From Candidatus Hydrothermarchaeales archaeon (GTDB lineage Archaea; Hydrothermarchaeota; Hydrothermarchaeia; Hydrothermarchaeales; JAZGAD01): a stretch of 64,000 nt of DNA. The notes beneath the pieces were generated by a model. The model was given only the letters and a program-made list of their open reading frames with translations. It ran no database searches and was not told where the DNA came from. Positions 1 to 64,000 of this stretch are shown piece after piece; positions within the stretch are counted from its first letter, which is position 1; each line of letters opens with the position of its first letter. The position numbers and the translations under genes were made by a program. Location of the stretch: NCBI GenBank assembly GCA_036444275.1, contig JAZGAD010000010.1, positions 1 through 64,000 of the forward strand, read 5' to 3'.

Positions 1-1055
1 CCATCAGAGAGAGCTAGCAAGAGTGAGCGTGAATGATCAGCAATAGAGTATAGCCCTGCGAGGGGCAGTACTTCTTCCTTGAGTTCTTTAATGTCAACAC
101 CCATCTCGCTGGCTATGCCGTTCCAGCTATCTTCGAGGTCCGCCTCCTCTACGTCCAGCATACCTGAATATGGGAGAAACCTGCGTATTAGCTCCTCATT
201 TGGCTTAACGCCAGTCTTCTTGTACAGTTTCTCAACCACCGAGGGGAATGTCGCCTCATAGCTGGTGCTTGTAGCATAGGTGAACCATGCTGGGCGCTCC
301 TGGCCCATGCCCATATCTAAGACCTTGATGGCAAGCTCCTTGATCCCGCCGTTGCTAATTTCGTACTGCATATAGACCTGGTTCCCTATCTCTAGGCCGC
401 GGGAAAAGAACTCCATACTCGGCCCTAAGTTACCGCCTCCTGCCCATGCATCCTCGTGGAACTGCAGCTCTTCCTTTGGAATCTTCATGCCCCTGGTCAG
501 CCAGGCATATATATGGCGTAGGTATTCGTCAGGCTTGTATCTCTCAGGCGGCTCGAATGCATGCTGGCCTATCATGACAAAGCCAGTGTAATGCCTACCC
601 GTAATACCAACGTTGTCTATGTCATTGAATCTGAGACAAAACTGCGGCACAACAAGGGGATTGGCAGGTGGATCAACTTCGCCAGAGACACAGTATGGCT
701 GGAAATCATAGATCGATGCCTGAACAAAGTCAGTGTCATCCCGCCACCTGGCTACTACTGGGTAACGTGGTATGGATGTGTAGCCGAACTCGCCGAAGAG
801 CTCTGAAAAGCGCTTCCATGTTTCTATGTAATTCATCTTTGCCTTGGCTGGGGTATCCCCTATGAATGTGTAGCCCCCTGAGCAGGCCGGCTCGCCGCAT
901 ACCTCACGTTCAGCAGAAGCTGAAGCCCAGAAATAGCCCCCGCATTCAGTGCAGCGTTTCCTACTAAAGCCCTCCTCTTTCAACACTTCAACCGGGTAAT
1001 ACTTCTCTGGGTCTTCTTGGGCCTTGCGCTTGAATTCCTTCTTTATATCAGGCAT
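1..1055 (-). CDS. alaS: Alanyl-tRNA synthetase, archaeal type (5' part; runs off window start)
   Basis: Not in the ORF track. Manual minus-strand translation from ATG at 1055 gives MPDIKKEFKRKAQEDPEKYYPVEVLKEEGFSRKRCTECGGYFW...RYPVVARWRDDTDFVQASIYDFQP...PPANPLVVPQFCLRFNDIDNVGITGRH, the archaeal AlaRS signature. Confidence 0.95.
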   Translation of the reverse strand, partial: MPDIKKEFKRKAQEDPEKYYPVEVLKEEGFSRKRCTECGGYFWASASAEREVCGEPACSGGYTFIGDTPAKAKMNYIETWKRFSELFGEFGYTSIPRYPVVARWRDDTDFVQASIYDFQPYCVSGEVDPPANPLVVPQFCLRFNDIDNVGITGRHYTGFVMIGQHAFEPPERYKPDEYLRHIYAWLTRGMKIPKEELQFHEDAWAGGGNLGPSMEFFSRGLEIGNQVYMQYEISNGGIKELAIKVLDMGMGQERPAWFTYATSTSYEATFPSVVEKLYKKTGVKPNEELIRRFLPYSGMLDVEEADLEDSWNGIASEMGVDIKELKEEVLPLAGLYSIADHSRSLLLALSD

Positions 1056-1148
1056 GATAGTCGTTGAATCGGGAGGAGATTTAAGTTTTGCCCCAGTGCC
1101 TTTGCTTTGAAATACCAACTAAGCCGGTAGAGGCCTGGAGACGTAAGG

Positions 1149-2348
1149 TCACAGAAAGTAGAGTATGGTGGGGATGATTAGCACTGACATGCAGTGGCTT
1201 CTTTTAATCCCTGTTGAGGGGGCTATCAATCCGATGCTTGTGGCTGTAACCGCTATTAACATCCCTATCCAGCCCGTAAATGCTAGTATTAAAACTCCCA
1301 AAAACGCTATAGTCACTTTGGAGAAGAGGGAGTAGTCCACGCACTGAACCTTAGATACGAATATTCTGGCTAGACCAAGGGTGATGCTAGTTGCGAAGAA
1401 CGTCGTCAGCAGCACTATCGAGATAATGAATATGAAATCTGGGGTGGTGAAGTCAGTCATTATGTGTTCCACTGCTATCGAGGCACCGCTCCTCGAGGTG
1501 CCTATCAAATATAAAGCGAAGAGGGCGTAGATGGCATCTGCTGTGTTTACCCCGCCTATCGCTACGAGAAATTCCTTCTCATCATCCTTCCCAAAGATGT
1601 TCTGAATGATAAGGGCGATTTGCGAAGCTCCTATGCTTGGTAGTAGGCCAGCAAGGATGCCTCCAGCTGAGCCCATAGCGATCCCGGCAGTATAGGTGCT
1701 CTCTGAATAGATAAGTTCCTGTTTTGGTATTTTTGGATTTGCCCTCATAGATGTCAAGAGGATTGGTATGCCGAAGAGGCCAGTGAGTGTTGGGAAAAGG
1801 GCATACTTAGGTGGTAATACGTTAGAACCCAGGATGAGATACCCCAGGAAGCCTGAGTAGATGATAAGTAGAATTGAATACGTCCGTCTCTTAAGTTCCC
1901 TCTCGGTATACACCATGTAGAGAAGCACGAAGGATAGTATGTAAGGCAGGGCGCTGCGTGCATAAGAGTAGAGAACCGGTAGAATCACTATACCTACTGG
2001 AAGAACGGCACCGCTTACTACAGTGGCTCCTAAGCTGCCCAGCACAGTTAGGTGTATTGCTTCATAGCCCCGGCCCTGCAGGAGTAGGCGGTGTCCAGGC
2101 AGCACTGATAAGACACTGTCTTCCATGGGTGCCCCCAACAGGATTGATGGAATATAATCGACGAAGGTGTGGACAACGCTCATAGCGATTATTAGAGCGA
2201 TTACTCCGTGAACTGAAAATCTCTCTAGTAGGACCGGCAGGAGGGACAGGATAACTATGATTACTGTATTCACATGTATCCCGGGGGTTAAGCCAGTGAA
2301 GGTGCCTAGGACAACGCCTATAACAACGAATATTAAGGAATCGAGCAT
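1149..2348 (-). CDS. TctA-family (tripartite tricarboxylate transporter-like, DUF112) membrane protein
   Basis: Polytopic protein with GTFTGLTPGIHVN, HTFVDYIPSILLGAP and SVLPGHRLLLQGRG motifs. Confidence 0.85.
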   Translation of the reverse strand: MLDSLIFVVIGVVLGTFTGLTPGIHVNTVIIVILSLLPVLLERFSVHGVIALIIAMSVVHTFVDYIPSILLGAPMEDSVLSVLPGHRLLLQGRGYEAIHLTVLGSLGATVVSGAVLPVGIVILPVLYSYARSALPYILSFVLLYMVYTERELKRRTYSILLIIYSGFLGYLILGSNVLPPKYALFPTLTGLFGIPILLTSMRANPKIPKQELIYSESTYTAGIAMGSAGGILAGLLPSIGASQIALIIQNIFGKDDEKEFLVAIGGVNTADAIYALFALYLIGTSRSGASIAVEHIMTDFTTPDFIFIISIVLLTTFFATSITLGLARIFVSKVQCVDYSLFSKVTIAFLGVLILAFTGWIGMLIAVTATSIGLIAPSTGIKRSHCMSVLIIPTILYFL

Positions 2349-2728
2349 TTCACCCCCTCCCCCTTTCGTGGCACGACCTCTAGAGTGCCTCGATATTCAT
2401 CCACGCTGCCAGCTATAGACACCTTGTTCCCCTCGTTAAGGCATCCTAGTTCTTCCTCCCCTAAGGAGCGAGCTGCATCAGCGAAAAGCACTACAGATAT
2501 TTTCCCAGTGGCATCCTCTACTTCCAAAAAAATGTGACCGTCTTCATGGACCCTTTTAGAGGATATCATGCCCTCTATCACTACCTTGCTCCCTACGTCG
2601 TCATAGTCGATCTCAGAAATCTTTATCGTTGTCGCTTGTATCTGCGAAGATACTACTACGAGGAGAAGCAGGCCGACAGTAGATACAGCAAAGGATATCC
2701 TCAATAGAGCCGAGTCATCCATCCTCAT
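2333..2728 (-). CDS. Membrane-anchored OB-fold protein
   Basis: N-terminal TM helix followed by an OB-fold pattern (V.IEG.I...GHIFLEVEDATGKISVVLF...V.IAG.VDEYRG.LEV). Confidence 0.75.
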   Translation of the reverse strand: MRMDDSALLRISFAVSTVGLLLLVVVSSQIQATTIKISEIDYDDVGSKVVIEGMISSKRVHEDGHIFLEVEDATGKISVVLFADAARSLGEEELGCLNEGNKVSIAGSVDEYRGTLEVVPRKGEGVKCSIP

Positions 2729-2778
2729 TTTTCTCCCCCAGTATCTCTCTTCCCTATCCCATTTTATTTCAGTATATA

Positions 2779-3543
2779 TTAGCCTTTCTCATGCTTCTTC
2801 CCTTCTTTTAAACCCAGCACTTGGGTGGCGCTGCTGCCCCTAAGATTCAAGAAGCTCTTCTCCACTCCGAGCTTTACCACGTCGCCCTCGCCAGCCTTCA
2901 CATCGTTTTTGAATAGAAGGACCCCGGGCTTCACACTGGCACAGATATCATAGTTTACCTTGACCGTCATAGGGTCGCCTCCAGCTATCACTTTTCCATA
3001 GGTGTAGTCCCGCGCGTATCTCTTCTTAAAGAAAGTAGAGAACAGGGCAATATAGACAAGGGAAATCACTACGAGATGTATGTAAGGAAAGGCGAAGTCC
3101 AGAGTCGGCTTTACCCGCTTCACCAGTACCAAGAGTATAGAGATTCCTAGGTAGGAAAGGAAGAAATCCCGGTAGGCCTCGAATTCCTCGAAGTACTCCT
3201 TCAAGGAGAAAGTTAGAAGAAGGGAGTATACCACGAGGAGCACACCTAGGACTGCAAAAGGAATTGAAGTAAGGAAATCAAAGATGAAGAGGACTACCAG
3301 TATAAGGAATGCTAAGACAACTGCTTGAACTTTGAGGACCATGTAATCCCTGAGTTCTATCCCTCTCTTCTGCAGGATGGAATAGATGACAGGTCTTTGA
3401 AGCACTTGGTTAACCCTCTTTAGAAATTCAATGAGCTTGATCAGGACACCGATGATGTAGTATACAACCTTGTTCAATACTCTAAGTGCTGCTTCCCCCA
3501 AGTCCTCTAAGAGTCCCATGTATCTCGCCTTTATCAAAGGCAA
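2779..3543 (-). CDS. Archaeal membrane protein (DUF2101-like)
   Basis: Several TM segments; AYRDFFLSY and RDYTYG motifs. Confidence 0.6.
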   Translation of the reverse strand: MPLIKARYMGLLEDLGEAALRVLNKVVYYIIGVLIKLIEFLKRVNQVLQRPVIYSILQKRGIELRDYMVLKVQAVVLAFLILVVLFIFDFLTSIPFAVLGVLLVVYSLLLTFSLKEYFEEFEAYRDFFLSYLGISILLVLVKRVKPTLDFAFPYIHLVVISLVYIALFSTFFKKRYARDYTYGKVIAGGDPMTVKVNYDICASVKPGVLLFKNDVKAGEGDVVKLGVEKSFLNLRGSSATQVLGLKEGKKHEKG

Positions 3544-3728
3544 TATAAAAAGTTTGTTTTGCTTGTCTCTATTTTTAAGCGCGCTTCAAGGTTTGCAATA
3601 TACCGAACGAGGATTTACTATTCAGTCCCGGAATATTTATGCCATTTTTGAAGTGTAAACCTTACTGTGCATATATGTAAACTAAACAGATATTATCTAC
3701 CAAACCCTAAGAAAATAAAGGGTTGTAG

Positions 3729-4304
3729 ATGGGCAGGCTAGCTAGGATCATTATATTTTTGATAGTCGGAGCATTCGTTCTCACCTACGCTGGATACACT
3801 ACGGTGCTTGCTGAAAAAACACCCCGCTATGGAAAGCATCTAGGAGAATTAAAGAACCTAGAGATAAGTGTGGTGTATACAGACCCGTACTTTTACACAG
3901 AAGAGGGGCTAGCGGGCTATTATATCTCCCTGCCGATGACCTACGAAATACACATCAAAAACAATGGGAAGTCAACCTTTAAGCACTTGGACATAACTGC
4001 TATTCATGAGTACTACGAGTCTGGAACATGCGATCGATGGTGGTATCCTTATCCGCGGGAAGTAACCTATGCTAAGGGCGAGCCCCTGCCAGGGGATGCC
4101 ACTGAGGTCTGGGAGGATATAACCCTTGAAAGGGGAGAAGAGATCGTTTTAAAGGACAGCTACATCCCAACTCTAGCTACGTGCGATGGGCTAGACCAAA
4201 CCCATTTGATCATAAAACACACTAATAAGGGCCGTGAAACAGCTGCTGTAATGTACTACGAGCCAGAAGCTGGCGTGTTTTGTCCACCTCCACCAGAAGA
4301 ATAG
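3729..4304 (+). CDS. Secreted or membrane-anchored hypothetical protein
   Basis: 191-aa ORF with a signal-like N-terminus and beta-rich body. Confidence 0.65.
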   Translation: MGRLARIIIFLIVGAFVLTYAGYTTVLAEKTPRYGKHLGELKNLEISVVYTDPYFYTEEGLAGYYISLPMTYEIHIKNNGKSTFKHLDITAIHEYYESGTCDRWWYPYPREVTYAKGEPLPGDATEVWEDITLERGEEIVLKDSYIPTLATCDGLDQTHLIIKHTNKGRETAAVMYYEPEAGVFCPPPPEE

Positions 4305-4310
4305 ACTTTA

Positions 4311-4327
4311 AGCCGCCGGTGGGATTC
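4311..4327 (-). repeat. 17-bp copy of the tRNA-Thr 3' end (att-like direct repeat)
   Basis: AGCCGCCGGTGGGATTC at 4311-4327 is identical to 5359-5375. Confidence 0.85.
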
Positions 4328-4388
4328 TCAAGCGGAGGGTTAAATCCTCCATATGGGAGATCCTATATTCTAGACATTGTGGATATAG

Positions 4389-5300
4389 CTAACCAGAAAC
4401 CCTACGAATGTATTCTTTAAGCGCCCTCTTTGTGGAATGCCAAGTTCTATTAATTTTTGCCCCATCCAACGCGCCCTGCCGCGCCCTAAGGCTCAAATAT
4501 TCCTGGGAATAGGGAGTTTCCTTGGTGAGCACCTTTAATGGCAGTAACTCATCCTCGCCTCCGAATATCGATAGGTATTTCATCAAAGATTCATCGCTTG
4601 CCCTGGCAATAAAGTTAGCAAAGGGTTTGAGATTTCCTCCATCAGCGCTCCTCAGACATCTATAATACTTCGCCCGATCTTCCTTTCTTAGAACTATGGG
4701 CGGATAACCATTTCTTATCAAAAATAGGTTGGTTAGAAGCCTTGCAACTCTTCCATTTCCGTCTATGAAAGGATGAATCTCTACAAACCTGTGATGTAAA
4801 TACGCTGCCTTCTGGAGGGGATGTGCCTCTATTTTTTTAAGATCTTCCAAAAGGTCTTCTATGTGCCCTGGGACTTTGGTGAACCCGGGAGGTGTTTTTA
4901 TTGCCCCAGTTATTCTCACGTTTTTTGTTCTGTATTTCCCTGTGTCTTCGATTAACCCTATTGTTACTGCCTCGTGAATTTGCTGTAGGATGGTGTGACT
5001 TATCTCCTTTTCTTTGGCCAGTCCTTCTATCAAATCATACGCCATCGATGTGTTTCTAGCCTCTAAATATTCTTTAAGGGACTTGCCTCCAACTGTTATA
5101 CCTTCCTCGATTACTAGTTTGGTTTCGGAGAGGGTGAGTGTATTTCCCTCGATGGCGTTAGAATGGTAGGTGTGATGCAACCTGAATTCTTCTTGCAATC
5201 TTTTTAGCGCATCTTTAGGGAGGGGTCTCCTGGCATCAAGCTGCTCCTTCTTTTTTTCGATCCTCTCCAGTAGGACTACATTAATATCGGTATCGGCCAT
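4389..5300 (-). CDS. Fic-domain protein with C-terminal HTH-like extension
   Basis: Canonical HPFIDGNGRVAR motif, N-terminal inhibitory-type SNAIEGN motif, and C-terminal TPYSQEYLSLRARQG..KINRTWHST. Confidence 0.95.
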   Translation of the reverse strand: MADTDINVVLLERIEKKKEQLDARRPLPKDALKRLQEEFRLHHTYHSNAIEGNTLTLSETKLVIEEGITVGGKSLKEYLEARNTSMAYDLIEGLAKEKEISHTILQQIHEAVTIGLIEDTGKYRTKNVRITGAIKTPPGFTKVPGHIEDLLEDLKKIEAHPLQKAAYLHHRFVEIHPFIDGNGRVARLLTNLFLIRNGYPPIVLRKEDRAKYYRCLRSADGGNLKPFANFIARASDESLMKYLSIFGGEDELLPLKVLTKETPYSQEYLSLRARQGALDGAKINRTWHSTKRALKEYIRRVSG

Positions 5301-5322
5301 ATTTTAGAAGAACCGATATTAA
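5281..5322. promoter_or_regulatory. 11-bp inverted repeat straddling the fic start codon (candidate operator)
   Basis: TTAATATCGGT (5281-5291) and ACCGATATTAA (5312-5322). Confidence 0.5.
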
Positions 5323-5358
5323 CATCTGCAGAGCTCCTGCAAACAAAAAATTAAAAAG

Positions 5359-5432
5359 AGCCGCCGGTGGGATTCGAGCCCACGACATCCTGTTTACGAG
5401 ACAGGCACTCTAGCCAGCTGAGTTACGGCGGC
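5359..5432 (-). tRNA. tRNA-Thr(CGT)
   Basis: Reverse complement folds as a cloverleaf: acceptor GCCGCCG/CGGCGGC, anticodon arm CCTGT-CT CGT AA-ACAGG, T arm GTGGG-CTCGAAT-CCCAC. No encoded CCA. Confidence 0.93.
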
Positions 5433-5491
5433 AGCATCAACTCAATCATATCTTACCTCATAATTTTAAATAACTTAGCCCCCTACTCTAA

Positions 5492-6757
5492 TTGATGCTT
5501 CTTAAGAACTGTAAAATCATTACTGCCAAAGATATCATTTCAGCCAATATTCTCATCGAAGATGGAAAGATAGTAAAGATCGGGCGAGGGTTGAAGGATA
5601 AAGAGGTAATAAATGTAAAGGGCAAGCCTGTTATTCCTGGCCTGGTCGACGTGCATGTGCATATGCGTGACTTCCAGCAGCGTTACAAGGAGGATTTCTT
5701 TTCAGGTAGTAAAGCAGCCCTAGCAGGAGGCGTTACAACCTTCGTGGACATGCCTAATACGCTTCCCCCGATAACAGACGAGAGGACCTTCCAACGTAGA
5801 TTGAAGGAGGCAGGTGCAAAATCCGTTGCTGACTTCGGCATAAACTTCGGAATCACCTCTGCTAACTTGGATGAGATGGAAAAAGTAGACCCAGTAGCAT
5901 ACAAGATCTACATGGATCGAACTCTAGGCGAGATAGGCGACGAAGTACTGGAGGAGGCCATGAGTAGATGCAATGGAAAGATGGCCTTCCACGCTGAAGA
6001 GGGTGCAATGATTCCTGACAAGCTCTTGGAGGAATTTCTGGATCATGCGAGAGTTAGAGGCCCGGAAGTAGAAGAAGCAGCGGTCAGAAAGACCAGCGAG
6101 CTAGCAAAGAGTATGAAGAGGCAGGTGCACCTATGCCATCTATCGCTGGGCAGCTCTCTTGAGTATCTCAACGAGTACACCACCTGCGAGGTCACGCCTC
6201 ATCACCTCTTCCTCACGGAGGCATGCCTAAAAGAGATGGAGGGACTGGCAAAGACGAACCCACCCTTAAGAAGCGAGAAGGATGTGAAGACGCTGCTAGT
6301 TGCGTTGAAAGAGGGGAAAATAGACATCGTCGCCAGCGACCATGCACCCCACGAAGCGTCAGAGAAAGAAGCCGGTCCTGCTGAGGCGCCTCCGGGTGCC
6401 CCCAACTTGGAGGTGATGCTGAGGCTCCTATTAACACTGGTGAACAAGAGGGTTATAACCATAAATCGACTGGTTGAGGTTGCATGCGAAAACCCTGCTG
6501 AGATATTTGGCATCAAAAAGGGCAGAATAGAGGTTGGAATGGATGCAGATCTTGTCGTCTTGAACTTGAAGGCGAGAGGCAGAATCGAGGGAGACGAGTT
6601 CTTCTCAAAGGCGAAGTACACTCCATTCGAGGGTTGGAAAGTGACAGGCAATGTAGAGAAGGTGATTCTCCGCGGGGAGGTGGCCTACGAGGACGGGGAT
6701 ATATGCGTGAAAAGGGGCTATGGGGAACCAGTAACTAAAGAAGATAGGATAAAATAA
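5492..6757 (+). CDS. pyrC: Dihydroorotase
   Basis: PGLVDVHVHMR, AALAGGVTT..DMPNT.P, CEVTPHHL, NPPLR and SDHAPH motifs. Confidence 0.9.
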   Translation: MMLLKNCKIITAKDIISANILIEDGKIVKIGRGLKDKEVINVKGKPVIPGLVDVHVHMRDFQQRYKEDFFSGSKAALAGGVTTFVDMPNTLPPITDERTFQRRLKEAGAKSVADFGINFGITSANLDEMEKVDPVAYKIYMDRTLGEIGDEVLEEAMSRCNGKMAFHAEEGAMIPDKLLEEFLDHARVRGPEVEEAAVRKTSELAKSMKRQVHLCHLSLGSSLEYLNEYTTCEVTPHHLFLTEACLKEMEGLAKTNPPLRSEKDVKTLLVALKEGKIDIVASDHAPHEASEKEAGPAEAPPGAPNLEVMLRLLLTLVNKRVITINRLVEVACENPAEIFGIKKGRIEVGMDADLVVLNLKARGRIEGDEFFSKAKYTPFEGWKVTGNVEKVILRGEVAYEDGDICVKRGYGEPVTKEDRIK

Positions 6758-6823
6758 GATAACGAAACGGCGAACTATTTACGACACGTTATATTTTTGT
6801 AGTATGTGTGGAAAGAGGAAGGC

Positions 6824-6976
6824 ATGGAATACGAATATTCAATTATAAACATGGTTGCCATGAAGGAGAAAGGAATGATAGCTCAAGAGGGCCTCCTAAA
6901 CAAGGCTGGAAAGGAGGGCTGGGAGCTGGCTGGCATTGATGGCGAACTCTACATATTCAAGCGAAAATTAGAATAG
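6824..6976 (+). CDS. Small DUF4177-like protein (50 aa)
   Basis: Manual translation MEYEYSIINMVAMKEKGMIAQEGLLNKAGKEGWELAGIDGELYIFKRKLE; LN..G.EGWEL...YIFKR pattern; purine-rich RBS upstream. Confidence 0.75.
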   Translation: MEYEYSIINMVAMKEKGMIAQEGLLNKAGKEGWELAGIDGELYIFKRKLE

Positions 6977-7035
6977 CACTGTGATACTATTCTCCCCTCC
7001 CAGAACCTGAAGTCAAACAGCTTAATTTAATTTAA

Positions 7036-7242
7036 TTAAAACTTCTTCTTAGCCAGTTTCACGTCCACAGCTTTTACAGTTTTCCTTCCAGCATGCCTGG
7101 CGTAGTCCCCTGCTTCTTTAGAGATCTGTGCTCCGATTTCTTCTAGAACAGAAGCCATCTCTTGAGCTGCATCGTTTCCAACTCTCAATCCAGTGGCATC
7201 CCTTATTATCCTATCTGCTGCTGCTAATGGTACATCTCCCAT
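7036..7242 (-). CDS. Archaeal histone (HMf/HpyA family)
   Basis: 68 aa; P.AA.DRIIR...G.RV..DA...and ARHAGRKTVKAVDVKLA. Confidence 0.95.
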   Translation of the reverse strand: MGDVPLAAADRIIRDATGLRVGNDAAQEMASVLEEIGAQISKEAGDYARHAGRKTVKAVDVKLAKKKF

Positions 7243-7299
7243 ATATCATCACCGCATCTACCTTCATCCTGCTCTAATATAAAGTTTTCGAATCCAAAA

Positions 7300-8175
7300 C
7301 TAGCTGATTTTCAGGGTTCTAACCAATTTTTCGGCTGGGACAATATTCAGGTTCAAACCAAGTCTCCTCGGGTCAATGCCGAAGGCTAGGCCCATAAGTT
7401 GTGTGAAATAGACTACTGGCATGTTTATTTTCTCATTATAAGCCTTCTCTATGTCCATCTGCTTTGCGTCTAGGGTCATGTTGCACTGTGGGCAAGGTGT
7501 GGCTATGCAGTCAGCACCCAGTGCCTTGGCCTTGCTCAAGAGGTCGTAGCTCAGCTTCAACATTACCTCCTCATTGGTCACTATTATAGTGCCTCCGCAA
7601 CACTTCGTCTTCATATCCCAATCTACTACCTCAGCTCCAAGTGCTGAGAGCAACTTATCCATGGACGTGGGATTTTCAGGGCTGTCGAACTGCTCTTTCC
7701 TAGGTGGCCTAAGGAGGAAGCAACCGTAGTAGGGGATGACCTTCAAGTTAAGTGGGTTGGTAACCATTGAAGAGATCTTCTCCAGTCCGATGTCATTCAC
7801 AAGGATATCAAGGATGTGCTTTACTTGGGTTGTACCCTTGTATTCCAAGCCGGTTCCTTCAAAGGCGCGGTTGATGTTGTTCTTAAGCTCTGGGTCTTCG
7901 GAGGTGGACTCGCCTACCTTCCAGAGGTTATAGTAGCATACTGGACAGGGCGTGGTGATGTCTAAGCCTTCTTTCTCAGCTATAGCAAGGTTTCTAGCAG
8001 GCAGAGCGAAAGAGAGCAGGTGATTAATATTATACACCGCAGAGGCACCGCAACAGCTCCAGTCATCGAGCTCCACAAGTTCTACACCCAGCGCTTTGAA
8101 TACCTCTCTCGTAGATATGTCGTATTCCTTGGCAGAGGAAGGTAATACGCAGCCTGGATAATAGCCGAACTTCAT
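7300..8175 (-). CDS. hdrB: Heterodisulfide reductase subunit B
   Basis: Two CCG domains: YYPGC..WSCCG..TPCPVC and YYGC..KCCGG..TPCPQC. Confidence 0.92.
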   Translation of the reverse strand: MKFGYYPGCVLPSSAKEYDISTREVFKALGVELVELDDWSCCGASAVYNINHLLSFALPARNLAIAEKEGLDITTPCPVCYYNLWKVGESTSEDPELKNNINRAFEGTGLEYKGTTQVKHILDILVNDIGLEKISSMVTNPLNLKVIPYYGCFLLRPPRKEQFDSPENPTSMDKLLSALGAEVVDWDMKTKCCGGTIIVTNEEVMLKLSYDLLSKAKALGADCIATPCPQCNMTLDAKQMDIEKAYNEKINMPVVYFTQLMGLAFGIDPRRLGLNLNIVPAEKLVRTLKIS

Positions 8176-8825
8176 TTCTCGGCCTCCATCTCTATTTTCC
8201 GCACGTTTTCAGATATCCTCTGCAATTGAGCTATGCCCTTGATTTTGTGTGGCATGATCTCCATCTTACCCTTCTTGATCAGCTTCAGTCCTAGGGGCAT
8301 GTCCTTCATTAACCGTTTTATCGTGCCTATCACTGCACCTATAGCTAACGCTGGATTGAAGATTTTTCTCCAAGTGAATTTCGTTGGCGTAGGCCAGAAT
8401 TCACTCCGCAGAACGAATTTAAGCATGAGCATTGCTTCAAACAGCCTTCCATTCCCCTTGGCGATCTCAGTGAAAGACATATAGAAGGCTGGCCCCATCG
8501 GATTCTTGGGGGGAACCCCCTCTTTTATCGCTATGGATTTTATGGCACTCATTATGTGGGAGAGCTCCACACCCCTAGGGCACCTAGTGGTGCAAGTCTG
8601 GCAGGCTGCACATGTCCAGATGGTACCACTCTGTAGTACTTCTTTACGCATCCCCAGCTCCACCATGCGGAGGGTCTGCCTTGGGGTGTAGTCCATAGCA
8701 TATGCAACTGGACAGCCGCCGCTGCAAGTGCCACACTCAAAACATACCTGAGCGTTCTTGCCCCCCGCCTTGATCACTTCTTGGATAAAGTTAGGGTCAC
8801 AGTCTTTCAATAGCACCTGTTCCAA
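8172..8825 (-). CDS. hdrC: Heterodisulfide reductase subunit C
   Basis: Two 4Fe-4S motifs (CFECGTCSGGCP, CAACQTCTTRCP); overlaps hdrB. Confidence 0.9.
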   Translation of the reverse strand: MEQVLLKDCDPNFIQEVIKAGGKNAQVCFECGTCSGGCPVAYAMDYTPRQTLRMVELGMRKEVLQSGTIWTCAACQTCTTRCPRGVELSHIMSAIKSIAIKEGVPPKNPMGPAFYMSFTEIAKGNGRLFEAMLMLKFVLRSEFWPTPTKFTWRKIFNPALAIGAVIGTIKRLMKDMPLGLKLIKKGKMEIMPHKIKGIAQLQRISENVRKIEMEAEK

Positions 8826-8966
8826 GGACGGTCCTCCTTTTGGAGATTTAGAGGAATTTTGTCATTTGAAATACTTATTGAAAAGCAAGAAATTAGTGTA
8901 TGAACCGGCGCCGCTGACTTACTATTAAGCGGTAATGGATCATACTGGGTATTCTCAACTCCCGGA

Positions 8967-9440
8967 TTGGCAACTCCAAATTCAAAAATAATAAATACTC
9001 CCTCTTATAAACTAAAGATAATGATTAAAGCTTTTAACATCATGACTAAGGATGTTGTTTCTGTATCCTCAAATATTTCTCCAAAGGAGGCAGCTTCACT
9101 CATGCTGGAAAAAGGAGTAGGTAGCTTAATCGTAGAGAAAGGGGGAAAGACTGCCGGGGTAGTCACAAATAGGGACTTCGTCAAGCTCACAGCAGTGGAC
9201 GAGGAGGCAAGCCGGGTAGGGGATATAATGTCTACCCCCGCTATAAAGGTGCATGCAGACTCAGAACTCATAGAGGTCCTAAAGGTGATGGCGAATAAGA
9301 AGATCAAACACGTTTTAGTCGCAGATGGAAGCCAGATTATGGGCGTTATAACCCTAAAAGACCTGGTTGTCAGTGCCCCGGAGTTCATCCTTAGCTACGT
9401 CATGGAGAAGCTCACAGACTTTGATATCCCTCAGCTTTAG
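8967..9440 (+). CDS. CBS-domain pair protein (true start probably ~9021)
   Basis: Two CBS repeats (IMTKDVVSV...GVVTNRD; IMSTPAIKV...GVITLKD). Confidence 0.85.
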   Translation: MATPNSKIINTPSYKLKIMIKAFNIMTKDVVSVSSNISPKEAASLMLEKGVGSLIVEKGGKTAGVVTNRDFVKLTAVDEEASRVGDIMSTPAIKVHADSELIEVLKVMANKKIKHVLVADGSQIMGVITLKDLVVSAPEFILSYVMEKLTDFDIPQL

Positions 9441-9688
9441 TATTACTCTAGGAACTTTTTCATATCCACACTAAATTGCAATGCACATTACATGCAGAGC
9501 AGAAGACCTGAAGATGGGTATAATTGCTGGCACTAGCGAACCAGCGGCAAAAGGTTTAAATCATACCGCGGAAGAGGTTATGCGGGAACTGGAAGGAAGA
9601 GGCATCGAGATAATACGGCGTTGAGGCTCAAAGAGAGCACTAAAAATGAGGTAATTCTGGTAGGCAGATACCTAGTGGAGGATTAGCA

Positions 9689-10039
9689 ATGGATGTAAGG
9701 ACCAGCTTCGTGATAGCTATTGGGATACTGCTTTTCACGATGTACTACCTAGAGAAAGAAATGGAGAAGGAGCAGATATTTTGGCTCTTCTCAGGATTAG
9801 GAGTTGCTTTTGGACTGGCTTCTGTTTACACAGTGGCAAAAAATATAGCCTCTTATGAGAACTACATAACATTCGCCGTTCTCTTCGTCTTGATGGCCAT
9901 CTTCTATTACGAGGGGGAAGAGGAAAAAGGAGAGGCAAAGGCTAAGGAAGCTGAAGAGGCAGAGGGTAAGCATAAAGGTAAGCATAAAGGTAAGCATAAG
10001 CGCAGGAAGGCGGGCAAGAAAAAGTGGTCCCATGTATAG
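9689..10039 (+). CDS. Small membrane protein with charged C-terminal tail
   Basis: Three TM segments, then an acidic stretch and a (GKHK)3 basic tail; GGAGG RBS. Confidence 0.7.
9965..10000 (+). repeat. In-frame 12-bp tandem repeat x3
   Basis: GGTAAGCATAAA, GGTAAGCATAAA, GGTAAGCATAAG. Confidence 0.9.
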
Positions 10040-11276
10040 GCTCACCGAAGAAGGCTGCAAGTACCTAAGGGAAGGTCTTCCCGAAAAAAGACTCGCCCTC
10101 CTCTTAAAGGAACCCTTAGAGCTAAGAGAAGCTCAGGAGAAGATAGATAATTTCTCTATAGCACTGCAGTGGTGCAAGAAGAAGGGCTGGGTGCGATTAG
10201 AAGAGGGGAAGCTTCACCTAGTTAAAGAGCTTGAAGTAATTCCTGAGGAAGATGCTCTGAAGCAGGTCCACGAAGGGGGCGAGGTAGGGGAAGAAGTGCT
10301 TTCCATCCTTCTAAGTAGGGGTTTGGTGGAGGAAGTAAGAGAGGACATGCTAAAGAGGGCAAAGAAGCTGGTTGGCAAAGAAATCACCATACTGCCCGAG
10401 GAGCTCATAAGGACCGGTTTGTGGAACAAGGTAAAGTTCAAGCCCTATAATGTGGAGGTGCCCGGAAAGCGCATCTACTCCGGGAAGAGGCAACCCTATC
10501 AACACTTCATTGGAAAGATAAAGAGAAAGCTTGTTGAGCTAGGCTTCAAGGAGATGGCTGGACCGCTGGTGGAGACTGAATTCTGGAACTTCGACGCACT
10601 ATACCAGCCTCAGAACCACCCAGCACGGGACTGGACGAGTACCTACCAGCTTAAGTTTCCAAAGCAGGGAGCACTTCCAAGCGGGGAGGTGGTAGAACGC
10701 GTAAAGGCTACCCACGAAGATGGATGGACAACAGGTTCAACGGGATGGAGATATAGATGGGATCCGGCAAAGGCCATGCGCCTCATGCCCAGAGCTCATG
10801 GGACTTGCCTATCTGCTAGGACCCTTGCTTCTGAACCAGAGATCCCTGGGAAGTACTTCGCCATAGCACGCTGCTATCGTCCAGATATGCTTGACGCTAC
10901 ACACCTCATCGAGTTTAACCAGATTGAAGGTATAGTGATCGACGAGTCTTTGAACATGAAAAACCTCCTAGGCATCTTGGAGATCTTCGCAAAAGAAATA
11001 GCAGGGGCAGAGAAAGTCAAATTCTTCCCTGATTACTATCCCTTTACTGAACCCTCAGTGCAACTGTCTGCTCTGCACCCAGAGTTGGGTTGGATGGAGT
11101 TCGGTGGCTCGGGCATATTTAGAGAGGAATTAACTAAGCCACTCGGTGTTAGCGTACCTGTGATAGCTTGGGGTATAGGCATAGATCGCCTGGCCATGTT
11201 CAAGCTTGGGATAAAGGACATACGCGATCTCTTCACTCAGGATTTAAAGTGGCTTAGGGAGAGCAAGGTGGTATAA
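10032..11276 (+). CDS. pheS: Phenylalanyl-tRNA synthetase alpha subunit
   Basis: [38 protein letters not shown] and [11 protein letters not shown] motifs. Confidence 0.97.
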
Positions 11277-12941
11277 GTGCCCAAAGTGGAATTTTCTCTT
11301 CAAGACCTGAATGAATTGCTAAAGGAGCTTTCACCCAGTGAATTGGAAGAGAGGGGGATCCTCTTCGCCAAGGGCGAAATAGAGTCGCTGGAGGGCAACC
11401 TGGTCAAGGTGGACATCAAGGATACCAACCGCCCTGATCTCTGGAGCGTTGAGGGCATAGCCAGGGAGCTTAGGGGGCACTACGGCATAGAAAAAGGTCT
11501 CCCTGTGTTCGAGGTAAGGAGTTCAGGCATAGAGATGCGCATCGATAGGAAGGTGGAAAGGGTCAGGCCCAAGGCTGTTGCTGCTGTTGTCAAGGGGCTC
11601 AGCTTCAATGATGATAGCATAAAGCAGATGATACAGCTGCAGGAGAAGGTCACTCAGAACTATGGGCGGAATAGGAGCCTAGTCGCTATAGGCGTTTATG
11701 ATTGGGCTACACTCAAGCCGCCTATCAGGTACACGACTGTCGCACCAGATGCTATACGTTTCATGCCTCTAGACTTTGAGGAAGAGCTCACCCCCAGGGA
11801 GATCCTTGAGAGGCACCCGAAGGGCAGAGAATTTGGACATTTGATAGAAGGATTCGAGGAATATCCCTTGATGATTGATTCTGAGGACAACGTGCTCTCA
11901 ATACCGCCTATAATAAACTCTGCCTACACGGGCAAGGTAACAGAGGCAACGAGAGACGTGTTCATAGAGGTTACGGGTCACGAAGTAGATAGGATATCTG
12001 TAGCACTAAACATACTGGTGGCTGCCCTATCGGATAGAGGCGGCAGAATAGAGAGTGTTGAGGTAGTATACCCAGAGACGAGGATCGTCACCCCGGATTT
12101 CACCCCTGGGAAGATAACCCTGGATACAGAGGAGTGCAGGAGGATACTGGGGTTAGAGCTGGAGCAGGAGGAAATGATAGAGCTCTTGGAGAGGGCGCGG
12201 TATAGAGCAGTAATAAAGGACGGCAATATCGTAGTGGAATATCCAGGCTACCGTAGGGATATAATGCACCAGCGCGACGTGATGGAGGACATAGCGATCG
12301 CCTATGACTTGAACCGTATACCGCCAGAGCCACCTGAGCTGAGCACTACCGGTAAAGTAAATGAGAAGGAGGATTTTGCAGACTTGCTAAGGGTGCTTAT
12401 GGTCGGCTTGGGCTTTCAGGAAGTACTCACTTTTTCTTTGACCAGTAAAGAGAACCTGTTTGAGAGGATGAATGTCGCAGAGGATAGGGTGTGCGAGATA
12501 GCGAATCCCATTAGCTCTACTTGGACTGCTTTACGAAACTGGCTCCTCCCAAGCGTTGTGGAATTCTTAGCCAATAACCTGCACGTGGAGTATCCCCAGT
12601 GCGTCTTCGAGGTGGGCGACATAGTAGAGATAGACGAAGGCGAGGAGACGAGGACGAGGAACGTAAAGAAATTAGCTTGCGCCATAACATCTGGAGAAGC
12701 AGGCTATGAGGAGGCATCATCAGTGCTGGATGCTCTTTTTAGAAATCTCGGCTTGGACTACGTGCTGAAGAGATCAAAGCACGGGAGCTTCATCTCTGGA
12801 AGGGTTGCTGAAATCTTCCTGGAGAAAGAGTCCATTGGGATTATAGGAGAGATCCATCCGCAGGTGCTGAATAACTGGGGCTTGGAAAAACCTGTAGTTG
12901 CTTTTGAGTTGAGCTTGGAGCCTTTGATGAAGAGGTTCTGA
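11277..12941 (+). CDS. pheT: Phenylalanyl-tRNA synthetase beta subunit
   Basis: [38 protein letters not shown] and GEIHPQVL motifs; adjacent to pheS. Confidence 0.97.
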
Positions 12942-13001
12942 GAGTATGGTAGGCTTTGCTCTGCAATAATTGCTCCATAAAGTCTTTAGCACCCTCTGAA
13001 T

Positions 13002-14258
13002 ATGCCAGACAAATACTTTTTTAATAACCATCTACTTAGTAGGCATATGGATTTTTACCAGGGCTTAGTGACCAATATCCACGACTTTGGGGGCGATATA
13101 GAGGCCAAAAGGAAGTGCCTAGTCGAGATGGCTGAGGAAAGGCCGATTTCCTTGGTGCTACCCATGCTCTACCGGGAGATAGAGGGCAAGGCCCTTCACA
13201 AGATCGTCAGGGACCTAAACACTTGCGACTACGTGAGCCAGGTGTTGATACCTCTAACTGCAAAGAACAGTAGCGAATACAGAAATGTTCTAAAGTTCTT
13301 TGATCGTCTTAAGCTGCCGCACCTTGTGTTATGGTGCAATGGAAAGAGGGTCATGGGGGTACTAGATAATCTCACAGAGGAGGGTATCGATGTGAGAAAC
13401 ATCCTTGGGAAAGGGAGAGATACGTGGATAGCTCTTGGCGTCGCCAGTCTAGATTCCTATGCCATAGCTCTTCACGACGCTGATATCCTCACGTATACCC
13501 CGGATTATCCTGTAAAGCTTCTCTATCCTATAATCGACCCTGATCTGGATTTCATCTTTAACAAGGCGTACTACGCTAGGATAGGTGACGGCGAGAGACG
13601 GATGTACGGACGCGTATTGAGGTTATTCCTTCTTCCACTCTTAAAGGCCCTTCAGAAGAAGGTACGATACCAGTCGAGGTTTCTCAGATATCTGCGGTCC
13701 TTTAGGTATGCTCTATCTGGAGAATTCGCTCTCACCAGCGACCTGGCATTGAACATAAGCATTCCAGGAGATTGGGGCCTGGAAATAGGGATCCTCACTG
13801 AGGTGTATAGAAGTGCCGCTGTGAAGAGAATCTGTCAGACTGACCTGGGGTTCCATGAGCACAAACACCAGAAGATAGGCACGTCGCCTAGTAGGGGCCT
13901 GCTCAAGATGGCAGGTGATATAGAAAAATCTCTACTGAGGTCGCTTACTGAAATGGAGGGTATAGACATATCCGAGGCATTCCTCCTCAGCCTTCAAGTC
14001 CTATACAGGCGCTTGGCCCAGGAGGACATCTACAGGTACAGTGCAGATGCACAGTTCAACGACATCATGTACGACAGACACATGGAGGAGAGCGCTGTGG
14101 ACACATTCAGCAATGCTATTCTAAAAGCTGGTCGGGAATACGTAAAGAACCCCTTCGGTACCATTGTCCCCAGCTGGATAAGGGTCACATCGGCTATGCC
14201 CGGAATTAGGAACCGGTTGAAGGAAGCTGCATTGGTAGATGCTGATAAACTTGGCTAG
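13002..14258 (+). CDS. gpgS: Glucosyl-3-phosphoglycerate synthase-like glycosyltransferase (true start probably 13047, MDFYQG)
   Basis: MDFYQG..T.IHD, GKGRDTW, ALHDADI, KAYYAR..GRV.RLF, FRYALSGEF, DWGLEIG and HKHQ match the long GpgS family. Confidence 0.75.
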   Translation: MPDKYFFNNHLLSRHMDFYQGLVTNIHDFGGDIEAKRKCLVEMAEERPISLVLPMLYREIEGKALHKIVRDLNTCDYVSQVLIPLTAKNSSEYRNVLKFFDRLKLPHLVLWCNGKRVMGVLDNLTEEGIDVRNILGKGRDTWIALGVASLDSYAIALHDADILTYTPDYPVKLLYPIIDPDLDFIFNKAYYARIGDGERRMYGRVLRLFLLPLLKALQKKVRYQSRFLRYLRSFRYALSGEFALTSDLALNISIPGDWGLEIGILTEVYRSAAVKRICQTDLGFHEHKHQKIGTSPSRGLLKMAGDIEKSLLRSLTEMEGIDISEAFLLSLQVLYRRLAQEDIYRYSADAQFNDIMYDRHMEESAVDTFSNAILKAGREYVKNPFGTIVPSWIRVTSAMPGIRNRLKEAALVDADKLG

Positions 14259-14376
14259 GGTCTTTTTCTATTATTTCATCACAGTTTTAACGAAATTGAG
14301 GGTAGTGAAGATAATTCCTATAAGAATAAAATGCATCCCAGATTATTTCATTTCTTTCCGCATCTAAAGTTGCGTG

Positions 14377-15597
14377 TTATACACTGTTGGGATTTTGGCT
14401 TCTTATTAGTTCTTCTGAAAGTTGAATGAACTCTTTTGCCATACGCTTCTTATCAAACATTTCTTCGACTCTCTTTCTTCCATTCTCACCAAACTCTTTC
14501 GCAAGACTTTGATTGGAGAGAAGTTCAAGGATACGATCTGCTAACTCTACAGGCAACCTATCCTCATTCCGATTAATTAAAAATCCTGTTTTGCTGTGAA
14601 CTACAGACTCTACCATCCCACCAGAGCGTGTGACTATAACCGGATTCCCGCAGGCCATTCCCTCAACCGGGCCAAGCCCGAATGGTTCGTTCCCAATGGT
14701 CGTGTAGATTAAAATATCACAAAGAGAAACGATTTTAGGAATATCGTGATGGGTATAATCACTTATATGGATATTTTCTCCAAGATTGTTATCCTGAATA
14801 AATTTATCTATTTCCAAGTCATATCTTGCCAATTCGTCCATATCCTTAAAAATCCTCTTCTTCCGTCCAGTCAGGACCATTAGCGCTCGAGGAAATTTTT
14901 TTATTACGATGGGCATGGACTTAATTGCCGATAATATTCCTTTCCGGGGTAGAAATCTTGCATTGTTAAGAATTACTTCCCTGCCCTCAAAACCGTATTT
15001 TTTCTTTAATTTTTCCTTTTCTTCCTTTGTGCGAGGAGTAAATAGATCAAGATTTATGCCATGCATTATTACAGTCCATTTATCGCTTGGGATATTAGGT
15101 TTTTTTGAACCCAATGAGTTCTTCATATACTTACTAATTGTAACAAGTCTATCCCAGGAAATTTTTTCAATTATTTGCCACATAATATCCATTGATCGAT
15201 CTTTAAAGACATCATTATGGAGAACCAAATAGCAAGGGATGCCTCTTTCAGCGCATGCATCTTTTAATGCTCTTGAGAGATCGTAGAAATCCATATGGAG
15301 GTTATGAGCCTGTACTAGATTTATTCCCTGATCGTCTAAAAATTTATCAAACATTTGTTTTGAGGTATCATAAATATTTTCAAACCCTTCAATAATAGAG
15401 GGAACCATTTCATCAACGCGTATAACATTTACTCCCTCTACAACTTCAATGCTTGGAGTTCCTTCACAGCTCCCGCAGAGAACATGCACCTCTGCTCCTT
15501 GTCTCACCATTTCTGGGCATATGGTCAAAAGATGCGTCTCAACTCCACCAATAACGGGAGGAAATGCCCAGTGAATAACCCCAACTTTTAATTTTAT
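14377..15597 (-). CDS. GT4 (GT-B) glycosyltransferase; frame extends upstream of the called ORF to an ATA codon
   Basis: EPFGLGPVEGMACG.PVI..SGG and ARFLPRKG motifs. The frame continues 5' as (I)KLKVGVIHWAFPPVIGGVETHLLT up to an in-frame TGA. Confidence 0.85.
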   Translation of the reverse strand: MKLKVGVIHWAFPPVIGGVETHLLTICPEMVRQGAEVHVLCGSCEGTPSIEVVEGVNVIRVDEMVPSIIEGFENIYDTSKQMFDKFLDDQGINLVQAHNLHMDFYDLSRALKDACAERGIPCYLVLHNDVFKDRSMDIMWQIIEKISWDRLVTISKYMKNSLGSKKPNIPSDKWTVIMHGINLDLFTPRTKEEKEKLKKKYGFEGREVILNNARFLPRKGILSAIKSMPIVIKKFPRALMVLTGRKKRIFKDMDELARYDLEIDKFIQDNNLGENIHISDYTHHDIPKIVSLCDILIYTTIGNEPFGLGPVEGMACGNPVIVTRSGGMVESVVHSKTGFLINRNEDRLPVELADRILELLSNQSLAKEFGENGRKRVEEMFDKKRMAKEFIQLSEELIRSQNPNSV

Positions 15598-15664
15598 ATT
15601 TTCTCAGCTCCAACGTTAGAGTACGTCACCGATTATTATGTTTATGACCTATATTATACCTTGG

Positions 15665-15871
15665 TAGGATGGGCTTCTCATATTTGGGGTGAAGGAGGCG
15701 TTGAGGAGCCTTGACATCAGAAGGAGCTACAAAGTCCTAAGGCACTGGATCCAGCGTCTTGGGGTCCTGCGCTAAAGGCTATTTCGAAAAGGGCGAGGCC
15801 AGCATAGCAGTGGCGAACGAGACCAAGTCAAGATAGACTGGAGGTGGTCAAAATCTAAAGTTGACACCACC
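15665..15871 (+). pseudogene. Degenerate IS6-like transposase remnant
   Basis: Broken frames give VKEALRSLDIRRSYKVLRHWIQRLG...AVANETK/VKIDWRW, resembling the IS6 N-terminal HTH and the first DDE Asp region (xDETxxKI). Confidence 0.45.
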
Positions 15872-15920
15872 GAGATGATACCGAAAAGTTATATCTAAGG
15901 CCGCCTAGAGTCTAGAGTAT

Positions 15921-17084
15921 ATGGCCAAGGATATACTGGTGGGCATACCGGCAATAAACGAAGAGGCGACTATAATCCATGTTTTGAATACTGTAGCTGA
16001 GGGCTTAAGCGACAACTTTCCCGAGTACAAGTCCATCATATTTGTGGCAGATGGTGGTTCCACAGATAGAACTGTGCGGCTGGCAGAGTCTTTTAGGGAT
16101 AGGTTTAACATAAAAAAGGTTGTGGAAAGGTCTAAGGGAATAGGAAAGGGCGAGGCTGTCCTCAGGATCATGAAGATGGCTCGCGCGATGAAGGCGAGCA
16201 TGGTTGCGATTATAGACAGCGACTTGCTGAGCATCCAACCTTCTTGGGTGGACTTTCTCCTTAGACCCTTGGCCTTCGGCATGGCTGATTTCACAACTCC
16301 CAGATATATCCGAGACAAGCATGACGGCGGTATAACCAAGCACCTGAGCTATCCAATGATAACCGCCCTATTCGGCAAGGAGATCAGACAACCCATGGGT
16401 GGGGAATTCGGCATGAGCCTAGGTCTGGTCAAGAAGTGCCTTAAAAACCCTTTTTTCCCCAAGGATTTCGGCATTGACACATTCATGACGTCAGTGGCCC
16501 TTGCTAATAATTATAGGATCCATGATGTCCCCTTGGGACCAAAGTTCCATGAGTCCACCCAGAAATACCTAGCGCCGGAGAATCACCTCTTACCCATGTT
16601 CGAACAGGTGTGTACAGCCCTTTTTAACATGATGAAGTACTACGAGAGTAACTGGAGGTCCAGGGTTATAACAGTAGGGCGCACACGACCTAGGAGGATT
16701 AACAGGTATAAAGGGGCACTGCCAACGCCTACCAAAGTAGATCCCGAGTGCTTCTATAAAGCGGCGGTGATGAGGATAGACGAGTACGAGGAAGCCATGA
16801 AAGAGACATTTGGAAAGAGTGGATCAGACACAGTGAAGAGCATGGTGGAAAGCAAGACTATGCCCTCTGAGTTCTGGATCGAGAGCATTTTTAGATGCGC
16901 TGCTCACTATAAGAAGACGATGTCTCCAGATACCGTAAAGGTCTTAGCAGGGTTGTGGCTGACGAGATATGCAAATTTTGTTGAGGAGACTAAAAACATG
17001 AATCTCTACGGGACGGAAGTATTGGTGTACGATCAGATGCTATCATTTCTGAATAAAAGGGACTATCTTTTGAGCATATACTGA
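15921..17084 (+). CDS. GT-A glycosyltransferase, glucosylglycerate/mannosylglycerate synthase-like
   Basis: ILVGIPAINEEATI, DGGSTDRT, GKG, DSDL, P.Y.R.K.DG.IT....YP....LFG..IRQP.GGEF and FGID motifs. Confidence 0.7.
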   Translation: MAKDILVGIPAINEEATIIHVLNTVAEGLSDNFPEYKSIIFVADGGSTDRTVRLAESFRDRFNIKKVVERSKGIGKGEAVLRIMKMARAMKASMVAIIDSDLLSIQPSWVDFLLRPLAFGMADFTTPRYIRDKHDGGITKHLSYPMITALFGKEIRQPMGGEFGMSLGLVKKCLKNPFFPKDFGIDTFMTSVALANNYRIHDVPLGPKFHESTQKYLAPENHLLPMFEQVCTALFNMMKYYESNWRSRVITVGRTRPRRINRYKGALPTPTKVDPECFYKAAVMRIDEYEEAMKETFGKSGSDTVKSMVESKTMPSEFWIESIFRCAAHYKKTMSPDTVKVLAGLWLTRYANFVEETKNMNLYGTEVLVYDQMLSFLNKRDYLLSIY

Positions 17085-17130
17085 CTATTTCTGATATAAA
17101 CAAAGTCATTACAAGAGGCTGGATGATAAA

Positions 17131-17781
17131 ATGAACAATGACAAATTGAAGCTGGCTGCCTTCGACATAGACGGCACATTATTAGAAGGGCGGAGTATCT
17201 TCCACTTAGGCAGGAGCTTTGGCTTCTTAAAAGAGGCTGAAGAACTCATCTACAGTAGCCTCCCCTTATACAAGGTCAGCGAGGGGCTTGCCAAGCTCAT
17301 GAGGGGTATATCCCTTGAAGATGCCCTAGAGGTCGTTAAGCGCATTCCTCTCATGAATGGGGCTGAGTATACCATTGCCGAGCTTAGATGCAGGGGGTAC
17401 AAGCTGGTGATTATAACAGATAGTTACGACTTCGTCGCTGCGTACTTCAAAAGGCTGCTAAAGATGGACGCTACTTCCTCTAACAAACTATTGGAAGAGG
17501 ACAAGGTCTTTACCGGAGAGCTTATTATGCCTAGGGGCTGCACGAGCGAGGAAGAGTGCAATTATCCTTCAGTATGCAAGCAAGCGGCTCTCCTAGGCTT
17601 CATGAAACAGTATGGGGTCTCTAAGAAGAACACAATTGCTGTAGGGGACAATAAGCCAGACCTATGCATGCTTCAAGAGGCTGGCATGGGCATAGCCTTC
17701 AACCCAAAGGTTCCAGAGCTGGAGAAAGCGGATGTGGTTATAAGGGAAAAGGATATGAGAAGAATCCTGGATTATATATGA
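17131..17781 (+). CDS. HAD-IB phosphatase (SerB-like)
   Basis: FDIDGTL, ITDS, K and AVGDNKPDLCML..AG.GIAFN motifs. Confidence 0.85.
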   Translation: MNNDKLKLAAFDIDGTLLEGRSIFHLGRSFGFLKEAEELIYSSLPLYKVSEGLAKLMRGISLEDALEVVKRIPLMNGAEYTIAELRCRGYKLVIITDSYDFVAAYFKRLLKMDATSSNKLLEEDKVFTGELIMPRGCTSEEECNYPSVCKQAALLGFMKQYGVSKKNTIAVGDNKPDLCMLQEAGMGIAFNPKVPELEKADVVIREKDMRRILDYI

Positions 17782-17808
17782 GATGAGGCCGCTAAGCCGC
17801 TGAGTAAA

Positions 17809-19176
17809 ATGTTTGGAGCTATTAAGAACCGGAAAGAGCTCATAGATACAGGTGTGTCTGAAGCCGATAAAAAGGCAAGACGATTAACCATTGAAATTCT
17901 AGAAGCTGGCCTGAAGGCCGCAGATCCACGAAAAGCCGTGAAAAAGGTGCTGTCTGTTAGAGATGAGAACCTCGTCGTAAAAGGCAAGGCTTTCAGCCTG
18001 CACGATGTGGATAGAATATACGTCGTTGGCGCTGGAAAGGCCAGTGGCGCAATGGCAGAGGCGGTAGAACAGGTTTTGGGGCGGAGAATTACTGGGGGTT
18101 ATGTGAATATATTGAAAGGCACCTCTGACATGTTCAAAGTCAGCAAGGTAGTCCTAAACGAGGCGAGCCATCCAATACCTGACGAAAACGGCGTTAGGGG
18201 TACTAAGAAAATCCTGCGTTTAGTCGAGAACACTGGCAACCGCGATCTAGTTTTGGTCCTTATATCCGGAGGGGCGTCTGCCTTGATGCCCTTGCCTGCA
18301 GAAGGTCTTTCCATGAAGGACAAGCAGAGAGCAACGAACCTGCTCCTGCAGTCTGGGGCAGTTATTGAAGAGATAAACGTGGTTAGAAAACATCTGTCAG
18401 GGGTTAAAGGCGGGCAGCTTGCTAGGGCCATTTATCCTGCACGTTGTATCGGGCTTTTGCTATCTGACGTTGTCGGCGATGACATAAGCACCATAGGCTC
18501 AGGTCCAACCGCTCCAGATAAAAGTACTTATGGCGATGCCTTCAACGTGCTTAAAGGCTACGACCTAGTAGAAGGCTTACTTCGTATCGCCCAGCACCTT
18601 GAAAAAGGTATGAAGGGTTTAATTCCAGAGACGCCGAAACCAGATGATGAGAGTTTTACTGCTACGGAGAACTTCATCATAGGCAGCAACGAGGCAACGC
18701 TAAAAGAAATGGCACTACGAGCAGGGGAGTTGGGGCTTAAAGCAAAAATACTGGATGCTCAAATGACCGGGGAGGCCAAAGAGGCAGGGCGTAAATTCGC
18801 TGAACAGATAAACTTGTGGTCAGCGTCTGGGGGTGGTACTGCCTTATTGCAAGGTGGAGAGACCACTGTGACGGTTAAGGGCGCAGGAAAAGGAGGCAGG
18901 AATCAAGAGTTCGTGCTGGGTGCCCTCTTATCTCTCCGGGAGAAAGGCGTTGCCATTGCGTCTATGGGTACCGATGGGGTAGATGGCTCAAGTGATGCTG
19001 CTGGTGCTATCATTGACGGAAACTCGCAGCGAATGGGAAGAAGAATGAGCCTAGATGCAGAGAGATACCTAGTCAAGAACGACTCAAACACCTATTTTTC
19101 TTTGCTGAAAGAATGTATTGTCACAGGGCCAACCGGTACAAACGTCAATGATATAGTAGTTGGTGTCGTGGTATGA
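17809..19176 (+). CDS. gck: Glycerate 2-kinase (MOFRL/class II)
   Basis: GAGKAS, HPIPD, LISGGASAL, RKHLSGVKGG, SDVVGD, GGETTV, GGRNQE, GTDGVDG and TGPTGTNVND motifs. Confidence 0.92.
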   Translation: MFGAIKNRKELIDTGVSEADKKARRLTIEILEAGLKAADPRKAVKKVLSVRDENLVVKGKAFSLHDVDRIYVVGAGKASGAMAEAVEQVLGRRITGGYVNILKGTSDMFKVSKVVLNEASHPIPDENGVRGTKKILRLVENTGNRDLVLVLISGGASALMPLPAEGLSMKDKQRATNLLLQSGAVIEEINVVRKHLSGVKGGQLARAIYPARCIGLLLSDVVGDDISTIGSGPTAPDKSTYGDAFNVLKGYDLVEGLLRIAQHLEKGMKGLIPETPKPDDESFTATENFIIGSNEATLKEMALRAGELGLKAKILDAQMTGEAKEAGRKFAEQINLWSASGGGTALLQGGETTVTVKGAGKGGRNQEFVLGALLSLREKGVAIASMGTDGVDGSSDAAGAIIDGNSQRMGRRMSLDAERYLVKNDSNTYFSLLKECIVTGPTGTNVNDIVVGVVV

Positions 19177-19277
19177 CAAAAAAACCGATGCCATAGGCAA
19201 GTCGTAGAAGTACAGCAGATACTGCATATACCTGCAAAATGTTTAAATTAACTCATGCTTAAGGAAGGACCGAGAAA

Positions 19278-20468
19278 ATGTTCGTTAGCTTGTATAATTT
19301 TTTGGATGATGTAAGAGGCGGCTTCCACTTCGGCGAGGTGAAGATGAATGATACTACGCTGCGTGATGGTGAACAGACGCCAGGTGTAGTATTCTCCTTA
19401 GACGAGAAGGTCGAGATAGCCCGTTTACTGGATGGAATAGGTGTGCAGCAGATAGAGGCAGGAACGCCGGCGATGTCCCCCGAGGAGGAGAATGCAGTAG
19501 CCTCTGTAGCCAAGGAGGGCCTAAATGCTAGCACCATGGGCTGGGCGCGTGCTGTTCAAAGCGATGTTGATGCTGTCCTTAGAACAGACGCAGATGCCAT
19601 CGCAATATCCATCGCAACGTCTGATATCCACCTCCAGTACAAGCTGAAGATGACCCGGGAGGAGATACTTGACAGAGCGACGCAGATGGTGGAGTACGCT
19701 AAGGACCATGGCTTATACATATCCTTGAATTCTGAAGACGCTACTAGGACTGACTTTGCATTCCTCAAGGAATTCGGTCTTAAGGGTAAGGAAGCCGGCG
19801 CCGACAGGCTCAGGGTATGCGATACTCTTGGCGTATTGATTCCTGCTTCAAGCAAATACCTCGTAGCTAAGGTCTTAGAAGAGATCAAGATTCCTGTGGA
19901 GATTCATGCCCACAACGATTATGGTTTAGGAGTTGCCAATGCATTAGCGGCCTTTGAAGCTGGAGCAGAGTGGGCGTCCACTACGGTAAACGGTCTCGGT
20001 GAGAGGGCCGGTAATTCCTCGCTGGAGGGGATCATCATGAGCCTGTTGAAGCTGTATAACTTGGACGTGCCCTTCAATATAAACAAGCTCTTCGAGATAT
20101 CCCGCTACGTAGAGAAGGCAAGTGGCATCCCGGTGCCTGTGAATAGAAGCGTTGTTGGCAGCCACATGTTCACTCATGAGTCAGGTATTCATGTGGATGG
20201 GGTACTAAAATTCCCCTACACCTATGAGTCCTTTTTACCTGATGAGATAGGTGCGAGTAGGCGTATAGTAATAGGTAAGCACTCAGGGAAGCACGCAGTG
20301 TGGGACAAGCTTACGGAGTTGGGTATAGACACAGATAAGGAGCAGCTCATCGCCATCCTGGAAGCTGTGAAGCAGTCTAGTATGGAGCGCAAGAGTGCTC
20401 TAACAGATGCCGAGCTAAAGAAGATAGCTTTGGGGATCATAGGGAAGGCCGAGAAGATACAGAATTAG
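19278..20468 (+). CDS. LeuA-family acyltransferase without regulatory domain (homocitrate synthase / Re-citrate synthase)
   Basis: [36 protein letters not shown] and GKHSG; 396 aa; upstream of mdh and aconitase. Confidence 0.85.
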   Translation: MFVSLYNFLDDVRGGFHFGEVKMNDTTLRDGEQTPGVVFSLDEKVEIARLLDGIGVQQIEAGTPAMSPEEENAVASVAKEGLNASTMGWARAVQSDVDAVLRTDADAIAISIATSDIHLQYKLKMTREEILDRATQMVEYAKDHGLYISLNSEDATRTDFAFLKEFGLKGKEAGADRLRVCDTLGVLIPASSKYLVAKVLEEIKIPVEIHAHNDYGLGVANALAAFEAGAEWASTTVNGLGERAGNSSLEGIIMSLLKLYNLDVPFNINKLFEISRYVEKASGIPVPVNRSVVGSHMFTHESGIHVDGVLKFPYTYESFLPDEIGASRRIVIGKHSGKHAVWDKLTELGIDTDKEQLIAILEAVKQSSMERKSALTDAELKKIALGIIGKAEKIQN

Positions 20469-20479
20469 CCTGCATTGTT

Positions 20480-21361
20480 TTGCTGAATGGAGGTTTTATA
20501 TTGAAGATAACCATAGTGGGTGCTGGCAACATCGGCGCCGCTACTGCATTTTTATTATCAGAACGAAAGCTGTGCGGCCAGCTTGCCTTGATCGATGTAG
20601 TTGCTGATAAAGCCGCAGGGCTCGCTCTAGATTTGCTTCACTGTAAAGCGCAGCATGGTGTAGACATCGTTGGAGGTACTGACTACAGTTTAGCTAGAGA
20701 TTCGGATATGGTAGTGATAACCGCTGGGATACCCAGGATGCCCGGGGATAGCAGGCTTGACCTCCTTAAAAAGAACTTTGGAATAATGAAGGGAGTAATC
20801 CAAAACCTAGTACAATATACTAATGGCATAGTCTTAGTAGTATCCAATCCCGTGGATGTCCTTACCTACATAGCCTTGAAGGAATCAGGCATGGCTAAGG
20901 AAAAGGTTGTTGGCCTGGGCACAATGCTTGACACTCTCAGGCTTAGATCTTTACTCCCCGAGTCGTTGGGCATTGATCCTTCAAGTGCATTCGTCATTGG
21001 GGAGCATGGGGATAGTATGCTACCTGTATCTGGCGCAGGGGATAGGGAAGCACTACTGAAGTTTTTCAATGAGGTTCGTTTCAGCGCAGCCGAGGTCATA
21101 AGGATGAGGGGCTATACCGCTCTAGCACCTTCCATGGCTATTGCAGAGGTCGCTGAGGCAGTTGTTAGAGACCAAGGAAAGGTCCTCCCTCTTTCAGTCT
21201 ATCATGAAGAGTATGACCTATGCATAGGCGCACTAGCAAAGGTTGGTAGAGAAGGTGCTACTATGGTGAATATGAAACTCACGGAAGAAGAGGAGAGGGA
21301 TTTCCTGAAGTCCGTGCAGGTATTAAAGAAAGCACTTGCCGACTTGGGTTATCAAGCCTAG
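20480..21361 (+). CDS. mdh: LDH-like malate dehydrogenase
   Basis: GAGNIG, TAGIPRMPGDSRLDL (Arg specificity loop), SNPVD, LDTLR and GEHGDS. Confidence 0.85.
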   Translation: MLNGGFILKITIVGAGNIGAATAFLLSERKLCGQLALIDVVADKAAGLALDLLHCKAQHGVDIVGGTDYSLARDSDMVVITAGIPRMPGDSRLDLLKKNFGIMKGVIQNLVQYTNGIVLVVSNPVDVLTYIALKESGMAKEKVVGLGTMLDTLRLRSLLPESLGIDPSSAFVIGEHGDSMLPVSGAGDREALLKFFNEVRFSAAEVIRMRGYTALAPSMAIAEVAEAVVRDQGKVLPLSVYHEEYDLCIGALAKVGREGATMVNMKLTEEEERDFLKSVQVLKKALADLGYQA

Positions 21362-21438
21362 CTTTTAAACGGCTTTGGCTTCCCTACCTTTTTATATAAA
21401 ACTTAATCATAAACGCTAACTGCACTGGAGCCTTTAAT

Positions 21439-23352
21439 ATGTTGAATCTGACTCAGAAGATAATAAAGGAGCACCTCGTAGAGGGAGAGCTTCGCCCCGG
21501 AGAGGGGATCGGCATAGGGATAGATCAGACCCTGACACAAGATGCCACTGGTACGCTGACTTATCTCCAGTTCGAGGCATTAGCCCTGCCGTGTGTGAAA
21601 ACCAAGCTTTCTGTAAGCTACGTGGACCACAATACTCTTCAAACCGGCTTCGAGAATGCCGACGACCACAGGTATCTCCAGAGCGTTGCAGCTAAATATG
21701 GCATCTATTTCTCTAAGCCTGGAAACGGTATATGCCACCAGGTGCACTTGGAGAGATTTGCTGTGCCTGGCGAGACGCTGTTAGGATCGGACAGTCATAC
21801 CCCCAACGCTGGTGCACTCGGGATGCTCGCAGTAGGTGCAGGCGGCTTGGATGTGGCTATGGTTATGGCTGGTATGCCCTTTTACTTGGAGATGCCTAAG
21901 GTATTAGGCGTCAAACTTAAGGGCAAGCTCGCGCCGTGGGTAGCTGCTAAGGATGTCATTTTAGAGCTCCTTCACAGGATGGGTGTTAGTGGAGGTGTCA
22001 GCAAGATAATCGAATACTATGGCGAAGGTGTTGCTTCCCTATCGGTTACGCAGAGGGCTACCATAACCAATATGGGAGCTGAATTAGGGGCTACAAGCTC
22101 GATATTTCCGTCAGATGCCCAAACAAAGGAGTACTTGAAGAGGCAGGGACGCGCCGATGTATGGAAGCAGCTGGAGGCAGATAACGATGCCGAGTACGAT
22201 GAAATGCTGGAGATAGACCTCTCCTCTCTTGAGCCCATGATAGCCCTACCTTCGAGTCCTGGCAATGTTCGGAAGGTGAGTGAAGTAGAAGGCTTAAAAG
22301 TGCACCAAGTTCTCGTCGGCAGCTGCAATAACTCCTCCTGCAGCGATTTAATGATGACTGCAGCTGTGCTCAAGGATAGGAAGATTCATCCTGATGTGAG
22401 CTTTGCCGTATCTCCTGGCTCCAGACAGGTTCTCTTGGATATAGCTAGTAACAACTCTTTGTCTGCTATGGTAAAAGCTGGAGCTAGGATACTGGAGAGT
22501 GCATGCGATGGTTGTATAGGCATGGGGCAAGCACCCCCTACCGATGTAGTGTCCCTCCGCACTTATAACAGGAATTTTTCTGGGAGGAGCGGTACCAAGG
22601 ACGACAAGGTCTATCTATGCAGTCCTGAAGTAGCGATTGCAAGCGCTGTCAATGGCGTGCTCACAGATCCACGGAAGCTTGGAGATGCACCTAAAATAGA
22701 GCTTCCTGAGAGGTTTGATATAGATGATTCTATGATTCTGCCACCGGTTGAGAAGCCCGACGAAGTCGGGATAATCAAGGGTCCAAATATAAAGCCCTTG
22801 CCCTTGCGTGGACCCCTTGTGGATGTGCTAGTGGGTGAGGTTTTGCTTAAGGTCGGTGATAACGTGACTACCGATGCTATAATGCCTGCTGGCGCAAAGG
22901 TGCTTCCATTGAGGAGTAATATTCCTGCGATAAGCGAATATGCCTTCTCTAACGTTGCTCCGGACTTTGTGAGACGTGCAAAGGAGAAGAAAGGCGGCTT
23001 TATCGTGGGCGGTATTAATTATGGTCAAGGCTCATCTAGGGAGCATGCTGCTGTAGCACTCATGTACCTAGGGGTCAAGGCAGTTTTAGCTAAGTCCTTC
23101 GCGAGGATCCACAGGGCGAATCTCATAAACTTTGGGATAGTGCCGCTTGAGTTCGCCAATGCTGACGACTATGAGCAGGTGATGGCTGGAGACACGATAG
23201 AAATGGGAATCAAAAATGCAATTGGAAGTGGCCGAATATCGATCTTTAATAAAACAAATAAAATAAATGCTAGCTGCGACTTAAGCCCACGTGAGGCGAA
23301 AGTCCTGCTAGCTGGAGGGTTACTGAACTATACGAAGGGTTTGAGCAGGTAA
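21439..23352 (+). CDS. acn: Aconitate hydratase (single-chain ~640-aa type)
   Basis: QDATGT, DHN, GICHQ, GSDSHT, GSCNN, C.GCIG, NRNF and NYGQGSSREHA motifs. Confidence 0.92.
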   Translation: MLNLTQKIIKEHLVEGELRPGEGIGIGIDQTLTQDATGTLTYLQFEALALPCVKTKLSVSYVDHNTLQTGFENADDHRYLQSVAAKYGIYFSKPGNGICHQVHLERFAVPGETLLGSDSHTPNAGALGMLAVGAGGLDVAMVMAGMPFYLEMPKVLGVKLKGKLAPWVAAKDVILELLHRMGVSGGVSKIIEYYGEGVASLSVTQRATITNMGAELGATSSIFPSDAQTKEYLKRQGRADVWKQLEADNDAEYDEMLEIDLSSLEPMIALPSSPGNVRKVSEVEGLKVHQVLVGSCNNSSCSDLMMTAAVLKDRKIHPDVSFAVSPGSRQVLLDIASNNSLSAMVKAGARILESACDGCIGMGQAPPTDVVSLRTYNRNFSGRSGTKDDKVYLCSPEVAIASAVNGVLTDPRKLGDAPKIELPERFDIDDSMILPPVEKPDEVGIIKGPNIKPLPLRGPLVDVLVGEVLLKVGDNVTTDAIMPAGAKVLPLRSNIPAISEYAFSNVAPDFVRRAKEKKGGFIVGGINYGQGSSREHAAVALMYLGVKAVLAKSFARIHRANLINFGIVPLEFANADDYEQVMAGDTIEMGIKNAIGSGRISIFNKTNKINASCDLSPREAKVLLAGGLLNYTKGLSR

Positions 23353-23364
23353 AGGACTGCACAT

Positions 23365-23511
23365 TTATTTAGCAGCGCCGATCCTGAACATTTTCGTTCC
23401 ACAGTTAGGGCAGACTCCCTGTACTGCGGGCTTGCCATTTTTGAGAGTTACCTGCTTCGCGTCCTTTATTTCCCTTTTAGCCTTACATTTCACACAATAT
23501 CCTGTTACCAT
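23365..23511 (-). CDS. Small basic zinc-ribbon protein (DUF5679-like, 48 aa)
   Basis: Manual translation MVTGYCVKCKAKREIKDAKQVTLKNGKPAVQGVCPNCGTKMFRIGAAK; TATA-like TTTTTATA upstream on the minus strand. Confidence 0.85.
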   Translation of the reverse strand: MVTGYCVKCKAKREIKDAKQVTLKNGKPAVQGVCPNCGTKMFRIGAAK

Positions 23512-23695
23512 TTAATCAACTCGCATCTTCGTAGGCGTTATCGATATAAAAAACTTCCTATTTTGGTTTCCAGCCGCATAAAGAAATAGAGAAATAGATT
23601 TTTGACAGCATGCGATGAGGGTAGGACGAAGAACCGCAGCCTCCTCTAGCAGGCCTTGTAGTACTGGACCATTACCCCCTGTGATGCGTATAATG

Positions 23696-24106
23696 TTAAT
23701 GGTTGATTATCTTCAAAGCCTCTTCTTTAAATTCGTCAAAGTCGTTAAGGTGGTTTTCTAGGACATCAAAGACCTTTTCATCTTCTATGACTTCATAATG
23801 ATGAACCAAGATATTTCTCATCCTCTTCATACTTTTAAGATTAGCAACCGTTTTTTCTGAGAGGTCTTTGGATAATTTATCTACTGCACTTTCGTCTCCG
23901 GCAGGAAGGCCCAGCTTCTTCATCTTAACCAGCAGGTATACAACGTCCGTAACTATTTCAATTAAGAGGTGCAGCAACCTCTCGCATACCCTCTTTGTCT
24001 GGAGGCTTGACTTGTATTCCTCAAGACTTTTCGGTATTATGGACCTTAACTCCTCCAGGTAAGTGTCAAGGAGGTCCAGCTTGGTGAGAATCCTGTCCCT
24101 ATCCAA
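23696..24106 (-). CDS. HepT/DUF86 HEPN ribonuclease toxin
   Basis: RX4HXY motif MRNILVHHY; overlaps the upstream MNT gene; probable TTG start at 24106. Confidence 0.88.
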   Translation of the reverse strand: MDRDRILTKLDLLDTYLEELRSIIPKSLEEYKSSLQTKRVCERLLHLLIEIVTDVVYLLVKMKKLGLPAGDESAVDKLSKDLSEKTVANLKSMKRMRNILVHHYEVIEDEKVFDVLENHLNDFDEFKEEALKIINH

Positions 24107-24482
24107 GGGCCACACTCTCCAGATAAGCTCTGTATCTCGGGTAATAGTCCTCAAAATACCTTGAAGTTTTGATGCTTATGTCGTAGAGGGCATCTTCATC
24201 TTTGCAAAGGAGAACCTTCCCCTCTTTTAAAACCCGGATCTGTATGTAGAGAGGGAGCTCTTGATATGTGTGGATGTCCAGGTCGAACTTTCCTATGTAC
24301 TCAAGACCTTTTTTTGCCAAGTTCACCGTTTCTTCTCTGGATGGAGCAACGACCAGACAGACATCTATATCCCTGGAGGCCTCATCCCTTACATAGCTGC
24401 CGAAGAGGATGACAGCTAGGATATCCTTGTCTTTCTTCGCTTTTTTGGTGAGCTTTTGAATTTGGTCTTTTATTGGTGGCAT
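24099..24482 (-). CDS. MntA-type minimal nucleotidyltransferase antitoxin
   Basis: LFGSYVRDEASRDIDV (GS-x-DxD) motif. Confidence 0.88.
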   Translation of the reverse strand: MPPIKDQIQKLTKKAKKDKDILAVILFGSYVRDEASRDIDVCLVVAPSREETVNLAKKGLEYIGKFDLDIHTYQELPLYIQIRVLKEGKVLLCKDEDALYDISIKTSRYFEDYYPRYRAYLESVALG

Positions 24483-24563
24483 GATTGAAATTTTGCTTTG
24501 GTAGCACTTAAAAGTTGGGTTAGATGATGAGGGATGCGTATGGAATGGCCAATTACTGCGGGC

Positions 24564-24600
24564 TTGGGAAAGCTTTCCCAATTTCTTTACTCATAGTAAA
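24564..24600. promoter_or_regulatory. Palindromes between divergent mnt and abrB genes
   Basis: Perfect 18-bp TTGGGAAAGCTTTCCCAA (24564-24581) and TTTACT-CAT-AGTAAA (24586-24600). Confidence 0.5.
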
Positions 24601-24631
24601 ACTTCTTTACTTTATGTAGGCGGAAGACAAG

Positions 24632-24862
24632 ATGATTGCCAAGTCAGGGAAGATAAGTTCAAAGGGACAGATTACTCTTCCGAAGGTGTTTAGGGAGCAA
24701 TATCACCTAAAAGAGGGAAAAGAAGCACTGATGGTGCCAACGAAGGAGGGCATCCTGATAAAACACAAGAGGGAGTCTTTGAGGGGGATTCTTGTAGGAA
24801 AGATTGATACGGAAGGGTTCATTAGAGACCTCAAGAAGCTCCGGGAAGAATGGGAGCTATGA
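24632..24862 (+). CDS. AbrB/MazE/SpoVT-family DNA-binding protein (VapB-like)
   Basis: KISSKGQITLPKVFREQY.LKEG motif; ends LREEW. Confidence 0.88.
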   Translation: MIAKSGKISSKGQITLPKVFREQYHLKEGKEALMVPTKEGILIKHKRESLRGILVGKIDTEGFIRDLKKLREEWEL

Positions 24863-24935
24863 GCTATGTGGTGGATACAGTTAACTCTAACTTTCTATAC
24901 ACATGCCTAAATATAATAAAAGCAGGTTATAATGC

Positions 24936-25799
24936 ATGCAGATCGGAGTCGACATCGGTGGGACGAATATTGAAGCCGCCCTCGTAGAAAGGGGTAAAGT
25001 TACTAAAAAAGCAAAGCGCAACACCGAAGCGGATAAAGGCAGAAAAGTAGTCCTCAAAAACATCGTTGACGTGATAGCCGAGGTTTTTACCACAAGCGTA
25101 GAGGCGATAGGCGTAGGCATAGCCGGGCCATTCGATCAAAAGAAGTTCGTTATGCTTCAGTCGCCCCACATTCCCTGCCTTGTCAATTTCCCTATTAAGG
25201 ATTTTCTGGAGGAGACGTTCAAGGTCAAGGTCGCTGTCGGCAATGACGCGAGGATGTTCACTCTAGGCGTATACGAGTTTGAATATAAAGACGTCAAGGA
25301 TCTCGTAGGTCTAACGCTGGGTACCGGCGTTGGCGGCACTGCGATAATAGATGGAAAGATGGAGGAGAATCCAAGGGATACCAGTGGGGAGATAGGGCAT
25401 ATCGTTATCAAAAAAAATGGGAGGCGGTGTGGTTGCGGTGCGAGGGGTTGCATAGAGGCTTATGTTTCGGGCAGTGCAATTGAAAGGCGGTATAAGGCAT
25501 TAAGCGGCAAGTCTTTGGACGCGGAGGCGATAGCCGATAATGCAGTGAAAGGCGATAAGACAGCAAAGTGGGTTATAGAGGAGGCCGGAATTCAGCTTGT
25601 AAAGGGACTTACAAAGATTGTCGAGAAATACAGGCCAATGGTTATTGTCATCGGTGGAAGTGTGGCGAACACTGAGGATATTTTAGAAATTGCAAAAAAG
25701 GAGTTCAGGAAATTAATGCCAGATGCAAAGGTGAAGGTTGAAAAGTCTAGGCTAAAGGATGCTTCTTTGCTTGGTGCAGCGAAGTTTGCTGAAGGCTAA
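24936..25799 (+). CDS. ROK-family sugar kinase
   Basis: GVDIGGT, NDA, LTLGTGVGG, GEIGH and CGCGARGCIEAYVSG motifs. Confidence 0.92.
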   Translation: MQIGVDIGGTNIEAALVERGKVTKKAKRNTEADKGRKVVLKNIVDVIAEVFTTSVEAIGVGIAGPFDQKKFVMLQSPHIPCLVNFPIKDFLEETFKVKVAVGNDARMFTLGVYEFEYKDVKDLVGLTLGTGVGGTAIIDGKMEENPRDTSGEIGHIVIKKNGRRCGCGARGCIEAYVSGSAIERRYKALSGKSLDAEAIADNAVKGDKTAKWVIEEAGIQLVKGLTKIVEKYRPMVIVIGGSVANTEDILEIAKKEFRKLMPDAKVKVEKSRLKDASLLGAAKFAEG

Positions 25800-25854
25800 T
25801 TATGTATTCTACGCACCCGGCGCTAAATACTTCAGCGTTATTACATCATTTGCT

Positions 25855-26898
25855 CTAAAATTCCTTCCTGTGTGGTTCAACGATTACCTTGAGGGATTCC
25901 TTTGCATCGGCGACGAGTTGAAATCCCAAGCCGGTTTCTTCCAAGTTTAATCGATGCGTAATCATGTCGTGCACATTCACATCTCTCGCGCTGATCATTT
26001 CTAGAGCTTTTGCTAGATCTTGAGGGCTAGCCCCATATGAAGTCATTAATGTAACCTCGTTGCGCCAAAGTTCATTTACAGGCACAGGCAGGTCAACCCC
26101 TGGCTTTGTCGGTGCGAAGAATATAACAGTACCTCCGCGATCCACAGATTGCAAAGCCTGGGCGAAGGTGTTAGTTGCTCCAGTGCAGACGATTACACGA
26201 TCAGCAAGTGTGTTTTCATTGACTTGGCGCAAGCGGGTAGGCACATCCTCCTCTGCATGTATAACGACATCTGCTCCAAATCGCCGTGCCGCATTCAAAC
26301 GATACTCATTGATGTCCGTGGCAATTACTCTCTCTGCTCCCTTTACTCTGGCCAATTGCACATGAAGCAGTCCGGAGATGCCACTGCCTAAGACGAGTAC
26401 ACTATGGCCCTTCTTTACATTCCCTAGTCTTTGCCCCCGAAGTACGCAGGCCAGAGGCTCGATAAACGTACCATCTTCATAAGATACCTCGTCGGGTAAC
26501 AGATACACACCCCTCTCCACGTTTATTCTCGGGACACGAATGTATTCTGCGAAGCCACCTGGATCGAAGTTCGTTTTGTGTAAGGTTTCACATGCAGTAT
26601 GGTGCCCGCTCAAACAGTAGCGGCATTCGTTGCAAGGTACGTGGTGGGAAACGAAAACCCTATCACCTGTTTTATAACGCTTCACGCCATCGCCGACCTC
26701 AACTATTTCGCCTGTTACCTCGTGGCCTAGTACAAGGGGCGCCTTTTTGACCCGGTACCACTCCATAACGTCGCTGCCGCAGATGCCACTCGCCATGACC
26801 TTAAGTAATATCTCTCCAGGATTGATCTTGGGCGTTGACATCTCCTCCAGGCGCACATCTTGGTTATTGTAATACATTGCTACGCGCATGATGCCCAA
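25855..26898 (-). CDS. Zn-dependent medium-chain dehydrogenase (sorbitol/threonine DH-like)
   Basis: GICGSD, LGHE.TG, C..C.YC..G.HTAC, EPLAC and GSGISG motifs. Confidence 0.9.
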   Translation of the reverse strand: MGIMRVAMYYNNQDVRLEEMSTPKINPGEILLKVMASGICGSDVMEWYRVKKAPLVLGHEVTGEIVEVGDGVKRYKTGDRVFVSHHVPCNECRYCLSGHHTACETLHKTNFDPGGFAEYIRVPRINVERGVYLLPDEVSYEDGTFIEPLACVLRGQRLGNVKKGHSVLVLGSGISGLLHVQLARVKGAERVIATDINEYRLNAARRFGADVVIHAEEDVPTRLRQVNENTLADRVIVCTGATNTFAQALQSVDRGGTVIFFAPTKPGVDLPVPVNELWRNEVTLMTSYGASPQDLAKALEMISARDVNVHDMITHRLNLEETGLGFQLVADAKESLKVIVEPHRKEF

Positions 26899-27432
26899 TT
26901 AGTCGCCCAGATAAAAGAAATTTGTGGTCGGAATGCTTTGCTTGTCGTTGCTATCTAAATAAAGGAGTCCTTCCTTGCTGCAAGGATAACTTTTTTTTAA
27001 TTTTTGTACCTGATTAAATTAATGTTATATGGTCAGCAGATAGCAAGCCGCTTGCAAGGGCATAATATATAAAAAATCCTCAACTAAACAATCAGAACCT
27101 TCATACTCGCTTAAGCACGAGGATCACCGCGTGAAATGAATACTTTTAATTCGCTGCCTCTGTAGGTGCAGGAGCCCAAATTATATTCTTTTTTTAGGTT
27201 ATAGAATCCAGCATGACAAAATTGACACTCATCTATTCAACTATGTAAACCGAATGTATATGCCTCGCAAATGGCTATAGTAACTACAAAGAGAGATTCG
27301 GGATTAAGAGGTTTAAAAATACAGCCACTAAGATAAACGTGATCCTGAGCATATGCCGTGAGGGAGAAATGTTAAGAGGAAAGAAAATCGCGGCACGATT
27401 GGAAAGGCAGAGTCCGCGGAGGGGTAGATGAG

Positions 27433-30084
27433 ATGGCTGAAGGGCAAAGCGATGTGGATGTAATATTCTCGAAGGCGACTGAGCTTCACAACAAGGGTGA
27501 TCTAAAAAAGGCCGCGCAACTCTACCACGAGGTTTTAGAAATAGATGAAAGCAACGCTAAGGCTTACGTCTTATTGGCTAATATCCTTTATTACTCTGGT
27601 GAGTCTATAGAGGCGGAGGAGTACTGTCTTAAGGCGATAGAGGTAGACCCAGATTACGCTATGGCGTATTTCAACATTGGCGTGATTAAACAGGATAAGG
27701 GGGACCTTGATGGGGCTGTGGAATTCTATGAAAAAGCCATCGAGAATAACTCAGAATACCCTCAAGCATACTACAACCTTGGGGCCCTACTCAGGGATAA
27801 AGGTGATCTCTTCGAGGCGTTCAAAAATTTCAAGAAGGCCCTGGACCTAGATAAAAACGCCACGATATCGAAGGAGGAGATGGAAAAGATCTTCGATAGG
27901 GTTCAAAATGAGGTGATGAGGAGGGAGATAATAAGGGATGCAGAAGAGCTTCTTATGGAAGGGGGGGTGATGGAGAAAGAAGGCGATCTAGAGATGGCGG
28001 TGGAGTTCTACAAGCGCGCCATAAAACTGAATCCAGAGTCTATAATCGCTTGTTACCTGCTGGGCATGGTATATGAGAAACTAGGGGATATGAGGCTTGC
28101 TCTTGAAACCTATAACCGCATATTGGACATTGACCCAGATGTTGGCCTCAGGGATGCATCCCTCGAATCAATCAAATTACTAAAGCACCTCACCGGCGTT
28201 CCTTTGCTTAGCATTGAGGATTTATCAAAGACTGCTGAGGCATTCCAGCATCGTCTTCGTGAAAAGCCCAGAGAGATGCTTTCATTCAGGGATTTCATCA
28301 CAGAAGCCAAGTCGGAAGGACTAGAGTATTTTCTCAAGCAAGGGATAAAGGTGGAATCCCAAGGTGATATAGATGAGGCCATCAAGGAGTACAAAAGGGC
28401 GATAGAGGCTAATCCTAGGGCCTCCCTTCCGTATTACCTGCTGGGGTTGTGCTTCGAATCCACGGACGATATGGACGGCGCTATTGAGAATTATCAAAAG
28501 GCAGCAGCTCTCGATTCTAATTTATCGACTAACGATTCTTGGGTGTTGAGTGCTCTTTTATCCGATAATCTCGGTGGCATAACGATGAATGCATATGAAT
28601 GCTTTGAGACATTAAACAACTTCAAGAAATCCGCTGGCAAGAAAGAGGGAGGTTCTTTGGTAGCATTCGCCAAGAAACGTATCAGCAGAAAATCCGTAGA
28701 GGAGCTGAAAAAGGGATATCTCCTGGATTCTGGTGGAAATGCGAGTGGTGCTTTACAGAAATTCAGGGAGGCGGTTAGGATAGACCCCAACAACGCCATA
28801 GCATACGTTATCCTCGGGCTAGCTCAGGAGAGCCTAGAGGTCCCAGATGAGGCGATGAAGCAGTATACGAAGATGGATGAGCTCGATTTCAACAGTGCTA
28901 GCAGGGATGTCCCAGATGCGGTTTTAGACATCGTAAACGAATATATGACAAGGACCACAGCTAGTGGGCATAGGGTGGGGTCGGTTCTGACCAAGTACAT
29001 AGAGCTGGTTGTAAAAAATCCTGATAAGATGCTCGAACTCCTAGATTATATCGAGGACATAAAACTGGATTCAATCTCGAGTATAATACGCGGGCATCTA
29101 AAGGACGAAGTAGTACCGAAAGAAGGTGGAAGGATAATAAAGGATGTTGAGGACTTCCGGGTTGAAGCAGCGGAGAGACAGAAGGAGGTACCCAAGCAGG
29201 TTGGCGTGGGAGCTGATATGGTTTCCTTTATTTGGAAGTACAAAACTGCTAGGACGATAAAAAGCATCGCTATTGATTCGCATGGGAGTAGCACACTAGC
29301 AGGTTCGGAGACTGGCGTGCTATACCACCTCGATAAAAATGGTGGTCTACTGAGGAAGCTTCAGATGGAGGCCGCAGTTATCGACCTAGATGTATCTCAC
29401 GATGCGGCCCAAGCGGTAGTCGCGCTTCAGAATGGTGTAGTGAGACAAATAGATTTGAAAAAGGGCGAGGTCCTATGGGAGATAGACTTATCGAAGAATA
29501 GCCCTCGGAGCGTAGCCGTCTCCAAGGATGGAAAGCATGTGGCAGTTGGATTGCAGGATTCCCATATAGCCAAGCTATCGAGGGGTCGGGTTGAATGGAT
29601 GCGCGCTACGAGGGGCTTCATATCGGGGGTTGGTATATCTAAGGATGGTCGGATCATAGTAGGTGCCTCCGATGAAGGCAACCTTTACGTAATAAAGGAA
29701 GGAGTTGATCTAACGCCCGATGAAGAGTTCATTTCCCTCCATAAGCCCCTGAGGACGATGGCAATATCGCCCGATGGGAAGTATGTAGCTGCCAGCACGG
29801 ATGATGGAGACGTTTACCTATTCGACGAGAAGAAGAATGTCCTTTGGAAGCGTGAACTTGGGCAAATAGCCTATGGTTTATGCGTATCCAAAGACGCTAG
29901 GCACGTAGTAGTTGGGTTGTCTAATGGTAAGGCTTTACTCCACGATCGTGAAGGGAGATCGTTATGGGAATATTCCAGTGGGGACAATATTTGGGATGTT
30001 GATATCAGCGAGGACGGAAAAAGCATCGTCTTAGGATGTGGGCTCGTCTTTGGCGGTGTTTACCTGCTGAAGTCAACCGTATGA
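27433..30084 (+). CDS. TPR-repeat protein with C-terminal WD40/PQQ-like beta-propeller
   Basis: Many TPRs (AYFNIG, AYYNLG, YYLLG) followed by blades such as ISPDGKYVAA, VSKDGKHVAV and ISEDGKSIV. Confidence 0.85.
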   Translation: MAEGQSDVDVIFSKATELHNKGDLKKAAQLYHEVLEIDESNAKAYVLLANILYYSGESIEAEEYCLKAIEVDPDYAMAYFNIGVIKQDKGDLDGAVEFYEKAIENNSEYPQAYYNLGALLRDKGDLFEAFKNFKKALDLDKNATISKEEMEKIFDRVQNEVMRREIIRDAEELLMEGGVMEKEGDLEMAVEFYKRAIKLNPESIIACYLLGMVYEKLGDMRLALETYNRILDIDPDVGLRDASLESIKLLKHLTGVPLLSIEDLSKTAEAFQHRLREKPREMLSFRDFITEAKSEGLEYFLKQGIKVESQGDIDEAIKEYKRAIEANPRASLPYYLLGLCFESTDDMDGAIENYQKAAALDSNLSTNDSWVLSALLSDNLGGITMNAYECFETLNNFKKSAGKKEGGSLVAFAKKRISRKSVEELKKGYLLDSGGNASGALQKFREAVRIDPNNAIAYVILGLAQESLEVPDEAMKQYTKMDELDFNSASRDVPDAVLDIVNEYMTRTTASGHRVGSVLTKYIELVVKNPDKMLELLDYIEDIKLDSISSIIRGHLKDEVVPKEGGRIIKDVEDFRVEAAERQKEVPKQVGVGADMVSFIWKYKTARTIKSIAIDSHGSSTLAGSETGVLYHLDKNGGLLRKLQMEAAVIDLDVSHDAAQAVVALQNGVVRQIDLKKGEVLWEIDLSKNSPRSVAVSKDGKHVAVGLQDSHIAKLSRGRVEWMRATRGFISGVGISKDGRIIVGASDEGNLYVIKEGVDLTPDEEFISLHKPLRTMAISPDGKYVAASTDDGDVYLFDEKKNVLWKRELGQIAYGLCVSKDARHVVVGLSNGKALLHDREGRSLWEYSSGDNIWDVDISEDGKSIVLGCGLVFGGVYLLKSTV

Positions 30085-30136
30085 TCGCTCACTCTGAAAA
30101 AAAGATTTAAGATTATCAGCTTCTAAAACCATTTTT

Positions 30137-30209
30137 GGGCCCGTAATCTAGTGGCTATGACGTCAGTCTCACATACTGATGGCTCCCGCTTCGAATCGGG
30201 GCGGGCCTA
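30137..30209 (+). tRNA. tRNA-Val(CAC), atypical T arm
   Basis: Acceptor GGGCCCG/CGGGCCT, anticodon arm TCAGT-CT CAC AT-ACTGA, TTCGAAT loop. The T stem CCCGC/CGGGG pairs imperfectly. Confidence 0.75.
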
Positions 30210-30246
30210 TAATCGGCAAATAGTTTTGTAGCAAAAAGGAGAATAT

Positions 30247-31806
30247 CTACTTAAAACCTTTTTCGATATTCATTCCCTTCTCTTTCCCCTTTCTCCTCAT
30301 CAAGAATATTCGGTTTATCCCAGAGATCATCGCCTCAACAGAGGCCATGACTATGTCCTCTCTAGCCGCTCTTCCTGTAGCTAGGTGCCCTTTCCCGTCC
30401 TCCAGTTTTACCATTACCTCGGCCAGAGCGTTAGAGCCCCCTGTTATCGCCTCAAGGTGATACTCAATGAGCATAATATCCTCTATGTCCTGCACTGTGC
30501 TTCTTATGGCATTCATGGCAGCGTCCACCGGACCTACGCCTGTATCAGCCCCCTTTATCTCCTTGCCCTTGAACCTCAGGGTGACAGAAGCAGTAGGCGT
30601 GATGCGATTTCCTGTCATCACCGTCACTTCCTTGAGGTCGACGAGCTTTTCCTTCCCGCCGAGCTCTCCCACCACTGCCTCTGCTATTGCTTGAAGGTCA
30701 GCGTCAGTCACGCGCTTACCCTTGTCCCCAAGGTCCTTGACCCGATCAGTTATATCTAGGAGTTGGTCCTTGTTCACAGAGACGCCCATATCCTTGAGCA
30801 TAGCCCCTATGCCATGCGTTCCAGCGTGTTTCCCAGAGATAAGCCTGCGCTTATGGCCAACCATTTCAGGCGTCATAACGCCAGGCTCAAAGGTGGCGCT
30901 CTTAGAGATCACGCCATGTGTATGTATGCCTGCCTCATGTGAAAACGCATTCTCACCTACTATAGGGAAATTTGGAGGCATCCTTATGCCGGTAAACCTC
31001 TCCACTACCTTAGATGTCTCATAGAGGTACTGTGTCCTTATATTCGTCTTCACGCCGTAGATGGAGACCAGACTCATTACCGCTTCCTCCAAGTCAGCGT
31101 TTCCAGCGCGCTCGCCCAGGCCGTTCACAGCCACCTGGATCTCCCTAGCACCTGCTTCTACAGCGGCAAGAGTATTCGCTACAGCCAATCCGAAATCGTT
31201 GTGGCAGTGGACATCGATTGGGATCTTTACAGCTTCATAGACCTCCTCAGTCAGCTTGCGCATCGCCGAGGGTATCATCACCCCAACAGTATCAGGGATG
31301 TTAATAATGTCAGCCCCGGCATCTTCGGCAGCCTTGAACACTCTAATGAGGTAATCCAGATCCGTTCTAGTCGCATCCATCGCAGAGAAGAGGCACTCCA
31401 CACCATGGTCCTTTATGTACTGCACAGAGTCTCCAGCCATCTTTACTATCTCTTCCTTGGATTTCTTGATGGTGTACTTTATCTGGATGTCACTGGTTGA
31501 GACGAAAGTGTGCACTAGATCCACGTTACAATCCAGGCAGGCGTCTATGTCTCCTTTTTTTGTCCTGGAAAGACCGCATACAGTCGACTCGAGGCCCTCG
31601 GCAGCGATCCTTGAGACAGCTTCCTTCTCACCCTTCGAGGATATTGGAAAACCAGCCTCGATTATGTCTACACCCAGCTTGTCCAGTTGCCGAGCAATAA
31701 TCAGTTTTTCCTCGCTGGTCAGAGAAACCCCAGGTGTCTGCTCCCCATCACGGAGGGTGGTGTCAAAGACACGGACCTCCTTAGGCAGATTCATATCCTT
31801 CTTCAC
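30247..31806 (-). CDS. 2-isopropylmalate synthase / (R)-citramalate synthase (with LeuA regulatory domain)
   Basis: [27 protein letters not shown]-terminal GVGPVDAA and DIVMAS. Confidence 0.9.
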
Positions 31807-31847
31807 GGCGCTAATGCCGTAAAAAGTAATCCCGTCCTTTCATTTTT

Positions 31848-33083
31848 TTAACCTCCCTCGAACTTTGCAGGCTCCGGATATAAATCTTCCCCAACTTTAT
31901 CCTTGCTTCTCGCTTCTTCTTTCTTTTTCTCCTCCATTGGTTCATTCACCAGGCCCTTCACATCGTCATAGATAAGCCTGAAGTCCTCTTCCACACTGTA
32001 GAGCTTGCCGTCCAGAGCCTTGAGCCTGTCGAATATCCTAGAAAGCTTCTCTGAGTAGGTCCCGCGGCTCTTCAGCATCTTTCCCAGCTGGTAGAAGTAC
32101 CTGATCCTCTCGCTGCGTTTTACCCCTGACAATGCAACCATCACCTCTAGGTCCTTCTTATCTGGAGAGGGAATGTCTCCTCCCCGCACCTCTACTCCAC
32201 CTATGTTCTTCTCCACCCACAGCCTCGCTGGTATACTCCCCATGAAATCAATGCTCCTGGGCCCAGATACTACGACCAAAGCCTTCTGAGCCTCGCCGAC
32301 CTCGAATGGAAAGAGCATGTCAGCCGCTGCCTTCTCGGTAAGGGATACCACGAGCTCTGGCTTGCTAACGGTCTCCAAGTGCTTGGAGAACAAACCGGAG
32401 CGCTCTTCCCTTAACACATAGCTGCCTATGCCTATACTGCAGATGCCATTGAGTGTGTTTGTCACGTCCGTAGCAGTAACCACATTCTCCCCTAACTCCT
32501 CCTTGGACTTGTATTCGCCTATATCGAAGAGCTTTCTGAAATACCAGAAGAGCTGCTTATTGATGTGATTGTACCAAGGCCTCAACCTACGGCCACCCCT
32601 CAAGCGGTCGTTATCAATAGGGAATACTGCGTCGAATTTCGCTACGATATTCCTAAAGCACTCCGAGAAATTAATTGCTGCCCTCTCGGGATCCTCTTCA
32701 GAGGGCAGGACGCCCATGCAGTAGACCGGCTCGGTAAAGCTTCTCTTAAGTTCTTCAGCGAGGACATCGACAGCTCCACCTGTGCCCCCACCCATAGCCG
32801 AGATTACGAGTATGCAGTCCATCTCATCTTTTATTGAATCCATTCGATCCACTATTCTGTACTTCTCAGCCTCCATTATCTCCCGCCCGATCTCCAGCTC
32901 ACCTCCAGTGCCATTTCCGTCCATCACATTATCGCCTAATAGGAGTTTATAGCGGTAGTCGAAATACTTCACGTCAGAGTCCTCTGAGTCCATTAGGATG
33001 CCGGTATACGGCTCCTTAGAAGTCAGAAATAAGTCAGCTATCCTACACCCAGCTCTGCCTACACCAATAATGAAAGGCTTCAA
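31848..33083 (-). CDS. Tubulin/FtsZ superfamily protein, CetZ-like
   Basis: IGVGRAGCRIAD, GNGTGG..IG, AMGGGTGG, DND, GENVVTATDVTNTL and EVRGGDIP motifs. Confidence 0.8.
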   Translation of the reverse strand: MKPFIIGVGRAGCRIADLFLTSKEPYTGILMDSEDSDVKYFDYRYKLLLGDNVMDGNGTGGELEIGREIMEAEKYRIVDRMDSIKDEMDCILVISAMGGGTGGAVDVLAEELKRSFTEPVYCMGVLPSEEDPERAAINFSECFRNIVAKFDAVFPIDNDRLRGGRRLRPWYNHINKQLFWYFRKLFDIGEYKSKEELGENVVTATDVTNTLNGICSIGIGSYVLREERSGLFSKHLETVSKPELVVSLTEKAAADMLFPFEVGEAQKALVVVSGPRSIDFMGSIPARLWVEKNIGGVEVRGGDIPSPDKKDLEVMVALSGVKRSERIRYFYQLGKMLKSRGTYSEKLSRIFDRLKALDGKLYSVEEDFRLIYDDVKGLVNEPMEEKKKEEARSKDKVGEDLYPEPAKFEGG

Positions 33084-33180
33084 TGAACTCCACCTAATTT
33101 TCTCTATTTAAAGAAGCTTGATAAATCTTTCCTTTTTTGGTGAAGTGTGAAGCGTAACTTTTAAATCTTAACAGTGTGCA

Positions 33181-33732
33181 TTGAAGTCGATGATACCTCG
33201 AAAGATGTTTTTGACCAAGGGAGTGGGAAGGCACAAGGAAAAGCTGCAGTCCTTCGAATTAGCACTTAGGGATGCGGGCATAGAGAAGTTTAACATTGTA
33301 CGGGTCTCTAGCATCCTGCCTCCAAAGTGTAAGATCATCTCCCGGGAAGCTGGCCTTAAAAAGCTGGAAGCAGGGCAGATCATTAACTGCGTTCTGAGCG
33401 AGAATGCCAGCAACGAGCCCAACCGCCTTATAGTTGCTTCCATCGGTTGTGCCATCCCAGCTAACAAGGACCAGTACGGCTACCTCAGCGAGCACCACTC
33501 ATTCGGCGAAAAAGAAGGCAAAGCTAGTGACTATGCCGAGGATCTAGCGGCCTGCATGCTGGCAACTACCTTGGGCATCGAGTTCGACGTGGACAAGAGC
33601 TACGATGAGCGTAAGGAAGTCTGGAAGATGAGTGGCAAGATAGTCAGGACTAGGAGCCTAACACAGTCAGCCATAGTAAACCCAAGCGGAAAGTGGACCA
33701 CTGTTATTGCTGCCGCGGTCTTCATACCTTAA
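33181..33732 (+). CDS. pdaD: Pyruvoyl-dependent arginine decarboxylase
   Basis: SFELALRDAGI..NIVRVSSILPP (SS cleavage site), YGYLSEHH and WTTVIAAAV. Confidence 0.92.
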   Translation: MKSMIPRKMFLTKGVGRHKEKLQSFELALRDAGIEKFNIVRVSSILPPKCKIISREAGLKKLEAGQIINCVLSENASNEPNRLIVASIGCAIPANKDQYGYLSEHHSFGEKEGKASDYAEDLAACMLATTLGIEFDVDKSYDERKEVWKMSGKIVRTRSLTQSAIVNPSGKWTTVIAAAVFIP

Positions 33733-33859
33733 TTTAATCCCCGTGTTTTAGACACATAGTCATTAGAGAGAAAAGTTCAACTTCTGGAGAATCTCTTTTT
33801 TTGTGATTTTGTGATATATAAATAACGAATTTTATATAGCAATTTTCATATTCTTCTAT

Positions 33860-34765
33860 ATGAAGAAACTTTTACTGTTACTGTTGCTCCTGCTCCTTCT
33901 GAGCCCTGCGCTCGTTCATGCTACTCAACTAAGATCATACAAGATATTGGCAGAGATAAAGGGCGGGATAGTCCATGAGGAATTGTTGATCTCCCTTTTC
34001 AATGATGGTCAAAGCGAACTCATCTCAGGCTCGATTACTGCCCCCATATCTGCTGAAATAGTCTCTATTAGAGATACCTACGGCCAGCTGGGCTACCAGA
34101 TACAGAGTGATGGCATTCAAACTATGAATTTCAATTTTAGCATTCCTATTCACCCCGGTGAAGAGCGTTTGGTGATTGCGAGTATTAAGGCTCCTTTGAT
34201 CACGCAAAAAGAGGAATATTCTGAATATCTCTTGGTATTCACGCCAAAGCAGAACATCTCTGACTTTGAGCACGTCCTCAAGCTTCCGAAGAACGCTGAA
34301 CTATACTCCCCAAGGGAATCATTTTCAATGGTGGTGCCTGAAGGAAAGATCTCAGAAGAACCTAGTGCCATAACCCTAACTTGGAGGATGGGCCTGAAAG
34401 CAAACGAACCAACTGTCTTCCTGGTGAGATACCGCGTTCCAGCATTTCCCTGGGAAAAGCTTGCCTATGCACTGTTCGCCTTGGGCAGCTTGCTGGCAGG
34501 TGCTTTCTTAGGCAATAAATTTTGGATTAGGCGTAAGAGGGCTAAGACCATCAAGTCCCTTAAAATCTTAAATGAGAGGGAAAGATTTGTATTAGAGGAG
34601 ATAATAAAGAATGAAGGGATAAAGCAGCGTGAGCTTATAGGTAAACTCGGCTACACCAAGTCGAGCCTGAGCAAAATCCTGTCTAAATTAGAGGCCCGGG
34701 GTCTGATTAGAAAGGTCAAATCCGGGAAGGTAAACAGGCTTTATCCCGGTGAGAAAATAAGATAA
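33860..34765 (+). CDS. Membrane-spanning protein: extracellular beta domain, TM helix, cytoplasmic winged-HTH
   Basis: Signal peptide, TM near residue 200, then LNERERFVL..GIKQREL...GYTKSSLSKILSKLEARGLI. Confidence 0.8.
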   Translation: MKKLLLLLLLLLLLSPALVHATQLRSYKILAEIKGGIVHEELLISLFNDGQSELISGSITAPISAEIVSIRDTYGQLGYQIQSDGIQTMNFNFSIPIHPGEERLVIASIKAPLITQKEEYSEYLLVFTPKQNISDFEHVLKLPKNAELYSPRESFSMVVPEGKISEEPSAITLTWRMGLKANEPTVFLVRYRVPAFPWEKLAYALFALGSLLAGAFLGNKFWIRRKRAKTIKSLKILNERERFVLEEIIKNEGIKQRELIGKLGYTKSSLSKILSKLEARGLIRKVKSGKVNRLYPGEKIR

Positions 34766-34857
34766 GGCAATAGTCAGCGTATAGTTGAAACAGTTGCTGC
34801 AATAGAACTAAGCATAGTTTCCTCCTAGATATAGTCAAAAACAAGGAGGTTTAAGAA

Positions 34858-35937
34858 ATGAGATCGAAAATCTTTGCGATCGTCGCTGCCGTGATGTTGA
34901 TTACAGCTAGTTTCGCTGTGGTGGCAGCACAAGAAACGCCAAAGGAGCTAAAGGGCAAGAGGCTCCTACACAGATACCACGTTGCCTACCATCATGCCGA
35001 GCAACTGCGTATAGGCATGGAAGCAGTTATAGACTATATGGGCGACGCTAATGCAGGAAAGCTCGAAATCATAAAGGGCGATTTTGTAGCAAAAGAGGAC
35101 GAGTTGAAGACAGTAGCTGAGAACAATGACTTCAAGGGATTCAAGCAAGTTATGGCAGACATGCGGGGCTTAGTAAAAGATTTTAAGACTGAGTCGCATG
35201 CCCTCCTGGAGAACAAAGTTGGAGAGGCTCAGACCATGGTTGCTAAAGCATTGCAGGAGAATAGGGAATACTTGAATTCTCTGGTAGATAATATAAACAG
35301 CGCCAGGGAGGGAGTCGAGCTTGAAGCCGTAGACGAGGCTACTGAGACATCTGAAGAGAAGGCTGATAAGGCATCTGCTAAAGGGGTTGACGTCAGCAAA
35401 ATACAGGCAAAGCTGCAGGAGATAAAAGAGAAGAGAGAAACACTTAAGAGCAAGATTGAAGCAGCCATAGAATCCTGCAGTGGAACAGGAATCGGCAAGT
35501 GCGATACCCCTGAGGCACAGGAATATAAGGCACTAAGAAAAGAGATAAAAGAGGACTTCAAGGAACTCAGGGAAATAGCCAGAGAAACAGGGATGAAGCA
35601 TCGGGTTGCCAATCTCCTAAAGGCATCTCGCCGTGCATTCGAAGCTGTTCAGAAACGCATCGCAGCCGCAGAGGAGCAGGGAGCTGATGTTGCTGTTGTA
35701 AAGGCAAAACTGGACGAGGTAAAAAGCATGATCGACTCAGCAGAAGTGAAATACGAGGCAGGCGACTATCGAGGCGCCATCGAGGATCTCAAGGCATCTA
35801 AAGTTGCATTTGTATCAGCAGCACGCGAGGTCAAAAGTCTGAGACAGACTAGGAAAACAGAGAAAGCAGGTGCGACAGAGGAAACACCCAGGGAAACAGG
35901 GAAACCAGAGAATAAATCTAAGGGAAAAGGTAGGTAG
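34858..35937 (+). CDS. Secreted alpha-helical/coiled-coil protein
   Basis: Signal peptide; A/E/K-rich heptads; GGAGG RBS. Confidence 0.75.
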   Translation: MRSKIFAIVAAVMLITASFAVVAAQETPKELKGKRLLHRYHVAYHHAEQLRIGMEAVIDYMGDANAGKLEIIKGDFVAKEDELKTVAENNDFKGFKQVMADMRGLVKDFKTESHALLENKVGEAQTMVAKALQENREYLNSLVDNINSAREGVELEAVDEATETSEEKADKASAKGVDVSKIQAKLQEIKEKRETLKSKIEAAIESCSGTGIGKCDTPEAQEYKALRKEIKEDFKELREIARETGMKHRVANLLKASRRAFEAVQKRIAAAEEQGADVAVVKAKLDEVKSMIDSAEVKYEAGDYRGAIEDLKASKVAFVSAAREVKSLRQTRKTEKAGATEETPRETGKPENKSKGKGR

Positions 35938-35950
35938 ATGGGGTGAAGCT

Positions 35951-36178
35951 GTGAGATCGAAATCTATTTTGCTGGTACTGCTGGTCGTCGGTGCGCTATT
36001 GAGCGGTTGCGTATCTAAGAAGCCAGCAGCACCTACTACCACCCAACCACCTATTACAGAGGCGCCAGAGGCCCTTGAGGAGTCATTTCCCGACGTAACA
36101 GCTCCTACCGAAGAGATAGAGATTACAGAACCAGACTTCGAACTGAATGAAACCGTAGACCTGGGCTCGATCCTCTGA
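35951..36178 (+). CDS. Small acidic lipoprotein
   Basis: GTG start after GGGGTGA; lipobox LLSGC; P/T/E-rich tail. Confidence 0.75.
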   Translation: MRSKSILLVLLVVGALLSGCVSKKPAAPTTTQPPITEAPEALEESFPDVTAPTEEIEITEPDFELNETVDLGSIL

Positions 36179-36183
36179 GCCCC

Positions 36184-36202
36184 TTTTTTTCTTTTCTTTT
36201 TT
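36184..36202 (+). terminator. Archaeal oligo-T terminator
   Basis: TTTTTTTCTTTTCTTTTTT directly after the lipoprotein stop. Confidence 0.6.
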
Positions 36203-36218
36203 CTTACATTATATGAGC

Positions 36219-36480
36219 TTAATAGCGGCCGGTATAGACTAACCTGCCAAGCGAAGGACTCAGTTCCTCAATTTCTCTCAATATTTCAACCAGCTTTTCT
36301 CCGCTTTCAGTGAGGCAGTAGGTTACTTTGGGCGGATACTCAGCTATCACCTTCCTTTCAACGATCTTCAGCTTTACCAGTTCTTTCAACCGCCTGCTTA
36401 CCGTGGTGTAGTGCCCCAGTTCATTTATCTCAGACTATCTCGCCTCCTCTTTCTCTTTCAAAAGAAGTAAACCCAAACCT
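36219..36480 (-). pseudogene. HxlR-family winged-helix regulator pseudogene
   Basis: Minus frame reads LLLLKEKEEAR*SEINELGHYTTVSRRLKELVKLKIVERKVIAEYPPKVTYCLTESGEKL, with an in-frame TAG and no clean start. Confidence 0.7.
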
Positions 36481-36525
36481 ACAACTAGGAATACAAGAGA
36501 TAATGCAAGTCTCGTAAGCTTTCCA

Positions 36526-37785
36526 TTAAAGGGTTACATGAATCTTTCTTTTGACGTAGTTTTTCAGCATGCTATCTATAACTCTATACCTACCTGTTCC
36601 TATCTTCCTAATGAACCCTCTCTGCTCCAGCCTCTTGAGATATGTTATTATCTCTACTGGAGTAGATCTCAAGACGTTTTTTGATATCTCTGAGGGGGAT
36701 TCTAAATCGTGCCCAATCATCTCGACATAGGTCTGGAATACCTTCCCCTTCGTAGGGCTTATCTTGCTTAAATCCTCCTCGAACACGTGCATCAATCCTT
36801 CCACTTCAAAGACTCTCTCCTCCAATTTTTTTATAACATCAATTGGTATCTCCTCTCCCCTTACAACCTCCCTGCATATATTCTCACCAAACCAATTCAG
36901 ATACGCAGGGTGTCCCTTCGTAAAATTAACGATCTCATTGATCACCTCGTGAGAGGTCACTCTTTCTAGACGATCGAATCTATCCTTAAGGAAACTACAG
37001 GCGGAGTCATAATCAAATTCACCTATCCATTCTATAGGAATATGCCCGCCAAAGGGTTTTCTCAATAGGATATGCTCCATCATGCCGATATTTGATCCAG
37101 TGAGGACATAAGCTACTCGTTCCTGTTTTTGTAAATGCCTCCTGAAGGCTGGAAGAAAATCAAATGGACGCCTAAAACCACCGACCTCTTGGAATTCGTC
37201 CAGCATCAATACAAAATAGAGCCCGCTTTCACTGCTTATAGTCTCAGTCAAACTCATGGTATCCTCAAAGAGTCTCACTAGCTCCTCTGGCGACGGTTTT
37301 CTTTGCACTGCGATTTTTTCGAATTCTATCCTAAATCTTAGATATTCCGAGACAGCCCTTATCTCCAAAGCCTTCATTTTACCCAAAAGTTCTGATAGCG
37401 CTGAAATAAGCCTATCCTTTGTCCCTACAACAAAATCTGTAACCTTAAGCTTGATCTTTTCCTGTAAGCCCGCATGCTCAAAATATGCGTCCAGTACAGA
37501 ATTCCCCCACAATCCCAAGAACAACTCAAAGGTTAGCTCAGCCTGCCTCTTTATCTCCCTTCCCTCACAGTCTATCAGAACAGGGATTACACCTTCCTCT
37601 GATAGCTTATCCATAAGCACATAGAGGATTGAAGATTTGCCGATTCTTCTGGGACCTACAAGGGCATAATTATGCTTAATGCCCTTTTTTACCTGTAAGA
37701 GCTTATCCAGGAGAAAATCTATCTCTCTCTCCCGATCGTAGAACAGCCATGGCTCAACCGGACCACCAAATTTGAAGTCAATCAT
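36526..37785 (-). CDS. Archaeal AAA+ ATPase (STAND-like) with C-terminal wHTH
   Basis: FYDRERE, Walker A GPRRIGKSS, Walker B LMLDEFQ, TGS and GHPAYL; probable ATG at 37785. Confidence 0.88.
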   Translation of the reverse strand: MIDFKFGGPVEPWLFYDREREIDFLLDKLLQVKKGIKHNYALVGPRRIGKSSILYVLMDKLSEEGVIPVLIDCEGREIKRQAELTFELFLGLWGNSVLDAYFEHAGLQEKIKLKVTDFVVGTKDRLISALSELLGKMKALEIRAVSEYLRFRIEFEKIAVQRKPSPEELVRLFEDTMSLTETISSESGLYFVLMLDEFQEVGGFRRPFDFLPAFRRHLQKQERVAYVLTGSNIGMMEHILLRKPFGGHIPIEWIGEFDYDSACSFLKDRFDRLERVTSHEVINEIVNFTKGHPAYLNWFGENICREVVRGEEIPIDVIKKLEERVFEVEGLMHVFEEDLSKISPTKGKVFQTYVEMIGHDLESPSEISKNVLRSTPVEIITYLKRLEQRGFIRKIGTGRYRVIDSMLKNYVKRKIHVTL

Positions 37786-37787
37786 AG

Positions 37788-37821
37788 TATAGCACAAGTG
37801 CTATATAGCAGCACTGCTATA
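37788..37821. promoter_or_regulatory. Tandem palindromic operator between TATA box and ATPase start
   Basis: TATAGCAC-AA-GTGCTATA (37788-37805) and TATAGCAG-CA-CTGCTATA (37804-37821); minus-strand TTTATATA box overlaps at 37818-37825. Confidence 0.65.
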
Positions 37822-37916
37822 TAAATCTGCCTCCGAAGCTACGATAATGCAAATCTCGTAATCCATTGCCTGATTTTTCCAAATATTATATAAATCCAGC
37901 AGGAAACGTATAGAGT

Positions 37917-38252
37917 ATGATGCCAAAGGTAAATCCAAGGCAGATGAAGCGCATGATGAAGCGCATGGGCATGGAGACAGAGGAGCTGGAAGCCATAGAG
38001 GTAACGATCAAGACAGCTGACAGCGAGATACGCATTGAGAATCCCAGCGTTGTCGTGGTAAAGGCCATGGGGCAAAAGACCTATCAGATCACTGGCGAGG
38101 AACATGTGGAGGCAGTGACAGCGATACCTGAAGAGGATGTAAAGCTCGTTGCTGCGCAGGCAAAGGTCAACGAGGCAGACGCTAGGGAAGCCCTTGAGAA
38201 AACCGATGGAGACCTAGCAGAGGCCATCATACTTCTGGAAAATAAAAAATAA
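37917..38252 (+). CDS. nac: Nascent polypeptide-associated complex protein
   Basis: NPRQMKRMMKRMG, TYQITG, EEDVKLVA and GDLAEAI motifs. Confidence 0.95.
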   Translation: MMPKVNPRQMKRMMKRMGMETEELEAIEVTIKTADSEIRIENPSVVVVKAMGQKTYQITGEEHVEAVTAIPEEDVKLVAAQAKVNEADAREALEKTDGDLAEAIILLENKK

Positions 38253-38296
38253 TCTTGTTTTATACCTACAAAGAGGGAAGAAAGAAGACTGTGACA

Positions 38297-39553
38297 TCAG
38301 CCCACTACGCTAATGTCTAAAAATTCTATACTCGGGGTATATGCAGAAGACACCTGCCGGTAATCCTTGCCGAAGCCCCCGATGTTTTTAAAGAGCTGGA
38401 ATATATTCCCAGATATTATAGCCTTTTGCACTGCTTCGCCGTTGAGGAATGCGTTCCTGGTTTCCACCGAGAAATCACCAGATACCGGGTTAGAGGTATG
38501 CGCTCCTATCAAACCATGCACTACTAAGCCCTTTTCGCTAGGCTTTCCTCTACCCGAGAGAACTAAATTCGTGGCATCGATATAAGGGAGGGAGGCATAG
38601 GAATCTCTTTCAGCATTGCCTGTGCTCTCCTTTCCATCTTTCCCAGCGGTATATGTATCGTATAGATAGCCCTTTAGTACTCCGTCTCTTACAAGTTCTG
38701 TCTTTTGGGAGCTTATTCCCTCGCCATCGAATTTAGAAGTAGCGAGACCATTTTTTAGGGTGCCGTCGTCTACAATGTTGAACCTTGAGAATAATTGTTC
38801 GTCTATCTTCCCAGCCAGCTGAGAACGTCCCCTTTGAACATTGTCGGCGCTGAAGGAAGGGATAAGCACATTCTCCACTAGATCAGCCACTGCTGGGGGC
38901 TTTAGGGTAATATCTGTCTGCAGTTCGCCTATTTCCATCGCCTTTAGCGAGCTGCGTGCCAGTTCAGCTGCCTTCCTCCCGATCTCTGCAAAATCCAAGT
39001 CCAGTTTCCTCGAGGAATCATAGTAGAGAGCCGATGCAGGCTGATCATCGTCTGCGACTGCACTCAGCACTGCAGAGCACCACGTGCCCTGGTCAGCTCC
39101 ATAGAGACCATGGGTGTTCCATATCTCGACCTCTGAACTACTCCATGATATAGATCCATAGCTAGCTATCACACCCCGCCCAGCACACGGAGCTACTAAG
39201 GCGTCTACAAATTCAGGAGCCTGCTCCAAATCCAAATCTGCTATATCCTCGTCGAACACTCCTAACTCCTTGTATCGCTCTTGATGTGGTAAAGCAACGT
39301 GGGGATCGCGCTCGCTGGCCTTAGCTACCTTTAAAGCACTATTGAGGACTTCCTCGCTCAGACTATTCGAATATGCGAAGCCCATGTGTTTATCCTTTAT
39401 CACTCTAACGCCGTAGCCTGATGAAGAGCTCTCCTTGAAGAGGTCCATCTCCCCCCGCCACAGCTCCAATGTGTGCCCGCGGCTGCTAGATAAATAGATC
39501 TCGGCTTCGTCAGCCCGCTTAGCTAGGTAATCTAGTGCTTCGTCAGCTCTCAA
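38297..39553 (-). CDS. pmbA: PmbA/TldE-family protein
   Basis: GVRVI, FDGEG, GVLKGYLYD, STGNA and NPVSGDFS; no HExxH. Confidence 0.9.
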   Translation of the reverse strand: MRADEALDYLAKRADEAEIYLSSSRGHTLELWRGEMDLFKESSSSGYGVRVIKDKHMGFAYSNSLSEEVLNSALKVAKASERDPHVALPHQERYKELGVFDEDIADLDLEQAPEFVDALVAPCAGRGVIASYGSISWSSSEVEIWNTHGLYGADQGTWCSAVLSAVADDDQPASALYYDSSRKLDLDFAEIGRKAAELARSSLKAMEIGELQTDITLKPPAVADLVENVLIPSFSADNVQRGRSQLAGKIDEQLFSRFNIVDDGTLKNGLATSKFDGEGISSQKTELVRDGVLKGYLYDTYTAGKDGKESTGNAERDSYASLPYIDATNLVLSGRGKPSEKGLVVHGLIGAHTSNPVSGDFSVETRNAFLNGEAVQKAIISGNIFQLFKNIGGFGKDYRQVSSAYTPSIEFLDISVVG

Positions 39554-40911
39554 TGCACCGTACCTCCTACCGTAGCGAAGGTCCGCATATGAGGTCCACC
39601 ATCCCCTACTGGAACCGACTGTGCCCCTTTGCCGCAGAAGCCTATGTGGATACCGAAGTCTTTGCCAACTGCATCCACGTTTTTCAGAATATCCAGGGTC
39701 CTGCCAGATAGCGCCACATCTCTTACTGGAGTGGTTATCTCGCCATTTTCTATAAGGAATCCCTCCTCTGCGCTGAATTGGAATACTCCTCGCACCGTGT
39801 CTACCTCACCGCCCTTGGAGCCCTTCAAGTATACGCCTTTCGCCACGTCCACGATCTCTTCGAATTCAAAGTCCCCTGGCTCAAGGTAGGTATTGCTCAT
39901 CCTGACCAGGGGTTGATAGGCATAGCTCTGGCTCCTTGCATTCCCAGTGTTAATGTGTCCCATCTCTGAAGAGGTCTCCCTAGAGTGGAGATAGCTCTTC
40001 AGGACGCCGTTCTTTACTACCACCTTCTTCATTGCCCTAGTCCCTTCTGAATCATAGAAATAAAAACCAAATGATCCATCTATTGTAGGGTCGTCGAAGA
40101 CCGTGACCAACTCAGATGCTATCGCCTTCCCCAGCTTATCCTCCAAAATGGATTCTCCTTGTATGACGTGATCAGCCTCCACAGCATGCCCTAAGGCCTC
40201 ATGGATGAATACGCCTGTCAACTTTGAGTCGAGTACGACCTGGAAATTGCCCCTAGGAGCTTCTTTAGCATCAAGCAGGCTAAGTGCCTTCTCACCAGCC
40301 TTCCGCGAGGAATCTCCAACTTTTTCCAGTGCCTCTAACCCGGCAGTAGCTCCGAGTCTCTCCAAGCCGATCTGAAGCTTCGCCCCTTTCTTAGCGAAGA
40401 CCGAGGAGAATACTGCGACCCTTGGATACTCTGCCTCTATACGGCTTCCCTCAGAATTTAAATAGCTAATCCTAGTGTTGGAGTCGAAGTAAGAGAATGA
40501 AGAACTTACTATCCCATCAAGATCTGCGATGGCGTCTTCGGCCGAACTCAAAATCTCTCTCTTCTCTTCAATACCCACAGAGGCCGGGTCTATTCTTGGC
40601 TTAACCTTGACCCTATCCTCTACTGCATCTACGACTTCGAACTTTATCTCCCTCTTTACCCTTTTGGCTATCTTATAGGCCCTTGTAGCGAGGGCATAGA
40701 TATCCTTCAAATCATTGGAAGATGCAAAACCCCAGCCCTTATCCAGTACCCTTATGCAGATGCCTGAGAGCTCGCCGGTAGAGATATCCTTGGCTACGCC
40801 GTCCTTAGACAGAATGCTGGTCGTCTTAGAACTCTGTAGGGTTACATCTACAAAACGGGCTGGTATCTCTAAAATCTTCTCTATCTCCCCATCCCAAGAT
40901 TCAGGCTCCAT
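39550..40911 (-). CDS. tldD: TldD metalloprotease
   Basis: GVFIHEALGHAVEAD, YDSEG, TGNAR, VRMSNTY and CGKGAQSVPVGDGGPH. Confidence 0.93.
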   Translation of the reverse strand: MEPESWDGEIEKILEIPARFVDVTLQSSKTTSILSKDGVAKDISTGELSGICIRVLDKGWGFASSNDLKDIYALATRAYKIAKRVKREIKFEVVDAVEDRVKVKPRIDPASVGIEEKREILSSAEDAIADLDGIVSSSFSYFDSNTRISYLNSEGSRIEAEYPRVAVFSSVFAKKGAKLQIGLERLGATAGLEALEKVGDSSRKAGEKALSLLDAKEAPRGNFQVVLDSKLTGVFIHEALGHAVEADHVIQGESILEDKLGKAIASELVTVFDDPTIDGSFGFYFYDSEGTRAMKKVVVKNGVLKSYLHSRETSSEMGHINTGNARSQSYAYQPLVRMSNTYLEPGDFEFEEIVDVAKGVYLKGSKGGEVDTVRGVFQFSAEEGFLIENGEITTPVRDVALSGRTLDILKNVDAVGKDFGIHIGFCGKGAQSVPVGDGGPHMRTFATVGGTVH

Positions 40912-42793
40912 GCTTCTTCGGCAATGGCTTTTCTATCCCAGCCGGGAGGGGTATTAGGTCCCTGATCTTCTCTAAGAGGCTCTCTTTATCGGTGCCCCAC
41001 GCAAAGGCCTGCTCCAGTGCCTGGGAGAGCTTCTTCACCGGTACAATCTCTATCTTGCCCTGTAGCTTCTTATCCAGCATCACATCCTTAGCATTTGCAG
41101 AGGGAATTATGACACGTTTTATACCCGCTGCTGCAGCTGCCTCGATCTTGGCTGTAACGCCCCCAACTGGTAGAATGTCGCCCCTGACGCTGAGGCTGCC
41201 TGTCATGGCAACACTCTGGTCCACTGGAATGTCCTCTAGGGCCGAAATAACCGCCGTTGCTACTGAGACGCTTGCGCTGTCGCCTTCTACCCCCTCATAT
41301 GTCTGGAGGAACTGGATATGCACGTCGTATTTAGAGATGTCCTGGCCGGTATGCTTCTTAATGAGGGCACTCACGTTCTGAATCGCCTCCCTAGCTATCG
41401 TGCGTAGCTTGCCAGTTGCAATAATCTTTCCCTCTTCTCTACTCTGTGCTGGTGCAACCTCGGCGACTATGGGGAGTATTACGCCGCTGTCGTCACCGAT
41501 GACCGCTAATCCATTAACCCTGCCTATCTCCGCTCCTTTCACTACGTAGATATCGTAGTCCTTCCTCATGCTTATGTATCTCTCAGCCAGTTGCTGCTCC
41601 AGGGTCTTGGCTATAGTTTTTGCCTTTGCAACGTGTTTGGCCGTAACAATCTCAGCATTCTCGCTCCTCGCTACGTCGCCGGCTGTTCTAATCAAGCCGC
41701 CGAGGCCACGGAGATTAAGGGTTATCTTTCCCCGTCTACCAGCCCTTTTCCTAGCCTCTTTGATCACGGCTTCCACCGCTTCCTTGGTGAAGTGGGGTAT
41801 CTTCTTGTCCTTTATCACCTCTTGAGCGACGAACTGCACCAGTTTCTCCCGGTTCTTTGGTGTATCATCCATGACATCCTTCATGTAGACCTCGTATCCA
41901 TAGCCTCTGATCCTGCTTCGAAGCGCTGGATGCAGCTTCCTAACTGCTTCTAGATTGCCGGCTGCAATGAGGATGAAGTCGCATGGTACTGGTGTGGTTC
42001 TGACCATAGCGCCGCTGCTTCTATCACTCTGCCCAGTGATGCTGAATTCCTTCTCCTGCAGAACGGTCAAAAGGTGCTGTTGGGACTCCATGCCTAGAGT
42101 CGAGATTTCATCGATAAAGAGCACGCCCTTGTTAGCCCTATGTATTGCACCCGCCTCTATCAACTCGTGGGCAGGCGTCTCTAGGCCACCTGACTGGAAA
42201 GGGTCATGCCTAACGTCACCCAGGAGAGCGCCGGCGTGTGCACCGGTTGCATCCACAAAGGGAGCTTTCTTCTTGCCTTCGTTGTCTAGGAGGATCTTTG
42301 GAACCATGACATCCTCTTTGACCTTTATGTACTGCCTCCCCATGAGTAGGAAGACCGATGCTATGATCCCGCCGAACAGAATATAGGGCTGGGGTGGTAC
42401 CGCTAGGAAACCGTAGTAGAGTACGAGGAATAATATAGCGATGAACAATACCTTGAACATGGTGTTTACCGGAGCCTCTGCCTTCCTCTTTTGCTCTTTG
42501 TAGCGGGCCACTATCTTTTTGCCTTCGCCAGCCTTGACGGCCTTCGCCTCTGGGTTGTTTTTATCAGCTAGATTAGGATGCACAAGGATGTCCTCCAACT
42601 CCTCCACCGGCAAGAGCTCAGACATAGCAAGGCCCAACATACTCTTCCCGGTACCCGGCGCTCCGATCAGGAAGACATGGCGCTTTTGCTTAGCGGCTTT
42701 CTTAAGTACCTCCACCGCATGCTCTTGGCCAATAACTTGGTCTACCAGATTCTGCGGGACTTTTATCTTCTCGGTTGTTTTATATCCCTTCAT
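40901..42793 (-). CDS. lonB: Archaeal membrane-bound Lon protease
   Basis: GAPGTGKS, TM insert, DVRHDPFQSGGL, LFIDEI, VEGDSAS (Ser) and GGVTAKIEAA (Lys). Confidence 0.97.
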   Translation of the reverse strand: MKGYKTTEKIKVPQNLVDQVIGQEHAVEVLKKAAKQKRHVFLIGAPGTGKSMLGLAMSELLPVEELEDILVHPNLADKNNPEAKAVKAGEGKKIVARYKEQKRKAEAPVNTMFKVLFIAILFLVLYYGFLAVPPQPYILFGGIIASVFLLMGRQYIKVKEDVMVPKILLDNEGKKKAPFVDATGAHAGALLGDVRHDPFQSGGLETPAHELIEAGAIHRANKGVLFIDEISTLGMESQQHLLTVLQEKEFSITGQSDRSSGAMVRTTPVPCDFILIAAGNLEAVRKLHPALRSRIRGYGYEVYMKDVMDDTPKNREKLVQFVAQEVIKDKKIPHFTKEAVEAVIKEARKRAGRRGKITLNLRGLGGLIRTAGDVARSENAEIVTAKHVAKAKTIAKTLEQQLAERYISMRKDYDIYVVKGAEIGRVNGLAVIGDDSGVILPIVAEVAPAQSREEGKIIATGKLRTIAREAIQNVSALIKKHTGQDISKYDVHIQFLQTYEGVEGDSASVSVATAVISALEDIPVDQSVAMTGSLSVRGDILPVGGVTAKIEAAAAAGIKRVIIPSANAKDVMLDKKLQGKIEIVPVKKLSQALEQAFAWGTDKESLLEKIRDLIPLPAGIEKPLPKKHGA

Positions 42794-42918
42794 TTCCTCC
42801 TCGACCTTAGAACAATAAGCGTTGGTAAGTTCGATTTCTGCCCTTATATACCTTTAGCATAATTTATATACTACCTCCCGTAAAACACTTCGCCAATTGT
42901 AACAACAGGAGACTTGAA

Positions 42919-43788
42919 ATGCCTGACATTATCATCGGAGGAAGCACTTGCCAAGCCCTGGCGAAGGAGATAAGCGACGAGCTTCAGGTTGAACTGGGAA
43001 GCCTGTCGGTGAAGAGATTCCCAGATGGCGAGATATACCTCCGCGTTGAGAGTGATGTGAAGGGCAAGAGCTGTGTTGTAGTACAGTCTACATGCAGACC
43101 TCAAGATTCAACTTTCTTCGAGCTTTTATCCCTCATCGTGACCCTGAAGGAGCTTGGCGCTAAGGAGGTCAAGACGGTAGTACCGTACTACGGCTACGGT
43201 AGGCAGGACAAGAGCTTCAATCCTGGAGAAGCGGTCACCGCTAGGGTGGCAGCGAAGCATATCAGCATGCATTCAGACGAGTTCTATACGCTTAACATCC
43301 ATGAAGAGGGGATCCTGAAGTTCTTCAATATTCCAGTACATAGCCTAGATGCTTCTCCTGTACTGGGGGAGTATTTCAAAGGCTACAATCTGGAAAAGCC
43401 AATAGTTATAGGGCCTGATAACGGCGCTTCTAGACTTGCAAAAGGCACAGCAAGCGTTATTAAATGTAAATTTGACACCCTGGAGAAACGTAGGATAGCA
43501 CCCGGTGAAGTGCAGACGGAGGCCAAGAAGCTGGCAGTCGCAGATAAAGATGTGATACTCGTGGACGACATGATAGATTATGGGAGTACGATGCTGGAAG
43601 CTATTTCAATACTCAAAGCCCAGAAGGCAGGAAACATCCTTGTTGGATGCGTGCACCCTGTGCTCACTGGAAACGTCGTCGGCCGCTTGTTCTCCTTTGG
43701 TGCTATAGACGTGATAGCTACGAATACCATATCTTCGCAGATCAGCTTCATAACCGTCTCAGGCATAATAGCTGAAGCACTCCGCTAG
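42919..43788 (+). CDS. prs: Ribose-phosphate pyrophosphokinase
   Basis: RFPDGE, PYYGYGRQDK, GPDNGA and LVDDMID.G.T motifs. Confidence 0.93.
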   Translation: MPDIIIGGSTCQALAKEISDELQVELGSLSVKRFPDGEIYLRVESDVKGKSCVVVQSTCRPQDSTFFELLSLIVTLKELGAKEVKTVVPYYGYGRQDKSFNPGEAVTARVAAKHISMHSDEFYTLNIHEEGILKFFNIPVHSLDASPVLGEYFKGYNLEKPIVIGPDNGASRLAKGTASVIKCKFDTLEKRRIAPGEVQTEAKKLAVADKDVILVDDMIDYGSTMLEAISILKAQKAGNILVGCVHPVLTGNVVGRLFSFGAIDVIATNTISSQISFITVSGIIAEALR

Positions 43789-43820
43789 ATTTTTACAGTT
43801 TATTGTAGACTAATAGAGCG

Positions 43821-44834
43821 ATGCGCGTATTCTTCCAACTCTCCGGAGAGCATTCAACACTCCCTAAAGCTGAAGCATTAGCAGTTCTTGAAGCATCTAG
43901 TGTGGATTTCAAGGTCTTATTATCTCTGGACCAAGTCCTTGTAGTGGAGGCAGATGCAGGGAATATAGACGGAATTCACGAGCGTCTGGCAATGAGCCAC
44001 GGGATATGCGAGTTCTACGGTGCATGTCGTCCTGCCTTGGAGGAGCTTATAGAGATCGCACGTGGGATAGATTTGTCAGGCAGTTTCGCTGTCAGAGTCA
44101 AGAGGATAAAAGACTACTTCGGGGAGGTAAGCACCATGGAGTTAGAGAGCGGGATAGGCGGGCTATTGACAAAAAAGGGATATAAGGTAGATCTTGAAAA
44201 CCCTGAGAACATCATCCTCGGCATATTGAGCAGTGAATTCGTCTTGGGCAGGGTACTATACGAGGTGGACCGCTCCCAGTATGAGGCTCGTCGGCCCCAT
44301 AGGCGGCCGTACTTTCGCCCGGGTGTTATGCTTCCGAGGATCTGCCGTGCCATAGTCAATCTAACTAGGGTCAAGAAGGGGGAGAAGTTCATAGATCCAT
44401 TCTGCGGTACAGGCGGGTTCCTGATAGAAGCGGACTTGGTAGGTGCGAAGGTCTATGGGTGTGACGTTGACAAGGAAGTGCTAGAGGGCTGCAAGGTAAA
44501 CCTCCAGCACCATGGACTAACGGATTATCACTTGGAGGCAGTGGATGCCAGGGAATTGAAAGAGGTGTACCCAGAAGCATTTGATGCGTTAGCTGCCGAT
44601 CTTCCATACGGCATCTCATCCAGCACGCATGGCTCTAAGCTTGAAGAGCTGTGCAGCCAGTCCATGGAATCCTTTTTCGAGATATTAAAGCCAGGGGGGT
44701 ATGCCTGTGTCGTTGCTCCATCCCAAGTGCCCTTAAAGGATATAGCCGCTGCAGCGGGATTCAACGTCGTAGAGGAGCACTTGGAGAGGATTCATCGTAG
44801 CCTGACGAGGAGAATCTTGGTCCTGCAAAAATGA
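43821..44834 (+). CDS. trm11: tRNA (guanine-10-N2)-methyltransferase, THUMP + MTase
   Basis: LSGEH.TLP.AE, SFAVRV, RPYFRPG, DPFCGTGG and DLPYG motifs. Confidence 0.88.
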   Translation: MRVFFQLSGEHSTLPKAEALAVLEASSVDFKVLLSLDQVLVVEADAGNIDGIHERLAMSHGICEFYGACRPALEELIEIARGIDLSGSFAVRVKRIKDYFGEVSTMELESGIGGLLTKKGYKVDLENPENIILGILSSEFVLGRVLYEVDRSQYEARRPHRRPYFRPGVMLPRICRAIVNLTRVKKGEKFIDPFCGTGGFLIEADLVGAKVYGCDVDKEVLEGCKVNLQHHGLTDYHLEAVDARELKEVYPEAFDALAADLPYGISSSTHGSKLEELCSQSMESFFEILKPGGYACVVAPSQVPLKDIAAAAGFNVVEEHLERIHRSLTRRILVLQK

Positions 44835-44851
44835 CTACTTTAGCAATTTGA

Positions 44852-45349
44852 TCAAATTAGTGATCCATGTTTCGCAGCGATCTTTTCAAGGGCATATGCA
44901 GCATAGCTCCTGACCTCCAGTGAGGTATCTTTTAAAGCTTGCTGTAAAGGCTTGATAGCCCTCTTATCTCCGCTCTCGCCTAAGGCGAAGGCAGCATACC
45001 TCCGGACGAACTTGGATTTGTCCTTCAGTGCCTGGATAAGGAGGGATGTCCCCCTCGCATCTGCGTAGCGCAGCTGTAAAGCGATGATCCTCCGAACGTT
45101 CCAGTCAGCTTCTTCTTGGAATGCGTTGATGATGGCGTCATATGCCTTTGAATATCCTTTTTCACCCAGCTCGCCCAGGGCATAGGCAGCACGCCATCTT
45201 ATCTTTTTGTCTTTATCCCTTACAGCCAGTATTAAGGGATCTATTGCTTCCGGGTCAGCGAGTTCACCCAGCTCGTATGCAGAGTGCATTCTGACTTCAG
45301 GTGACGTGTGCTTCAATTCTTTTATCAATTTTTTCACAGATTTCCTCAT
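44852..45349 (-). CDS. HEAT/PBS-lyase repeat protein
   Basis: Repeated L.D....VR..AA.ALG units. Confidence 0.88.
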   Translation of the reverse strand: MRKSVKKLIKELKHTSPEVRMHSAYELGELADPEAIDPLILAVRDKDKKIRWRAAYALGELGEKGYSKAYDAIINAFQEEADWNVRRIIALQLRYADARGTSLLIQALKDKSKFVRRYAAFALGESGDKRAIKPLQQALKDTSLEVRSYAAYALEKIAAKHGSLI

Positions 45350-45383
45350 CTTACTCCTTCATATACCTATGAAAGACTAATAA

Positions 45384-46022
45384 ATGCTCATGAGCGATGC
45401 TGCACTCCTAGATAGGCTGAGAGATGACATTATGAATTTCGATTTCGAAGACATAGAAGAAGCTTGCCTACACGCACTTGAAGCTGGAACCCCTATAGCA
45501 GAGATCGTGGATGCCATGCAGGAGGGTATGAAGACAGTGGAGATGCGCTACCAGAGGGAGGAGTATTACCTGCCTGAGCTCGTCATGGCCGGAGAAACAA
45601 TGAATGAAGCCCTCGCCGTCCTCCGCCCGCATATGGGGAAAGAAGTTCAAAAAGGGATAGTGGTAGTTGGAACCATAAGAGGAGACCTCCATGATGTGGG
45701 AAAGAATCTTCTGGGAAACCTCCTTGAGGGTGCTGGCTTCTCGGTCTATGATCTCGGGGTTGATGTAAAGGCAGGGGATTTCATACAGGCAGTGAAAGAG
45801 AGGCAAGCAGGTGTGATATGCATGTCTGCCCTTATCTCAACTTCATTGAGGGAGATGCCAGCTGTAATTAAGTGCCTTGAGCAAGAGAGCTTTAAGAGAC
45901 AGATTAAGGTCCTAGTCGGAGGAGGTGCTGTCAGCAGAGGTTTCGCGGAGAGAATAGGTGCAGATGCCTATGCCAGTGACGCTCTAGAAGGCGTGGCGAT
46001 AGTGAAGAGATGGCTTGCTTAG
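45384..46022 (+). CDS. Corrinoid (B12-binding) protein, MtaC/MtbC-like
   Basis: Cap domain YYLPELVMAG; GDLHDVGKNL (DxHxxG), DLGVDV, MSAL, VGGG and IGADAYA. Confidence 0.9.
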   Translation: MLMSDAALLDRLRDDIMNFDFEDIEEACLHALEAGTPIAEIVDAMQEGMKTVEMRYQREEYYLPELVMAGETMNEALAVLRPHMGKEVQKGIVVVGTIRGDLHDVGKNLLGNLLEGAGFSVYDLGVDVKAGDFIQAVKERQAGVICMSALISTSLREMPAVIKCLEQESFKRQIKVLVGGGAVSRGFAERIGADAYASDALEGVAIVKRWLA

Positions 46023-46324
46023 AGGTTTTTCATCAATATTCTTATCCTTAAGTGAAATCTGTACCTCCTCTTTCCATCCTTCATGCCCAAGTATTTCGTG
46101 CTCTCTGATATCTTGCCGTTGAGGGATCTCGCAATCCTAGATGCCGTCCTCCTAGCTACGCCCAGGGATGAAATATACACGTCCAAACCTCTACCAGACC
46201 TTGGTTGGAATATCTCCCATTCTACCCCTCCTGTAGCATATCTCTTTGTAATACTACGTACGACCTCGCGTTGTTCCTCTGTTAGCTCGTGATTAGCCCT
46301 GATTTGGATGAGGGCCTCATGCAT
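46019..46324 (-). CDS. Short NMD3-related protein
   Basis: HEALIQIR...GLDVYISS...ARR.A...KYLGMKDGKRRYR resembles the archaeal NMD3 C-terminal region. Confidence 0.55.
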   Translation of the reverse strand: MHEALIQIRANHELTEEQREVVRSITKRYATGGVEWEIFQPRSGRGLDVYISSLGVARRTASRIARSLNGKISESTKYLGMKDGKRRYRFHLRIRILMKNL

Positions 46325-46761
46325 GAATATAATAGTAGAACGACAGCGATAAATAATTGCAGGAGGGGAATTCGAAAACAAGTCTCTCTTTTTTAAGTTT
46401 CTTTCGGGTTCTGATAAGGGGACTGGGACTAGAAACTTTTTATATTTTCTTCGAGTTTCTGCTGTTTCTTAAAAATCCATATGAGCTTTTCCCCGTAACT
46501 CATGTTGTCCCACTTTTCTGGTTTCTCTATACTTTCCATGTTTTTAGCGGTTTTTCGGCGCCTATATTATAGCTTTCCTTCGTCTTCTTGAATACCAGAA
46601 ATCGAAACGCCTTAATATAAGAATTATCTCGTATGCTTATCTGGCAGAAGGTGGGCTGGTTATTATCCTAAGCTGGAGGTTCTAGTGTTAGTGTTAAACC
46701 GGCGATGAGTTTTTATTGAAGTGCTCGGATAAATTACGGATAATGGCGGAAATAAATAGGT

Positions 46762-47779
46762 ATGGATACGGCTGGGAGGATAACCGTCAGCTTCCCATAT
46801 AATCCTTCCTACATTACAAAGATAAAAAGCATAAAAGGTCACAGGTGGCATCCTGAAGAAAAATACTGGCGTGTGCCATACTCTGAGCTTGAAAACCTCT
46901 TATCTGTCTTTGATGGCGAGAAGGCTGATATCGACTCCGCTCTCTATTTCGAGCCCCTGAGAAAAGAGCTTGCATCGAGGAAGTACAGCCGGAGAACGAT
47001 GAAGATGTATCTGCAGTACAATGAGGATTTCTTGAGGTTTGCAAGGAAAACTCCTTACAAGATTTCCAATAGCGACGTGAGGGATTATCTGTATCACTTG
47101 GCGGAGGAGAGGGATGCATCTGCCTCTACCCTGAATATTGCTATAAATGCGTTGAAGTTCTACTATGGTGAGATCTTAAAGCGGGGGTTTGCTTATGGGA
47201 TTAAGAGGCCTAAGAAGGATAAGAAAATGCCCGTTGTATTAAGTCCGGAGGAAGTTTCCAAGATTTTATCTTCACTTTCAAACATCAAGCATAAAGCCAT
47301 TCTTATGCTTATGTATTCTGCTGGATTAAGAGTTGGTGAAGTTGTGAAGTTGAGGGTTGAGGATATAGATACTGGAAGAAAGTTAATTCATATCCGTGGT
47401 GGGAAAGGAAGGAAAGATCGCTATACTATACTTTCAGATGTTGCATTGGAGACCCTCAAAGTATATATCAACGCCTGCAATCCAGAAAATTGGCTTTTTC
47501 CTGGGGGGAAAGGATAGAGGGCATGTTACCACAAGAACTGTGCAAAGGATATTTGAAGATGCCGTCAGAGAGGTCGGTGTTGGCAAAGACGTTAGCGTTC
47601 ATTCTTTGAGACATAGCTTTGCAACACATCTATTAGAAAGCGGCGTAGATTTGAGGTATATTCAGGAATTGTTAGGGCACAAAAGCAGTAAAACGACAGA
47701 GATATACACTCATGTGAGCAACAAGTCTTGGAGCAGAATAAAAAGCCCTCTGGATCTAATTCAAAGAGGTGGGACATGA
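46762..47779 (+). pseudogene. Integron-associated tyrosine recombinase, split by one extra base in a G6 run (47503-47508)
   Basis: ORFs 46762-47517 and 47396-47779 join as [18 protein letters not shown] if one G is removed. Complete catalytic set: [38 protein letters not shown]; terminal SPLD; SAM-like domain YSRRT..Y..ASTLNIAINALKFYY. Confidence 0.9.
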
Positions 47780-47796
47780 GGGAGTTTGGTAGCATC

Positions 47797-47874
47797 CGGG
47801 ATGGGTATATGCGCAATGCAGATATAATTCTAAATAGGGATGATATACGCAATGCGTATATGAACGAGTTAGGC
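47797..47874 (+). other. Candidate attI recombination site
   Basis: Core GTTAGGC at 47868-47874, preceded by AAC. Upstream are two related palindromes: ATATACGCA-A-TGCGTATAT (47843-47861, perfect) and TATATGCGCA-A-TGCAGATATA (47806-47826), each preceded by GGGATG. No RYYYAAC-type attC arm is present. Confidence 0.75.
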
Positions 47875-47930
47875 GAAATTTTTAAATCGCCTTTATAAGA
47901 ACTTAAAAAAGGAATGTGAAATAGTTGAAT

Positions 47931-49325
47931 ATGAAAGCTTTAATACTTGCCGCTGGAGACGGTGGCAGATTGGGCAACTTAACTAAAAATAAACCCAAGC
48001 CCCTGATTAAACTTTTGGGATTAACTTTGATCGAAAGAGTAATATTAACTGCAAAACAAGCAGGCATTAAAGAATTCGTGATAGTTTTTGGTTATCTGGG
48101 TGACAAAATAAAAGCAAAATTGGGAACTGGAGATAGGTATGGAGTAGAAATAAACTATATCGAAAATAATGACTGCCAAAAAGAAAATGGGATCTCTGTA
48201 TTAAAGGCCAAAGGATTGTTAAATGAAAACTTCATCCTGTTAATGTCAGACCATATCTTTGATAATCGTATTCTGAAAGAACTTATCGATTATGATACAA
48301 AAAGTTCAGTTGTTTTAGCTATTGATAGAAGAAAATCTCTACCAGGAGACACAAAGGTTCTGGAGAAGGAAGGAAGAATTGTTGATATCGGTAAAAATAT
48401 AGAAGAATCAAACTGCATAGATACGGGTATCTTCTTGTGCTCACCAAAAATATTTTCTCATATTGAAGAAGCAGTAAAAGAAGGTAAAACTGAGCTTGCA
48501 CATGATATTGCTAAAGCTGTTAAGAACAGAGATGCAGAAATATTCGACATCACGCAAATTAACAGCTATATCCCGAGCATGCGGAAGGAGATTAAAGCTT
48601 TCTGGATAGATATTGATACAAAGGAGGATTTAATCAAAGCAAAAAAGCTTTTAATTGAGAATGCCTGTAAAGGACGAAATGACCTGCTTGCAACCTATGT
48701 GAATAAGCCAATAGAAAATTTTATTGTAAGCAGATTGGCGAACACGCAGATTACACCAAACCAGGTTACTATACTAACAAACATAGTTGCTTATACATCC
48801 ACATTTTTATTTCTCGAAGGATATCTATTGTTTGCTTCCATTCTCACCTTTATCGTTTCATTTATGGACGGTGTGGACGGAAAACTTTCAAGAGTGAAAA
48901 TAGCCTTTTCAAATATTGGGAAAATGGAGTACGCCTTCGATTTTCTTTATGAGCATTCATGGTATATCGCCTTAGCCATCTATCTATCAAAGGACTATGG
49001 ACTATCAGCGATTTTACTGTGCACATTCATACTCCTGTTTGATGGTTTTTCTCATTTTTGCAGACAGGCGTTTGGGAAGGCAATAAAGGACCGCCCATTA
49101 ACAGATTATGGACGAATTGAACGGCTATTCAGAAAATTTGATGGTAGGAAGAACAGTTATATAATTTTTATCTTAATAGGTGTTTTGCTAAATGCACCTT
49201 TCTGGTCATTAGTTGCAATATCTGTATGGTCATTGGTCAGTGCTATATTTTATTCTTCAAGGGCGATTTTGCATTTATATCGAGCCGATAAATCAACTCA
49301 GGGACCATATGGGAGCAAAAGATGA
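47931..49325 (+). CDS. Bifunctional IPCT/DIPPS-like protein (NTP transferase + CDP-alcohol phosphotransferase)
   Basis: KALILAAGDGGRL..KPKPL, ENGIS, MSDH, DTGIF, WIDIDT; then ITPNQVT and DGVDGKLSR..S.IG...D. Confidence 0.85.
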   Translation: MKALILAAGDGGRLGNLTKNKPKPLIKLLGLTLIERVILTAKQAGIKEFVIVFGYLGDKIKAKLGTGDRYGVEINYIENNDCQKENGISVLKAKGLLNENFILLMSDHIFDNRILKELIDYDTKSSVVLAIDRRKSLPGDTKVLEKEGRIVDIGKNIEESNCIDTGIFLCSPKIFSHIEEAVKEGKTELAHDIAKAVKNRDAEIFDITQINSYIPSMRKEIKAFWIDIDTKEDLIKAKKLLIENACKGRNDLLATYVNKPIENFIVSRLANTQITPNQVTILTNIVAYTSTFLFLEGYLLFASILTFIVSFMDGVDGKLSRVKIAFSNIGKMEYAFDFLYEHSWYIALAIYLSKDYGLSAILLCTFILLFDGFSHFCRQAFGKAIKDRPLTDYGRIERLFRKFDGRKNSYIIFILIGVLLNAPFWSLVAISVWSLVSAIFYSSRAILHLYRADKSTQGPYGSKR

Positions 49326-49402
49326 AGATAAGAATGATGTGGCTTGGGAAGGTCGTCAACGGACCTTCCATCCACCTGAAATTAGTAGGGAGGGCTTGAA
49401 CA

Positions 49403-50527
49403 ATGAAGATCGCTTACGTATCAACCTATCTCCCCAAACAGTGTGGGATAGCCACCTACACGGATTATCTCATTCACGGTCTCAGAGAGGTGGATCCGGC
49501 ATTGGAGATTAAGATCATTGCCGAACAAGGAGCATCTCCTATCAAACAAGATAAACTTGAAGTGATCCCCTCCTGGGATAGAAACGAGGATTATGTAGAA
49601 CCTATCATCTCACGCACAAAGGGTGCAGATGTAATCCACATTCAGCACGAATACGGCATATACAAATTTGATGATAGATTACCATTATTACTCCAGGGAT
49701 TGGACCCAGATGCCCGGAAGGTGATAACCATCCATTGCGTGAGACCAGCTCAGTTCTCCGAAAGAGATGCTGTAGATGAGAATTTTGCAGCAAAAATCGC
49801 TCAACTTGCCGATCAGGTCATCGTACACCTTGAGTCGCAAAAAGCAATCCTGACACGACTTGGAATACCATCAGGAAAGATTCACATTATTCCCCATGGA
49901 ACAGTGCTTAGTGATGAGGATAAAGAGGCTTCACGGAAGAGGCTCGGACTGCCCAAGGACGCAAAGATACTTCTCATGTTCGGGTTTGTCAAGAAACACA
50001 AGTGTTTACACATCGTTCTTGAGGCCCTCGTTGAGATATTGGAGAAATTCAAAGATATATATCTATTTGTGGCCGGAGGTCTTGCTCCAATAGCCTCACA
50101 GAAGGACAGGGACTATGCAGAATATGTGGGCAAGAGGATAGCGGAACTGGGGCTTCAGAAGAACGTCATCTACCCAAACAGGTTCTTTCCCAACGAAGAT
50201 GTGCCATATCTGTTGGGGGCATCTGACATTATCCTGTTTCCTTACTATGAGGAGGACCGCTCTGCCTCGGGCTCATTTCACCTGGCCATTGGTGCGAAAA
50301 AACCAGTTATTGCTTCGAGGATACCCAAGTTTGAAGAACTGAGAAATATCTGCGATGAACTTCTTGTCCTTCCGTATAACTCTTCGGGAATTGCAAAAGT
50401 AGTCATTCGTCTTTTTGAAGACTCAAAATTTCGGCAGTATGTAGTCAATCGCACCGAAGAATACAGAAATCTTACCTCCTGGCAAACCGTAGCGCACCAA
50501 CACTTGAAATTGTATAAGGGAGTTTGA
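49403..50527 (+). CDS. GT-B (GT4-like) glycosyltransferase
   Basis: STYLPKQCGIATYT, HIQHEYG, IPHG, FGFV..HK and SASG...LAIG..KPVIAS motifs. Confidence 0.88.
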   Translation: MKIAYVSTYLPKQCGIATYTDYLIHGLREVDPALEIKIIAEQGASPIKQDKLEVIPSWDRNEDYVEPIISRTKGADVIHIQHEYGIYKFDDRLPLLLQGLDPDARKVITIHCVRPAQFSERDAVDENFAAKIAQLADQVIVHLESQKAILTRLGIPSGKIHIIPHGTVLSDEDKEASRKRLGLPKDAKILLMFGFVKKHKCLHIVLEALVEILEKFKDIYLFVAGGLAPIASQKDRDYAEYVGKRIAELGLQKNVIYPNRFFPNEDVPYLLGASDIILFPYYEEDRSASGSFHLAIGAKKPVIASRIPKFEELRNICDELLVLPYNSSGIAKVVIRLFEDSKFRQYVVNRTEEYRNLTSWQTVAHQHLKLYKGV

Positions 50528-50528
50528 G

Positions 50529-51569
50529 ATGAAGATAGGAATGATGACCGCTTGGAACCAAGATGTAGGACCTTCTATTCATGCCGAGCTGATCGGCAGA
50601 GAATGGGTGAAGATGGGTCATGAGCTTAGAATTTTTTCCTTCCTTAAGTCAGATTTTCATGGCACAGCCATTGTTGGTCAGGATGAGGAGTATGTGCTCC
50701 GATGTTTTACTACATCTACGGCAGAAAGACCATTTTTGGATGCTCGTCCCTTCGTAGAATTCCATCCCGATATTTTCATTACCCAAGATCTTGGGACGTT
50801 GCCAATGGATGCTCTCGCAAAGATTTTCCACCTTATAAAAAAAGAAGCAAAGACGATAACCGTGATCCACGATCGAATGCTTTCATCAAATCCATCTTTT
50901 TATCAATTTGAATGGGATGCGATTATTTGTAGCGATAAAAGGTACGTAGAATTTCTTAAAGAGGCTTATCCAGAGGAAAAAATCTATGTAATACCCCATC
51001 CATACAATAAGTGGAGAGCCGGGGATAAGATTCGGGCAAGAAAGAAATTAGATCTGCCACTCGATAAGAAGATTATCCTGAACTTTGGTCAAAGAGTAAA
51101 GGATTTCAAAGAAACACTTCCTGCGATTTCCGAACTTCAGTCCAACTATCCGATTCTTGTTTTGGTAGTTACCAGAGAAGAAATAGAAGAACTCAGAAGA
51201 GAAACAACTTTACCAATTGAGATAAGGGAAGAGAGCCCATGTATAGAAAGGGTTTATGAGTATTTACACGCATCAGATGCCATGGTACTTCACCGTAAAT
51301 CTATTGAGGGGATTGTCTATTCAAGCACCACTTATCAGTGCTTAGGATCAGGTTGTTCCGTCGTTGCGCTAAACTCAAACTTCTTCCAGCCATTTGGTGT
51401 GGAAGTCTTAAAATATGATGACTTAGCGGGCTTAAAGGAGTGCCTAATCGATATATTTAAAGAAGGAAAAAGATATAAAACAGCAAAATTATTAGCGGAA
51501 AGGGTGGTAAAAAGAAATACTCCACAAGAGATAGCAACTAAATTCATTAAACTTTTTGAATCGCTGTGA
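50529..51569 (+). CDS. GT-B glycosyltransferase, paralog of 52326-53369
   Basis: MKIGMMTAWN.D.G..IHAE..G..W.KMGH, DFHG....DEEYV.RCF, FYQFEWD and SST.YQ.LG.GC are shared with the downstream paralog. Confidence 0.7.
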   Translation: MKIGMMTAWNQDVGPSIHAELIGREWVKMGHELRIFSFLKSDFHGTAIVGQDEEYVLRCFTTSTAERPFLDARPFVEFHPDIFITQDLGTLPMDALAKIFHLIKKEAKTITVIHDRMLSSNPSFYQFEWDAIICSDKRYVEFLKEAYPEEKIYVIPHPYNKWRAGDKIRARKKLDLPLDKKIILNFGQRVKDFKETLPAISELQSNYPILVLVVTREEIEELRRETTLPIEIREESPCIERVYEYLHASDAMVLHRKSIEGIVYSSTTYQCLGSGCSVVALNSNFFQPFGVEVLKYDDLAGLKECLIDIFKEGKRYKTAKLLAERVVKRNTPQEIATKFIKLFESL

Positions 51570-51710
51570 TGGGTAAAATGAAATCTAAAACTTTTGTTGG
51601 TAGAGAGAATAAATTAAAGCTACTGGAACACTATTTTGAAGAAACCATCAAAAACAAAAAAAGGCATTGTTATTTTGCTTACATGAGGAAATAGGTATTG
51701 GCAAACAGAC
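51569..51710 (+). pseudogene. 5' stub of an AAA/STAND ATPase gene
   Basis: MGKMKSKTFVGRENKLKLLEHYFEE, then a frameshifted Walker A remnant GIVILLT../EEIGIGK. Confidence 0.6.
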
Positions 51711-52042
51711 GCTTAACACCCTGGGGCAGCTGGCAGGTTCTTGCTGAAGGCCGAGAATATAAGGTAAAACTGATTAAAGTGAAGCCAGGGCACCGCTTTA
51801 GCCTCCAGTTGCATAATCGTAGAGATGAGCACTGGATGGTTGTTTCAGGTCAAGCAAGAGTAGAGATTGGAGACAAAACAGTTAAAGCTAAACCCGGAAA
51901 ATACATATTCATTCCTAAAAAGACGAAGCACCGGCTGCAAAATCCGGGAAAGAGTCGTCTCGTGGTAATTGAGGTTCAAAGGGGTAAATATCTAGAAGAG
52001 GACGATATTGTTCGCCAAGAAGATAATTATGGAAGGTCATGA
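51698..52042 (+). CDS. Mannose-6-phosphate isomerase type II cupin domain (ManC C-terminal-like)
   Basis: PWGSW, KVK.I.VKPG...SLQ.H..R.EHW.VV.G, HRL.NPG and IEVQ.G.YL.EDDIVR..D.YGR. Confidence 0.9.
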   Translation: MANRRLTPWGSWQVLAEGREYKVKLIKVKPGHRFSLQLHNRRDEHWMVVSGQARVEIGDKTVKAKPGKYIFIPKKTKHRLQNPGKSRLVVIEVQRGKYLEEDDIVRQEDNYGRS

Positions 52043-52302
52043 AACTTAATTCAGAGATTTTTAGAGAGCACGATATAAGGGGAGTGGTTGATAAGGACTT
52101 GGATCCGGAGGTGGTGGAAGAAATTGGTAGGGCCTTTGGGGCTTATATTGGGAAGGGTAAGGTGGCGGTAGGACAGAGGGGATATTGAGATAATGAGCAA
52201 AGATTTAAAACTTAGCAACTAGAGTTAGAAGAGATTAATGATATCTTCATCGAAAGGCTTAAGAAGTATCCTCAAATGGACATTAAGCCGTTTAGAGGAT
52301 AA
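52039..52302 (+). pseudogene. Phosphomannomutase/phosphoglucomutase gene with large internal deletion
   Basis: MKLNSEIFREHDIRGVVDKDLDPEVVEEIGRAFGAYIGKGKVAVG is the PMM/PGM N-terminus. It stops at 52188 and is followed by a probable C-terminal remnant LEEINDIFIERLKKYP. Confidence 0.8.
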
Positions 52303-52325
52303 TTATTTTGGAAGGAGGCTAGAGG

Positions 52326-53369
52326 ATGAGAATTGCTATGATGAGTGCTTGGAACACAGATAGTGGAGTAGCTGTACATGCAGAACCATTGGGCAAAGCC
52401 TGGATAAAGATGGGACATAAGTTAACTGTATTTACTTTCATCAAGGATGACTTCCATGGGGAGGGGTTTACCGGCGAAGATGAGGAGTATGTAGTCAGAT
52501 GTTTTGGCACTCAAGAGCATACCAACTTCTTAGACCCCCGGCCTATCCTCACCACGGACTTTGATATCTTCGTAGTTCAGGATTTAAGGATACTTCCAGT
52601 AGAAAAATTAGCCAAAGTATTTAGCCTGATTAAACAGCGGGCCATGACAATACATATAGTTCATGAAAATAAATTACCTGATGATGCCTGGTTTTATCAA
52701 TTTGACTGGGACAAGGTAGTCTATTTTGATCAGAGGCAGGAATTCCTAAAAGAGATATACCCTGACGCTAAACTTATCCCTTTTCCTTGTTATGAACTAA
52801 GAAGGCGTGATAAGCTTGAGGCAAAAAAGAGGTTAGAGCTCCCCCTGGATAAGAAAATCATCTACTCTTTTGGCCAACGCGGCTATCATTCCTATCTTCG
52901 AAACTTACCTGATGAGATTAAAGATAAGGCAGTGCTTCTACATGTTGTCTCCAAAGAATACCAGATGCTTGAAGAGGAATCTCCTCCCGATTGGATGATT
53001 ATTAGAAGAGAGGATGTTTTATCCCGCGAGAAATTTAATGACTATCTCTTTGCCTCGGATGCGGCTATTTTTCATAAGTTCCAGAGCCGTTATCATGCCG
53101 TTGTTTCCTCTACGGTCTTTCAGGCATTAGGTTGTGGTTGCCCAATCTTAGTTCCCCGGCAATCGGATTTCTTTCATCCTATGCAGAATGAGGTCATACG
53201 TTATGGAGATACTCCCGACTTAAATAGGAAGCTGCTTGAATTATTTGGAGATGAACAGACATCTCAAACAGTCCAAGACGCAGCAGAAGGGTTTGTGTCA
53301 ATGAATTCACCAGAAAAAATTGCCAAAAGGTATATCGGGCTATTTACTGAGGTCTTAAGAGCAAGATAA
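52326..53369 (+). CDS. GT-B glycosyltransferase, paralog of 50529-51569
   Basis: MRIAMMSAWNTDSGVAVHAE, DFHGE, FYQFDWD and SSTVFQALGCGCP; GGAGG RBS. Confidence 0.7.
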   Translation: MRIAMMSAWNTDSGVAVHAEPLGKAWIKMGHKLTVFTFIKDDFHGEGFTGEDEEYVVRCFGTQEHTNFLDPRPILTTDFDIFVVQDLRILPVEKLAKVFSLIKQRAMTIHIVHENKLPDDAWFYQFDWDKVVYFDQRQEFLKEIYPDAKLIPFPCYELRRRDKLEAKKRLELPLDKKIIYSFGQRGYHSYLRNLPDEIKDKAVLLHVVSKEYQMLEEESPPDWMIIRREDVLSREKFNDYLFASDAAIFHKFQSRYHAVVSSTVFQALGCGCPILVPRQSDFFHPMQNEVIRYGDTPDLNRKLLELFGDEQTSQTVQDAAEGFVSMNSPEKIAKRYIGLFTEVLRAR

Positions 53370-53404
53370 GATGTGCAAGAAAAATTTTATCATCGAGCCA
53401 TTTT

Positions 53405-53677
53405 GTGGATTATCCAAACAACCCAATTTTAGCTCCGGCAAAAGGTTTCACCTCACAAGGAATATATAACCCTACAGTGATTAAAGAAGGAAAAAAATTC
53501 TTTATGCTATTCAGGGCTGAGGCAGAAGATGAGTTGACGGGAAGGATAGGGCTTGCTAAAAGTAGTGATGGCATCCAATTTAGCTTGCACCCCGAACCAG
53601 TAATAGTGCCTTCTGCGGATTTCGATAAGTTCGGCTGTGAAGACCCCCGGGTGGTGAGATTTAAAGATACTAAGTAA
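53405..53677 (+). pseudogene. Truncated GH130-family glycosidase/phosphorylase (N-terminal 90 aa)
   Basis: NPIL.P, IYNP, MLFRA, RIGLA.S.DG..F and GCEDPRV, then an abrupt stop. Confidence 0.8.
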
Positions 53678-53680
53678 AAT

Positions 53681-53931
53681 GTGGGAAGAATCAAGATTGC
53701 TATTATAGGAGTAGGCAACTGCGCCAGTTCTCTGGTGCAAGGTTTATGGTTCTATAAAGATTCATCAGAAGAAAAAGTTATCGGCTTAATGCACTACGAT
53801 GTTGGTGGGTACAAGGTATGGGATTTGAGGTAGCGGCTGCCTTTGATATCGATAAGCGAAAGGTTGGCAAGCCCTTGAATGAGGCGATATTTGCCAGGCC
53901 GAACTGCAGGAGAATTTATAAAATTATTTAA
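53681..53931 (+). pseudogene. ino1: 5' fragment of myo-inositol-1-phosphate synthase, frameshifted
   Basis: [26 protein letters not shown]...[14 protein letters not shown] / [27 protein letters not shown]; frameshift near 53825. Confidence 0.85.
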
Positions 53932-53955
53932 CAAGTTGTTATAAGGGGTAATGTA

Positions 53956-55125
53956 ATGAACACTTTGGAAGAATTAGGAGATGGCAAGGTTATCGAAATC
54001 GAATCAGGAGCGACCATTTTTAAACTGGAGTCCGATGAAAAAAACCCTATTGTCAGACCCCAAGACCTCGGGCTCACCTGGAATGAGAATGGCGAATCGA
54101 AGATTGGGGCAGTTTTCAACGGTGGGGCTGAATTTTTCGAGAATAAGGTTATTCTTTTGCCAAGGTGTCATAGAGATTACCGAAAGGGCGAATTCTTTGA
54201 CGAAAAGTTAGGCATTGAGAGGACCTGCCTGGAAAACTACATTTCCGAGGTTTGGCCTTTGGTGAGCGAGGATGGCGTCCACTTCACCAGATTCCATAAC
54301 GTGGTAATCCGGGGCGATGGCACCGACCATCAGGACTTTACCTACGGAATAGAGGACATCCGAATCGTTAAGTACGGCCGGAGATACCTGCTGATCGGGT
54401 GTGGGAAGATAAAACCTCCGTTTAAAGGCGGCAATGCGGATCGAATTGCCATTTACACAACCAAAGATTTTGTGAAGATTAACTATCAGGGCATAGTGGA
54501 CTCCTTTGACTCGCGCAATGCGGTTCCCTTCTCCGAGCCGGTAAATGGACAACACTGGATACTCCTGCGTTTTCATACTAATATTCACATAGATTTTCTT
54601 GAAGCCGGCATAAATCAATTGCTGAATCCTTCCCAGCACACAGAACAGTGGGATGAAATCTATGAGCGACAGAGCCAGAATCTCCTTTTAGAAGCTGGGC
54701 ACTACCCGCACGAAAAGCAGAAAATCGGCCCGGGCCCCCAGGTGCTCAGAACCGATAGGGGTTGGTTGCTCATCTACCATGCTGTTGGTGAGATAGAATA
54801 TAATATCTGCAAAGCCTACGGGTTGACGGAAAAAATTGAAAGAGGATACTCCATCTGCGCTGCCCTTTTGGACTTAGACGATCCACGAAAGGTGCTTTGT
54901 CGAACCAGAAATCCAATCTATATTCCTTCAACCCCTTACGAATTATATGGTAACGATCAATATCCAGTGGATGTGTCTGCAGTCGTTTTTCCCATGGGTG
55001 CTATTGTTCGAAAAGAAAAACTGATTCTCTATGCCGGAGCTGGCGATAAATACATCATCCTTTTGAGCTGCGATCTTGATAACTTAGTTAATTATTTATG
55101 GGAGTATTGCAAGTACATTGCATAG
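53956..55125 (+). CDS. GH130-like beta-propeller glycosidase/mannoside phosphorylase
   Basis: NPIVRP, AVFNGG, GIEDIRI, KIGPG, GWLLIYHAV, ALLDLDDPRKV, VVFPMG and YAGAGD motifs. Confidence 0.82.
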   Translation: MNTLEELGDGKVIEIESGATIFKLESDEKNPIVRPQDLGLTWNENGESKIGAVFNGGAEFFENKVILLPRCHRDYRKGEFFDEKLGIERTCLENYISEVWPLVSEDGVHFTRFHNVVIRGDGTDHQDFTYGIEDIRIVKYGRRYLLIGCGKIKPPFKGGNADRIAIYTTKDFVKINYQGIVDSFDSRNAVPFSEPVNGQHWILLRFHTNIHIDFLEAGINQLLNPSQHTEQWDEIYERQSQNLLLEAGHYPHEKQKIGPGPQVLRTDRGWLLIYHAVGEIEYNICKAYGLTEKIERGYSICAALLDLDDPRKVLCRTRNPIYIPSTPYELYGNDQYPVDVSAVVFPMGAIVRKEKLILYAGAGDKYIILLSCDLDNLVNYLWEYCKYIA

Positions 55126-55149
55126 GAACTACCATTGACTTGGCACATC

Positions 55150-55219
55150 GCCTAACAACGGCTAAAAGGCTCCGCCCAAATTTGCTCCGCTAACTTCTTT
55201 TATCCGCAATACGTTAGGT
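55150..55219 (+). other. attC site 1
   Basis: R'' GCCTAAC (55150-56), R' GTTAGGT (55213-19); inner arms CGGCTAAAAG / CTTTTATCCG. Confidence 0.8.
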
Positions 55220-55267
55220 GAAATGCCTAAGCCCGCTTTGATGGTAAAATTAAAATAAGAATATGTC

Positions 55268-55588
55268 ATGGGTGACTGTATGAAAGGCAAAAACACTCTT
55301 ACAGAAATAATGGACATCTTTAAAAAATATGAAAAGGAACTGAACAGAAGGTACGGGATCAAAAAGATTGGGATATTTGGCTCGTACCTAAGAAGCGAAG
55401 CTGGAGAGGAGAGCGATCTAGATATACTTGTAGAATTTGAACAAGACGTAGATATAGGGCTTTTAAAATTTGTAGAGATAGAGAACTATCTGAGTGACCT
55501 TCTTGGTGTTAAAGTGGATTTGGTGGAAAAATCTGCATTAAAACCGAGGATAGGACGGCGTATATTGAAAGAGGTTGTTTACGCATGA
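55268..55588 (+). CDS. MntA-type nucleotidyltransferase antitoxin (cassette 2)
   Basis: [23 protein letters not shown] and LGVKVDLV motifs. Confidence 0.92.
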
Positions 55589-55929
55589 AGAGAGAGGTTG
55601 GAGACTATATTCAAGATGTCATCGACGCTACGAATAAAGGCATGAGATTTGTTGAGGGTGTGGAATATGAAGATTTCATTCATGATGATAAAACCGTATT
55701 TGCTGTGATAAGAGCTATAGAGGTTATTGGTGAAGCAGTCAAAAATATACCTGAAGATGTAAAAATGGAGTATCCCGAAATTCCCTGGAGAGATATTGCC
55801 GGAATGAGAGATAAGCTTATTCATGCTTATTTTGGAGTTAGCATCAAAAGAGTATGGAAAGCTATAAAAGAAGAAATTCCTCCATTAAAACCTGTATTTG
55901 AAAAAATGCTTAAGGACTTAGAAAAATGA
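55585..55929 (+). CDS. HepT/DUF86 HEPN toxin (cassette 2)
   Basis: EVIGEAVK and [21 protein letters not shown] (RX4HXY); ATGA overlap with the antitoxin gene. Confidence 0.92.
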
Positions 55930-56005
55930 GGTCTATAATATTCGGTAGGCTTGGGTACTCTGCGGATTTGCATTGCAAATCCTTGCCCTCGCTATCGCTC
56001 GGGTC

Positions 56006-56156
56006 GCCTAACAGGCGGGTATGCGGTTCGAAATGATGAAAAGTGGTCTCACCCAGATTCCTTTGACAACGGTTATATTCAGCTTTCACATTGCTCTCAC
56101 CTGATGAAATCGGGATGCTCGCAGTCGGCACTTCGCATACCCGCGAAACGTTAGAC
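56006..56156 (+). other. attC site 2
   Basis: R'' GCCTAAC (56006-12), R' GTTAGAC (56150-56); perfect 11-bp arms GCGGGTATGCG / CGCATACCCGC. Confidence 0.82.
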
Positions 56157-56200
56157 GCAATAAATTTCAATAGTTTGATTTTATATGGAGATATACAATC

Positions 56201-56635
56201 ATGAAAAAGTTTCGAGATGTCGATGAGATAAAAGTAAAATTAGAAGAAGTGAATGCCTTATTTGAAAAAGGTGATCTTGCATGTTTTTTGTATCTATCAA
56301 GTTATATTGAAGATCGCCTGAAACGTAATCTAATGGTTCATTGTTTGTCAGAAGACAGATATTCTAAAGAGATTGAACATTATATTTTCAACTTAAATCT
56401 CTATAATTTAATTGAAATATCCAACTTATTCGGATTAATTACTAAAGAAACTTATACGGATTTGGAAATTTATAGAAAGTTTAGAAATGAATTGTTTCAT
56501 GATGCAATTTTCAATGAAGCAATTGATAGAGAGTATGAGAAATATTATTCATTAGGTTGTAAAATAATATGTGAACTTCATGACACGGGTGTCGAAATAT
56601 GCGACGCAATAACCAAAAAAGTAGACATTTCCTAA
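56201..56635 (+). CDS. Hypothetical helical protein with HEPN-like RX4H motif (cassette 3)
   Basis: IE..LK...; YRKFRNELFHD; AT-rich; GGAG RBS. Confidence 0.6.
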   Translation: MKKFRDVDEIKVKLEEVNALFEKGDLACFLYLSSYIEDRLKRNLMVHCLSEDRYSKEIEHYIFNLNLYNLIEISNLFGLITKETYTDLEIYRKFRNELFHDAIFNEAIDREYEKYYSLGCKIICELHDTGVEICDAITKKVDIS

Positions 56636-56645
56636 AATTTACATC

Positions 56646-56729
56646 GCCTAACAGAGCGTATCTGGTTCGCTATCGCTCACCTAAATCTCTCCCGTTGCCT
56701 GAACTTCAGATACGCTCGGAACGTTATAT
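56646..56729 (+). other. attC site 3
   Basis: R'' GCCTAAC (56646-52), R' GTTATAT (56723-29); perfect 11-bp arms GAGCGTATCTG / CAGATACGCTC. Confidence 0.85.
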
Positions 56730-56785
56730 GCAATTTCAAAGAAGTTACTATTCCCCAATTTGAGTTATTAAAGGAGGTCTAACTT

Positions 56786-57697
56786 ATGTCAATGAAGTCT
56801 AAAAGAAAAGACCCCACACCTAAACAGAAAGAAAAATTGCTCTCTATGAATGCGGGAGTTTGCTGTGTATGCAAAACAAGAGGGCAAGGTGTTAATTTTC
56901 ATCATATTGACGGTGACAATACCAACACTGTCATTGAAAACTTAGCTGTTCTTTGCATCAAGGATCATGATGCATATCATAGACCTCAGGTTTATACAGA
57001 GATGAAACATTTAGAGCTTGGAGCTGAAAAGATATTAAAATGCAAGCTTGAATGGGAATCATTTATAAAAGCAGCACAAAAAGAAAGTCCCAAAGTGCTA
57101 GCTGTAATAAATATTTACGGGACTGAAGAAAGCATACATTCTATGAGATTAATTTTCCAGACAATTGAATCAAAAATAATTTTTGAACGACTATATCATC
57201 TACTTACAGGATCACCTAAAAGTTGGATAGATTCTGCAATTGATGAAGTTCGCTGGCTTGGATCAAATATTCCACTTTCAATAGTAGATAAACCACTTCC
57301 AATTGAATATTGCCCTTGCTGTGATAAATCTTTAGCGAATGTAATTGATAGTAATGTTGCAAAGAGGATAACGGCAAGCAATTGGGAACAAAATTCTATC
57401 TGTTCTATTTATATCAATCCTTCACAACCTTCTTTGGCAATTATACTATTGTATGAAAAAGAAGTTCTTCTTACCGGATCACTTCATAAATGTGGTGAAT
57501 GCCTACATTTCATTTGTGATAATTTCGAGGAAAGAGTTCCAATTAAAAAATCGCCCAGCGTGAGAACTCAGGCAACTAGAATTTTATCTAAAGTTTTAAG
57601 TGAGTGGCACCCAGCCCAAATACTTATTGGAACAGGAGATGAAGATAATCCTGAGATCATTGACAATTTGAACCTATCACGAATATGGGAGAATTAA
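56786..57697 (+). CDS. HNH endonuclease-domain protein (cassette 4)
   Basis: CCVC...FHHIDGDNTNTVIENLAVLCIKDHDAYH; additional CPCC and HKC..C; GGAGG RBS. Confidence 0.8.
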   Translation: MSMKSKRKDPTPKQKEKLLSMNAGVCCVCKTRGQGVNFHHIDGDNTNTVIENLAVLCIKDHDAYHRPQVYTEMKHLELGAEKILKCKLEWESFIKAAQKESPKVLAVINIYGTEESIHSMRLIFQTIESKIIFERLYHLLTGSPKSWIDSAIDEVRWLGSNIPLSIVDKPLPIEYCPCCDKSLANVIDSNVAKRITASNWEQNSICSIYINPSQPSLAIILLYEKEVLLTGSLHKCGECLHFICDNFEERVPIKKSPSVRTQATRILSKVLSEWHPAQILIGTGDEDNPEIIDNLNLSRIWEN

Positions 57698-57735
57698 GAT
57701 TATTACTCAAATAACTCAAATTATGATGAAACGGC

Positions 57736-57798
57736 GTATAACAGAGCATACCTGGCTTCGTGCCTTCGGCGGACTTCAGATACACGCAACCGTTAAGT
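57736..57798 (+). other. attC site 4
   Basis: R'' GTATAAC (57736-42), R' GTTAAGT (57792-98); imperfect arms GAGCATACCTG / CAGATACACGC, closely related to attC3. Confidence 0.78.
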
Positions 57799-57839
57799 GA
57801 AAAAGCCCAAAGTTTATTGAATTAAAATGAGGCAAATCC

Positions 57840-58364
57840 GTGAAAGATAATAAACTTCAACAGCTCAAAGTTGTAATCTCCCTTCTTGAGAAGTATAATA
57901 AAATCGAAGAAAAATTAAAAGAGCTCAAAATCGTTCGAACGAGAAAGGTTATCTCAGAAGTTGGCGAGTGGTATGTCTCTATTCTTTTTAATTGTAAAAT
58001 AAATACTAACCCGTCTGAAAAAGGATTCGATTGTATTGACCCTGAGACTGGGAAGAAGATTGAAATAAAGACTATCAGAAAATCAGAAAGTAATCCTATT
58101 GGCTATAGGTTATCTAAGGATAAAGTCGAGCGGCAAATTTTTGATGAACTTATTATTTTGAGGTTGGGAGATAATTTTCGGATAAGACAATTGTTTAAGT
58201 TGGATAGAGATGATATTTCGGAGGAGAATTTTTCCCTTCTTAGCAGTGCGAAATATAATTTGAGTTGGAATTCCTTAAAAAAGGGAAACTTCGAAGTTAC
58301 TCATGAAAATGCTTTACAAAGAGGGTTAGATGATATAGAAGTATTTAGAATGCTAATGGAATAA
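57840..58364 (+). CDS. Putative PD-(D/E)XK nuclease-fold protein (cassette 5)
   Basis: EVGEWYV...SEKGFDCID...KKIEIKT pattern. Confidence 0.65.
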   Translation: MKDNKLQQLKVVISLLEKYNKIEEKLKELKIVRTRKVISEVGEWYVSILFNCKINTNPSEKGFDCIDPETGKKIEIKTIRKSESNPIGYRLSKDKVERQIFDELIILRLGDNFRIRQLFKLDRDDISEENFSLLSSAKYNLSWNSLKKGNFEVTHENALQRGLDDIEVFRMLME

Positions 58365-58377
58365 TATGGGCTTCTTC

Positions 58378-58453
58378 GCCTAACAGTGTGTTTGCGAAGT
58401 GCCGAAGGCATTTGGGTGAGCATGATGCACCGCAAACACACGAACCATTACGC
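58378..58453 (+). other. attC site 5 (terminal, degenerate R')
   Basis: R'' GCCTAAC (58378-84); perfect 11-bp arms GTGTGTTTGCG / CGCAAACACAC; the R' position reads ATTACGC (58447-53). Confidence 0.75.
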
Positions 58454-58607
58454 GACATTGCGAAATATAAGAATTTGCGTCTTTTAGATATTCAAAATGG
58501 AAATTTCAGGCGCAGTTATTCTTGAATACCAAAAGTGACCTAGTGAATTTCCTAAATACTTAAATACAATCCATAATCCCTTTTTATTATCTGAATGGGG
58601 ACGAAGT

Positions 58608-59318
58608 ATGAGAAAGATACTCCCACTAGCTGTCATCCTTATCTTGATCCTAGCGGTCGGCTACTTTTACTTGTCTCAGAGACCGAGAGAAGAACTCGTA
58701 GGCTCCGAGGCAATAGGAGAAAACGCCCGAATTCTCACCATTAAGACCGAAGTCAAGGGCGTAGAGCACACGAGGCATGACATAGAGTACACCAGAGAAG
58801 AACGGACTTTCAGGAACTATTTCGACTCCAAACTGAGGCCTGCATTGGCCTGGATAAAAGGAAACGCACCTGAAGATGCTGTCTTCCTCTGTTGGTGGGA
58901 CTATGGGCATATGATACGTGGCTATACCGAGAGAGACGCAGTGGTATATAGTCCTTCTAAGGGCATAATGGAGACTGTATCCAGCGGCAAGTGGGACACC
59001 TCCGCTAGTGGAGACTTCTCTACAGAGGAAAGGATAAGAGAAGTAGCTCTAGCCCTAACAGCAAGAGATCCAAAAGAAACTCTTGATATAATGAAAAAAT
59101 ACAGAGCTAACTATGTCTTTATAACCGCAGAGGATTCTGCGAAGAGCTTTGCCATCTTCTCTAGCTTGGGCTACGACCCCTCTGAGTATCTAGTGGATTG
59201 GAAGCCTACAGAGAAAGCCATGGAAACTATGCTCTTCAAGATGCTCGGGCACGAGCGGGTAGAGGGCTTGAACCTGCTGTATTCAGATGAATTCGTGAAA
59301 ATCTATGGGCTAGAATGA
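58608..59318 (+). CDS. Membrane-anchored stand-alone AglB/STT3 C-terminal (WWDYG) domain protein
   Basis: One N-terminal TM; AL.WIK.N.P.DAV.LCWWDYGH.I, KYRANYV, D.AK and LYSDEFVKIY. Confidence 0.75.
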   Translation: MRKILPLAVILILILAVGYFYLSQRPREELVGSEAIGENARILTIKTEVKGVEHTRHDIEYTREERTFRNYFDSKLRPALAWIKGNAPEDAVFLCWWDYGHMIRGYTERDAVVYSPSKGIMETVSSGKWDTSASGDFSTEERIREVALALTARDPKETLDIMKKYRANYVFITAEDSAKSFAIFSSLGYDPSEYLVDWKPTEKAMETMLFKMLGHERVEGLNLLYSDEFVKIYGLE

Positions 59319-59720
59319 AAGGGCCTACTACTATTTCTGGCTTTGGAACTTACCTCGAAGTCTGCTGCAATCTTTTCCTCAAAGGCCTTTCTATCGCTCC
59401 TAGCAGTAACTCCTTCCGTCTCTAAGAGCCCATACATTCTCTACAGAGAGACCCCGCATTATGGTATAGCCCTTCGTTGCTCCAGAAGGCTGCATCCTGA
59501 TGTCTAAACAGGAAGTGTCGATATCGCCACTCACATCTAGTTTCTCAAGGCTCGCAGGAAGGCGGGTTAGAGTCTCTCTTCTTGTGCTTTTGGTGGGATG
59601 ATCGAAAATCTCGAGCTCGGTTTTTGTGCGGGAAACCTAATATGTTAGAATAACTATTACAGTTCTCATGATCATGCAATATGTACGTGTACGGGAAAAT
59701 AAAAACGTTGGTGTGTTGCG

Positions 59721-60518
59721 ATGCGGTTAGCATCGATTGTCATGATAGCCCTTCTCAGATACGAGACAACGAAAAGGTGCATAGAGAGCATTTTTGAGAG
59801 AACCATGGCGCCCTTTGAGCTGATAGTCGTCGCTGTGGACTGTGAGAAGAAGATGAGAGAATTTTTTGAGGACCTTCAGAGGAAAAAGAAGAACCTAAAG
59901 GTCATCCATATAAAAAGCGGTCTGGGAACAACCGGCTCCAGAAATGTCGGCATACGAGCCTGTTCTGGGGATTATATAGTGTTTATGGACAACGATGCTC
60001 TTGTGAGCGAGGGATGGTTGGGAAAGTTGGAGAGGGTGGCTGAAAGCTCTCCGGATATCGGCCTTGTGGGCCCTAAAATCCTCAGGAAGAGCGGTGAGAT
60101 TTATTATTGCAGCAAGTATATGAACGCGAAAGTGGAAGGGGGAAAAGTGGTGGAGATGGGCCTCAGCAAGACAGAAGTCTATAGCGGTGATGACCCCGAG
60201 GTCAACAGACAGGAGGAGGTGGTGTGGTATCCCACCACAACCCTGCTCGTAAAAAGGGAGGTGATAGAAAAAGTTGGGGGTTTTGATGAAGCATTTTTTC
60301 TTGTGGATGAGGACAAGGACCTCTGTCTGAGCGCGAGAGAAGCTGGCTACAAAACAATATATGCGCCATATGCAGAAGTTGTTCACCTTCACGACTATCG
60401 TCTGGTGGATAGGCACAACACCTACCACAAGAACTTCAGGCTCAGGATGGACCTGATAGAAAAGGACAACAAAAATTTTGAGAAGAAGTGGGGCCTGAGA
60501 CTTGTTGACATATGGTAG
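59721..60518 (+). CDS. GT2 glycosyltransferase
   Basis: SRNVGI..CSGDYIVFMDND, VGPK, VGGFDEAFF..EDKDLC and VVH motifs. Confidence 0.9.
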   Translation: MRLASIVMIALLRYETTKRCIESIFERTMAPFELIVVAVDCEKKMREFFEDLQRKKKNLKVIHIKSGLGTTGSRNVGIRACSGDYIVFMDNDALVSEGWLGKLERVAESSPDIGLVGPKILRKSGEIYYCSKYMNAKVEGGKVVEMGLSKTEVYSGDDPEVNRQEEVVWYPTTTLLVKREVIEKVGGFDEAFFLVDEDKDLCLSAREAGYKTIYAPYAEVVHLHDYRLVDRHNTYHKNFRLRMDLIEKDNKNFEKKWGLRLVDIW

Positions 60519-60664
60519 AAAGATACTCGATGAGGGCGAAGTTTAACTATTTAACTCTAATGAGGTAAATGGCTTTGGAACAAAAATACCTCAGCTCATC
60601 TTCCTTAAAGCGGTGGACCTATACCTGCTCGATCTTTATATTAGGGTTACGATGATTATGATAC

Positions 60665-61180
60665 CTATGGTCTTGCCTTCTTTAGAAGCTCGTACAACTC
60701 TCTTGCAAGGCCATTGAATTCATACTCCTCATCCCAGAAATCGCCTACGTCATAACCCTTTCTCTCGTACTCCAGTGCCTGGATTAGAAGCTCTAACTTA
60801 TCGGCCTGCTTCACCGATTTAGCCTCAGGGCTCTTGCCCTTGACATACTCCCCCCACAGCTTTCTGTATCCAGGAAAATGTTTCAATGCCTCGTCTATGG
60901 CTCGCTCCTCGATCTCCCTTTTCTCAGGATATCTTGGAGAAAATATGCTGATATCCCCAACCCTCGCCTCTTGGAGGTCATGTAGGAGGGCCATCCTTAT
61001 AACCTTCTCAACATCTAGCTTTTCCTCATCGGCAAGAAGCATCGAGAGGAATGCCACGCCCAGTGCATGCTCTGCAACGCTCTCTGCCTCGCGAACGCCC
61101 CTAAGCTTCCAGCCCTCTCTAGAAGTCAGCTTAAGTCTTTCCACCTCTTCTATAAGCCTCAATAAATGCTTGGCATTCAT
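60665..61180 (-). CDS. HD-domain hydrolase (YfbR/HDDC2-like 5'-deoxynucleotidase)
   Basis: LK...REGW, ESVAEH, ALLHDL.EA.VGDI and ADKLE motifs. Confidence 0.88.
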   Translation of the reverse strand: MNAKHLLRLIEEVERLKLTSREGWKLRGVREAESVAEHALGVAFLSMLLADEEKLDVEKVIRMALLHDLQEARVGDISIFSPRYPEKREIEERAIDEALKHFPGYRKLWGEYVKGKSPEAKSVKQADKLELLIQALEYERKGYDVGDFWDEEYEFNGLARELYELLKKARP

Positions 61181-61228
61181 CTTTCTAGACTATGGTACTA
61201 ATTTTATATAAAAATGAATTGAAAAGAT

Positions 61229-62125
61229 ATGACTATGGAGATAATATTCCTAGGTACAACGGCAGCGGTACCAAGTGTCGAGCGTGGTCACTCAGCCATA
61301 GCATTGAGATACCTGGACGAGGTGCTCTTGTGGGACTGTGGCGAAGGCACCCAGCGGCAGCTAATCAGGGCTAAGATCAGCTACATGAAGATAAAGAAGG
61401 TCTTCGTTACCCACTTTCATGGCGACCACTTCCTTGGTATACCGGGCTTGATCCAGACCATGTCATTCGCTGGTAGAGAAGAGCCCCTTACAGTATACGG
61501 CCCTAGGGGGATAGACAAGCTATTGAAGAACATCTTAGCACTAGGTGATTATACGCTGCGCTTCGAGGTAGTGCCAGAAGAGATAGACGATGGATTTCAT
61601 CTGGAGGAAGAGAAGTACGTTATAAGATGCCTAAACGTGGAGCATTACACCCCTACATATGCCTTGGTCTTTGAGGAAAAGAAGGGAAGGGAGTTTCTGC
61701 CTGAGAAGGCCCTAGCACTGGGTTTGAGACCCGGCCCCAAGTATTCTAGATTGCAGTGTGGAGAAGCAGTGGAACACGAAGGTAGGACAATCCAGCCCGA
61801 CGATGTGCTTGGAGACAAAAAAATGGGCTACAAGATCGTTTATTCCTCTGACACCAGGCCCTGTAGCAACGTGATAGAGGCATGCAAGGATGCAGTATTA
61901 ATCCATGATGGCACTTTCGACGAGGAGCGGAAGAAAAATGCCATCGAGACCATGCATTCCACATGCGCAGAGGCGGCAGAAGTTGCGAGAAAAGGCGGTG
62001 CGAAGAGCCTTTACCTGACCCATATAAGTCCCAGATACAAGGACACCGAGGTCCTGCTGAATGAGGCTAGAAAGATTTTTGACAACTCTAGGGTGGCGAG
62101 GGATTTCTTGAAAGTAGAAATGTGA
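61229..62125 (+). CDS. rnz: Ribonuclease Z
   Basis: FLGT..VPS.ER, DCGEGTQ, THFHGDH, exosite PGP.Y..L, SDTRP, HST and HISPRY. Confidence 0.95.
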   Translation: MTMEIIFLGTTAAVPSVERGHSAIALRYLDEVLLWDCGEGTQRQLIRAKISYMKIKKVFVTHFHGDHFLGIPGLIQTMSFAGREEPLTVYGPRGIDKLLKNILALGDYTLRFEVVPEEIDDGFHLEEEKYVIRCLNVEHYTPTYALVFEEKKGREFLPEKALALGLRPGPKYSRLQCGEAVEHEGRTIQPDDVLGDKKMGYKIVYSSDTRPCSNVIEACKDAVLIHDGTFDEERKKNAIETMHSTCAEAAEVARKGGAKSLYLTHISPRYKDTEVLLNEARKIFDNSRVARDFLKVEM

Positions 62126-62135
62126 TTGTGCAAAG

Positions 62136-63164
62136 ATGATTAATCAAGAGTTAAACCAGGTTGTTAAGGACCTACGGAGTTTTGGACTGAAAAGATACAT
62201 GAGCAAGAAGCATGCTGCACACGTCTGGAGAGAAAAAGACTACCTTGATGGCACTGTTGATGCCGGCGTAATAATCCTTCCTACCCGCGGATGCAGATGG
62301 GGGAGAACCTCTGGTTGCACAATGTGCGGCTATGTATATGACTCCGACCCTTCAAGTAGCCAAGGCGAACTTGTAAAGAAATTCGAGGAAGCTATAGGAA
62401 GACTACAGGGAGTGGAATACCTGAAGATCTTCAACTCAGGCAGCTTCTTTGATCCTAAAGAGCTGAGCTCAAATACCAGGCAGAAGATCCTTTCCATGGT
62501 GAATGGAAGAGGGATAAGGAGGGTACAGGTAGAATCAAGACCTGAGTTCCTGGAGGATAAAGCATTGGGAGAGGCCAAGGAGGCTTCGGAAGCTGAACTG
62601 GAAATCGGCCTCGGCCTGGAGACTACTAATGACGACATACGAAGAGACTGTATCAACAAGAACGCCACATTAGAAGATTTTAAAGAAGCCATTGATCTCT
62701 GTAGACGTAGCGATATCCTCGTGAAGGCATATCTCCTGCTAAAGCCGCCCTTCCTGACTGAGAGAGAAGCGCTAAGAGATGCAGTGAACTCTGCAGTTGA
62801 AGCACAAGCGCTAGGAGCATCGAGGATATCTTTCAATCCTGTGAATATACAGAGGGGCACCCTGGTGGAGTATTTATGGAAGAGAGGGGAATACCGGCCT
62901 CCCTGGCTGTGGAGCGTTTTAGAGGTGCTGAAGGAAACAGCAACCAAGATTAAGGTGCCGGTGCTGAGTCATCCAACGGCAGCTGGCAGAGCCAGGGGAG
63001 CGCATAACTGCGGCCGGTGCGACAGCGAAGTGCGCGATGCGGTAATGAATTTCTCAATCACACAGGATGCCAAGTTCTTAAATGGTCCAGCCTGTGACTG
63101 CATTGATATATGGATGGATCATCTGGAGTTGGAACAGTTAACACACGGTGTAATAGCCAGATAA
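62136..63164 (+). CDS. Radical SAM protein RaSEA (archaeosine biosynthesis; TIGR01210-type)
   Basis: TRGCRW....GCTMCGY, KIFNSGSFFD, ESRPE, GLET, LLKPPFL and YRPPWLWS. Confidence 0.85.
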   Translation: MINQELNQVVKDLRSFGLKRYMSKKHAAHVWREKDYLDGTVDAGVIILPTRGCRWGRTSGCTMCGYVYDSDPSSSQGELVKKFEEAIGRLQGVEYLKIFNSGSFFDPKELSSNTRQKILSMVNGRGIRRVQVESRPEFLEDKALGEAKEASEAELEIGLGLETTNDDIRRDCINKNATLEDFKEAIDLCRRSDILVKAYLLLKPPFLTEREALRDAVNSAVEAQALGASRISFNPVNIQRGTLVEYLWKRGEYRPPWLWSVLEVLKETATKIKVPVLSHPTAAGRARGAHNCGRCDSEVRDAVMNFSITQDAKFLNGPACDCIDIWMDHLELEQLTHGVIAR

Positions 63165-63203
63165 GAAGAAAATAACTATGCATAATTGCTTTCATTCAAT
63201 TTT

Positions 63204-64000
63204 TTATCCCGTTGCTTTTGCAAGGAAATTCTCGATCATCTTGGGATAGGAGAGCACATGTAAATGGGAGTAACTGGCTAGAGTATTCCCACGGAGAATG
63301 CCGTCCCTTTTTCCATCTATGCCTCTCCCCCTTATCATCTCGCAGACGTATTCAACGTCGCCTAAAAGCTTAATAGTCGAGTGATGGAACTCGTGCCCCA
63401 CTAGAGTGGCACCGCTATCGCTTATAGGGTTATCCTTCTCGACCCTGCTTACAGTATATCCTAGGGCTTGAAACGTCGACTTCATCTGGGTCTTAATCGG
63501 CAGGAAGCCCACCATATCGTACTCCCTGCCCCCGGTGGTCATCTTCTCTCCGAGATACATCAAGCCGCCGCACTCTGCATAAACTGGATTACCGGACTCA
63601 CAGAAATCTAAGATCTCACCCTTGAGGGAGGTGTTCTCCTCCAGCTTCTCTGCGAATACCTCTGGGAATCCTCCCCCGATGTAGAGAGCATCCACATCAG
63701 GAAGTCTGCGGTCTTTCATGGAATCTATGTATAACACATGTGCCTTGGCAGCGAATGCATCTATGGTGTCCTCGTAGTAGAAATTAAACGCCCGATCCCT
63801 GACTATACCAATCGTTACGCCCAAATCGTCATCCTTGAATAGCTCGTTCTGCTCAATCTCCTCCATACTACCAGCATCCATAGCCAGTTCGATTATGCCG
63901 TCAACGTCAACGTGCTTCTCTACGAACGCGCTGAGGTACTCAAAGAGCTCATCTATCTCCTCCCGTTCATAGGCAGGTACCAAGCCGAGGTGCCTTTCAG
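63204..64000 (-). CDS. Cobyrinate a,c-diamide synthase family (CbiA/CobB/CfbB), C-terminal glutaminase part; runs off window end
   Basis: RHLGLVP, AFNFYY, LYIGGGFPE, YAECGGLMYL, GHEFH.S and ASYSHLH. Confidence 0.9.
   Translation of the reverse strand, partial: ERHLGLVPAYEREEIDELFEYLSAFVEKHVDVDGIIELAMDAGSMEEIEQNELFKDDDLGVTIGIVRDRAFNFYYEDTIDAFAAKAHVLYIDSMKDRRLPDVDALYIGGGFPEVFAEKLEENTSLKGEILDFCESGNPVYAECGGLMYLGEKMTTGGREYDMVGFLPIKTQMKSTFQALGYTVSRVEKDNPISDSGATLVGHEFHHSTIKLLGDVEYVCEMIRGRGIDGKRDGILRGNTLASYSHLHVLSYPKMIENFLAKATG

Follow-up and report, generated by a model that had tools for sequence, protein, structure and literature searches.

A decayed XerA/IntI-like tyrosine recombinase gene with a HARP-like N-terminal domain beside attC-like sites in a Hydrothermarchaeales archaeon

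Integrons are in practice defined by the integrase IntI with its specific insertion. The initial annotation of a 64,000-nucleotide stretch from contig JAZGAD010000010.1 of a Candidatus Hydrothermarchaeales archaeon (the window) pointed to a recombinase gene in which this insertion appeared to be missing, and in which about 55 residues in front of the SAM-like domain resembled the HARP domain of SMARCAL1-type annealing helicases. It was suggested that this segment could functionally replace the insertion in the recognition of folded attC DNA. The locus raises the question of what the segment is, what kind of recombinase carries it and what its role would be.

The recombinase gene and its decay

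The open reading frame at 46762-47517 on the forward strand is translated to a 251-residue protein (MDTAGRITVSFPYNPSYITKIKSIKGHRWHPEEKYWRVPYSELENLLSVFDGEK...), and the peptide on which the initial annotation was based could be found as residues 7-50 of this translation. The gene continues in a second frame, and its parts are the following.

46743-46761, + strand: probable remnant of the ancestral start, an ATG reading MAEIN..., out of frame with the ORF (sequence and homologue P0032)
46762-46941, + strand: HARP-like N-terminal domain, residues 1-60, with the folded core (residues 6-49) at 46777-46908
46951-47184, + strand: SAM-like core-binding domain PF13495 (Phage_int_SAM_4), residues 64-141 (Pfam, E 6.2e-19)
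47236-47505, + strand: first part of the tyrosine-recombinase catalytic domain, PF00589 positions 2-99 (Pfam, E 2.8e-19)
47503-47517, + strand: frameshift site, a run of six G (47503-47508) and then a premature TAG (47515-47517)
47510-47779, + strand: remainder of the catalytic domain in the shifted frame, PF00589 positions 103-170 (Pfam, E 1.4e-22)

PF13495 and PF00589 were thus matched over two frames, and the R, HxxR, H and Y motifs of a tyrosine recombinase are visible, the shifted-frame part carrying the HSLRH, LGH and EIYTHV tyrosine motifs. In the 251-residue ORF, Pfam assigned residues 64-141 to the SAM-like domain and residues 159-248 to the first part of the catalytic domain, so the N-terminal segment lies outside the known recombinase domains. 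The extension described earlier exists; the SAM-like domain is preceded by about 63 residues here and by about 75 in the intact homologues.

The window copy is broken by the extra G at 47503-47508, and it is probably also broken at its 5' end. The ATG at 46743 opens the MAEIN frame and the N-terminus of homologue P0032 is MAEIKISRDTAGRITVSF, therefore the ancestral start was probably 19 nt upstream of the ORF; judging from the sequence, it was probably lost through a small insertion or deletion within the A-rich stretch around 46750-46757. A real start downstream of the segment, which would have counted against the original idea, is not indicated. A 526-nt contig from the public hot-spring run X1, 96% alike, spans the frameshift with one letter fewer at 47503; with this length the frame stays open, as it does in all homologues. 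Since this contig comes from a relative at a depth of 3.4, of another strain, the extra G of the window may be real or an assembly error.

When the whole genome was searched with an intact homologue, the two halves of the gene were obtained as separate matches and no other copy was seen. Models of the Xer/IntI type matched only the broken gene in the assembled 1.49 Mb (81% complete), and neither the homologue search nor the models detected a separate XerA or other Xer-type gene in this assembly. The neighbouring genes, among them an archaeal-type LonB (TIGR00764, 941 bits), mark the host as an archaeon.

The recombinase core was compared with the models of the two nearest families. The IntI model TIGR02249 was matched at positions 4-178 and 233-313, positions 179-232 being opposite only about 13 residues; these 54 positions are the IntI-specific region, which has no counterpart in the window gene, and the absence of the insertion was therefore confirmed. 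The intact homologues scored 216-235 bits against TIGR02249, in two stretches and below the cut-off of 265, and 222-245 bits against the archaeal XerA model NF040815 (XerA_Arch, cut-off 220), over model positions 3-261 of 263. The truncated ORF of the window reached 141.8 bits with NF040815. Both family models begin only at residue 65-75 or so, after the HARP-like module, in agreement with the earlier remark that classical IntI and Xer proteins have no such module.

The HARP-like domain and the family that carries it

HARP (PF07443, a model of 55 positions with a Pfam gathering cut-off of 25 bits) was the sole Pfam match at E<=10 of the isolated 60 amino acids, with an E value of 0.0031 and residues 8-48 aligned to model positions 2-42. 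The gathering cut-off was not reached, the score being 17.5 bits for the 60 amino acids alone and 14.1 bits within the 251-aa ORF. HARP was also matched at E<=1 by 21 of the 23 homologues (best E 5.2e-4), and F11, P12, Y13, N14, K22, G26, W29, H30 and W36 are invariant among 18 aligned N-termini. When the profile of these 18 was run against 177,635 distinct PDB sequences, the single match at E<=10 was 4O66, the HARP domain of SMARCAL1 (E 0.23); the larger untrimmed profile A5 (101 sequences) missed 4O66 in the PDB and returned only a spurious match to uS19 (E 0.98).

The fold obtained with AlphaFold2 was beta-alpha-beta-beta-alpha, with a mean pLDDT of 79.4 from 18 sequences and 82.8 from 101 sequences. 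In the Foldseek comparison with 350,542 PDB chains, by which the suggested likeness was examined at the structural level, 4O66_A and 4O66_C of SMARCAL1 HARP came out on top for both models, with prob 0.97 and 0.99, E values of 0.19 and 0.056 and a TMq of 0.62, and no further match exceeded prob 0.60. The rmsd to this crystal structure was high, 6.6-7.5 Å. Among the predicted viral structures of BFVD the leading matches (prob 0.99-1.00) were a 'HepA-related protein' of a Bacillus phage, proteins annotated as 'SWI/SNF-related...' and 'HepA-related protein (HARP)', and DUF5710 proteins, the best of them with TMq 0.72-0.78 and an rmsd of 1.2-1.5 Å at 20-33% identity. An E value of 0.001 or lower was reached by no Foldseek match in the PDB or BFVD.

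Phage sequences pointed in the same direction. When the 60 residues were compared by tblastn with 50,697 phage records, 28 records gave weak matches (E 0.002-1), located in 'HepA-related protein' and at the N-terminal ends of SNF2 helicases; in one of the 28, gp33 of Clostridium phage phiCTP1, HARP (E 1.6e-4) is followed by SNF2. In the ESM Atlas a SWI/SNF-related cluster was found at rank 2 (0.92) and another cluster with 21% PF07443 at 0.83. PHROGs held no family for the 60 amino acids of the window, and DUF5710 fitted some repeats of the multi-copy relatives better than HARP did (P0159, E 6e-8). The domains next to the module in the window gene are Phage_int_SAM_4 and Phage_integrase and not a SNF2 ATPase motor.

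The N-terminal segment is thus a conserved folded domain and not chance sequence. Its fold is of the HARP type, and a distant homology to HARP is likely. The resemblance noted at the outset stood as regards the type of fold (Pfam, Foldseek, 21 of 23 homologues), but not as formal membership in PF07443, the match being sub-threshold and weak in sequence.

The domain is widespread. In a word-seeded search with residues 1-70, 34 of the 41 scored candidates were significant at E<=0.001, and the full-length homologues, 329-398 residues long, have the same N-terminus. The domain profile, applied to 1.84 billion sequences, retrieved 2734 cluster representatives at E<=0.001, 655 of them reaching E<=1e-10. 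Tandem modules in 2, 3 and 4 copies before the SAM-like and catalytic domains occur among the matches listed (P0163, P0165 and P0093). Among the 120 proteins closest in the core domains (at least 67% identity), 85 have the module. As for the 35 without it, 6 begin within the last helix of the module, 20 begin at the SAM-like domain or within the linker, 8 show a different short N-terminus and one is a fusion. Of the 20, at least P0266 has an annotated start that is called too late, since its contig encodes the module in frame (L033).

The linker between the module and the SAM-like domain varies from about 5 to about 60 residues. In several of the linkers of P0029, P0033, P0034, P0238, P0241 and P0281, strings such as VIARDKVPKQSH recur, resembling a DNA repeat translated in frame.

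Genomic neighbourhoods were studied at 48 loci, obtained by a scan of one genome per species and chosen by the HARP motif; these loci are related and their counts are not independent. The archaeal ones belong to Methanosarcinales, Methanophagales, Thermoplasmata, Nitrosotalea, Archaeoglobaceae, Halobacteria and Altiarchaeales, and the bacterial ones to Dehalococcoidia, WOR-3, Nitrospirae, Thermodesulfobacteriota, Myxococcota, Atribacterota and Actinomycetota. Several genomes have two or three loci, and many contigs stop inside the gene. According to tblastn, 15 copies look intact, 7 are cut by the contig end and approximately 26 are frameshifted, internally deleted or remnants, so the broken copy of the window is typical. 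Internal deletions by which the C-terminal end is fused in frame to the N-terminal module, or to the front part of the gene, were seen in many decayed copies, namely in L012, L014, L020, L031, L034, L043 and L044.

Attachment sites and relatives without the module

Five attC-like sites were found in the window by repeat search and a covariance model.

55143-55227, + strand: attC-like site 1
55999-56164, + strand: attC-like site 2
56639-56737, + strand: attC-like site 3
57729-57806, + strand: attC-like site 4
58371-58461, + strand: attC-like site 5

All five are on the strand of the recombinase, and a small gene precedes each of them. The sites have ends of the GCCTAAC...GTTAGGY type, an inner helix of 11 bp and, between the two helices, an asymmetric internal loop of 2 nt versus 5-6 nt. 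The covariance model, trained on the five sites of the window only, returned within the window these sites, one reverse-strand echo and nothing else. In the 1.49 Mb of the own genome it detected three single sites outside the array, with E values from 2e-10 to 8e-5.

C27, 20839-20944, - strand: stray attC-like site (covariance model)
C13, 11934-12042, - strand: stray attC-like site (covariance model)
C60, 26648-26743, + strand: stray attC-like site (covariance model)

In the 48 homologous loci (365,590 bases) 38 sites were detected at E<0.01, and all 38 were on the recombinase strand. In 30 loci the sequence extends at least 1.4 kb past the module start; 21 of these have a downstream site, usually 1.4-2.7 kb from that start, and in the other 9 the covariance model found none. 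In L018 and L021 the upstream sites come after the remnant of another recombinase copy. In these loci, chosen by the HARP motif, the sites are about 50-fold enriched beside the recombinase gene in comparison with the own genome, and always co-oriented. The co-occurrence of the extension with attC arrays, proposed as a check of the original idea, was thus observed.

In the alignment of 37 matches (36 sites and the reverse-strand echo) 90.1% of the cells were paired. The covariation score was 0.44, as against 0.16 for shuffled alignments (0 of 500 reached the observed value) and 0.04-0.10 when the structure was slid, all from an alignment which was fitted to the model and which therefore favours the structure. 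In the inner helix 9 of the 11 pairs showed compensatory change on both sides. The attC-like sites are structured; covariation does not by itself imply recombination activity.

Immediately behind the stop codon, the window and most of the homologous loci have an attI-like layout.

47804-47874, + strand: attI-like region with two palindromic boxes (47804-47827, imperfect, and 47842-47861), the spacer GAACGA and the core GTTAGGC (47868-47874)

Over 27 such regions 37 palindromes were observed, as against 11.4 expected from shuffles. Two or three boxes of about 24 bp, whose halves co-vary between loci, followed by a GAACGA-type spacer and a GTTAGGC-type core, were seen just after the recombinase stop in the window and in L003, L009, L016, L017, L020, L025, L031, L038, L039, L043 and L049. 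The palindromic boxes after the stop were also considered as targets of the HARP-like domain; this assignment was not adopted, the HARP-less relatives having a similar box beside the core.

The distance from the stop codon to the nearest site is 7.4 kb in the window versus 0.4-1.7 kb in most homologous loci. In the window the interval from the attI-like core to the first attC-like site (47868-55152) is filled exactly by 7.3 kb of sugar- and inositol-phosphate genes, in which the covariance model found no attC-like site. This block may represent a single, very large cassette of several genes, or else successive cassettes with decayed sites.

A second sample was selected by the recombinase core and not by HARP, in a metagenome scan seeded with a module-less homologue. 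In the 80 loci obtained the covariance model detected 31 sites at E<0.01, in 19 loci. Six loci with sites on the same strand as the recombinase encode the module (L054, L072, L077, L099, L112 and L115). The five others whose sites share the recombinase strand gave no match to the module: four (L061, L065, L129 and L132) lack the 5' part of the gene, and the fifth, L081, showed none in the 312 bases available upstream.

The remaining eight loci (L063, L083, L090, L101, L105, L122, L123 and L126) have recombinases of 267-290 aa with 41-49% identity (one open frame is 497 aa), no HARP at E<=0.01, and a motif spacing of 62-64 residues in seven of the eight (no value for L126), which means that they have no insertion either. 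All 15 of their sites lie upstream on the opposite strand, the classical divergent layout. A single palindromic box and a TTAAC core were seen about 60-80 nt ahead of the start codon in these loci. Since the eight loci have sites, an integrase without the insertion can adjoin attC-like arrays also without HARP. The HARP module goes with the co-oriented layout, in related loci whose counts are not independent events. Another module-less variant, L059, is 99% identical to P0187 and starts with MKRILVSIPDGAW; as it is interrupted by stop codons, at least some of the module-less copies are dead.

The putative role of the module and its meaning

The explanation which we consider likely is that the gene is a decayed member of a widespread, insertion-less XerA/IntI-like family, and that the HARP-fold module is an accessory nucleic-acid-binding domain of a non-canonical integron integrase. 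The sequence at 46762-47779 holds a decayed copy of a tyrosine recombinase without the IntI-specific insertion, and the N-terminus typical of the family is a HARP-fold domain of about 55 residues on a linker of variable length. Intact members head co-oriented arrays, in which small genes are separated by attC-like hairpins, with an attI-like site after the stop codon of the recombinase. Since intact members head such arrays and the attI-like site follows the stop, they are proposed to act as the integrase of a non-canonical integron. On its flexible tether the HARP-like module may help the enzyme to engage either the hairpins or junctions of attC and attI or the additional attI boxes. A capacity of the module to bind DNA and to take part in recombination is suggested by its fold; HARP-carrying helicases bind fork DNA, as stated in the accessible parts of two reports (PMC5416776, PMC13728640).

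Four other explanations were weighed. The first, which has a modest chance of being correct, regards the module as an arm-type accessory domain that would bind the duplex palindromic attI boxes and control synapsis or direction, like the N-domain of lambda Int. The two or three palindromic boxes before the GTTAGGC core in the window and in most homologous loci are consistent with such a role, as are the variable, presumably flexible linker and the relatives with 2-4 tandem modules. Like the arm-binding N-domains of lambda-type integrases, which are grouped in Pfam clan CL0081 according to an excerpt of Smyshlyaev 2021 (PMC8138268), the module is a small N-terminal addition before the core-binding domain of a recombinase, and it is a putative DNA binder. 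Unlike them, it has a fold that fits HARP, and the Pfam scan of the window gene gave no arm-binding family at E<=10. Moreover, the HARP-less relatives also show a palindromic box, spacer and core beside the gene, and because of this it is probably the core domains that bind at least the core-proximal box.

Doubtful, too, is a wider proposal, in which HARP-fold modules would represent a second, independent way to recombine folded single-stranded hairpins, reading the junction or the unpaired spacer instead of using the IntI insertion. They would then define a large integron class missed by the finders, in Archaea and many bacterial phyla, which would explain many 'integrase-less' attC clusters. 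As regards the present module, it seems unlikely that it is a structure-specific reader of the folded attC strand (of the unpaired spacer or a hairpin base) which functionally replaces the IntI insertion, as originally suggested. The insertion is indeed absent, the sites are structured with the asymmetric internal loop of 2 nt versus 5-6 nt, the SMARCAL1 protein has high affinity for fork DNA in the section available of PMC5416776, and the conserved Y13, W29, H30, W36, K22 and K34 would suit contacts with unpaired bases. Nevertheless, the eight loci whose recombinases have neither HARP nor the insertion hold 15 sites of the same model, so arrays of this kind do not require HARP.

It is quite improbable that the likeness to HARP is convergent or due to chance, and that the module is a small alpha/beta domain of other origin, for example one for protein-protein contact or for recruiting a host factor. 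Such an origin would agree with the sub-threshold level of all the sequence scores, with the high rmsd to 4O66 and its loss from the A5 profile, and with the fact that small beta-alpha-beta-beta-alpha folds are common among the lower Foldseek matches. On the other hand, five routes favour HARP first, namely Pfam, the PDB profile, Foldseek on two libraries, the phage tblastn and the ESM Atlas, and the phage matches have an rmsd of only 1.2-1.5 Å at 20-33% identity. Finally, that the gene is the XerA chromosome-dimer resolvase of the host with an odd extension, coincidentally near the array, is hardly credible, although the intact homologues pass the XerA_Arch equivalog cut-off and the 81%-complete assembly has no other Xer/IntI-type gene: instead of a single housekeeping copy at dif, we found a gene that is broken here, frameshifted, deleted or reduced to remnants in approximately 26 of the 48 loci, present in two or three copies in several genomes, often at contig ends which fall within it, patchy across archaeal and bacterial phyla, and linked to arrays, with about 50-fold enriched sites always co-oriented.

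The preferred reading, a non-canonical integron integrase with an accessory HARP-fold module, can be compared with the known systems. As in the classical integrons (IntI, attI, attC), a recombinase of the Xer/IntI branch adjoins an array of small genes with an imperfect hairpin site after each gene, the site ends are of the RYYYAAC...GTTRRRY type (GCCTAAC...GTTAGGY here), and an attI-like core lies beside the recombinase gene. Unlike classical IntI, the family lacks the IntI-specific insertion and has the N-terminal HARP-fold domain; and in contrast to the classical integrons, its gene is co-oriented with the cassettes and the attI-like site is downstream of the stop codon. The co-orientation of integrase and array is shared with the 'reverse' integrons of Spirochaetota, whose typical IntIs are described in part of Ghaly 2022 (PMC9668308) as 'generally in reverse orientation'; those enzymes, compared here by description only, differ in being IntIs with the specific domain. 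With their core-binding and catalytic domains the intact homologues score above the equivalog cut-off of archaeal XerA (NF040815), the truncated ORF of the window below it; the N-terminal module lies outside that model, and the family, being multi-copy, often decayed and array-linked, is not housekeeping-like.

The beta-alpha-beta-beta-alpha fold and the F.Y...G.RW....K.W..P pattern are common to the module, to SMARCAL1 HARP (PF07443; 4O66) and to the N-termini of phage SNF2 helicases, and the tandem modules of the relatives recall the 'dual HARP domains' of SMARCAL1 mentioned in the consulted portion of PMC13728640. In contrast to the SMARCAL1 and phage HARP domains, the module is attached to a tyrosine recombinase and not to a SNF2 motor, it stays below the Pfam cut-off, and its DNA binding is putative. 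[quoted passage not shown] A published account of a HARP-domain tyrosine recombinase, or of such an integron integrase, was not found in full-text searches of the openly available literature.

IntegronFinder requires an IntI-specific profile, as far as the excerpted text of Ghaly 2022 (PMC9668308) goes; therefore insertion-less genes of this kind would escape IntI calling. An insertion-less HARP-fold family which heads co-oriented attC-like arrays would be the enzyme that some of the integrase-less arrays lack. The family spans Archaea and Bacteria, with its 2734 cluster representatives, and points to an undescribed type of integron enzyme. It would give a new model for the handling of structured DNA by tyrosine recombinases, and would extend the HARP fold from the remodellers of replication forks, in which it is known, to site-specific recombination.

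Follow-up and report, generated by a model that had tools for sequence, protein, structure and literature searches.

The window (the whole stretch of 64,000 nucleotides analyzed here) carries an archaeal-type integron whose integrase gene, attI, and cassette array are all co-directional (Table 1). attI adjoins the integrase gene and is followed by an attC-bounded array on one strand, a layout also found in three other loci (L019, L020, and L022). The integrase gene is oriented as the cassettes are, as in the co-directional integrons of Spirochaetota, whose integrases belong to a different clade. The first array position is occupied by a giant cassette, which is several-fold above the usual cassette size and contains sugar- and inositol-phosphate-related genes. 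The GC content of the integron is 34–47% versus 47–51% in the flanks.

Table 1 Features of the integron in the window.
Feature	Position	Strand	Basis or remarks
Integrase gene	46762-47779	+	Pfam Phage_int_SAM_4 and Phage_integrase on both pieces
attI	47800-47868	+	Near-palindromes, then GAACGA and crossover G at 47868
Cassette 1 (giant cassette), 7,345 bp	47869-55213	+	attC-free interior; ends as in the L061 and L143 cassettes
Cassette leader	47869-47930	+	R' remainder TTAGGCGAAAT, inverted repeat AGGCGA/TCGCCT, TTTATAA
NTP-transferase/CDP-alcohol phosphotransferase, bifunctional (IPCT/DIPPS-like), 466 aa	47925-49325	+	Pfam
GT stub	49323-49398	+	Initial ~25 codons of the GT after IPCT in L061
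GT4a, GT4-family glycosyltransferase	49403-50527	+	Pfam Glycos_transf_1/Glyco_transf_4
GT4b, glycosyltransferase-like	50529-51569	+	Weak Glyco_transf_4 match
Insert missing in L143	51560-52325	+	44-aa ORF, cupin, PMM stub, 28-aa ORF
Cupin, PMI C-terminal type, 114 aa	51698-52042	+	GMP/PMI profile
PMM N-terminal stub (domain I)	52027-52188	+	Part of the insert missing in L143
GT347, glycosyltransferase-like, 347 aa	52326-53369	+	Comparison with L080-L087
GH130' stub (second GH130 type), N-terminal	53405-53677	+	Pfam positions 33-110/320
Inositol-3-phosphate synthase N-terminal stub, frameshifted	53678-53906	+	PDB 1gr0 residues 15-62, E 3.7e-9
GH130 phosphorylase-like, 389 aa	53956-55125	+	PF04041 111.3 bits, cut-off 26
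attC1	55143-55226	+	R1 76.8 bits, R2 69.9 bits
Cassettes 2-5	55214-58460	+	MNT/HEPN pair; 144-aa, 303-aa, and 174-aa ORFs
attC2	55999-56163	+	Covariance models
attC3	56639-56736	+	Covariance models
attC4	57729-57805	+	Covariance models
attC5	58371-58460	+	Covariance models

The integrase gene consists of two overlapping reading frames (46762-47517 and 47396-47779); the frameshift between them falls within a G/A run at about 47500-47517. Its family match is interrupted by one TAG, and the gene is not intact; TIGR02249 covers only profile positions 4-178 and 233-313. At the site of the IntI-specific additional domain, the intact orthologue in L019 has 20 residues versus 60 in VchIntIA (about 40 fewer), and the insertion is lacking. 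The L019 integrase matched NF040815 (XerA_Arch) in one stretch at 237.8 bits (cut-off 220) and TIGR02249 in two stretches at 230.3 bits, under the cut-off of 265. The window integrase is the sole recombinase of its type in this assembly, which is 81% complete. A more distant second PF00589 match lies at C57.

In the portions of Ghaly et al. (2022, Sci Adv, PMC9668308) used here, attC arrays are described in archaeal MAGs, with attI directly 3' of intI and a canonical G/TT insertion point; the window resembles those integrons in all these respects. The same portions describe numerous CALINs and In0s, cassettes shared across domains, and co-directional ("reverse orientation") Spirochaetota integrons. 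In contrast to the window integrase and its intact orthologue, the IntIs are said there to have the IntI-specific domain. The GH130 and CDP-alcohol family names have no occurrence in one supplementary text file of that article.

The six intact-looking ORFs and four gene stubs of the preliminary description were all verified: the ORFs encode 466, 374, 346, 114, 347, and 389 aa, and the stubs are of a GT N-terminus, PMM domain I, GH130, and inositol-3-phosphate synthase. Two short ORFs without assignment are also present (51560-51694 and 52216-52302). The product of the first gene, which likely starts at the ATG at 47931, shares the two-domain architecture of Archaeoglobus fulgidus IPCT/DIPPS (PDB 4mnd) and aligns with it over its full length (E 2.9e-34). 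However, it scored 194.9 bits against NF041135, which has a cut-off of 580, and two motif positions differ from 4mnd (S for A and E for D). The 389-aa GH130 protein missed the NCBIfam equivalog cut-offs; among solved structures, the closest to it are those of beta-1,2-mannobiose and beta-1,2-oligomannan phosphorylases. With low to moderate confidence, the genes are predicted to make and turn over a solute or head group of a mannosylated inositol-phosphate type.

Boundaries of the giant cassette and its relatives

The coordinates proposed for the cassette proved exact: the crossover lies at G47868/T47869, T47869 is the first cassette base, and G55213 is the last. attI has two near-palindromes, one at about 47806-47826 and the other with arms at 47843-47851 and 47853-47861. 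Its core, ending in GATATACGCAATGCGTATATGAACGA before GTTA, recurs in seven other loci, and the attI similarity in blastn matches ends at 47870-47871, in the crossover GTTA. The cassette thus starts at a G/TT crossover in attI and has attC1 at its 3' end. The 9-mer GTTAGGCGA, which spans 47868-47876, occurs five times in the window versus 0.36 expected, once on the plus strand (47868) and otherwise on the minus strand in attC1, attC2, attC3, and attC5. The 9-bp complementarity noted between the cassette start and attC1 is therefore real but not diagnostic, and the partner attC is not identifiable from GTTAGGCGA.

To search for attC sites, we built covariance models from 5 attCs (R1) and 13 attCs (R2) and ran them with filters off over all 64 kb. 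Ten of the 21 pairs covary in R2, and 85.9% of cells are paired in the attC family model versus ≤40% in slid controls; the family structure is supported because of this covariation. Both models recovered the five attCs at 45–88 bits. In attC1, R'' is GCCTAAC (55150-55156), R' is GTTAGGT (55213-55219), and the L' arm has a TT bulge. The R and L stems both form in the fold of its bottom strand, which is weak (-10.6 kcal/mol, z -1.24). Between 47869 and 55142 on both strands, R1 gave a single chance-level match (47882-47924, 8.3 bits, E 6.6) and R2 gave nothing at E ≤ 10, which bears out the claim that no attC-like hairpin lies between attI and attC1. No transposase families were found in the nine ORFs scanned with Pfam, and no repeats bracketing the cassette were found.

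The check suggested in the preliminary description, a search for the block between attCs in other genomes, was positive twice: blocks with the same ends were found flanked by attCs in two other loci, L061 (4,933 bp) and L143 (7,529 bp), whose contigs are either unbinned or from a MAG and whose hosts are uncertain. The L061 cassette (IPCT/DIPPS-like, GT, GT, and GH130) lies between two attCs within an array and has the initial bases and terminal attC of the window cassette; the L143 cassette lacks the first gene. These loci have four and six attCs, respectively, on one strand throughout, and covariance searches with filters off found no internal attC in either cassette. The blastn homology with L061 starts at 47868 (88.2% over 1,536 nt); identity is 55/60 nt downstream of the crossover but falls to 34/60 on its upstream side, which is attI in the window and an attC in L061. 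At the right end, homology stops at 55214 (L143) or 55227 (L061), and the downstream cassettes differ among the three loci. attC1 is homologous to the terminal attCs of both relatives; that of L143 has a degenerate R' and folds no better than shuffles. The shared signature is a start of G followed by TTAGGCGAAAT and a terminal attC with GCACATCGCCTAACA.CGG.TAAAA.... Homology edges at the crossover points and attC-flanked relatives indicate that the window cassette is a member of a lineage of 5–7.5-kb cassettes. The identical full-length 7.3-kb form was not found in other loci, and the contigs listed included no usable circle junction or joint of empty attI with cassette 2 (the single candidate had a side of 22 nt).

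As far as the excerpts of Cury et al. (2016, PMC4889954) and Loot et al. (2017, PMC5371416) used here describe ordinary cassettes, the giant cassette is like them in starting after G/TT, in its terminal attC, which has bulged bases as well as R''-L''-L'-R' arms, and in occurring at differing array positions. It is unlike them in having its own TATA-like element. This TTTATAA, already placed inside the cassette by the preliminary description, is at 47892-47898; in an alignment of leaders it is kept in L061 and L044 but not in L055, G025, and G003.

Composition of the cassette interior

The window cassette shares with L061 only its ends (47868-49398 at 88% and 54009-55227 at 80%); its middle has counterparts in L143 and non-integron clusters, with stubs at the joints. 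The GT stub marks the left breakpoint: the blastn match with L061 extends to 49398 (L061 position 11028, within the L061 GT), and the stub is also seen in a three-way alignment. Besides the GT stub, L143 retains the final ~30 nt of IPCT. At the amino acid level, GT4a and GT4b are 83% and 79% identical to their L143 counterparts, and the terminal GH130 is 76% identical to that of L061 and L143. In L143, GT4b directly adjoins the next GT. The cupin aligns to GMP/PMI over its C-terminal 110 positions only and may itself be a remnant; in L087, it occurs at 93.7% nucleotide identity directly next to GT347. GT347 has 82–88% amino acid identity to L080-L087 and 85% nucleotide identity to L084 and L082. 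Full-length GH130' lies downstream of GT347 in L143, L084, and L057. The verified part of the inositol-3-phosphate synthase stub is 53678-53833, and its region is 88.5% identical at the nucleotide level to L084 12315-12548. With ends like L061, a middle like L143 or non-integron clusters, and stubs at the breakpoints, the content is, judged by these comparisons, a mosaic and no pristine captured operon.

attC-less IPCT-GT-GH130 operons are present in two MAGs, L057 (labelled Methanophagales) and L052 (labelled Methanosarcinales). This non-integron cluster, IPCT-GT-GH130(-MIPS-...-GT4a-GT347-GH130'), has the gene families of the window in equal local order, with amino acid identities of 76% (IPCT), 60% (GT4a, in the second cluster of L057), 59% (GT347), and 57% (GH130). 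Unlike the window, it has no leader, attC, or attI, and an AsnC-type regulator lies upstream.

Alternative explanations and proposed history

The block could be host chromosome lying between an empty integron (In0) and an unrelated CALIN (attC1-attC5). Standard 4-kb clustering gives this outcome, glycosylation genes (AglB-like and GT2) are also present past the array, and in G003 an attI-like site is followed by IPCT and directly by truD, with no attC. We regard this as scarcely credible, since both block ends are base-exact with the cassette ends of L061 and L143 and the block differs in composition from the flanks. Moreover, the first gene has relatives at only 59–60% amino acid identity in its own order (2/40 genomes) versus 72–88% in MAGs labelled from many, distant phyla. 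A chimera of integron platform, glyco-gene cluster, and attC array from different organisms is conceivable for a metagenome assembly, in which attI and attC are repeats prone to assembler breaks or mis-joins, and the attI-IPCT junction at 47868 is unbridged among the independent contigs listed. It is nevertheless very improbable: Logan contigs from four studies cover the interior, and three of them span internal joints, among the matches listed (X1, 49279-49450, 51473-53739, and 53710-54117; X5, 49375-49654; X7, 51669-52718 with a 33-nt skip), while X8 pieces are interior only and cross 0 joints. The junction of an attI-type site with IPCT also recurs in G025, G003, L044, and L055, and the GH130-attC junction of the window is also that of L061 and L143.

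A more serious, though still unlikely, alternative is that a one-gene IPCT (or GH130) cassette was enlarged, either by genes brought in ahead of its attC through ordinary non-integron recombination or by cassette fusion through loss of the attCs in between, with no whole-operon capture. L055 has IPCT alone behind the same leader (GTTAGGCGAAAT...) and a related attC-like site (R2 18.9 bits) with an attC1-like left half, L053 and L045 have IPCT followed after 45–70 nt by a different attC type, and the middle of the window cassette was demonstrably exchanged by recombination. However, the two halves of the L055 site do not pair, and this locus could equally be a deletion derivative; intergenic attC remnants are absent from the cassettes of the window, L061, and L143. 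The contiguous attC-less genes in L057 and L052, orthologous to L061 in all three genes in the case of L057 (75%, 64%, and 58% amino acid identity), show that the gene order exists outside integrons.

Taken together, the boundary and comparative evidence bears out one cassette-like unit between attI and attC1, and 47869-55213 is very probably one exceptionally large integron cassette from a multi-gene cassette lineage, with the mechanism and mosaic history proposed below. Points that speak against this reading are the frameshifted integrase without the IntI-specific insertion, the weak fold of attC1, the degenerate terminal attC of L143, the uncertain hosts of L061 and L143, the unbridged attI-IPCT junction, and the loci G003 and G025, where IPCT follows an attI-like site and no attC was found downstream. 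The idea of a whole operon captured as one cassette holds for the single unit and not for a freshly captured host operon, because the content points to a mosaic of an older mobile cassette. The opposing idea, in which a smaller cassette received an operon by fusion or insertion, accounts for some of these events: the middle was replaced. A one-gene version also exists in L055. For the ancestral four-gene cassette, the attC-less operon keeps operon capture alive as a candidate origin.

An operon-bearing piece of 5–7.5 kb would be excised and inserted like any cassette, with a tyrosine recombinase carrying out the exchange between the G/TT of a folded attC and that of attI or a second attC. The ancestor may have been an L061-like four-gene cassette (IPCT/DIPPS-like, GT, GT, and GH130). 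From about codon 25 of the first GT, its two central GTs would have been swapped for GT4a, GT4b, GT347, GH130', GT... from a related glyco-cluster, with recombination between paralogous clusters as the likely route. One descendant (L143) would then have lost IPCT. The window copy would have retained IPCT and acquired the cupin/PMM piece, and everything from GH130' up to the beginning of the terminal GH130 would have been lost from it, leaving stubs at each joint. Since the integrase is frameshifted, the giant cassette is probably fixed in place in its genome for now, barring a recombinase in trans.

It is possible, although we would not yet bet on it, that integrons carry and move whole 5–9-kb operons across both domains, that these come from chromosomal operons, and that they are resized by paralogous-cluster recombination. 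If so, an archaeal-type platform with a recombinase lacking the canonical IntI insertion moves whole operons, and the attC-less IPCT-GT-GH130 operons of ANME-1 and Methanosarcinales MAGs are the surviving source type. Cassettes of 5–9 kb would then have been systematically missed, because attCs are clustered at ≤4 kb in all surveys.

The recombination junctions of the giant cassette

The window lies on contig C10 of a 1.49-Mb assembly (61 contigs, 81% complete). The genes around the integron (NMD3, THUMP methyltransferase, an AglB/STT3-like fragment, and tRNase Z by Pfam) fit an archaeal host. The G+C content was 34–47% within about 46.4–58.5 kb versus 47–51% outside, and Rfam detected two tRNAs and no other family over the window. 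The array ends at attC5, where ATTACGC (58447–58453) stands in place of the expected R′ GTTRRRY, and the AglB-like fragment (58608–59318) adjoins this end. The MNT/HEPN cassette (55268–55929) had 70–87% nucleotide matches in several related genomes (G025, contig C116, and G003, contig C58, for example).

The integrase gene was frameshifted in a G/A run, and its intact orthologue was found in the related genome G004 (L019, 4571–5575, minus strand). Both proteins have 20 residues against the 60-residue IntI-specific segment of VchIntIA (about 40 missing). The G004 orthologue scored above the cut-off of the NCBIfam XerA_Arch model and below that of the integron-integrase model. Because of the short segment and these scores, the enzyme is regarded as a recombinase without one defining IntI feature (IntegronFinder, Ghaly et al.), a judgement made with NCBIfam models and the VchIntIA alignment. 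In a passage of Ghaly et al. 2022 (PMC9668308), the IntI-specific segment is a defining feature of IntI. At its N-terminus, the integron recombinase is extended by about 60 aa. In the ESM Atlas, the integrase matched generic XerD-like clusters only.

Another passage of Ghaly et al. (PMC9668308) places the attI of archaeal integrons directly downstream of intI, and the attI of the window is of the same kind. We compared attI by a DNA search (blastn) of 40 related genomes and follow-up scripts. The core ...GATATACGCAATGCGTATATGAACGA|GTTA was present in seven further loci (two in G003, and G011, G016, G017, G008, and contig C13 of the own genome). The similarity stopped at 47870–47871 in the blastn matches, with unrelated sequence beyond, and the left end of the giant cassette is a recombination junction at attI. 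The attI core was spread over six genomes of the order (L020, L021, L022, L023, L024, L027, and L029). Since most of these loci have only a C-terminal integrase remnant or none, decay of the integrase gene next to a preserved attI seems to be frequent here. The own-genome locus on C13 (L029, about 11935–12542) holds a second attI-like site, what remains of an integrase C-terminus, a single ~0.5-kb cassette, and an attC of 40.8 bits; a solo attC (L028, 51.3 bits) was found at C27:20840–20944.

To search for recombination sites inside the block, we used two covariance models. R1 was built from an alignment of the five attCs of the window (R″/R′ of 7 bp, L″/L′ of 11+3 bp, and a two-base bulge), and it recovered all five (56–88 bits) from both strands of the 64 kb with filters off. 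Within 47869–55142, it returned nothing beyond a match at 47882–47924 (8.3 bits, E 6.6), which was rejected as an internal attC because it was at chance level and was not reproduced by R2. R2 was built from 13 attCs (window, own genome, three relatives, and the metagenomic locus L061). Its structure was supported by pairing (85.9% of cells paired versus at most 40% with partners slid) and covariation (10 of 21 pairs changed on both sides), and it detected no attC in the same interval even at E ≤ 10. These searches agree with the preliminary description, in which no attC-like hairpin was seen in any intergenic gap between attI and attC1. The fold of attC1 was weak. No transposase family was found by Pfam among nine ORFs of the block, and the repeat search found no terminal or bracketing repeats around it (longest inverted pairs, 38 nt at 74%). 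The six intact-looking ORFs described earlier were confirmed, at least four gene stubs could be verified, and the TATA-like TTTATAA does lie inside the cassette, at 47892–47898. Two short ORFs (51560–51694 and 52216–52302) received no Pfam family name, and a second MIPS (inositol-3-phosphate synthase) frame at 53758–53931 had no PDB match.

The 9-mer GTTAGGCGA occurs on the plus strand at 47868, on the minus strand in attC1, attC2, attC3, and attC5, and nowhere else in the window (five occurrences versus 0.36 expected). The 9-bp complementarity noted between the cassette start and attC1 is therefore real but not partner-specific, as it suits four attCs equally. An excised cassette circle would carry a reconstituted attC at its junction, ...L′-G|TTAGGCGAAAT. 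A small inverted repeat, AGGCGA...TCGCCT, occupies 47871–47893, right where the cassette begins; G025 and G003 retain it with differing loops, and one arm is TCACCT in L061.

Features of the window, Logan contigs at internal joints of the giant cassette (X, coded studies or runs), and gene orders of related loci (L, loci found in searches; GT, glycosyltransferase)
Feature	Window position	Strand	Remarks
Tyrosine-recombinase gene	46762–47779	+	split in two frames
Giant-cassette interval, 7.3 kb	47869–55213	+	within low-G+C stretch
Cassettes 2–5 and five attCs	within about 46.4–58.5 kb	+	MNT/HEPN pair; ORFs of 144, 303, and 174 aa
Segment compared with L143	49318–51579		80.6%
Segment compared with L143	52326–53670		71%
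Segment compared with L143	53952–55214		78.9%
Unassigned ORF, cupin, PMM stub	51580–52325		missing from L143
X1 contigs at internal joints	49279–49450; 51473–53739; 53710–54117		
X5 contig at internal joint	49375–49654		
X7 contig at internal joint	51669–52718		33-nt skip
L061 (Ignavibacteria-labelled MAG contig)			attC, leader, IPCT (88% aa), GT, GT, GH130 (76%), attC; further attCs on both sides
L143 cassette, 5′ part			R′ remainder GTTAGGCGAAAT, last ~30 nt of IPCT, GT stub as in window
L143 cassette, rest			GT4a (83%), GT4b (79%), GT347-type (68%), full GH130′, GT, GH130 (76%), attC homologous to attC1
L057 (Methanophagales-labelled MAG), first part			AsnC-type regulator, IPCT (76% to window, 75% to L061), GT, GH130 (57–58%)
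L057, rest			MIPS, methyltransferase/ATP-grasp fusion, GT4a (60%), GT347 (59%), GH130′

Relatives of the giant cassette

The first gene (IPCT) encodes an NTP-transferase/CDP-alcohol-phosphotransferase fusion, which aligned over its full length with the Archaeoglobus IPCT/DIPPS structure 4mnd. In its own order, full-length relatives were present in 2 of the 40 genomes searched (59–60% identity). By tblastn, named MAGs gave 32 loci, and in most of them the amino acid identity was 72–88%; the MAG labels are KSB1, Ignavibacteria, Anaerolineae, Zixibacteria, Planctomycetota, Altiarchaeales, Methanosarcinales, Methanophagales, and others. For L044–L072, the labels span numerous phyla of bacteria and three orders of archaea, and the forms there are much closer than the relatives in its own order. 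This identity across MAGs labelled from both domains fits cross-domain cassette exchange in marine sediments.

In L061, nucleotide homology to the window starts at 47868 on the left (88.2% over 1,536 nt) and runs from 54009 to 55227 on the right (80%). Downstream of the crossover, 55 of 60 nt were identical, versus 34 of 60 upstream, where L061 has an attC and the window has attI. The terminal attCs of the two cassettes (4,933 bp in L061 versus 7,345 bp in the window) are homologous, and the next cassettes differ. A scan of metagenome contigs with GT347 (a 347-aa glycosyltransferase) gave 77 loci; among the 42 searched with R2, only L143 (six) and L082 (one) had attCs. In L143, two attCs of the six-attC array bracket a 7,529-bp stretch in which no internal attC was found with filters off; this stretch ceases to match the window at the crossover, 55214. 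Relatives of the block flanked by attC, for which the preliminary description had suggested a search, are thus present in L061 and L143. The matches among the window, L061, and L143 therefore represent three relatives of one cassette in three recombination contexts. The giant cassette is real and is a member of a lineage of oversized operon-bearing cassettes.

An alternative in which GTTAGGCGA and IPCT form the native flank of an unoccupied attI was suggested by G003 and G025, where an attI-like site is followed by GTTA(G/A)GCGAA and IPCT. This reading was dropped because L061 has the same leader directly downstream of an attC. In G003 and G025, no attC was detected downstream of IPCT, and truD directly follows it in G003. 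We tentatively read these two loci as decayed remnants.

Mosaic structure of the copy in the window

The ends of the window cassette match L061, but the middle does not. The left match extends 73 nt beyond the IPCT stop and ends inside the first GT of L061, which accounts for the 25-codon GT stub in the window. In L087, the cupin (93.7%) abuts GT347; in L084, GT347 and GH130′ (the second GH130 type) match at 85%, and the MIPS stub region (88.5%) is placed after a further GT. Because L143, L087, and L084 carry the matching pieces, the stubs are probably leftovers of deletions that joined GH130′ to MIPS and MIPS to the terminal GH130.

Logan contigs from four coded studies covered the block interior. 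Among the contigs listed, those of X1, X5, and X7 lie at internal joints, and the X8 pieces crossed no joint. This cover applies to the block interior; uncovered bins, including the integrase frameshift and the attI|IPCT junction, carry no information. X1 may be the source sample. In an X5 variant contig, 71 nt replace 53503–53971 (469 nt), joining GT347/GH130′ to the terminal GH130 without the MIPS stub. An X5 joint, 47879→56645, was considered as an empty-attI junction and rejected, being one contig with a 22-nt side, too short to count. The proposal that a whole operon was captured as one cassette holds only in part here: the cassette unit stands, but its content is a mosaic and not a pristine operon.

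Possible origin and predicted product of the cassette lineage

Cassettes are usually seen as small, mostly single-gene units. In a passage of Cury et al. 2016 (PMC4889954), the largest known cassette measures about 2 kb, the reason for the 4-kb attC-clustering rule of that study; a <4-kb rule also appears in a passage of the archaeal integron survey (Ghaly et al. 2022, PMC9668308). Loot et al. 2017 (PMC5371416) describe a single CDS as the content of most cassettes and call cassette genesis "largely unknown". In contrast to these ordinary cassettes, the lineage here spans 4.9–7.5 kb with 4–6 genes, which would mean that integrons can traffic complete pathways. The 4-kb rule would mis-score such loci as In0 (integrase and attI without cassettes) plus CALIN (an attC cluster without integrase). 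Beyond the "~2 kb" statement, we found no report of very large or multi-gene cassettes in the open-access full-text literature, and one supplementary file of Ghaly et al. (PMC9668308) contains no GH130 or CDP-alcohol family names.

The gene order of the lineage exists outside integrons. The L057 cluster, in which no attC was found with filters off, has a GT with 64% identity to the first GT of L061. L052 (a Methanosarcinales-labelled MAG) carries IPCT–GT–GH130 in the same order, and many metagenome contigs have GT4a–GH130–GT4b–GT347–GH130′ clusters without attC. Since the same order occurs in these attC-less clusters, they favour an ancestral cassette that would have arisen as a captured operon and then exchanged parts with paralogous clusters. 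The enlargement of a small one-gene cassette is a live rival: in L055, a one-gene IPCT form shares the leader and is followed by an attC-like site (18.9 bits) similar to attC1 in its left half, and L053 and L045 have one-gene forms with another attC type. The attC-less operon and its cassette form are a concrete pair for the study of cassette genesis. In L055 (4884–14140), the IPCT cassette follows an attI-like site; its attC-like site lies at 6374–6478 and the next attC hit at 14049–14140, 7.6 kb on. This gap may be another oversized cassette or may reflect missed attCs. Downstream of the IPCT cassette of L053 lies a distant MNT/HEPN homologue (41–44% aa).

The terminal GH130 is closest to beta-1,2-mannoside phosphorylases, and the block also has GTs and remnants of PMM, a GMP/PMI-type cupin, and MIPS. 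Taken together with the IPCT/DIPPS-like enzyme, these genes point to a mannosylated inositol-phosphate compound that the cassette enzymes are predicted to make and recycle. This product would resemble the mannosyl-di-myo-inositol phosphate of Thermotoga. In the own genome, a host inositol-1-phosphate synthase (MIPS) gene lies beside a stand-alone NTP-transferase (C53:89731–90992), which shows 49% identity to the N-terminal domain of the cassette IPCT enzyme.
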